Shown here: piece by piece, positions 1 through 29,882 of the stretch | Numbering within the stretch: the first letter of the stretch is position 1 | How the letters are laid out: each line of letters begins with the position of its first letter | Source: Candidatus Micrarchaeia archaeon | GTDB taxonomy: Archaea > Micrarchaeota > Micrarchaeia > Anstonellales > J096 | DNA length: 29,882 nucleotides | Assembly (NCBI GenBank): GCA_041500865.1 | Contig: JBGQMY010000016.1 | Span: 1 to 29,882, forward strand | Direction: 5' to 3' | Translations under genes and position numbers: made by a program | Notes under the pieces: generated by a model | What the model saw: the letters and a program-made list of their open reading frames with translations, nothing else | Databases searched by the model: none | What the model was told of the DNA's origin: nothing

Positions 1-52
1 AGTGAGGAGCGCCGCCAGATGTTCATGCCGTCGTTTATCCCGCATCAGCAGA

Positions 53-85
53 GAAGCCCAGCACTTTAGTGCTGGGAGAGTTCAC
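53..85 (+). mobile_element. Probable right end (subterminal hairpin + TCAC) of an IS200/IS605-family (tnpB-type) element or a non-autonomous derivative
   Basis: GAAGCCCAGCAC-TTTA-GTGCTGGG-AGAGTTCAC: perfect stem CCCAGCAC/GTGCTGGG (57-76) with a TTTA loop, ending in GTTCAC at 85. This fits the GAAGCCC..TTTA..GGG..GTTCAC pattern of IS605/IS1341 right ends. An upstream frame ends ...QRSPAL* inside the hairpin (TAG 67-69). No transposase or tnpB body is visible in the window. Confidence 0.65.
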
Positions 86-114
86 CTTTTTTATTCAATA
101 CTGGTTAGCTTTGC

Positions 115-1341
115 TCATTCCCCTATCTTTTTGTTCATGTCAATCCAGTTAAGAATCAGCTGCATCACGTCTTCGCCGGTTATGCTGCCGATGCCGCCCT
201 CCATTGCCTCAAATTCGTCAAACTTCCTTGTGTCGTCCTGCCTGACAAGCTTTCCATAGGCAAGGAACGGATTGGGGTGGCCGCTGTGCGCCTTTAGCAT
301 GCACGGCGTGCTGTGGTCGCCTGTTATGACAATAAGGTCGAACTTGCCCTTTATGACCGGGATTATCTCCTTGTCCGCCCTTTCTATTATGGACGCCTTG
401 CCTTCCCTGTTGCCGTCGTGGCCGAAGCTGTCCGTAGCCTTGACATGCAGGAACACGAAATCATGCGTTTTGGACGCCTGCACGGCTGCCCTTGCCTTGT
501 TCGCGTAATTGCTGTTCCTGTCCCCTGTCGCGCCCTTTGCGTCAATGACGTCCATGCCCATGAATGACGCCAGGCCCCTGTAAAGCGCACCGCCCGCAAC
601 GCAGGCAGCCTTTAGGCCATGCCTTGCCTCAAAGCTTTCAACCTTGGCATACTCGCCTGCGCCCCTGCACAGGATGGCATTGGCAGGATGCAGGCCCTTC
701 TCCGCCCTTCCAATGTTTTCAGGGGCCTTTTCCAGCCTTTTGCAGGCTTCGCTTGTGACGGCATTCAGTATCCTTGCCGTCCTTTTTGCCTCAGCGCTTG
801 TGTCAAGCGGCTCGGATTGGCTTATTTTCACGTTAATCTCGTGAGGGTCCGTGTCAGAAACCCTTCCGCTCAGCCTGTCCCCCCTCAATATCAGCACACC
901 CCTGTGCTCCACTGTTGACTTGAATATCGCCTTTGCGCCCTCCATTTCCATGCCATTGGCGTATTTTTCCAGCGATTTTGCGGCAGGGCTTTCAATCCTT
1001 CCTGCCCTCCTGTCTATGATTTTCATTCCCTTGCCTATTGTCGCTAAGTTAACCCTGAATGCCACATCCCCAGGCATGAGATTCATGCCTGCCCCAAGCG
1101 CCTCCAAGGGCCCCCTTCCAGGGTATTCCGACATTATGTCGTAGCCGAAGATGGCGAGCTGGGACGTGTCGCTGCCTGGCTTTATGCCCATGCCCAGGGC
1201 ATGCATCTGGCCGAGCGCGCCCTCCTTTGCGAGCCTGTCCATATTGGGCTTTTTGGCCATTTCAAGCGGGGTCGGCTTTCCGTTGTCCCTCAGGTCGCCA
1301 ACACCGTCCATAATCAAAAACAATGCCTTCATGCCAATCAC
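115..1341 (-). CDS. apgM: 2,3-bisphosphoglycerate-independent phosphoglycerate mutase, archaeal type
   Basis: Motifs LIMDGVGD, TPLEMAKKPNMD, PGSDT (catalytic Ser), YPGRGPLEALG, FLHVKATDSFGHDG, ITGDHSTP, HSGHP. Start is GTG 1341 (overlapping the dcd stop) or ATG 1332. Confidence 0.95.
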   Translation of the reverse strand: MIGMKALFLIMDGVGDLRDNGKPTPLEMAKKPNMDRLAKEGALGQMHALGMGIKPGSDTSQLAIFGYDIMSEYPGRGPLEALGAGMNLMPGDVAFRVNLATIGKGMKIIDRRAGRIESPAAKSLEKYANGMEMEGAKAIFKSTVEHRGVLILRGDRLSGRVSDTDPHEINVKISQSEPLDTSAEAKRTARILNAVTSEACKRLEKAPENIGRAEKGLHPANAILCRGAGEYAKVESFEARHGLKAACVAGGALYRGLASFMGMDVIDAKGATGDRNSNYANKARAAVQASKTHDFVFLHVKATDSFGHDGNREGKASIIERADKEIIPVIKGKFDLIVITGDHSTPCMLKAHSGHPNPFLAYGKLVRQDDTRKFDEFEAMEGGIGSITGEDVMQLILNWIDMNKKIGE

Positions 1342-1853
1342 TGCCTCCTTGCTATCTCCCCAAATTTCCTATATGGCTTTGAAGTCGGGGACTGCGTCCT
1401 TGCGAAAACTATGTGCGTTATCCTCATTCCTTCATGCAGGATATAATCATATTTTGAGTTGTTTAATATTTCCAGCACCTGGTGGTTGCTTATGCCGGGC
1501 TGCACGAATGAGGACGTTATGTGTATGGAAAGGCCCATCCTGGCATACCTGCTCCTGCCTTCCAGTATGCCTACGATGTCGTCAGCAAGCGTTATCTTCT
1601 CCTTTGTTATGGCAAGGCACATCTGCTGCGGCTTGAGCACTATGAGCTTTGCCTTCCTTTCACCCATGATGTCCTTCCAGCCGGTCTTTGACAGGTCAAT
1701 CCTCTTGCCGTTCGCCTTTTTGAAGAACCACCACCTGTTGTCCAGCGTCAGGTCAACGCTGCCCGGCCCTATCTGCTCGTCAGGGATATTTGGCTCAAAC
1801 ACGATTTCGCCCTTCTTCATGGCCCGCCTTATGTCAACGTCCGAAAGGAACAT
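1338..1853 (-). CDS. dcd: dCTP deaminase
   Basis: MFLSDVDI, QIGPGSVDLTL, EGRSRYARMGL, FVQPG, VLEILN, GMRITHIVF. Start moved from the ORF-track TTG 1919 to ATG 1853 because the family begins M(I/F)LSD and a TATA-like TTTAAAT lies ~25 nt upstream. Confidence 0.9.
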   Translation of the reverse strand: MFLSDVDIRRAMKKGEIVFEPNIPDEQIGPGSVDLTLDNRWWFFKKANGKRIDLSKTGWKDIMGERKAKLIVLKPQQMCLAITKEKITLADDIVGILEGRSRYARMGLSIHITSSFVQPGISNHQVLEILNNSKYDYILHEGMRITHIVFARTQSPTSKPYRKFGEIARRQ

Positions 1854-1874
1854 GATATGCTTTTGCGATGCGCC

Positions 1875-1884
1875 ATTTAAATAT
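1875..1884 (-). promoter_or_regulatory. Putative TATA box for dcd-apgM
   Basis: ATATTTAAAT on the minus strand 22-31 nt upstream of ATG 1853; suggests a leaderless transcript. Confidence 0.5.
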
Positions 1885-2091
1885 TTGCTTATGAAGGACA
1901 AAATGCCTTCTTTTTGCAAATAGATAGACTACATGTAGAAATAGTGCTATAATGCATTAAAACTGCACTTTTATGTATATTTGATGCCAATATTGTATAT
2001 AAAATAAATGGACACACATAGAAGGATATCGTGGCCATGGCCGAGGTTCCTGCCTGCTTCCTCTCGGGATGGGTTTCCTTGCCCGAGCCAG

Positions 2092-3465
2092 CTAAAAATC
2101 ATCCAAATCATAAACCAGGTATCCGTTTGCCCTCAGCTTTTGTTTGTCCCTGATTTTCTTTGCCACAATGCCAAATTGCAGGCCTTTGGGCAACCGTAAG
2201 ACATGTTTTACCTTGCCCTGCAATCCATCCAGTATGCCAATCGCTTCTGGATAAGTGAGCTCGCCCCATTTAAATTCAAAGGCATATGCTGATTTTTCGT
2301 TTTTTGCCATCAAATCAATCTCGTATGCATTCTCCCCTTTTTTTGCCTGGGAAATCTTCCCCCACTGGCGTTGCGCTTCGCTTAATCCTAACTCCAGCGC
2401 CAAGAATTCCTTTGCAACCTGCTCAAAACGCCTGCCGTAAAGCGTATTCAGGTTCTTCTTTACGCTTGATATGAATTCCGGCCTTCTGGCCGCGTAGTCT
2501 GAAAAGTTTTTGTATACCTGGGAAAACCAAAACTCAATAAGGGGGTGCCGTATGCAGTAAATCCCCCTTTTTCCCTGGTATGGCATTTCAAGTTCTATCA
2601 GTTCGAAATGATCCCTGAGCTCATTGATTTGGCGGGTTATGGAAGTTGCCGGGGTATTCAAATAGCCTGCAATGGAGGATAACGTATTGTTTCCGGTCGC
2701 TATGGCTTCCAAAATTGAGTAATAGACCCCGCTTCTGCCTCCGAACTCCTGGGAGAGGATGCTGTTTACCTCATCTTCCAAAGGGGCATCTTTAGCCAGA
2801 AACAGGGTGTCAATCATCTCTTCCGCGGTTTTTCCCTGCAAGTTAAAGTCCTCCAGGGCAACATAGTATCTTGGATAACCGCCGAACAGCATATACGCCT
2901 TTATCAGATTTTCTTTGGTTAGCCCCAATTCTTCCCCAATCTCAAGGCATGAAGCCAATGTCAATGGCTCCAGTTTTTTGCCCTTCTTTATCCTGCCGTA
3001 AAGCGGCTCTTTCGAGTTTTTGAACAATTTTTTTATCAAGCCAATCAGCGAGCCAGAAAGAATTATCAAACCAGGCCTGTTTTCGTTCAGGTCAATGCTT
3101 TTTTGCAAAATCCCAAAAACAGCCGGTTCAACAGAAGTGAAATTCTGGAATTCGTCAAAAACCATTGGCGGCGTTTCCCTTGTTATGAGCGTTTCAAAGA
3201 ATTTATCCCAGGAATCCAGCGTTTCCAGCTCCCCGAGCACTTTATTGCCCTTCATTATGCCCTGAAATTCGGCAAGCAGGTCTGCTGAGGTCTTGTTCTT
3301 ATTGACAAAAAAATACAGGCCGCGGTTCTTGAGAAATTCAAGCAACAGCCTTGTTTTGCCTACCCTGCGGAGCCCATAAAGAGCAATGACGAACAGTTTT
3401 TTCTTAGAGAGCGTTTCCAGCTCGTTCAGCTCAGCCAGCTCGGATTTCCTGTTCACGAACTTCAT
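2092..3465 (-). CDS. Archaeal P-loop ATPase (ATPase_2-like) with wHTH/DUF234-like region and C-terminal PD-(D/E)xK-like nuclease fold
   Basis: MKFVNRKSEL start, Walker A GLRRVGKT, Walker B VFDEFQ, SGS, PLYGR, GGYPRY, HPLIEFWF, FE motif, EIDL...FEFKW. ATG 3465 is preferred over TTG 3477 because GGTGA sits 5 nt upstream. Confidence 0.88.
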   Translation of the reverse strand: MKFVNRKSELAELNELETLSKKKLFVIALYGLRRVGKTRLLLEFLKNRGLYFFVNKNKTSADLLAEFQGIMKGNKVLGELETLDSWDKFFETLITRETPPMVFDEFQNFTSVEPAVFGILQKSIDLNENRPGLIILSGSLIGLIKKLFKNSKEPLYGRIKKGKKLEPLTLASCLEIGEELGLTKENLIKAYMLFGGYPRYYVALEDFNLQGKTAEEMIDTLFLAKDAPLEDEVNSILSQEFGGRSGVYYSILEAIATGNNTLSSIAGYLNTPATSITRQINELRDHFELIELEMPYQGKRGIYCIRHPLIEFWFSQVYKNFSDYAARRPEFISSVKKNLNTLYGRRFEQVAKEFLALELGLSEAQRQWGKISQAKKGENAYEIDLMAKNEKSAYAFEFKWGELTYPEAIGILDGLQGKVKHVLRLPKGLQFGIVAKKIRDKQKLRANGYLVYDLDDF

Positions 3466-3496
3466 AATATTCACCAACTGAATTATTCAGTAAGTG

Positions 3497-3512
3497 AATA
3501 TATTTAAACCTT
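3497..3512 (-). promoter_or_regulatory. Putative BRE/TATA promoter of the ATPase gene
   Basis: Minus strand AAGGTTTAAATATATT, ~32-47 nt upstream of ATG 3465. Confidence 0.55.
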
Positions 3513-3665
3513 GCGGTTGCAAGGGAAAAACCGGATCATTGCGAAGAAAGCCCCTTTGGCTCCGCAGAGCCCAATTGTCGAGGGAGAGGAAAGCACCCCT
3601 GGTTCGGTATGGCTGGCCTTGATAATCAAGCGGGCGCTTTGCCCCAGCGTCAACAGCCTGCGGCA

Positions 3666-4469
3666 TCAAAGGACAGACGTGTACATGGATACGGCCTTGG
3701 ATACGCTTGGCATGTGGCTTAATTTTCTAATCCTGTCCCTTACATCATTCAGAGCAGGGATGGTATCCATAAGGAAATCCTCCCTCTTGGCGGATATTGC
3801 CGACATTAATTGGCCGATAAGCTTGCCCTTTGCAGCAACGTCGTCAGCATTATTTGCACTGAACGGTATGTCTCTCAATATGCCGTCAGCAAGCAACTCG
3901 GCTGCGGTTTTGGTTCCAACCTTGTTTCCCTCAACCGAAGACGCAAACGCCGCAAGGAAGCGGTTTCCCTCTTGTTTCTGCATATGAAACATGCGTTCTA
4001 CCTTTTCTATGTCTCCACCTGTTCTATTATATTCATTTTGAGTCACTATAAACCTGAACCGCGATACTGCATCAGATGTGCTGAGCTTGCCTTTCATTTT
4101 GTCCTTTGCTTCGCTCAGGGCAGGAATGACATCAACAAGGAAATCTTCCCTCTTGGCTGACATTGCTGATGCCAAGAAACCAATAAGATTGCGCTTTGCC
4201 TCAACGTCAGCGAGCTTATTTGCATTGAACGGTATGCCTTCTAATAGGTTGTCAGCAAGCAGCTTGGCTGCGGTTTTGGTTCCAACCTTGTTTCCCTCAA
4301 CCGAAGACGCAAACGCCGCAAGGAACGTACTTAAGTTTTCACCAGCCACCCTTGCTTCTATATTGGCCCCGGTCCCCAGCAACTTCCTTATTTTCTTATT
4401 ATCGCCCTTAGAGGCTGCTTCAAGGAGTTTTTTATCAAGTATACCTTTTCCTGCGGTTTTTTGTGCCAT
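3666..4469 (-). CDS. Hypothetical protein with a single N-terminal ankyrin-like repeat and two ~80-aa internal repeats
   Basis: LDKKLLEAASKGDNKKIRKLLGTGANIEAR is ankyrin-like. FLAAFASSVEGNKVGTKTAA...SAKREDFL occurs twice. ATG 4469 has AGGTGG 5 nt upstream (ORF-track start is GTG 4478). Confidence 0.75.
   Translation of the reverse strand: MAQKTAGKGILDKKLLEAASKGDNKKIRKLLGTGANIEARVAGENLSTFLAAFASSVEGNKVGTKTAAKLLADNLLEGIPFNANKLADVEAKRNLIGFLASAMSAKREDFLVDVIPALSEAKDKMKGKLSTSDAVSRFRFIVTQNEYNRTGGDIEKVERMFHMQKQEGNRFLAAFASSVEGNKVGTKTAAELLADGILRDIPFSANNADDVAAKGKLIGQLMSAISAKREDFLMDTIPALNDVRDRIRKLSHMPSVSKAVSMYTSVL
3900..4325. repeat. Intragenic direct repeat: 60-bp identical core at 3900-3959 and 4266-4325 within a longer diverged duplication
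   Basis: GGCTGCGGTTTTGGTTCCAACCTTGTTTCCCTCAACCGAAGACGCAAACGCCGCAAGGAA occurs twice, offset 366 bp. Confidence 0.95.
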
Positions 4470-4500
4470 GTGTGCCACCTATGCTTATTTGTGTGCAGAA

Positions 4501-4516
4501 ATATATATATATATAT
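4501..4516. repeat. (AT)8 microsatellite at the TATA position of the 3666-4469 gene
   Basis: ATATATATATATATAT 32-47 nt upstream of ATG 4469. Confidence 0.8.
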
Positions 4517-4589
4517 CGTTTTAACCCAAGGAATCGTCGGGGGGAGAGGGAGGAGCTTGGAACTGAGGGAGCAGAGCCCCTTGGTTCAG

Positions 4590-4603
4590 TGCGGCTGCCG
4601 GGA
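4590..4603 (-). repeat. 14-bp direct copy of the tRNA-Gly 3' end (att-like)
   Basis: TGCGGCTGCCGGGA at 4590-4603 is identical to 4670-4683. Confidence 0.85.
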
Positions 4604-4651
4604 CCGCGGGCGGGTTTTTTCCGCCTGCGGGACTTTTGCGCGCACGCAAAA
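4604..4651. terminator. Two adjacent hairpins downstream of tRNA-Gly (possible terminator or processing signal)
   Basis: CCGCGGGCGG-GTTTTTT-CCGCCTGCGG (4604-4630, one imperfect pair) and TTTTGCG-CGCA-CGCAAAA (4634-4651). Confidence 0.45.
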
Positions 4652-4669
4652 TAGGCAGGCGCATCGCAA

Positions 4670-4740
4670 TGCGGCTGCCGGGATTTGAACCCGGGTCTTA
4701 GCCTTGGCAAGGCCATATCCTACCACTAGACTACAACCGC
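4670..4740 (-). tRNA. tRNA-Gly (anticodon GCC), intronless, CCA not encoded
   Basis: Reverse complement GCGGTTGTAGTCTAGTGGTAGGATATGGCCTTGCCAAGGCTAAGACCCGGGTTCAAATCCCGGCAGCCGCA folds as a cloverleaf. Anticodon loop TTGCCAA, T-arm GGTTCAAATCC, discriminator A. TATA-like TTTTAAA at 4767-4773. Confidence 0.97.
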
Positions 4741-4927
4741 TCAATCTGGAATTATGCAGGATAAGGTTTAAAAGAATGGCGTTGCCCAGCAAACCAGTTT
4801 TCTTTCCGCAGGCGATTTCTTTCGCAAAAGAAAGGGCCTCTTTTGAACCCAGGGGCCTGACTGCAGCCGCGCAGTTTCCTTACCCACAAAAAGGTTTAAA
4901 ATACGCAATGCCGCTTCTAAAAGGGAT

Positions 4928-5641
4928 TCACAGCAGCAGCTTCTCGTACTCCCTGATAAGCGCCAGAAGCGCCATTGGGAAAAAGACGAAGAACGTAATG
5001 ATGTCTATGAGCGGGATGGCGAGCGTCGCCATTATTATGAACGCTATGACGCAGACCGGTATGTAATTCATTGCCCTCAATATCGTTATCCTGAACGACT
5101 TGCTTATGCTCCTTATGACCCCTCCGGACTTTACGTATGACACCATTGCAAGCGAGAACAGGTACTTTATCAGCAGCGCGGGTATGCTCAGCACCACGAA
5201 GCCCAGCCCCAGGTAGAGCCGCCTTGTCAGGTCTATGTTGAACAGGTAAAGCGTAATGAAGATTATGGCTGCGAAGAACGCTATCATGCCGAGCTCAACC
5301 ACCGTTATCATGGACAGCTTGAAGCAGTTGCCGAGCGCGTATCCCACCATCTCGTCAAAGCCCATGCCCCTGCCGCCCTTGCCTGCGTCAATCGCCTTGA
5401 TAAGCGCCCCACAGGAGCCGCTGAACAGGAAGATGAAAACAACCGCATATATCGCAATGCCTGCCAGGGATATTATGGAGGCGCCGAGGCTGGAATAGCT
5501 CGTCAAAAGCGAAAAGAGCCCGACAACCCCAAGCGGCGCCAACACCGACAGAGCCGCCATCACCAGAAAATAGAGCATTGTCTTTGCGAATTGCAGGGGC
5601 TTGTTTACCACTTCCCTGTATGCATGCGCGAATGAGCCCAT
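4928..5641 (-). CDS. Multi-pass membrane protein of unknown function
   Basis: 237 aa with about six hydrophobic segments and a GVIRSISKSFRI amphipathic motif. Has its own TATA-like TTTTTAAA at ~5665-5671. Confidence 0.8.
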   Translation of the reverse strand: MGSFAHAYREVVNKPLQFAKTMLYFLVMAALSVLAPLGVVGLFSLLTSYSSLGASIISLAGIAIYAVVFIFLFSGSCGALIKAIDAGKGGRGMGFDEMVGYALGNCFKLSMITVVELGMIAFFAAIIFITLYLFNIDLTRRLYLGLGFVVLSIPALLIKYLFSLAMVSYVKSGGVIRSISKSFRITILRAMNYIPVCVIAFIIMATLAIPLIDIITFFVFFPMALLALIREYEKLLL

Positions 5642-5689
5642 GGCTTGCCTTTGGGCGCAATCATTTAAAAACCCTGCCTCAGTGCGCCG

Positions 5690-8600
5690 TTATCCAAGCC
5701 TGCACACGTAGTCTGTCGCCCCGCCACTTACGAAGGAAAGCATCTCCGCGTTTGTGAGCCCGCTTGCGGTGCAGTTCTGCGCCTGCAACTGGTCCCATGC
5801 CACAGGTATGCCGTATCCGGGGTTTGACATATATGACATGAAGTACGTGCTGTTTTCAACTGAGGAGTTGCATATCTTCCAGTTGGAGTACCTGTTTACA
5901 GAGCTTATCAAGTTCCTGTACTTGTCGGGGTCTGCGAATACCTGGGCTATGTCTTCTACTGAAGGGTTGCTCAGGGCATACGTTATCTTTATTGCGCCAG
6001 TCCCGTTGTAGCAGGTTATATTCATGTATGTGCCATCACTCCGCTTTGTTTTGATGTCGTCCAGGGTGATGCAGGCGCTGTCCGCTATGCAGGGCAAGGT
6101 GCTGTTGAGGCATGTCGATTCGTCGTATACAGGGGTCGGCTTCGGCACAGGGAAGTTGATTTTCTTTGATATGGCTTTTCCAAGCTCCGACAGCGCGCTG
6201 AACGTGGAAGTAGGCGCCCCGGACGCGTTGAATGGATAGAGCAGGTTGCCGTAATCCGTTTGGTCGGTCGTATACGCATTGACATCGTCTATCGTAGCTT
6301 TCTTCCAGTCCTCGAACTGTATCGCGACAATGCCCGCGTTTGTCATCCTTTCCATGTTGAGGCCGAGCACCTCCATGAACTTCGTGGGGTCGAAGCCCGG
6401 GGCGTTCTTCAGGTCCCTTATGTACAGGACTATCGGCTTTCCGTAGGTGTACGTCTCGCCTGACGAATAATTGACGATTGCGTCAGCCATCGCGGTGTAC
6501 CATGCCTCGTAATTGGCAGCGCCGTATCCTGCCGTTGTGGGAGTGGGGTCTATCTCAAGGTTTAGGACAAGCATGTCCGTGGAATTGAACAGGCCGTTGC
6601 ATGCCTCAGCCCCATCCACATAGAAAGTCCTTATGTCGCTATCCCTCGTGCATACCCCGGCGTTTATGCCCGCGTTGTTTGCCGTGTTGTCAGCCCTTAT
6701 CTCCGCTTCCAGCTGTGCCAGCGCCGCATCTGACTGGTATGCCGGCTTGTAATATGCTATGAAGTCGGCAGGGTAAAGCGTGGCGTCGCAGTTGACCTGC
6801 ATGGCTCCCCACCGCTCAACCCTGGTGCTGCCTCCGCTGGGGACGCAGCTGTTGCACCCCGTCTCAGGCATCGGCGCCCAGCTGCACGTCCCTGCAGTGC
6901 GGAATGACGGCACGTTTACGCAGTTCGGCTTTGCTGTGCAGGTTTCCCCTATTGTCGCAACCGGGTCGGCGGCGCATGTAGGGGCGGAACAGCTCATCTC
7001 ATTGTGCGGAAGCTGGAGGTTCATTCCGGCAAGGGACACGCTCGTCCAATCAGTATAGGATGTACTGGAGCCGGAAGTGTAGCAATCGCACGTAACATCA
7101 TGCACCGTTACCCCGGCGGCTTTGAGCTCCGCCGGGCATGTCACGTCGCCCCACCCGGCCACATGGTGGGTGGTGTCGCAGCCCTGGTCATTGAGAATGC
7201 CGTGCCACCCGTTATACGGCCGGGAAAGCTGTACAGTGTAGAAAACCGTAAGGTCAGGCACGAAGTCAAAATATTCCAATGCATTGACAGATGAAATGGA
7301 GCAATAGTCCTTCCCTGCGGCAGAATCCTTTATCGTGCTGCATGCCTCCTGCTGCTCCCTTGCGGTCGTGTAGCTGCCTGTCCCGGATACAGTTATTATG
7401 GTGTTGTTCGGGCTGGGCAGTGTATATGGGCCGCCGGCTGTAGTGTAGTACGTCTTTGACACAGTGCTTTTCAGCCCCTCCCCGTACCTCTTTGTGCTGG
7501 TCTCCAATGCCCTGTATCCCGCCCCGCAGTTGGCTGTAAGCGCTGCTATGTTTCCTGGCCCGAATGCTGCGCCGCTCTGGCATATCGTCCCAGGGCTTGG
7601 GCCAGGCCTCTGCGCAGGCAGCAGCCCGTACTTGCTGTATATGTCAGTGAGGTTTACCTGCACTACGTTCCTCTTGAACGTCATCTGGAGCATGTCCCCT
7701 TCGTCGTTCCCCTGGGTTTCAACAACGAAGCCGGAGCCGGTGTCCCTGAGGTTTCCCGCTATCTCTATTGCGGTCCTGCAGCCGGGGCACATGTCCTTGA
7801 CCTGCTTGTTCCTTTTTGCAAGGTCTTCGGTCGTTGCGTAATACGTGCTGTTGTATCTTCCCTCATCCTTGTAGTAATGGCAGTAGTCCAGGCCTGGTTC
7901 CGCGGTGCTGAACTTTATTTCCGTGCATTCCTGCTTGACCGGAGTGGCCCTTCCAGTGACGACTATGGCGCTGCCGACAGGGACGAACGTTTGCGCATTG
8001 CTCTTGTTGTATATGTCGTTCAGGAGCTTGCTCACGAACGGGGGCGACGAGTCGTTCTTGCAGTATGCGCCGGCGCTGTCGCTCCCGCAGTAGTTGTACA
8101 AGTCCGGATGCTCGGCAAAGAGCATGACCGATATCCCGCTCTGCAGGTAGCTCCTTGTCTTGTTCCTCAGGTAGTCAAGGGGCGGCCAGAAGTTCGCGGA
8201 TGCGCTCTTCGGGTCCCCGTTGACGTTCGGCAATATGGAGAACGGCACCCTGCTGCCTTTCGGGTCCGTCGCGTATGCGGCGAGGACAGTGGTTGGCCCG
8301 GGCTGGGGAACCGGATTGTAATAATAGTCATATGTTCCGTAGCACTTCACGCTGCTGTTTGAAAGCAGGTAGCAGGTGTAGTAATAGCTTGTGTAAACGG
8401 CTACGGCATCGCCGCCCGCGTAGCCGCTTGGCCCCCCATAGTCTTCATAGCCGGTGTAGCCGTAGCATTGGGAGTTGCCGTTGCTGAGAAGGTAGCAGAC
8501 CTTGTTTTCGCTTACGGAAACCGCTATTGCGGCATTTCCGGTGTTTGTATAGTTCCAGCTGTTGCCGTGGCTGCCATAGCACTTCCCGTTGCCGTCCGAG

Positions 8601-11600
8601 AGCACATAGCACGTGTCATCGGTGCCTGCGGAGACTGCTATGGCATTCCCGCCCGCGTATGATGCTGTTGCGGCTCCAGAGCCGTAGCATTTGGAGTTGC
8701 CATCCGCCAGGAGGTAGCAGGCGTCATTGGAATTTATGGACACTGCTATTGCATTCTGCCCGGTGTTTGTATAGTTCCAGCTGTTGCCGTGGCTGCCATA
8801 GCACTTCCCGTTGCCGTCCGAGAGCACATAGCACGTGTCATCGGTGCCTGCGGATACAGCCACTGCATTGCCGCCTATGTAGCTGGTTGATTCGCTTGGG
8901 CTGTAGTAGTGGCTGCCATAGCATGTGGAGTTGCCGTTTGACAGCAGGTAGCAGGTGTGGGCCGGGGATTCCTCCTGGCTGACCGCAACCGCTATTGCGT
9001 TGCCGCCTTCATACGGGGTTCCCTCGTCGCCGGTCATGTAGGAGTAACCGCCGTCGGAGCAAACGGACGTCCCGTTGCCGAAAAGATAGCATATATAGTC
9101 ATTGCCTGCGCCGATGCCAACGACGCCGCCCCTTTTACCGACCACGGAAATTACGTTGGTTGACTGCGATGCAGGTATGTACCCGAGGTTGGCGGTGTCA
9201 TTAGGGAAATACAGGTTGTCCGGCGCTATCACCTGCACCGCAAGGTTCACGTATGACGGGTTTTCGCACATGCCGTACTGCCTTACGTCCGGGGTTGCGC
9301 CGTTCGAGGCCGTGCAGTTGCCGTATTTCTTGTCAGGGCCGGGATTGAGGAGCACCATGGTAAGGGCCTCTTTTGCGCACTTGCCGTTGGCGCCAGTTTC
9401 AAGGCAGAAGTCGCCCTGGGTGAGGTTCTCGCACACGCCCTTTGTCCCGCTTATCTGTATCTGGTATGTGCTATATGACGGGTCCGAATTGGCGTAAACC
9501 GTCCCGCTGTTCATGAAGGCATAGGTTTCAGGCCAGGTGCATGTTGCACTGGTCAGCCTGGATGAGGCTATGGTCGGCGTCTTGGAGTCTGCCATCCCTG
9601 TTCCCTCGGCTATCGTAAGCCCCGATATGCTCTGCACGAGCCTGCAGCCGTATATCCTGCCGGCATGGTCGCCGTTTGCCCCTTCAAATGCCTTCATTAT
9701 GTTTCCGCCGCTGTTCAGCACCGCGGGGTTGACGCAAACGTAGTGCTCGTCGTTTTCGTCCATTCCGCACGACTTCACAATCGGGAGGTTGCGGAACAGC
9801 GAGCTGTCATAATAATAGTTTTGCAAATCCTGTATCAGCCTGTCGCCGAGCTCAATATATTGGTATTGCACGCTGTAGTCGCGGTCATCGTCTTTGCAAC
9901 CCCTGCCGCCAAGGTCGAACATATAACCGAATAGCTGGCTGCTTGCGCCATCGCTTGCCGTTGCCCAGTTGCTGTCATAGTACCAGCTGACGCCAGGGGC
10001 GATATTCCTGTTTGTATATGCCGGCTTCGTGCAGCCGTCGTAAAAAAAGAACATCGGCCTGTCGCACGCGTTCGGTTTTTTGCCTCCGTCCGCCCAGTAT
10101 ATCATTGTCCACCAGTAGCATCCGACCCCAGGCGTCTCGCTGTAGGTATCAGTCTCCACGTTGAGGCTGCTGCATACTGATGCGTTGTCCACAAGCGTCG
10201 GGTAAAACCCGAAGTCCAGCGGTATCGCCATGTACTGCTTGTCGGAACTCATTACCGTCTTTGTGAGCGATTCCGACTTGGCGGAGTTGTTTTCCGAGAT
10301 TGGTATGGGATAGTTTGACCCGCGTCCGAAGCCGGCATGCATGCCGCTTGCCGAACAGTTGTCTGCCTCATAGTATGCAAGCTTAGTCTTTGAGAAATTC
10401 GCCCCGGTCTGGGAGCCCTGGTAGCACCCCAAGCCGTCGCATCCGCACTTTACGTCGGCATTTGCGTCTGCAGTGCCGATGCATCCCGTCCTGTAATGGG
10501 TGTCAAAGCCGCATATGCCGCTCTTGCAGTCCTGCTTGGAGCACTCAAACGGGAGGCCCGGCTTCTCCTTTCCGTCAACAAGCGAAAATGAATAGTTGTA
10601 CGTTGAGCTGTCGTACCTTGACATCATGTCGCTGTATCCGCCCTTCATGTCGGCAACCTGGTAATAGACGTTGGCCAGGCTGTTGAGCTGGGGGAGCGAC
10701 CTTGTGGCGTTGCTGAACGAAAGGTTGTCTGTCGTTATGGTGAATGAATCGCCGAAGGAGCCGAACTCGTCAAGCAGGTATCCGGAGACGTTTTTCCTCA
10801 CCACCGGCTGCCACGCCGCCGTGCTGCCTATATAATTGCCAATCTGGCTTAGGCTCGGCACCCTCCTTGAGCTGGGCGGATTGAGCGAGGACGCGTTCTG
10901 CACATAGAACGACTCAACAAAGGCGTCCTTGCCTGCAGGCCTGTTCCTCATTATCATGCTTAGCGCCTCAATGCCGCTGGGCCTGAGGCTTTCGCTGTTG
11001 CCCGCGCAGTTGAGCAGGCAGGACTCGAAAGTCGGGAAAACCTTGCCGTATGCATTGGCGCTGGATGCGTTGTTGCATTTATACCCGTAATCGGCCTTGT
11101 CCATCACGCAGTTCCTTATCGCGTCTTTCGGGTAATAGTAAAGCGCGAAGCTTTCCACCCCGCTTTGCGAGACCTCGCCTATCTCCTCTGTGCTGAATGG
11201 CAGCAGGACCTGCGCCTCGTCGAATTCGGCAAACGTATTTCCGACGCCGAAGCGGAATATGTCCATTGCCGCCTTTCCCTTCAGGTCGTTGGCCACCCTG
11301 TCGTCTATCATCTGGTAGGAGCCTTCGGAATACAGCAGGTTCTGCCTTGCTACGCTGAGGCTGTTGTCATTGGTATGGTTTGATATCTGCGTGGCATTGT
11401 CCCAGTAAATCAGCTTCAGCTGGTGTATGTCGCCGGGCGAAAGCCCGGGGTTCTCGTTGACGCTTATGGCCCTGAAGACGCCGGTCGTGCAGTTCTCCAT
11501 GCACACGCTTTTCGCGAAGGTCGGGCAGAGGTTTATCGTCTTGTTCTCCATAAGCTCGGTCTTTGTCGGGTTGGTGGCGTTTGCCTTGTCCAGGTTTATG

Positions 11601-11905
11601 TTGGTGCATGTGCCGCCGTCTATGCTGCACGCCTCCTTGGAGTTCTCCGGGCTTGCCCTTGTGTAGTTGGTTCCCGGGTCCAGCTGCACCAGGTTGGTGC
11701 ATTTGCCCCCTTCTGCCGCAATCGCGCCGCAGCACGGCAGTTTGCCGATTCCAAAGCCCATGTCAGAGCTTGCGCAGCTGCTGACCTCCTTTGTCACGTT
11801 TTCCAGGGGGGAATTGGAGCCTTCTGTGCCATAAATGGAGGTGCATCCGGAAAACAGCATGAGCGAAACCGCAATCGCAAAAAGAACTATCCTTGTGTTT
11901 GTCAT
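5690..11905 (-). CDS. Giant Cys-rich exported putative lipoprotein (2071 aa) with an inserted 7-blade RCC1-like propeller and possible interrupted TIM-barrel
   Basis: Signal peptide with lipobox-like LFSG-C (Cys21); many Cys and N-x-S/T sequons; seven A(I/V)AVS....CY(L/V)LSxGNxxCYG repeats at ~8330-9125. Starts 1 bp after the stop of the upstream gene. Confidence 0.9.
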   Translation of the reverse strand: MTNTRIVLFAIAVSLMLFSGCTSIYGTEGSNSPLENVTKEVSSCASSDMGFGIGKLPCCGAIAAEGGKCTNLVQLDPGTNYTRASPENSKEACSIDGGTCTNINLDKANATNPTKTELMENKTINLCPTFAKSVCMENCTTGVFRAISVNENPGLSPGDIHQLKLIYWDNATQISNHTNDNSLSVARQNLLYSEGSYQMIDDRVANDLKGKAAMDIFRFGVGNTFAEFDEAQVLLPFSTEEIGEVSQSGVESFALYYYPKDAIRNCVMDKADYGYKCNNASSANAYGKVFPTFESCLLNCAGNSESLRPSGIEALSMIMRNRPAGKDAFVESFYVQNASSLNPPSSRRVPSLSQIGNYIGSTAAWQPVVRKNVSGYLLDEFGSFGDSFTITTDNLSFSNATRSLPQLNSLANVYYQVADMKGGYSDMMSRYDSSTYNYSFSLVDGKEKPGLPFECSKQDCKSGICGFDTHYRTGCIGTADANADVKCGCDGLGCYQGSQTGANFSKTKLAYYEADNCSASGMHAGFGRGSNYPIPISENNSAKSESLTKTVMSSDKQYMAIPLDFGFYPTLVDNASVCSSLNVETDTYSETPGVGCYWWTMIYWADGGKKPNACDRPMFFFYDGCTKPAYTNRNIAPGVSWYYDSNWATASDGASSQLFGYMFDLGGRGCKDDDRDYSVQYQYIELGDRLIQDLQNYYYDSSLFRNLPIVKSCGMDENDEHYVCVNPAVLNSGGNIMKAFEGANGDHAGRIYGCRLVQSISGLTIAEGTGMADSKTPTIASSRLTSATCTWPETYAFMNSGTVYANSDPSYSTYQIQISGTKGVCENLTQGDFCLETGANGKCAKEALTMVLLNPGPDKKYGNCTASNGATPDVRQYGMCENPSYVNLAVQVIAPDNLYFPNDTANLGYIPASQSTNVISVVGKRGGVVGIGAGNDYICYLFGNGTSVCSDGGYSYMTGDEGTPYEGGNAIAVAVSQEESPAHTCYLLSNGNSTCYGSHYYSPSESTSYIGGNAVAVSAGTDDTCYVLSDGNGKCYGSHGNSWNYTNTGQNAIAVSINSNDACYLLADGNSKCYGSGAATASYAGGNAIAVSAGTDDTCYVLSDGNGKCYGSHGNSWNYTNTGNAAIAVSVSENKVCYLLSNGNSQCYGYTGYEDYGGPSGYAGGDAVAVYTSYYYTCYLLSNSSVKCYGTYDYYYNPVPQPGPTTVLAAYATDPKGSRVPFSILPNVNGDPKSASANFWPPLDYLRNKTRSYLQSGISVMLFAEHPDLYNYCGSDSAGAYCKNDSSPPFVSKLLNDIYNKSNAQTFVPVGSAIVVTGRATPVKQECTEIKFSTAEPGLDYCHYYKDEGRYNSTYYATTEDLAKRNKQVKDMCPGCRTAIEIAGNLRDTGSGFVVETQGNDEGDMLQMTFKRNVVQVNLTDIYSKYGLLPAQRPGPSPGTICQSGAAFGPGNIAALTANCGAGYRALETSTKRYGEGLKSTVSKTYYTTAGGPYTLPSPNNTIITVSGTGSYTTAREQQEACSTIKDSAAGKDYCSISSVNALEYFDFVPDLTVFYTVQLSRPYNGWHGILNDQGCDTTHHVAGWGDVTCPAELKAAGVTVHDVTCDCYTSGSSTSYTDWTSVSLAGMNLQLPHNEMSCSAPTCAADPVATIGETCTAKPNCVNVPSFRTAGTCSWAPMPETGCNSCVPSGGSTRVERWGAMQVNCDATLYPADFIAYYKPAYQSDAALAQLEAEIRADNTANNAGINAGVCTRDSDIRTFYVDGAEACNGLFNSTDMLVLNLEIDPTPTTAGYGAANYEAWYTAMADAIVNYSSGETYTYGKPIVLYIRDLKNAPGFDPTKFMEVLGLNMERMTNAGIVAIQFEDWKKATIDDVNAYTTDQTDYGNLLYPFNASGAPTSTFSALSELGKAISKKINFPVPKPTPVYDESTCLNSTLPCIADSACITLDDIKTKRSDGTYMNITCYNGTGAIKITYALSNPSVEDIAQVFADPDKYRNLISSVNRYSNWKICNSSVENSTYFMSYMSNPGYGIPVAWDQLQAQNCTASGLTNAEMLSFVSGGATDYVCRLG
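8538..8854. repeat. 95-bp perfect direct repeat (8538-8632 and 8760-8854), blades 5 and 3 of the propeller
   Basis: Identical DNA, offset 222 bp, encoding SAGTDDTCYVLSDGNGKCYGSHGNSWNYTNTG. Confidence 0.95.
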
Positions 11906-11906
11906 T

Positions 11907-12890
11907 TCACATCAGCCTCATGAGCCTGCTCTCGAACTCGTTCGTAAGCATGCCTGAGCCCATTATCAGCGTTCCGTGGTACAGGAACATGAGCGTTGCG
12001 GCGAGCGCTATGCTGTGCGACAGGAACAGGCCAAGGTACACGGAGTTCACGAAATTCGCTATGCTTGATGAATAGTCAATGCTCTGCGGGCCCATCATGG
12101 CGCTCATGCTCGCTATGTCGCTTCCGGATATGACGATGGGGTTGGACAGCGTTATGACGTTGTATCCGCATCCGTTGAGCTGTATCTTCTGGGTTGATAT
12201 GTCCGGGGCGCTGAAATCGTTGAACAGCGCATAGAACACTATGGGGTAAACGTAGTATGCGGCAACGGCAAGCACTATCAGGAATCCGCCGAAGCCCTTG
12301 CTCCACTTGAAGGCCCTGAAGAAAAAGCCGGCTGCAAGCGCCAGCGGCGCTATGTTCTGCATCATGCCGATTACGCCTATGCTCGCGTCTGTCCAGAACT
12401 TCAGCTGTATGGACGTGCGCGCGACATATTCCCATTTGGACATGTCCATGAAGAAGGCCTTGTCTATGCCGCCGAACCACCTTAGGAGGGGCATGCCTAT
12501 GAACGTAATGGACGACTTGTCTATAAGCTCCGTGGTCTTCTTGTCCAGGTTGTCCAGCGCAGTCCTCTCCGCGCCGTCAAGCTGCGTGTATGCGTCGTTC
12601 AGGTTGCCTATCGCGTAATCCTGTATCTGGCCGTAGCTGCCTATGCTGAACCCAGACGTTATGAAGTTGACGCCGGCGCTCTCTATGACGCCTATGAACA
12701 TGACCATGAAGAATATGACAGCAAGGTCCAGCAGCTCCGCAGTGGCCTCGGTCTTTATCTTCTCTTCCTGCAGGAAGCGGCCTATCATGAACTTTATTAC
12801 GCATATGAATATGCCGGCCATTATGCCCCATATGATTATGCACAGCCAATGTATCCCCAGCAGGCCGAAAAGCCCTTCCGAAAGCCCCAT
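11907..12890 (-). CDS. CedA/VirB6-like multi-pass membrane protein, paralog 6 of 6
   Basis: 327 aa; KFMIGRFLQEEKIKTEATAELLDL and GFFFRAFKWSKGFGGFLIVLAVAAYYVYP motifs shared with its neighbours. Family label is inference. Confidence 0.75.
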   Translation of the reverse strand: MGLSEGLFGLLGIHWLCIIIWGIMAGIFICVIKFMIGRFLQEEKIKTEATAELLDLAVIFFMVMFIGVIESAGVNFITSGFSIGSYGQIQDYAIGNLNDAYTQLDGAERTALDNLDKKTTELIDKSSITFIGMPLLRWFGGIDKAFFMDMSKWEYVARTSIQLKFWTDASIGVIGMMQNIAPLALAAGFFFRAFKWSKGFGGFLIVLAVAAYYVYPIVFYALFNDFSAPDISTQKIQLNGCGYNVITLSNPIVISGSDIASMSAMMGPQSIDYSSSIANFVNSVYLGLFLSHSIALAATLMFLYHGTLIMGSGMLTNEFESRLMRLM

Positions 12891-14030
12891 TCATATCACC
12901 TTGATGAACATCTCCATAAGGGATTCCTCCTCGTCCATGAGGGTCGAGATTGCCTTGCTTCCGGCCGCTATCGATATTGAGTTTATTGAAAGTATGAACG
13001 CCGAGATGAAGAATGAGTTGTACATGTCCTCCAAAAGCCCGTATACGTCAACCAGCACCGATGGGTTTCCATGGGGGCAAAGGACTCCGGCGCACACCAC
13101 CCTTAGGCCCTTCCCGCCAGTGTCCATCTTCCAGTCTATCAGCGGAACAGATCCGCCGAGCAGGCCATTGAGGAGCGATTGGGATATTATCTCCCCGAAG
13201 TTGTTGCTGAACGTCATGCTTTTCGCGTCGTCCTTGAAATCAGTGGAGTCATACACGGTGTCGGGAAGGGGGACCTTGAACACCATGCCTTCCACGGTCA
13301 GCATCAGCGGGAATATCAGCATGAACGATATCAGCACGGCTATCACGCTGTTCGCGAAGTACTTGAATACGGGCAGCGGCCTCAATATGACCGCGAACGC
13401 CAGCAGAGAGAACATTATGGGGCTCAGCACCATCTCAACCAGGAACATCTGCGCCGTGTCAGCTGTAAGCGCGGACATCACCGCCAGGCTCATCACGGAG
13501 CCGAGCATGCCTTTCGCCTTGACTATGGAGGGATATATCGGCTGCTGCGCAAGGGTGGACGTGTAGTATCCGAACCCCTGCGTGAGGGTCGGCTCGGTAT
13601 TTGTCGCGCTTATCAGGTTCTCCATGTTGCCGTTCGCCCATATGGAGAGCTTTGCGACGTTGATTGTGTAGTCCGTCGCTGCCGCAAGGTACGACATCGC
13701 GTTTCCGTATACGCATGCGCCTCCGTTGAAATACGGCGTCTCGGAGCTGCTGGCGCTGACATTGGCCATGGAAGGCACCCAAAGGGTTCCGACCGTGTTG
13801 GAGCCGAATGCGGAATACAGGGCAAGGATGGCGCCGGCTATCAGGAACGTGACCACTATGTCGTACATCATGTTGCCGCTCCAGAGCTCCATCCTCCTGT
13901 TGCCTGTAATCTGGCCCGCCATCCTCACTATGACGGAAAGCATGAGCACCGCGACGCAGGACACTGCGAGCGTTGTCAGGCTGAGCGCATTGGACGCAAG
14001 GCCGCACATCCCGAAATCAACGTACGACAT
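12891..14030 (-). CDS. CedA/VirB6-like multi-pass membrane protein, paralog 5 of 6
   Basis: 379 aa; RMAGQITGNRRMELWSGNMMYDI and AVILRPLPVFKYFANSVIAVLISFMLIFP. Confidence 0.75.
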   Translation of the reverse strand: MSYVDFGMCGLASNALSLTTLAVSCVAVLMLSVIVRMAGQITGNRRMELWSGNMMYDIVVTFLIAGAILALYSAFGSNTVGTLWVPSMANVSASSSETPYFNGGACVYGNAMSYLAAATDYTINVAKLSIWANGNMENLISATNTEPTLTQGFGYYTSTLAQQPIYPSIVKAKGMLGSVMSLAVMSALTADTAQMFLVEMVLSPIMFSLLAFAVILRPLPVFKYFANSVIAVLISFMLIFPLMLTVEGMVFKVPLPDTVYDSTDFKDDAKSMTFSNNFGEIISQSLLNGLLGGSVPLIDWKMDTGGKGLRVVCAGVLCPHGNPSVLVDVYGLLEDMYNSFFISAFILSINSISIAAGSKAISTLMDEEESLMEMFIKVI

Positions 14031-14031
14031 T

Positions 14032-15183
14032 TCAGACCGCCCCTATCCTTGTTATCTGCCCTATCACGAACGGGCTTATGTCGGTTCCCATGACCTTTGC
14101 TATGCCCCCTGTCAGGGAGACCACCATGAGCAGGCAGAAGCCCTGCGAAAGCAGCATTGCGAACATGAGCGAGCCGGCGGTTGGCACGTTGCTGCCTGCC
14201 GTCAGCGTGACGCCGGCATCAAGTTGGCTCGCATACGCGTCCATGTCGCCCTGCAGGTCCGGCTTGGGGTTCTCGTTGCAGTACGTGGTGATGGTCCTTT
14301 CCAATGGATTGCTGTACGGTGAGAAGTGCGCGACACTGTTTATGTTTGCGTTGATGGAATCGACGCCAGTCGTGGTCAGTATGTTAAGCCCCATCGCGCT
14401 GAAATACTCTATCGTATATCCCTCCATGAGTATCAGGAAAATGGGGTATACGAAAAGGGCTATGCTGAAGCCTATGAAGAACGCGCCTATGCCCCTTACC
14501 ATGTTGAATGACCTCAGTATTATCCCTATCATGAAGAACGGTATATAGAGGTCATGGGCATATTTGACAAGCATCTTTTGCGCGAACATGATGGTTATGC
14601 TCCTTGACACGAACGACGCAATCTCGTTGACCAATGACGCAATCATCGCCACCGGCTTGCACAGATACGTTACAAGCGTGCCCGACCCGCCGCTTGTGCC
14701 CGCATCCCCCTTGTCCGACTTTCCGGAGTCGGCTGACGTGGAGTAGGCCGAGCTGCCCAGCGGGCTTGAGCCCTCTATGCCCCTGCTTATGAATGCCATG
14801 CTTGCTGTTGCCGCGTTTCCTGCAAGCGTGGACTCGTTTATGAACATCGTCGTGTATCCGCTTACTATGCTGTCCTGCAGGCTGATGGACTTATTGAAGA
14901 AGAAATCGTCGGACGCAGGCTTGTCGCTCCCCACGTAGGTCGCGCTGTTGGGCACGAAGCTCTGCACCACGTAAAACCCTAGCGTCTGCGCCATGTTGAA
15001 CGCTATGAACGCGAGAAGCATCACCATGAACCCGCCTATTAAAACTTCTTGCATCTCGGCCTTCGCGACAGCGAGCAGCTTCTCGTTCGCCAGCGCCTGC
15101 CCTATCATGTACACGATGGCGTAGAACACGCCCATCACGGTCACGACGACTGCGAATCCGGTATAGTCGGACGGTGCAAGCAT
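14032..15183 (-). CDS. CedA/VirB6-like multi-pass membrane protein, paralog 4 of 6
   Basis: 383 aa; YMIGQALANEKLLAVAKAEMQEV and GIILRSFNMVRGIGAFFIGFSIALFVYP. Confidence 0.75.
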   Translation of the reverse strand: MLAPSDYTGFAVVVTVMGVFYAIVYMIGQALANEKLLAVAKAEMQEVLIGGFMVMLLAFIAFNMAQTLGFYVVQSFVPNSATYVGSDKPASDDFFFNKSISLQDSIVSGYTTMFINESTLAGNAATASMAFISRGIEGSSPLGSSAYSTSADSGKSDKGDAGTSGGSGTLVTYLCKPVAMIASLVNEIASFVSRSITIMFAQKMLVKYAHDLYIPFFMIGIILRSFNMVRGIGAFFIGFSIALFVYPIFLILMEGYTIEYFSAMGLNILTTTGVDSINANINSVAHFSPYSNPLERTITTYCNENPKPDLQGDMDAYASQLDAGVTLTAGSNVPTAGSLMFAMLLSQGFCLLMVVSLTGGIAKVMGTDISPFVIGQITRIGAV

Positions 15184-17075
15184 CAGCGCCTCAGCCTCTC
15201 AATCCCGGGTATGAACATCTCGCCCTCCAGCCCCATAGATATGGCGACTGCGGCGGCAATGGTTATCGCTATCGAGAAAATGCCCAGCATTATGGAATAT
15301 GCCATGAACTTGCCTTCGCTCGTCTTTGCGCCTGCCTTGCTGGTTTCCCCGCTGAAGCAGCCGCTGCAATCCGTATATGCAGGAACGCTCTTTATATCCT
15401 GCGGAATCTTCATGATTTTCAGGCAGTCGGGATTGTCCACCTGGTATATGGGCAGCGAGACCTTCTTTGCCTCTGTTGTTATGGCTGCCGTGCTGATTGG
15501 GTTGGAGGCGAGCGCAGTCTTTATGTTGTTGTATGCGGCGCTTGCCGCTGTTTTGGCGTCAGCCAGCGTTGTCGTTCCCGTGGCTTCCTCATATACCGCT
15601 GTGCAATTGTAATAGTTGGGGTCGGTTGCCGCGCACCCCGTGCGCCCGTCCGCATAGAAGAGCCTGCACGAGCTTGGGCAGTAGTACATCGGGTTGGCCT
15701 TTGGGGTTATCGCCAGCGGCGTCACGCGGAAGCAGCTGCTCTTTGACAGCGCAAGGCTGAGGCTCATCGGCTTGCCGTCATAGACAACCGGGTAGTTGAG
15801 GTTGGCATAATCAAAGTTGTCCCTGAAGCATGCGCCCTTGGGCGTTGATGCAGCGTAAAGCGCGGCGCACGGCAGTTCCGCGTCCCTGCATTCCACGACG
15901 TCATAAGGATAGGGGATGCTCCTGCAGCTGCTCGGGCAGTCTGTTGTTATGTTTTGTGCAACGACGGCCGCACTGATGCTTATGGGGGCGGCCGCGTATG
16001 CGCTCGCCGTGCTGGTGTTTATGGCGACGTTTTGGTATTCGCATGAGTGGACTATGCCCACCCCTTTCACGTCAAGCGTATTGTTGTCCCCAGTCACTAT
16101 CCCCCTCACGTCCGACCAGTTCAGCTTCGTGTCTGCCTGCGCCGCGTCCAAATAGTCGGTCAGGTCTATGCCCCCGGAGGAGTTCCATGCGATGACTGTC
16201 TTCATGCACGCGTCTGGGCACCCAGCCGGCTTCATGTACTGGACGCCGGGGATGCTTACCGCGCCGTTTGCCACCAATATCGCGATTATCGTCAATGGAA
16301 GCACGATAGAGCAGCTTATGCCTATCGCAAGCATGGTTGAGCCGAGCCTCCTTGTCACGGAAAACGACTTGAGCATTATGCCGAACACTATCAGCATGGG
16401 CCCTATGTAATACGCGAAATAGAGCAGGAAAACCTTGACTATGATGAGGGACATGGCAGCTCCCCTGTACAGCCCTATCTCCTCGTCGAACTCAATGGTC
16501 TTCACCTTGTTCAGGCCCTGCATGTCGTACGTGTAGCCCACGCTTAGGCCGAAATAGCCTATGCTGCCGCCGATGTTGGAGCTGCCGTCAAAGCCCGACA
16601 CCTTGCTCAGCGCGCTCTTCTCCAGCGCGGACATCTCGTCCTTTGCGCCGGAAAGCAGGCCGTCCATGTATTTCACGGACGTGTTGACTATGCAGTTTTC
16701 CGGGTGGTCGCACAGCAGCGGGGCAGCCAGCATGTTGTCCAGGAACAGGGAGAACGCGCCGAACAGCAGTATCAGTATTATGTTGAAGAACGCCTCCCTG
16801 GTCTCCAGCTTGAAGGCGCTTTCAAGGTACGTTATCTGGAACGTCCTCGCGACCATGTATATGAGCCCGTTTATCAGTATGGATATCACGACCAGGACGA
16901 GCGAGACCTTCACCCAGTTGTAATCCAATCCGTTGCCCTGGAAAAGGTTCGCCACCTTTGCCGCGAACGTGGTGCTGCTGCTCAGGCTCGTGACGCCCTG
17001 GCTTATGTTGAGCGTGTCTGCGCAAACCAGCGCAGCCATCAGCGCAAGCGCAACCCAGACTACCATCATCCTCAT
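15183..17075 (-). CDS. CedA/VirB6-like multi-pass membrane protein with a large Cys-rich external insertion, paralog 3 of 6
   Basis: 630 aa; signal-like N-terminus; YMVARTFQITYLESAFKLETREA and GIMLKSFSVTRRLGSTMLAIGISCSIVLP; ~300-aa loop with CPDAC and two CPSSCR motifs. Confidence 0.75.
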   Translation of the reverse strand: MRMMVVWVALALMAALVCADTLNISQGVTSLSSSTTFAAKVANLFQGNGLDYNWVKVSLVLVVISILINGLIYMVARTFQITYLESAFKLETREAFFNIILILLFGAFSLFLDNMLAAPLLCDHPENCIVNTSVKYMDGLLSGAKDEMSALEKSALSKVSGFDGSSNIGGSIGYFGLSVGYTYDMQGLNKVKTIEFDEEIGLYRGAAMSLIIVKVFLLYFAYYIGPMLIVFGIMLKSFSVTRRLGSTMLAIGISCSIVLPLTIIAILVANGAVSIPGVQYMKPAGCPDACMKTVIAWNSSGGIDLTDYLDAAQADTKLNWSDVRGIVTGDNNTLDVKGVGIVHSCEYQNVAINTSTASAYAAAPISISAAVVAQNITTDCPSSCRSIPYPYDVVECRDAELPCAALYAASTPKGACFRDNFDYANLNYPVVYDGKPMSLSLALSKSSCFRVTPLAITPKANPMYYCPSSCRLFYADGRTGCAATDPNYYNCTAVYEEATGTTTLADAKTAASAAYNNIKTALASNPISTAAITTEAKKVSLPIYQVDNPDCLKIMKIPQDIKSVPAYTDCSGCFSGETSKAGAKTSEGKFMAYSIMLGIFSIAITIAAAVAISMGLEGEMFIPGIERLRR

Positions 17076-18154
17076 TCTACCATCTCAAAGACCTTCCTGA
17101 AGTTGTTCAGTATGGAGAGGCTCAGGCCGAGTATCACGGAAGAGACGAAGCTGCCCAGCACGGCGTACTTGCCCAGCTTCATTATCCCGGTCATTCCGCT
17201 GCAGCCGCCGAACGGCTGGAAGTCGGCGCCAGCCCCCAGGCCCGTGCATATCTTGCTTACGTCAACGCTCTGCGCCGATGCCAGGAAAACGGCATAAAGG
17301 AACGGGTAAATTATGTATGCGACGAGCGACACCAGTATCAGCAGGTCGCCTGCCTTCCTCGTCCATGGCGACATCCTTAGTATTATGCCGCCGAAGAAAA
17401 GGTATATGATGGCGTTGTCTATGAAAAACTTCCCGAGCAGTATCATGAACACCATGAGGTTGAACAGGGGGGCCATCAGCGAAGAGACCTCCATCTCCAG
17501 AACGTCCGCGAAAACGCCCTTGTACGCCTCCTGCCTTATGTTCAGCGTCTGGAACGAGAAGGCGCACTGTATCATCGAGTCAAGGAACGCTCCGGGACCG
17601 AACACCGCGAGGGGGATGTATCCCCAGCTAAAGGCCCCGCAGTACAATAAGGCAGGCAGTGTGGTGTACAGCGTCGGGAGCGTCGTGGGGACCGCAGCAT
17701 CCGCCCTGTCCTCCACTATCGTGCCGTACGCAGCCGACATCGTGTTTTCCGCGTCAAGCCTGAAGTCGTCGAATACCTTGCTGTTGTAGTCTGTTATGCT
17801 GGTCACGGACTGGCCGGTTGCTTTATTGAACTGTGCCAGGAACAGCTGGTTGACCGTTATGAAGAACACGTAAGTAAGCATGATGACAGCAACCGACACC
17901 AGCATCTGCCCGAACTCGTTCCTGGCGTTCATCAGCTCCTTGTCGTTTTGGGTGAAGTATCCGTACATGCTGTAGATGGCCAGTATCATTATGTTGAGCG
18001 CAAACAGTATGTATATGATGTTGCTGGCCGGGTCCTCGCCCTCTATTATGCTGCTTATGGCGTCTATCTTCGTTTCGTTCAGCGCCTGGGCTGACGAGAC
18101 CGCCGACAGCGCGAGCAGCAAGAGCGCGAACCTAGATATATTCCGTGAGTCCAT
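17072..18154 (-). CDS. CedA/VirB6-like multi-pass membrane protein, paralog 2 of 6
   Basis: 360 aa; signal-like N-terminus; SMYGYFTQNDKELMNARNEFGQM and GIILRMSPWTRKAGDLLILVSLVAYIIYP. Confidence 0.75.
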   Translation of the reverse strand: MDSRNISRFALLLLALSAVSSAQALNETKIDAISSIIEGEDPASNIIYILFALNIMILAIYSMYGYFTQNDKELMNARNEFGQMLVSVAVIMLTYVFFITVNQLFLAQFNKATGQSVTSITDYNSKVFDDFRLDAENTMSAAYGTIVEDRADAAVPTTLPTLYTTLPALLYCGAFSWGYIPLAVFGPGAFLDSMIQCAFSFQTLNIRQEAYKGVFADVLEMEVSSLMAPLFNLMVFMILLGKFFIDNAIIYLFFGGIILRMSPWTRKAGDLLILVSLVAYIIYPFLYAVFLASAQSVDVSKICTGLGAGADFQPFGGCSGMTGIMKLGKYAVLGSFVSSVILGLSLSILNNFRKVFEMVE

Positions 18155-19463
18155 AGAGGAAAAACTCGCCTCCCAGCAGTACGGCCAGGGCCCTTATGCC
18201 GCCCACGACCGTCAGCGCCACGCTTGCCATGAGCAGGACGTGCGTCATGTTGATTATGGTCCCGAATATGGCAGCGTCGTATTCAAGGTTTATGGCGGCG
18301 TCCATCCCGCCTCCGCTGAGGAAATAATTGTCAATGGTGGCTACGAATATCTGGTGGCCTGCGAATATGACGGTCGTCGCCACATAGCTTATTATCATGT
18401 TGGCTATCAGGAACACCACCTTCAGTATGCCCCCCATCGCCTGGCCTATGCCGAAAACCGCAACAAGCACCGCGGCTACATCCGCGCCGGCGCCCTTGAC
18501 TGCGGTATTGGAGAATTCAAGTATGTCGCCGACTACAGTGTATGATATCGCGAAGCTGCGCAGCATTGCCGCATCTGTCGACAGGGTGCCGGCCAGTGCG
18601 CTCTGCTCAGGGTTGAACCCGTTCCCGAACATGGTGTTGACGGCCGCCTGCTGTATGCCGAACATTATGCTGCCCATGAAGAACAGCGAGGCAGGGTATA
18701 TCAGGACGAGCGCTATGCCTATCGCGACGAGCGTGGAGCCGGCCCTCCTCACGTACGGTATCGCCCTCAGGAAAAACCCGAAAGGCAAGAGCAGCTGGCA
18801 CGATGCCAGCACAAAATACCTCATGAGGTTTGCCATCATCGCCTGCTGGCCGCATATGGACACTATCGTGATTGTCGCCTGGTCCAGCGCATCCCCCAGC
18901 CGCTCCAGTATCGGCAGCGTTGCCGTCCTCCCAAAATTTGTCGTGATCTTTATGCCCCAGGGAAGGTCTATGTATCCGGATATTGAGGACGAGCTTCCCT
19001 GCAGCTGCAGCGCGTCAGAATATACGCCCACCATCTGCCTTGCCTCTGGCATCAGGTAGTCTATGTTCCCCTTGTACATGCTTGTTGTGGCGTTGACCAT
19101 GTCGCCGTTCGGGTCCAGCGCAAGCACCTGGAAGAACTTGTCTATGGAAACTATCGCGCCGATGACGAACGCGAAGATGAAGACGTTGATTATTGTCGCC
19201 CTTATCTCGTTTATGGCCCCGGCCTTGTTCTTTTCGTCGTTCATCACCGTTGAGACATAATACGAAAGGACCGCTATCGCGGCCCCGATGGCCGTCCCCA
19301 GCCCCACAACAATGCCCATGCTTGTCAAGCTGCAGGCAAGGTCGCTGCTTATTGTCCAGGCTTGGCCTGCGGTTGGCGCAGGGCAAGCATTGGCCGGTCC
19401 TGCGGCAAATGGGCATGCAACCAAAAGCAGTATGGCTAGCACTGGAAACCTGATTGCGCCCAT
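18132..19463 (-). CDS. CedA/VirB6-like multi-pass membrane protein, paralog 1 of 6 (first gene of the operon)
   Basis: 443 aa; signal-like N-terminus; YYVSTVMNDEKNKAGAINEIRAT, GFFLRAIPYVRRAGSTLVAIGIALVLIYP and C-terminal IRALAVLLGGE. Confidence 0.78.
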   Translation of the reverse strand: MGAIRFPVLAILLLVACPFAAGPANACPAPTAGQAWTISSDLACSLTSMGIVVGLGTAIGAAIAVLSYYVSTVMNDEKNKAGAINEIRATIINVFIFAFVIGAIVSIDKFFQVLALDPNGDMVNATTSMYKGNIDYLMPEARQMVGVYSDALQLQGSSSSISGYIDLPWGIKITTNFGRTATLPILERLGDALDQATITIVSICGQQAMMANLMRYFVLASCQLLLPFGFFLRAIPYVRRAGSTLVAIGIALVLIYPASLFFMGSIMFGIQQAAVNTMFGNGFNPEQSALAGTLSTDAAMLRSFAISYTVVGDILEFSNTAVKGAGADVAAVLVAVFGIGQAMGGILKVVFLIANMIISYVATTVIFAGHQIFVATIDNYFLSGGGMDAAINLEYDAAIFGTIINMTHVLLMASVALTVVGGIRALAVLLGGEFFLYGLTEYI

Positions 19464-19486
19464 TGGCTCTTTTTATATTCGTTGCA

Positions 19487-19500
19487 TTTTTATACCTTTG
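19487..19500 (-). promoter_or_regulatory. Putative BRE/TATA promoter of the seven-gene operon
   Basis: Minus strand CAAAGGTATAAAAA ~24-37 nt upstream of ATG 19463. Confidence 0.55.
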
Positions 19501-19554
19501 TCATGTGCACGGAACAAACAAATACATACGCTTTTGCAAACAGAATTAGCCGGT

Positions 19555-21408
19555 TCATCCCAGCACTGCCTTTATCCTGCGTATGCCGGCCGCGCTGCTT
19601 TCCTCCTTCACTATTTTGAACGTCCCAAGCTCTGACGTATTTTTGACATGCGGCCCCATGCAGATTTCCCGGGAGTATTTTCCGATTGAATAGACCGAGA
19701 CGATTTCCGGATATTTTACGCCGAATTCGGCCTGCGCGCCAGCGGCCTTGGCCTTTCCAGCGCCCATCTCCTCCCTTGAGACCAGTATCTTCTCGCTTAT
19801 CCTTGCGTTCACCCAGTCCTCGGCCTTTTTTATCTCCTCTGGCGTGAGCTTCCTGTCGAAGTTGAAGTCGAACCTAAGCCTTTCGGGCGTTATGTTGCTG
19901 CCCCTTTGCCTTATGTCCTTTGAAACAACCTGCCTCAGCGCCTCGTTCAGCAGGTGCGTCGCGGTATGAAGCTTGGCCGTAGCCTCGCTTGCCTCGCTCA
20001 GCCCGCCCTTGAATTTCTGCTCGGCCCCAACCCTTGAAAGCGCCTGGTGCCTTTCATATTCAGCCTTGAATCCGTCGACATCGACATTGATGCCTTTCTC
20101 TTTTGCCATCTCTTTCGTCATCTCTATCGGGAACCCGAAGCTCTGGAAAAGCAGGAACGCGTCCTTGCCGCTTATGTCATTGTTATCATCTAAGGGTAAA
20201 GATATATGCTCTGTTTTCTTTCCACCCTTGAACTTATCGAGATCCACAGTACCTATCAGTTTTACTTTCTCCGTACACATCCTCTCAAACTCTTTTATTC
20301 CATTGACAAGCGTCTTCTGGAACTTGTCCTGCTCTTTTTGCAGTTCCGAGAATATCAGCTCTTTCTTCTGTTCCAGCAGCGGATACTCCCTGCCGTACAT
20401 GCCTATTATCGTTTTGGCGATTTCGACCGTTGCCGTGTTGTTTGCCTGGTCCATGCCAAGCAGCATCAGGTGCCTGACCACCCTCCGTACGTATCTCCTG
20501 AGTATGTATCCCTGGTCCGTGTTGCTTGGCACAATGCCCCTTTCATCGCCTAAGATGAACACAGCGGCCCTCATGTGGTCCGCGATTATCCTGAACTGCC
20601 TTTTGTTGCCCTCGTCCATTCTCTTTCCGGTTATTTCCTCTATCTTCCGCATTATCGGCATGAAAAGCTCTGTCTCGAAGATGTTGGACTTGCCCTGAAG
20701 CACCATCGCCACCCTTTCCACGCCAAGGCCGGTGTCTACATTCCTCTGCCTGAGCGGCCCGTACGTCCCGTCCCTTGCCTTGCTGTACTGCATGAACACA
20801 TCGTTCCAAATCTCGACCCATCTCTTGTCTTTAGGGTCGTATATTTTCGGGGCTTCGCCTTCGCCTGTCCAGCAGAACATCTCGGTATCCGGTCCGCAAG
20901 GCCCGGTCTCGCCTGCAGGCCCCCACCAGTTGTCCTCTTTCGGCAAAAACGCTATCCTTTCCTTCGGCATGCCAATCCGTTGCCAGATTTCCGCTGCCTC
21001 GTTGTCCCTTGGCGCGTCATTGTCGCCTGCGAAGCACGTCACAGCCAGTCTCTCCTTTGGAATCCCGAGCCATTTCTTTCCCGTCAGGAACTCAAAGCTC
21101 CATTCTATCGCGTCTTTCTTGAAGTAGTCGCCAAGGCTCCAGTTGCCCAGCATCTCGAAAAACGTGGTATGCGTGTTGTCCCCGACCTCGTCGATGTCCT
21201 GCGTCCTTAGGCATTTCTGGACGTCGGCCAGCCTTTTTCCGAGCGGATGGGGCTGGCCCATGAGGTACGGCACAAGCGGGTGCATGCCCGCTGTCGTGAA
21301 AAGCACGGTCGGGTCGTTTTCGGGGACTATGGGCGCGGAGCCGATTATCGCATGGCCCTTCTGCCTGAAGAACTCCAGGTATTTTTGTTTCAGCTCGCTG
21401 GCCTTCAT
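19555..21408 (-). CDS. alaS: Alanine--tRNA ligase, short form lacking the C-Ala domain
   Basis: DPTVLFTTAGM, QKCLRT, HTTFFEMLGNWSLGDYFK, GPCGPDTE, EIWNDVFMQY, VDTGLGVER, IIADHMR, GYILRR; editing motifs HTATHLL and EICMGPH; ends AAGIRRIKAVLG at 617 aa. GGTGA RBS at 21413-21417. Confidence 0.97.
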   Translation of the reverse strand: MKASELKQKYLEFFRQKGHAIIGSAPIVPENDPTVLFTTAGMHPLVPYLMGQPHPLGKRLADVQKCLRTQDIDEVGDNTHTTFFEMLGNWSLGDYFKKDAIEWSFEFLTGKKWLGIPKERLAVTCFAGDNDAPRDNEAAEIWQRIGMPKERIAFLPKEDNWWGPAGETGPCGPDTEMFCWTGEGEAPKIYDPKDKRWVEIWNDVFMQYSKARDGTYGPLRQRNVDTGLGVERVAMVLQGKSNIFETELFMPIMRKIEEITGKRMDEGNKRQFRIIADHMRAAVFILGDERGIVPSNTDQGYILRRYVRRVVRHLMLLGMDQANNTATVEIAKTIIGMYGREYPLLEQKKELIFSELQKEQDKFQKTLVNGIKEFERMCTEKVKLIGTVDLDKFKGGKKTEHISLPLDDNNDISGKDAFLLFQSFGFPIEMTKEMAKEKGINVDVDGFKAEYERHQALSRVGAEQKFKGGLSEASEATAKLHTATHLLNEALRQVVSKDIRQRGSNITPERLRFDFNFDRKLTPEEIKKAEDWVNARISEKILVSREEMGAGKAKAAGAQAEFGVKYPEIVSVYSIGKYSREICMGPHVKNTSELGTFKIVKEESSAAGIRRIKAVLG

Positions 21409-21737
21409 AGAATCACCTGCAAGGAGATCCCCCGTTTAAACAATATGATGATTTTTTCACATTGTCTGTTAGAACTGTAAGATTATTAAATATATATATT
21501 GATGATATATCTATTGAAGTGAATCTTGAAAATTCAGCTTGACAAGAGGCTGTCTTTTTAGAGAACGATTGAGATATGCAATAAAGTCTGCAATGACATA
21601 ATCAAAAATCCACCTAATCTTTTTATGTAATATTTGACATGATAAACTTCAACTGTTGTTTTTGTGACATGCTCTGCCTTTAAAAGGCGTGGGATTTCTT
21701 ATTCATCATGCCACAAGTGATTGCTGCCGGGACGCTT

Positions 21738-22358
21738 TCACTGGAGAAGGTTCCTGCATGCCTTCTGGAGAAGGATTAGCAGGTTTATGTTCTCGTTGTC
21801 CAGGTTTTCCTGCCTCTTCATCAAGGCTGCGGAGCCTAGCTCAATCGTGTTCGGGCCAAGCATCAGCGGCTCCCTTGCGTCATTGTCCTCGCGGTTGCCT
21901 GACGTGTAGCCAAGCACGACCGCGGTTTCATTGCCCTGGTTGAATATGGTCACGCGCTCCTTCCCGTTGACGGCTATCGTGCTTATCGGCCTCTTGACCC
22001 CTTTCCTGACTGAAACCGTGCCGTCCGCATCGTTATCATGCCACACCTCGAACAGGGGATTGCCCCAAAGGACCTGGTAGTATTCGGCGTAATTCGCCCT
22101 GTGCGGGATTGTCTTCGTGTAATAAGGGCCTATCTCCTTGTACGGAATCACGAAAATGTCGAAGTTCCTTGAGTTGTACTGTATTGAGGTGACGGAATAT
22201 GCAGGCCTGCTTATGCCTTTTGCCTCGTCAATGTATTTTCCCCAGACGTCGGATATGCTGTAGTGCATTATCTCCTTTACGAGCTTGCCGTCCACGAAGG
22301 CGAAATTGCCCCTTACCTCCAGCCTGGGGCTTTCCAGTATTATCATGGGTTTACTCAT
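21738..22358 (-). CDS. Divergent cupin-type glucose-6-phosphate isomerase-like protein
   Basis: FDIFVIPYKEIGPYYTKTIPHRANYAEYYQVLWGNPLF resembles the cupin PGI motif DITxIPPGxIGxEYxKTxGHxH...ExYxVLxG. TIFNQGNET resembles the second cupin motif. Confidence 0.6.
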   Translation of the reverse strand: MSKPMIILESPRLEVRGNFAFVDGKLVKEIMHYSISDVWGKYIDEAKGISRPAYSVTSIQYNSRNFDIFVIPYKEIGPYYTKTIPHRANYAEYYQVLWGNPLFEVWHDNDADGTVSVRKGVKRPISTIAVNGKERVTIFNQGNETAVVLGYTSGNREDNDAREPLMLGPNTIELGSAALMKRQENLDNENINLLILLQKACRNLLQ

Positions 22359-22731
22359 CCTTGAACTTGACTATGTCCCTGTGCTTTATCTCCTTTTTCA
22401 CTTTTGAAAGGAGCGCAAGCAGCAATAGGCTCGCGGTCTCTCCCTCCTCCTTTATCAGGTTGATGCTCTGCGCCCTTTCCCCAAGCTTTTCCATGAAGTT
22501 GTCAAGCTCCCTGCGGAAGGGCGTATTCTCAAAGCCGGGGTTGGACTTGGAATATTCGCGCGCCAGCTGCTTGACGAAGCCAATCTGCTTCTCTATCTTC
22601 TTGGCCTCCTCGCCGAGCTTCTGGTCGTTGTGCCTAATCCTGTCGAGGACGTCCTCCACTTTCGGCAGCAGCACGCCCCATTCCAGGGACGAGAGCTTTT
22701 CCACCTCTTCTTCTCGGGTTTTTTCCATCAT
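22351..22731 (-). CDS. Small charged helical / coiled-coil hypothetical protein
   Basis: 126 aa, E/K-rich with heptad-like pattern; overlaps the downstream gene by 8 bp; TATA-like TTTTATT at ~22753-22759. Confidence 0.7.
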   Translation of the reverse strand: MMEKTREEEVEKLSSLEWGVLLPKVEDVLDRIRHNDQKLGEEAKKIEKQIGFVKQLAREYSKSNPGFENTPFRRELDNFMEKLGERAQSINLIKEEGETASLLLLALLSKVKKEIKHRDIVKFKDE

Positions 22732-22899
22732 GCTGGAATATGGCGAAAATGGAATAAAAGGTTTTGCTTTTTGCGGCCTGTGCGGCGGCCAAGCTTCATA
22801 TAGCGGACAATGAGGGCCCTTCTTTCAGGATGCCGGACCCAACAGTAATAATATAGGATGCAATGCAGGCATGGCCACAACTTGCCCCTTCTTCTTTTC

Positions 22900-23625
22900 T
22901 CAGAGCTTCTTTTCCTTTTCTATGACCTCATCCAGGATTTCTGAATGTATGTACCTCTTTCCGCCTATCTTTATGAAGGGGATTCTTCCCCTGTCCAGCC
23001 TCCTCTCAAAGGTGTTCTTCCTTATCTTTATGTTGCTGTCGTGCATCTGCTGTATCGCTTCGGCAACGCTGTGGTAGTTCCTGCTCACGTGGATGAGGCT
23101 GTCAATCGCTTCCTTGGGTATGTACCTCCTGAAGCCGACCTTGATGGACGGGATGACCTTCTTCTCTATCCTTCCGACAAATGCCCTCATCTCGACGTCC
23201 GGCTCGTATTTCCTGTACGCGTCGTAGGCCTCCCTTATGTTGTAGAAGTTGCCTTTTGTCGAGAGAAGCTCCTCCAAAAACTGCATCGGTATGTATCTTT
23301 TCTTTCCGAACTTGTATGACGGGACGGTTCCCCTCTCGACCCTTCCGCCAAAGGCCCTGAACATGATGTCGTATCCCCTTGACTTTAGATAGGAATAGGC
23401 TTCCTTTATCGGGAGCAGCCCCATGGACTTGAACTCGCTGCTCTTGGTTCCGGCCTGCCTGTACGCCTTGTCGGCCTCCTTGGCTATCTTGCCCACAGAA
23501 GACATGATTGACGCAAGCTTGTTCGCCTTTTCGTTGTACATCCTCTCGGAGTCAAGGTTGTTGTACCGTTCAACCCATTCATCGGAAATGACCTTGTCAA
23601 TGACGATAGCCTTGCGCCTTCCCAT
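22900..23625 (-). CDS. DNA-binding protein with three tandem Xis/HTH_17 (MerR-like winged-helix) domains
   Basis: Three ~58-aa repeats: LLPIKEAY...RVERGTVPSYKFGKKRYIP, FYNIREAY...RIEKKVIPSIKVGFRRYIP, YHSVAEAI...RLDRGRIPFIKIGGKRYIH. Start moved to ATG 23625 (AGGTGA 4 nt upstream) from ORF-track 23688. Confidence 0.85.
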   Translation of the reverse strand: MGRRKAIVIDKVISDEWVERYNNLDSERMYNEKANKLASIMSSVGKIAKEADKAYRQAGTKSSEFKSMGLLPIKEAYSYLKSRGYDIMFRAFGGRVERGTVPSYKFGKKRYIPMQFLEELLSTKGNFYNIREAYDAYRKYEPDVEMRAFVGRIEKKVIPSIKVGFRRYIPKEAIDSLIHVSRNYHSVAEAIQQMHDSNIKIRKNTFERRLDRGRIPFIKIGGKRYIHSEILDEVIEKEKKL

Positions 23626-23849
23626 GGTTTCACCTTTAAATTTATGACTGATATATATTATCCTCCTCTTGTTTATAAATGTTTCCATAATCTCTTGCTA
23701 TAACCAACAGTTATAATTAGTGTTCCTTTTTGAATGTTTCTATTTTGCGCCGGTTTTTTCTCTACGCGTTCGGCAAACCGCGCAGCTTTGCGAAGCCGGC
23801 CGTGCCAAGGTCCGGATTCCGGTCTTCTTTGCCCGTCATTTATGTTAGC

Positions 23850-23857
23850 TTTTTAAA
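23850..23857 (+). promoter_or_regulatory. Putative TATA box of the giant surface protein gene
   Basis: TTTTTAAA ~32-39 nt upstream of ATG 23889. Confidence 0.5.
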
Positions 23858-23888
23858 CAAGACGCAACAAAAACCAATTGGATTGCCC

Positions 23889-26800
23889 ATGCAAAGACCA
23901 CATGAGTTTATGTATATGGGAATAATAGCCCTGCTCGTGTTGCTTAGCGCATTTTCCGTCATGAACCAGGGCACCGGCTTCACAGTTTCGGACATCGTTG
24001 ACAACTCTTCGCTGGAGGGCGCGACTGCCAACCAAACCTACAACGAAACGCCAATTTTTAACGAAACGTCGCCCAGCGGGGAAAACGCCTCTATAATAGA
24101 GCAAAATGGGACAGAAGGGGCTTCAGGGGACGGAACCTCCGGGGCTTCAGCGAATGGAAGCGCGGAAAACGGAACAATTTCGGAAAACGCAACGAACACA
24201 ACTGAAAGCGAATCCCTGGAAACCGGCAACGCATCACTGAATGAAAGCGCAGGGAACGAAACAGTCCCCGAGAACTTAACAGACACCACCAGCGAAAACG
24301 AATCCTCAACATCCGAGAACGGCACAGTCCCCGTTCAGAATGAAACCCCGCCTTCGCAGGAAAACGTTTCAGGCAACGCCAACGAGACGGTTTCTCCGCC
24401 AGGAAACGAGACCGCGCCCCCAGTGCAGCCACCGCCTGCCAAAAACAACAGCATAATGAGCGGCACATATTCATTGAATTCAATAACCGTGGTCTCCCCT
24501 GCAGACAATGCGCTTGTGAATGCCACCGCGCAGAATTTTGCATTCATTGCAGTGAGCGGCAGCGATTCGTCCTTCCCGTGCACGCTGCTTGTCGACGGCT
24601 CCCCGCGCGGCTCCAACGCCAGCGTGGACAACAATACCCAGGCGTCAATAACGGCAAGCCCTGAACTTGCGGAAGGAAATTACGTTTGGCGCATAAACTG
24701 CACCGATTCAACAGGCAGCATGGAAAGCGCATTATATAATGTCAGCGTCGACACGACTGCGCCGGAAATCCAGTTTGTGCCTCCTACGGAATCTTCGGGC
24801 TCCTACATAAACAGGAACTATGCCGCGGTCAACGTATCCGTAAGCGACACTAACCTAAACGGCTTTGTCCTTTATTTCTATCTACCGAACGGCTCGGTGC
24901 TCACGAGCAGCAGCGGCTTCTCACTGTGCTACCAGGAATTCGCCAACCAGTCAACGCCATGCGGTGGCGTAGCCAATGGCAATGCCTACCAGGACATGGG
25001 GGCATGGAATGACGGCAACTGGGCTACGGATTCAGGAGAGGCCAACGAGTGGTTCAACTATACAGTGCCGGCTGGGGCGCTGAACGCAACGCTGAGAATA
25101 GCGCCAATAAAGGACAGCAGCGGCAACGCCGTGGAATTCAATTATTCGGTTCCGGGCGATTGCCTGGCAACAGGCTTTGCGTATTTCACGCTCAACTATA
25201 TTGACGTGTGCACAAAGCCGATGAATCTCTTTTACACCATTTCCTGCATGAATTCGCCCTCAGGAAACATGGAAACATTCGTCAACCATACATATTCCAC
25301 GACGTGCTCAAGAACATTCCCCCATGCCCATGCCGCGTTCTTCGAGGAAGCGATGCTCTGGGCCATGAGCGGCGGCGCAAACGCCTCCTTTGCGAACTTC
25401 ACCGGCCTTTCCGACGGGCTGTACAGGTTCAATGCAACTGCCTCGGACTCGGCAGGCAACTTCAACAAGACGGAGACAAGGAACGTGACCATAGACACAG
25501 TGGCGCCGGCGGTCTACTTCATCCCAGCGACTCCGAATTCGTCAACCGTCACCGGCAGCACGACCCTCAGGGTAAATGTCTCGGCTTCGGATTCCGCGTT
25601 TTCCAACATAACAGTTTTCCTGTATTCAGGGATTGGCGCCCTGCTCAACACGAGCACAGGCACGTCTTCCAATTACACCGCGGTCTTCTCCGGCCTGGGC
25701 AGCGACACATACTACTTCAACGCAACGGCCTACGACAGGGCGGGAAACCACAATTCCACGGAAACGAGGAACATAACCATAAACGGCGCGGGCCCGTCGA
25801 TAACAGCGTTCGCCTCAAGCCCATACAATGGGATGATACCCTTCAACGCCACGCTCACGTGCAACTTCAGCGACGCCAACCCAAGCAATGCCACAATCTA
25901 CCTGGACGGCGCCGCGCTGCAGATGTACAACAGCTCGGCGACCTCATGGCATGCAAACGCGACAATCGCTGAAAAGGGCGTGCATCAGGCATACTGCATC
26001 GCCTACAACACGCTGGACCAGTCCACGCGCTCGCCCAACATAACCATAAACGCGTCCAACTTCTCCGCGTCCTTCTCAAGGGACTTTGACGACGTCATGA
26101 TAGGCCCGTCAATGCCGGCAGACGCCAACTACAGCTCCAACTTCACCGTAACGGTTTCGGTCAACGCGAGCGGAAACGCGAGCAACGTCTTTGCTACGGT
26201 GACGTACGCGATACCGGACGGCCCCAACATAACAAGCGTAGGCGTGGCAAACGCAACCGGCCAGCAGGCCGCATTCTCGAACTACACGTCTTCCGGGACG
26301 CATTACGTCGTTTTCAACACCTCGGCGTTCAACGGCTCTGCCAGCCTTGCGTATTACATCAGGTACAGCGAGCCCATGTTCAATGCCAGATACAATACAG
26401 ATGGCATTTACAGGCTGCTCAACATCTCGCGCGGCTTCAATGCCTCATCACCGGCAATATACGTCAATGTCTCAATAAATCCAGTCGGCTCATGGAACCC
26501 GTCGTCATCAAGGGCCGTGCTTGAAATATTGCAGGGCTCAAACTGGACCGATGTAGGCAACTTCTGCCCGCTGCAGAACTACTCTTCATACGGCATATTC
26601 AGCGTGATAACGGATGGCATTGTTTCGGGAAACAAGACAAGGCTGAACTTCAGCTACGACCTCAGCCAGGCGCAAAGCTTCGCATTCAGGATAAGCACTG
26701 CCGACGTTGCGGAGAACGCCTCATGCAACGTCTCAACGAACGAATCGGCCAATGTCACGCCTTCTTTCGTGAGCTTCGTCCCTCCGACGCCTGACAACGG

Positions 26801-29800
26801 CTCCGCAACATCAGAATCCAGCATAGCCATAAACGTGTCCCTGACTAAGAACGCAAGCCTCTGCGCGCTCAACATAACCGGCGGCGCGCTCTGGTCCAAC
26901 ATAAGGCACCTCAACATAACCGGCGGCCAGTTTGACTACAATGCGTCATATGGAGTCAACAACTACAGCTCATTTTTCATGAATGCGCGCATGCCGGTAT
27001 CCTCTGGCGGATACCATACATGCTACCTGCTCAGCAGCGGCAACTCGACATGCTACGGCAACTCGTTCTGCAACGAAAACTTCCCGTGCGTTGGCAGCAA
27101 CGGCCAGGCAACCAGCTACACGGGCGGCAACGCCGTTACGGTCACTGCGGGCGATGCCTTCACCTGCTACCTGCTCTCAAACGGCAACTCGACATGCTAT
27201 GGCGACAACGGCAACGGCCAGTCAAACAGCTACACGGGTGGCAATGCAGTCGCGGTTGCCGCAGGCCTCTACCACATCTGCTACGTGCTCAGCAGCGGCA
27301 ACGCCACATGCAAAGGCGAAAACTGGTTTGGGGAGGCAAATACAAATGCATACACCGTCGGCGACGCCATTGCAGTTGCCGCAGGCGAATACCACACCTG
27401 CTACCTGCTCTCAAACGGCAACTCGTCCTGCTACGGCTACGACGACGGCGGCGACGCAACCCCATACACCGGCGGCGACGCAATCGCCGTTTCCGCAGGG
27501 GGATACCACACCTGCTACCTGCTCAGCAGCGGCAACTCGGTATACTACGGCTACACCGGCTACGGCCAGGCCGCCAACTACACCGGCGGCGACGCAATCG
27601 CCGTTTCCGCAGGGGGATACCACACTTGCTACCTGCTCAGCAGCGGCAACTCGGTATGCTACGGCGACAACGGCTACGGCCAGGCCGCCAACTACACGGG
27701 CGGCAACGCCATCGCAGTCTCTGCAGGCGCCCGTCACACCTGCTACCTGCTCAGCAGCGGCAACTCTATCTGCTACGGCGACAACGGCGATGGAAAATCA
27801 ACTAACTACACCGGCGGCAACATAAGGCTGCCCCCACTATCCATAAAAAGCATGCAGATAAACAACGCCGATGCAGGCACAACGGCCAATTACACGCTGA
27901 TGAATCTCAGCGACGGGAAAATCACCTATTCCGTGACCTGCATTGACACGTCCGGCAACTCAAACACCAGCGAAACCCGGACCTTCTGGGTTGTGCTCAG
28001 CCTTGCCATATCCAATGTCGCGGGCATTGCGCTGCTTGGCGACACAAGCGCAATGGTCAACTGGACGACAGACAAGGCCGCGAACTCAACCGTCAGCTAC
28101 GGCACGACAACCGATTTCGGCAACAGCACCTCCAATGCCTCGTTCTCAACGTCGCACAGCATAACGCTAACCAGCCTCACGCCCATCACCCTATATTATT
28201 ATAATATTACATCATGCGCAAGCACCGGCCTGTGCAACACCAGCGGCCCGTTCAATTTCACCACCGACGTAACCCCGCCGGGCATGACATTCATCCCCCC
28301 GACGCCGCCAAACGACAGCGCCATAGCGGATGGCAATGCAACCATAAACATAAGCGTAACCGAGAACGTGAGCGACTGCACGCTCAACACTAATGATATG
28401 CCGCCATTGGCAAACCCGACCATGGCCGCAGGCGACAGGCACACCTGTTATGTGCTCAAAACCGGCAACTCCACCTGCTTCGGCGACAGCGGCTCCGGCC
28501 GGACAACCAACTACACGGGCGGCAACGCCGTTACGGTCACTGCGGGCAACGACTTCACCTGTTATGTGCTCAACACCGGCAACTCCGCCTGCTATGGAAA
28601 CGATGACCACGGCCAGGCAGATGCATATACCGGTGGGGATGCGATTCAGGTTTCGGCTGGAGCCAACACTGCATGCTATCTTAATTCAAGCGGCGACGCC
28701 ACCTGCCTAGGCGCCAGCCCGGCACAGTCATACTCAGGAGGGGATGCGATTGCAGTGGCAAACGGCTATGACACCACCTGCTACCTGCTCAGCGACGGCA
28801 ACTCCTACTGCATCGGCGGCAACTTCTTTGGCCAGGGCAATTCTGACGGGATTTCTTATGCCGGCGCGGACGCAGTCAGGATTGCGGCGAGCAAAGCCGG
28901 CTCCGAGGCCCGCGTCTGCTATGTTTTAAGCAACGGCAGCGGCTTGTGCTATGGCGATATGCCTTACACCGGCGGCTACGGCGCCACGCACTCAAGTCCG
29001 GAATACCAATATTCTGGCGAAGACGCAATCGGAGTTTCCACAGGAGGCAATAGCGGCCCTGTCTGCTATCTCCTCCGCAGCGGCAACTCAATTTGCTATG
29101 GCGACAACAGCTACGGCAAGGCAACAAACTATACGGGCGGCGACGCCGTAGCAGTTGCAGTAGGCAACTACCACACATGCTACATGCTTAGAAACGGCAG
29201 CTCCACCTGCTACGGCTACAACGGGGACGGCACCGGAGAGGCAACCAGCTATACCGGCGGCAACATAAGGCTGCCTCCACCATCCATAAAAAGCATGCAG
29301 ATAAACAACGCCGATGCAGGCACAACGGCCAATTACACGCTGATGAATCTCAGCGACGGCATTCATCCCTATTCCGTGACCTGCATTGACACGTCCAGCA
29401 ACTCAAACACCAGCGAAACCCGGACCCTTTACGCCGCGTTCAGCCTTGCCATTTCCAATGTCGCGGGCAGGGGGCTCCCGGGCGACACAAGCGCAATGGT
29501 GAATTGGACGACCGACAAGCCTGCAAACTCAACCGTAAACTACGGCACGACAACCGATTTCGGCAACAGCACCTCCAATGCCTCGTTCTCAATGTCGCAC
29601 AGCATGAACATAACCGGCCTCACGCCCCGCACACTATATTATTATAATGTCAGCTCGTGCACCGCTGCCGGCCTGTGCAACGAAAGCGGGCCGTTCAGTT
29701 TCACCACGGACATCACGCCGCCATTCATCAATTTCACTGCGCCGACGCTGGACAACGGCTCCACAATAGGGGCTGGCTATGCCACCATAAACGTGACGGT

Positions 29801-29882
29801 AAGCGAGAATGCCAGCTGCGCACTGGCAATAGACACCGCAAACACGCCCAGCTGCCCAAACGGCACGGTGGCATACTGGCAG
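23889..29882 (+). CDS. Giant multidomain surface glycoprotein (partial, at least 1998 aa): N-terminal TM/signal, acidic low-complexity stalk, Ig-like domains, two RCC1-like propellers, two FN3-like domains, start of a LamG-like domain
   Basis: Hand-translated segments all fall in the same frame, from MQRPHEFMYMGIIALLVLLSAFSV to ...SCPNGTVAYWQ at the window edge. It is absent from the ORF track, consistent with no in-window stop, and no track ORF uses this frame. Very dense N-x-S/T sequons; repeated D(T/V)TxP...GNxNxTETR Ig-like modules; AMVNWTTDKxANSTVxYGTT...HSxxxTxLTPxTLYYY FN3-like modules. Confidence 0.92.
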   Translation, partial: MQRPHEFMYMGIIALLVLLSAFSVMNQGTGFTVSDIVDNSSLEGATANQTYNETPIFNETSPSGENASIIEQNGTEGASGDGTSGASANGSAENGTISENATNTTESESLETGNASLNESAGNETVPENLTDTTSENESSTSENGTVPVQNETPPSQENVSGNANETVSPPGNETAPPVQPPPAKNNSIMSGTYSLNSITVVSPADNALVNATAQNFAFIAVSGSDSSFPCTLLVDGSPRGSNASVDNNTQASITASPELAEGNYVWRINCTDSTGSMESALYNVSVDTTAPEIQFVPPTESSGSYINRNYAAVNVSVSDTNLNGFVLYFYLPNGSVLTSSSGFSLCYQEFANQSTPCGGVANGNAYQDMGAWNDGNWATDSGEANEWFNYTVPAGALNATLRIAPIKDSSGNAVEFNYSVPGDCLATGFAYFTLNYIDVCTKPMNLFYTISCMNSPSGNMETFVNHTYSTTCSRTFPHAHAAFFEEAMLWAMSGGANASFANFTGLSDGLYRFNATASDSAGNFNKTETRNVTIDTVAPAVYFIPATPNSSTVTGSTTLRVNVSASDSAFSNITVFLYSGIGALLNTSTGTSSNYTAVFSGLGSDTYYFNATAYDRAGNHNSTETRNITINGAGPSITAFASSPYNGMIPFNATLTCNFSDANPSNATIYLDGAALQMYNSSATSWHANATIAEKGVHQAYCIAYNTLDQSTRSPNITINASNFSASFSRDFDDVMIGPSMPADANYSSNFTVTVSVNASGNASNVFATVTYAIPDGPNITSVGVANATGQQAAFSNYTSSGTHYVVFNTSAFNGSASLAYYIRYSEPMFNARYNTDGIYRLLNISRGFNASSPAIYVNVSINPVGSWNPSSSRAVLEILQGSNWTDVGNFCPLQNYSSYGIFSVITDGIVSGNKTRLNFSYDLSQAQSFAFRISTADVAENASCNVSTNESANVTPSFVSFVPPTPDNGSATSESSIAINVSLTKNASLCALNITGGALWSNIRHLNITGGQFDYNASYGVNNYSSFFMNARMPVSSGGYHTCYLLSSGNSTCYGNSFCNENFPCVGSNGQATSYTGGNAVTVTAGDAFTCYLLSNGNSTCYGDNGNGQSNSYTGGNAVAVAAGLYHICYVLSSGNATCKGENWFGEANTNAYTVGDAIAVAAGEYHTCYLLSNGNSSCYGYDDGGDATPYTGGDAIAVSAGGYHTCYLLSSGNSVYYGYTGYGQAANYTGGDAIAVSAGGYHTCYLLSSGNSVCYGDNGYGQAANYTGGNAIAVSAGARHTCYLLSSGNSICYGDNGDGKSTNYTGGNIRLPPLSIKSMQINNADAGTTANYTLMNLSDGKITYSVTCIDTSGNSNTSETRTFWVVLSLAISNVAGIALLGDTSAMVNWTTDKAANSTVSYGTTTDFGNSTSNASFSTSHSITLTSLTPITLYYYNITSCASTGLCNTSGPFNFTTDVTPPGMTFIPPTPPNDSAIADGNATINISVTENVSDCTLNTNDMPPLANPTMAAGDRHTCYVLKTGNSTCFGDSGSGRTTNYTGGNAVTVTAGNDFTCYVLNTGNSACYGNDDHGQADAYTGGDAIQVSAGANTACYLNSSGDATCLGASPAQSYSGGDAIAVANGYDTTCYLLSDGNSYCIGGNFFGQGNSDGISYAGADAVRIAASKAGSEARVCYVLSNGSGLCYGDMPYTGGYGATHSSPEYQYSGEDAIGVSTGGNSGPVCYLLRSGNSICYGDNSYGKATNYTGGDAVAVAVGNYHTCYMLRNGSSTCYGYNGDGTGEATSYTGGNIRLPPPSIKSMQINNADAGTTANYTLMNLSDGIHPYSVTCIDTSSNSNTSETRTLYAAFSLAISNVAGRGLPGDTSAMVNWTTDKPANSTVNYGTTTDFGNSTSNASFSMSHSMNITGLTPRTLYYYNVSSCTAAGLCNESGPFSFTTDITPPFINFTAPTLDNGSTIGAGYATINVTVSENASCALAIDTANTPSCPNGTVAYWQ
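27000..27821 (+). repeat. Seven RCC1-like repeats (propeller 1 of the + strand giant gene)
   Basis: Seven ~38-aa units YTGG(N/D)AIAVxAGxxHTCYLLSxGNSxCYG; units 27465-27578 and 27579-27692 differ at only 4 of 114 nt. Confidence 0.9.
27806..29713. repeat. ~465-bp direct repeat (27806-28270 and 29249-29713; period 1443 bp) encoding the Ig C-terminal half plus the FN3-like domain
   Basis: First ~110 nt have 3 mismatches; the remainder is clearly similar (roughly 85% by eye). Confidence 0.9.
28422..29264 (+). repeat. Seven RCC1-like repeats (propeller 2 of the + strand giant gene)
   Basis: GDRHTCYVL, GNDFTCYVL, GANTACYLN, GYDTTCYLL, EARVCYVL, GPVCYLL, GNYHTCYML, each followed by GxxxC(Y/F/L/I)G. 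Confidence 0.9.

Follow-up and report, generated by a model that had tools for sequence, protein, structure and literature searches.

What might six membrane proteins and a giant lipoprotein, encoded side by side in a Micrarchaeota archaeon, do together? Their seven genes are tightly packed on the minus strand at positions 5690-19463 of the 29,882-nt stretch of DNA analysed here (the window), and they are one operon. Recomputing ORF coordinates and lengths from the sequence, we found all seven ORFs on the strand and with the extents that a first-pass annotation had given them: p1 (A443; 18132-19463, 443 aa), p2 (B360; 17072-18154, 360 aa, overlapping p1 by 23 nt), p3 (C630; 15183-17075, 630 aa), p4 (D383; 14032-15183, 383 aa), p5 (E379; 12891-14030, 379 aa, the most diverged of the six) and p6 (F327; 11907-12890, 327 aa, the smallest), each numbered by its family position and together 2522 aa long, and then the giant gene (5690-11905, 2071 aa). 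Its junctions of -23, -4, -1, +1, 0 and +1 bp were likewise reproduced from the ORF coordinates, and the genes form the tight unit it described, with promoter-like and terminator-like signals at the ends. A TATA-like box read from the sequence, TATAAAAA (19487-19494, minus strand), lies ~27 nt before the first ATG (19463), a position that fits a leaderless archaeal transcript if the box acts as a promoter. The upstream TATA is not single, as had been claimed, since a second TATA-like stretch, ATATAAAAA (19478-19470, minus strand), can also be read upstream of p1. At the other end, TTTTTAAAT (5663-5671, minus strand) reads as a terminator-like T5 run 19 nt past the giant gene's stop codon and also lies ~26 nt ahead of the next gene's ATG (5641); it may serve as a terminator.

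The six membrane genes are, as judged by their sequences, diverged and ancient paralogs of one unnamed polytopic membrane family. Compared in pairs, the six are only weakly similar: in a database of the six sequences, phmmer reaches E-values of 1e-6 to 1e-4 at best, and blastp aligns short stretches around a single motif. At the profile level the paralogy is clear, and the mutual profile similarity expected of paralogs was found: a profile of 12 paralogs, six from the window and six from contig C1 of the same genome, when searched against 1.84 billion cluster representatives, retrieves 2941 at E<=1e-3, of which 2099 pass E<=1e-10. No Pfam model (including TrbL/VirB6) or NCBIfam model gave anything meaningful for the six at E<=1, and a search of PDB chains with the family profile gave no match at E<=10. 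The motif GxxLRxxxxxRxxGxxLIx(10)P occurs as previously written; in an 84-sequence alignment (A443 numbering) R233 and P257 never vary and G229, R239 and G242 reach at least 90% conservation, E379 departing from the motif with A, K and A at these last three near-invariant residues. The N-terminal conserved segment is also real ('YM.G...N......AK.E', with E86 at least 90% conserved in the same alignment), and the family has a conserved C-terminal tail, 'LGG[DE]..I.GL.RLI', that had gone unmentioned.

Hydropathy backs the shared architecture that had been proposed: TM1-TM2, a soluble domain, TM3-loop-TM4, a variable region and a last TM. Residues 280-590 of p3, an insert of ~310 aa that separates TM4 from the last TM, hold 16 of the protein's 20 Cys and six of its eight N-x-S/T sequons, which places the insert outside the cell and the R-rich loop inside. 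The topology of the family is a TM1-TM2 hairpin, an outward helical domain, a TM3-TM4 hairpin with the invariant LR.....R..G loop in the cytoplasm, an outward variable region and a last TM with the conserved cytoplasmic tail; p1 combines this loop motif with a signal-like N-terminus. Position-3 orthologs in relatives also carry inserts (total length 574-1143 aa), and long family members have inserts of 600-1200 aa at precisely the junction of core and last TM.

Conservation of the cluster in relatives, which the first-pass annotation had made a check on its reading, was found by a synteny survey across Micrarchaeia, both as six-gene clusters and as positional order. Of 121 genomes sampled from the class, 97 have the family, and each of the 20 clusters examined has exactly six family ORFs, in tandem and on one strand. 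Among the matches listed, which were scored up to 14 per genome and are not exact copy numbers, 50 genomes have at least 10, 41 have 6-9 and six have fewer. In a tree of the 120 proteins from these clusters, the nearest neighbour from another locus occupies the same position for 119 proteins, and the overall nearest neighbour lies within a protein's own locus for none; p1-p6 are six fixed, non-interchangeable subunit types. There are often two such arrays per genome. The canonical (type A) array, found on contig C1 of the window's genome, has no giant gene; type B, the kind in the window and found in eight genomes, is a faster-evolving duplicate array followed by a giant lipoprotein gene. Positions match across the two types (42 of 48 type B proteins against the nearest type A protein, 42 of 42 in the other direction), and for all six window proteins the closest protein in the tree holds the same position in another giant-bearing cluster. 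The window's array is an old duplicate of the canonical array on C1.

The seventh product has one N-terminal hydrophobic segment ending in a lipobox-like LFSGC, 81 Cys and 40 sequons, and matches no Pfam or NCBIfam model. Its description as a lipoprotein is borne out by relatives, the lipobox recurring in all eight positional counterparts, each with an h-region that ends in G-C. Eight genomes from four families have a large ORF after position 6, with lengths of 2071 aa in the window, 1230 in G056, 1239 in G135, 2047 in G130, 1356 in G050, 1366 in G026, 1442 in G097 and 2791 in G009. These giants are colinear weak homologs: G056 and G097 share 25% identity over 1094 aa (E 6.5e-53), the window's giant shares 25% with that of G135 over 287 aa (E 3e-17) and also matches G056 and G097, the G130 giant gives short matches only, and the G009 giant gives none at E<=1e-3. 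Within the window's giant, positions 8321-9148 (minus strand; ~aa 920-1195) read as an RCC1-like repeat region of six to seven 'C-Y-L-L-S-x-G-N-x-K-C-Y-G' blades. Over residues 954-1194 this giant shares 43-56% identity with the RCC1_2-annotated portion of the other giant encoded in the window, and with ORFs on contigs C12, C24 and C2. Metagenome contig joints accumulate at this RCC1-like region. Several other giant secreted proteins are encoded in the same genome. The product is a fast-evolving, Cys-rich and probably glycosylated surface lipoprotein, and it may be seated on the outer face of a platform formed by the six subunits.

Candidate partners for the six proteins were found outside the window. 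The observation that the window has no VirB4/CedB ATPase or pilin gene stands, and neither adjoins any type B cluster examined; the genome-wide search overturned it for the genome, which encodes both, the ATPase module at C1:79969-86062 and pilin-like genes on contigs C6, C29 and C15. A single such ATPase, of 527 aa, was found in this genome (92% complete). It is matched at E<=1e-10 in all 97 family-positive genomes, mostly at E<=1e-100 but only at 8e-16 in G119 (73% complete); of the 24 family-negative genomes, 22 have no match and two have weak ones (2.3e-13 and 5.2e-17). The 80 record titles of ATPase-ortholog loci are nearly all of Micrarchaeota MAGs. The ATPase gene directly adjoins six family genes in G111, G030 and G006 (family f11), the order in G111 being three pilin-like genes, the six family genes, genes for two 274-aa 2-TM proteins, the ATPase gene, and then genes for 99, 297 and 793 aa; homologs of all parts of this locus are encoded on other contigs of the window's genome. 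Type B arrays are linked to the ATPase through their paralogy to type A.

The best NCBIfam matches of the ATPase are CedB (7.6e-20), VirB4_plasma (2.9e-18), VirB4-like CD1110 (3.3e-18) and CedD (1.1e-17), with HerA lower (1.4e-13) and all of them far under their cut-offs; its Pfam matches are DUF87, AAA_10 and the TraG P-loop, and a PDB sequence search places it equally near to HerA (1e-13, partial) and to VirB4 (2.7e-9, covering 61-332). The pilin-like proteins combine a signal peptide with two hydrophobic helices. Eight of ten match Pfam T4SS_pilin (best 2.4e-4) and three of ten match TrbC/VirB2 (best 1e-4), all below threshold, and hhalign against R388 TrwL gave E 1.3e-3 at 18% probability.

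The first-pass annotation had called the six proteins VirB6-like, a claim that the fold supports, though weakly, TrwI/VirB6 being the top or only whole-chain match of two paralogs, and that sequence does not, either by Pfam or by hhalign, where family alignments of 84 and 86 sequences against a seven-sequence MPF_T VirB6 alignment gave probabilities of 0.5% and 0.3%. The AF2 model of A443 (pLDDT 77, pTM 0.67) ranks 7o3v_F (TrwI/VirB6) first of 48,161 chains, at rmsd 5.6 and with 237 of 261 residues aligned over model positions 34-426, and the model of F327 (pLDDT 76, pTM 0.71) matches the same chain at rmsd 5.9, with 220 of 261 aligned over 1-313; the VIA Z scores, 11.0 and 8.7, lie below the ~13 that, by the tool's own guidance, helical proteins can reach through arrangement alone. 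DotA (9ngy) ranks fourth for A443 (Z 9.4, 251 residues aligned). Among the 50 matches listed for F327, nine unrelated rows score equal to or above 7o3v_F, which is the sole row with at least 150 residues at rmsd <6, the other long alignment having 149 residues at rmsd 6.9. Foldseek placed VirB6 chains at ranks 2, 5, 8, 10, 21, 26 and 31, with TM-scores of 0.25-0.38, and neither model had a match at E<=1e-3. Folding p1 and p2 as a pair scored 0.42, against 0.00 for the best of three controls, with at least 17% of contacts agreeing between runs and a partner pLDDT of at least 58. The result was graded as weak support: of 157 solved complexes 116 reach the pass mark, as do two of 215 mismatched pairs, and passes at <=0.60 comprise 18 of the 157 and both passing mismatches, counts that hold only roughly for a pair fold built, as here, on custom alignments. 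The six paralogs may be homologous to VirB6; the VirB6-like reading is backed more strongly by context than by fold, ATPase and VirB2-like pilin genes being physically linked to, and co-occurring with, the array in relatives.

We consider it probable that the operon supplies the membrane and surface components of a hitherto undescribed machine, conjugation-like (type IV secretion-like) and of the minimal Ced/Ted kind, a candidate means by which Micrarchaeota cells connect to other cells; we found no publication in the literature on a system of six paralogs and a giant lipoprotein. In such a machine p1-p6 would join, each in one copy, to build a VirB6-like platform or channel in the membrane, with the giant lipoprotein on its outer face. 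Type A and type B arrays would both belong to one chromosomal system with VirB2-like pilins, VirB6-like subunits and a CedB/VirB4-like ATPase of hexameric type, which would dock on the conserved loops and tails that p1-p6 expose to the cytoplasm and would drive pilus assembly, passage of macromolecules (DNA or protein), or both. The hypervariable outer parts, namely the p3 inserts and the giant lipoprotein, would contact the partner cell, possibly a host.

Three other readings account for parts of this evidence. The complex might instead export or anchor giant surface proteins, or scaffold the envelope for them, without intercellular transfer and with no more of VirB6 than a long-helix arrangement. 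Translation of the giant gene is coupled to that of p6 (1-nt gap), the gene keeps its place in eight genomes, further giant secreted proteins in the genome require export, the sequence link to VirB6 is absent from Pfam and hhalign searches, and the structural Z scores are inside the chance range for helical proteins. However, the type A array has no giant and is linked instead to CedB/VirB4-like ATPase and VirB2-like pilin genes, the system is retained in genomes with only about six family matches, and the combination of ATPase, pilin and membrane subunit is, in the available text of PMC9905601, the signature of Ced, Ted and T4SS machines; we regard this reading as unlikely. Somewhat less likely still is Ced-like DNA import or exchange within the species, for genome repair or gene flow, with the giant as a species-recognition adhesin and no role in host attachment. 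It would suit an ATPase that, among protein families, matches the DNA import protein CedB best, with VirB4-like conjugation ATPases and CedD next, a three-part make-up the same as that of the DNA-importing Ced and Ted systems as the accessible part of PMC9905601 presents them, and, as no more than a lead, a neighbour cluster of A443 in the Atlas (score 0.85), 23% of whose members carry the CedA1 domain. Yet every match is far under its family cut-off, none of the present evidence bears on the substrate, and the descriptions of Ced and Ted, so far as available, include neither six paralogs nor giant lipoproteins; fast evolution of the outer parts, with positional orthologs 19-27% identical within one taxonomic family as against 65% for the ATPase, fits recognition of a host or partner equally well.

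That the six are subunits of an ordinary solute transporter or an unrelated membrane enzyme complex, the giant being a coincidental neighbour, strikes us as very improbable. Weak Foldseek rows do include ABC-transporter transmembrane domains and TTYH channels (E 0.03-0.1), but at rmsd >20 Å and TM-score <0.2; Pfam and NCBIfam gave no transporter family match for the six, the giant's position is kept in eight genomes, and linkage and co-occurrence are with an ATPase of FtsK/HerA/VirB4 type and not an ABC ATPase.

Among known systems, the proposed conjugation-like machine can be compared with VirB6/TrbL. VirB6 of A. tumefaciens has five TMs in an N-out/C-in topology, and the R388 protein is a homopentamer with VirB5. 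VirB6/TrbL proteins (TrwI of plasmid R388, PDB 7o3v/8rt9/8rtd; DotA of Legionella Dot/Icm, 9ngy) give two of the paralogs their best or sole structural match over the whole chain, and share with the family a polytopic helical build, long helices, a large outward domain between TM2 and TM3 and an association with a VirB4-type ATPase and VirB2-type pilins. Sequence or profile similarity is absent, six fixed paralogs stand where VirB6 is one gene, a giant lipoprotein follows in place of any VirB5, and, unlike its bacterial counterparts, the present system is archaeal, chromosomal and found in most genomes of a class.

The Ced system of Sulfolobales and the Ted system of Thermoproteales import DNA with VirB6-like CedA/TedA, the VirB2-like pilins CedA1/TedC and VirB4-like CedB/TedB (Beltran et al. 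2023, PMC9905601, from the portion at hand). The present system resembles them in its minimal three-part, chromosomal and archaeal make-up, in an ATPase whose top NCBIfam match, though sub-threshold, is CedB, and in pilin-like genes that encode, as for TedC/VirB2, a signal peptide and two hydrophobic helices. It differs in that a fixed series of six membrane paralogs replaces the single CedA/TedA, in that there are often two arrays per genome, and in the extra giant lipoproteins, 2-TM proteins of ~275 aa and one protein of ~800 aa. Chromosomal T4SS of Patescibacteria/CPR, with VirB4, VirB6 and T4SS_pilin/VirB2-like pilins identified via PF18895 and PF04956 (PMC12102498, as excerpted), are bacterial, of MPF_FATA descent and have a VirB6 detectable with standard profiles; six-fold paralogy and a coupled giant lipoprotein are not described for them in those excerpts. 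They too are lineage-wide, conjugation-like chromosomal machines of ultra-small, host-dependent cells, with pilins matched by the same two Pfam models as here. Finally, the giant 'SPEARE' proteins of Nanohaloarchaeota, for which action on host cells has been proposed, carry a VirB4/TraG-like ATPase domain along with Ig-like repeats, and no VirB6-like array is described with them in the available sections of PMC10266531. The present giant has no ATPase or any Pfam domain and follows six membrane genes, but the two cases share a DPANN archaeon in which a giant surface protein is connected with T4SS-type ATPases.

All seven minus-strand reading frames of the operon (5690-19463) were recovered at the positions and lengths given by the first-pass annotation, with junctions of -23, -4, -1, +1, 0 and +1 bp: six membrane proteins (p1 to p6; 443, 360, 630, 383, 379 and 327 aa) followed by a giant protein of 2071 aa. 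A TATA-like signal does precede the first ATG (19463), as had been proposed, but there are two such stretches where a single one had been claimed; that at 19494-19487 (minus strand) lies ~27 nt from the ATG, a spacing which fits a leaderless archaeal transcript, and it may serve as the promoter element. Past the giant gene's stop codon, the T-run TTTTTAAAT (5671-5663, minus strand) resembles a terminator and could act as one; the same stretch is also a TATA-like box ~26 nt before the ATG at 5641 of the next gene, which encodes a 237-aa protein of no family and is probably leaderless. Neither Pfam nor NCBIfam assigned any of the seven operon proteins to a family, returning only unrelated sub-threshold matches. 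The host genome comprises 1.04 Mb in 36 contigs at 92% completeness, and one of these contigs, C16 (29,882 bp), is the entire window. Identical pieces of the operon recur in DNA contigs from three other sediment metagenome runs, and one metagenome run, possibly the source run, has DNA contigs that cover all of it. Two flanking minus-strand genes, for an archaeal ATPase_2/DUF234 protein of 461 aa (2092-3477) and for a 262-aa protein whose C-terminus holds an HTH_17 domain (22900-23688), show no evident link to the operon.

Compared in pairs, p1 to p6 are only faintly similar (E 1e-6 to 1e-4 in a database of the six sequences), with the similarity centred on one motif. Searching the reading frames of the genome with these proteins uncovered a second six-gene array on another contig (C1, 6767-14363, minus strand), and a profile of the 12 window and C1 proteins (alignment A1) matched 2941 of 1.84 billion cluster representatives at E ≤ 1e-3, of which 2099 pass E ≤ 1e-10 and 24 pass E ≤ 1e-30. 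The six genes had been described as paralogs, and this relation, though faint pairwise, is clear at the profile level. Database naming for the family is hypothetical: among the 150 matches listed, 49 representatives were scanned, 48 of them without a Pfam family and one with a CARDB domain, and the seven proteins returned by a second homolog search with A1 are all 'hypothetical protein' or unnamed, without precomputed Pfam annotation. Common to the family, in an alignment of 84 sequences, are an 'AWAK.E' segment after TM1, a TM3-TM4 loop motif 'LP.G..LR.F..TR..GG.LIA.AI..Y..YP' with R233 and P257 invariant, and a C-terminal tail 'LGGD..I.GL.RLI'. In long members exceeding 900 aa (28 of the 150 matches listed), the N-terminal core is retained, as are the C-terminal TM and tail, but a huge insert separates the two ends; p3 (630 aa) shows this layout on a smaller scale. 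Because 16 of the 20 cysteines and 6 of the 8 sequons of p3 are concentrated in its insert, the variable region is probably extracellular, with the conserved Arg-rich loop and tail on the cytoplasmic side. Both six-gene arrays of this genome have dCTP-deaminase-like genes nearby (window 1338-1919, minus strand, and C1:14668-15656, the latter adjoining a nucleoside diphosphate kinase gene), possibly by coincidence.

The feature is real and conserved. Our sample comprised 121 genomes of one class, the Micrarchaeia (including one, G086, flagged as unpublished), and the six-gene family is present in 97 of them, with at least 10 matches in 50, 6-9 in 41 and fewer in 6, these match counts, scored on at most 14 candidates, not being exact copy numbers; it was not found in two taxonomic families, f7 (0/6 genomes) and f15 (0/5), and occurs in only 2 of the 10 genomes of f12. 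We examined 20 clusters from 14 genomes of the class, with members located by a six-frame search that included overlapped ORFs, and every cluster contains exactly six family ORFs on one strand, so that the proposed six-gene cluster does recur in relatives. When the 120 proteins were placed on a FastTree tree (298 profile-aligned columns), 119 had their nearest neighbour at the matching position of another cluster, and none had it within its own cluster, which indicates six subunit types of ancient origin that are not interchangeable and have retained their order. Two kinds of array can be distinguished: type A, including the C1 array, is without a giant gene behind position 6, and type B, to which the window's array belongs, has large inserts at position 3, sometimes at position 4, and a Cys-rich giant gene directly behind position 6. 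Positions correspond across the types (42/48 type B proteins to the nearest type A protein, and 42/42 in the reverse direction), and from this we infer that one type arose by duplication of the whole array.

The window holds neither a VirB4/CedB-type ATPase nor a pilin gene, as the first-pass annotation had remarked, but a search of the rest of the genome found an ATPase and pilin-like genes on other contigs. The ATPase (527 aa, C1:83633-85216) matches Pfam DUF87, AAA_10 and the TraG P-loop; its four best NCBIfam matches, CedB (7.6e-20), VirB4_plasma (2.9e-18), CD1110 (3.3e-18) and CedD (1.1e-17), reach 64-71 bits against cut-offs of 325-700, and HerA (1.4e-13) is likewise far under its cut-off. 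A sequence search of the PDB matched it to both HerA and the VirB4 C-terminal domain, and a VirB4 N-domain was sought in the protein and not found. ATPase orthologs and the six-gene family share one phyletic pattern: a match at E ≤ 1e-10 occurs in each of the 97 family-positive genomes, and the 24 family-negative genomes have no match in 22 cases, a weak one in 2 and a strong one in none. The ATPase is 65% identical in another genome of the window's taxonomic family (G056), compared with the fast-diverging membrane proteins, whose counterparts at the same position in same-family genomes share 19-27% identity (29-31% for position 3 of type A). Three genomes of family f11 (G111, G030 and G006) carry an array directly beside the ATPase, the order in G111 being three genes for proteins of 115-122 aa, p1 to p6, two genes for 274-aa two-TM proteins, the ATPase, and genes for proteins of 99, 297 and 793 aa. 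The window's genome has homologs of every part of this locus on C1 (79969-86062), C6, C29 and C15, and the C1 module (locus L019) encodes a 278-aa two-TM protein, the 527-aa ATPase, a 156-aa membrane protein, a 232-aa coiled-coil protein and an 829-aa bitopic protein.

Several variations on the ATPase were observed. Its C-terminal ~100 aa form a separate 99-aa gene in f11, in some genomes it lies within ORFs of 1000-1180 aa, and many genomes have 2-5 ATPase matches, the window's genome having one. A 'mini' locus in another genome (L028, G093:C20:7614-14002) combines a single family gene (358 aa) with a 268-aa two-TM protein, an ATPase paralog of 497 aa (47% identical) and further genes of 97, 252 and 610 aa. 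As for the ~275-aa two-TM protein beside the ATPase, we considered it as an analog of VirB3 or of the VirB4 N-domain and rejected the idea because no signal emerged, hhalign against the VirB4 of plasmid R388 giving a probability of 0.4% and the best PDB profile match being to Ras (E 0.24).

The small proteins linked to the arrays have, as read from their sequences, a signal peptide and two hydrophobic helices. Eight of ten match PF18895 (T4SS_pilin, best 2.4e-4) and three of ten PF04956 (TrbC/VirB2, best 1e-4), all under the gathering scores; hhalign against TrwL, the VirB2 of R388, returned E 1.3e-3 at a probability of 18%, and TrwL is also their top PDB profile match, at a non-significant E of 0.17. 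On these comparisons they look like VirB2-type pilins. Five candidates lie in the window's genome, at C6:6883-7242, C6:6537-6872, C29:6460-6804, C29:5974-6171 and C15:1-282 (loci L124-L126). The candidate family has a conserved cysteine near the start of the mature part, and a second one, C-terminal, is invariant; that a disulfide between the N- and C-terminal parts could mimic the head-to-tail cyclisation of TrbC/VirB2 pilins is offered as an idea only. At the level of genomic association, the six-gene arrays are encoded with a VirB4-like ATPase and candidate VirB2-like pilin genes, the company that a VirB6 protein keeps.

The first-pass annotation had also likened the six proteins to VirB6 and CedA, a reading favoured by the genomic context and by a structural match to TrwI, the VirB6 of R388, but unsupported by Pfam, hhalign and Foldseek. 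Pfam at E ≤ 1 gave no match on p1 to p6, to PF04610 (TrbL/VirB6) or to any other family, and NCBIfam, which holds CedB and CedD models, gave no Ced match at the same threshold. Two family alignments, A2 and A3, compared by hhalign with an alignment of seven MPF_T VirB6 sequences (R388, NC_028464, and six other plasmids), reached probabilities of 0.5% and 0.3%, so membership of the six proteins in TrbL/VirB6 is not supported by sequence; A2 against TrwI alone reached 0.06%, and the A1 profile had 0 matches among PDB sequences at E ≤ 10. AF2 models of p1 (pLDDT 77, pTM 0.67) and p6 (pLDDT 76, pTM 0.71) are both bundles of very long helices. In an exhaustive VIA-align search with p1, TrwI (7o3v_F) ranked first (Z 11.0, rmsd 5.6, 237/261 residues aligned, model residues 34-426) and DotA fourth (Z 9.4). 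With p6, 7o3v_F ranked tenth (Z 8.7, rmsd 5.9, 220/261), tying with local helix-hairpin matches, and was the only alignment of at least 150 residues at an rmsd under 6; both TrwI Z-scores fall below the level up to which the tool advises caution with helical proteins. Foldseek against the PDB returned nothing at E ≤ 1e-3 for either model, the VirB6 rows having TM-scores of 0.25-0.38. An ESM Atlas neighbour cluster of p1 (score 0.85), in which 23% of members bear a CedA1 domain, offers only a lead. Context is stronger evidence for the VirB6-like reading than fold or sequence. We also considered whether the six proteins form a PilC/FlaJ-like platform of a type IV pilus and rejected this, because the ATPase linked to the arrays belongs to the FtsK/HerA/VirB4 type and the small proteins carry a signal of the SPase-I type with a hairpin of two helices rather than class III signal peptides.

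The giant proteins of type B arrays vary widely in length, measuring 2071 (window), 1230 (G056), 1239 (G135) and 2047 aa (G130) in family f1, 1356 (G050) and 1366 aa (G026) in f2, 1442 aa in f6 (G097) and 2791 aa in f8 (G009). All eight have an h-region ending in G-C, which reads LFSG-C in the window, and are predicted lipoproteins. Most are colinear weak homologs (G056 and G097 are 25% identical over 1094 aa, E 6.5e-53), and the window giant matches those of G135, G056 and G097 in several colinear segments; the giants of G130 and G009 match the others little or not at all at E ≤ 1e-3. The window giant, with 81 cysteines, 40 sequons and a single hydrophobic segment at its N-terminus, is matched in only 4 of the 41 genomes of its order; the giant evolves fast. 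Pfam found no family in six of its seven positional counterparts and only cupredoxin-like and Cys-rich fragments in the seventh (G009), and an ESM Atlas search with the C-terminal 871 aa of the window giant gave no usable match.

Midway along the window giant, aa ~920-1195 form an RCC1-like repeat block specific to the lineage. Pfam at E ≤ 1 has no RCC1 or RCC1_2 match on this protein; residues 954-1194 are 43-56% identical to RCC1-like parts of other giants in the same genome, and the matching part of the window's other giant is RCC1_2 x10 by Pfam (E 2.5e-56). That other giant, a secreted protein of >2051 aa (23730-29882, plus strand, open at the contig end), carries RCC1_2 x10, Big_13 and fn3/purple-acid-phosphatase-N domains; between its RCC1 block and the repeats of the 2071-aa protein, identity is 50-56%. 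Further copies lie on C12 and C24 and in a 4417-aa ORF on C2. With copies in several giants, the block appears to move among giant genes. At 8455-8985, within the block, metagenome contigs of four runs contain many alternative joints, namely skips of 125-487 nt and back-joins, a pattern fitting either repeat-number variation or cross-assembly with other giants.

The operon is best read as encoding a Ced/Ted/T4SS-like machine, with core homology to VirB6 unproven at the sequence level. One copy each of the six subunits would come together as a VirB6-like docking platform for the ATPase, and the type B array with its giant would form an alternative, surface-decorated version for contact with another cell. 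Co-folding of p1 and p2 from custom alignments scored 0.42 against 0.00 for the best control, with at least 17% of contacts in common between runs and partner pLDDT of at least 58. The pass mark admits 116/157 solved complexes and 2/215 mismatched pairs, and passes at 0.60 or under comprise only 18/157 solved complexes plus both passing mismatches; the model thus lends weak support to a p1-p2 contact. The invariant number six suggests a testable idea, a symmetry-matched hetero-hexamer in place of the VirB6 homo-oligomer. We regard as improbable the fullest form of this proposal, in which six different VirB6-like subunits make a pseudo-sixfold ring matched one-to-one to six CedB/VirB4-like ATPase protomers, and the type B array with its fast-evolving giant lipoprotein serves, on the symbiont side, for both docking and conduit in cytoplasmic bridges with the host; were it true, the ring would be a hetero-hexameric T4SS core, a form with no described example among conjugation systems. 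Cryo-ET of a Micrarchaeon co-culture has revealed nanotubes between host and symbiont and, in the envelope of the symbiont, a 21-nm barrel-like platform that is unexplained (PMC11329633). The sections of that paper available to us name no genes for the tubes or the docking platform, and the platform, seen in Micrarchaeon ARM-1, would be one candidate for the docking structure (PMC11329633).

Most sampled Micrarchaeia share a parts list of six membrane subunits, a CedB/VirB4-like ATPase, VirB2-like pilins and accessory proteins of ~275 and ~800 aa, to which many genomes add a further array accompanied by a variable giant lipoprotein. To our knowledge, how DPANN archaea attach to their hosts and draw material from them is not known, and the list is concrete enough for proteomics, tagging and tomography in existing co-cultures. 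New here are the invariant six with their positional orthology, the duplication into types A and B, the giant lipoprotein family and the linkage to an ATPase and pilins. The six-gene array is not described in the mainly open-access text of the literature on T4SS, VirB4, VirB6 and Ced in DPANN and Micrarchaeota, supplements (e.g. PMC9905601 Supplementary Fig. 2) aside. A trio of VirB2-like, VirB6-like and VirB4-like proteins defines the archaeal Ced and Ted systems, according to the available text of PMC9905601. With the machine proposed here, conjugation-like systems would be known from a third archaeal group, in parallel to the chromosomal T4SS of ultra-small CPR bacteria. Judging from the accessible portions of the respective papers, its nearest published parallels are the Ced and Ted systems (PMC9905601) and the chromosomal T4SS of Patescibacteria (PMC12102498), with the VirB4-domain giant proteins of nanohaloarchaea (PMC10266531) as a third.
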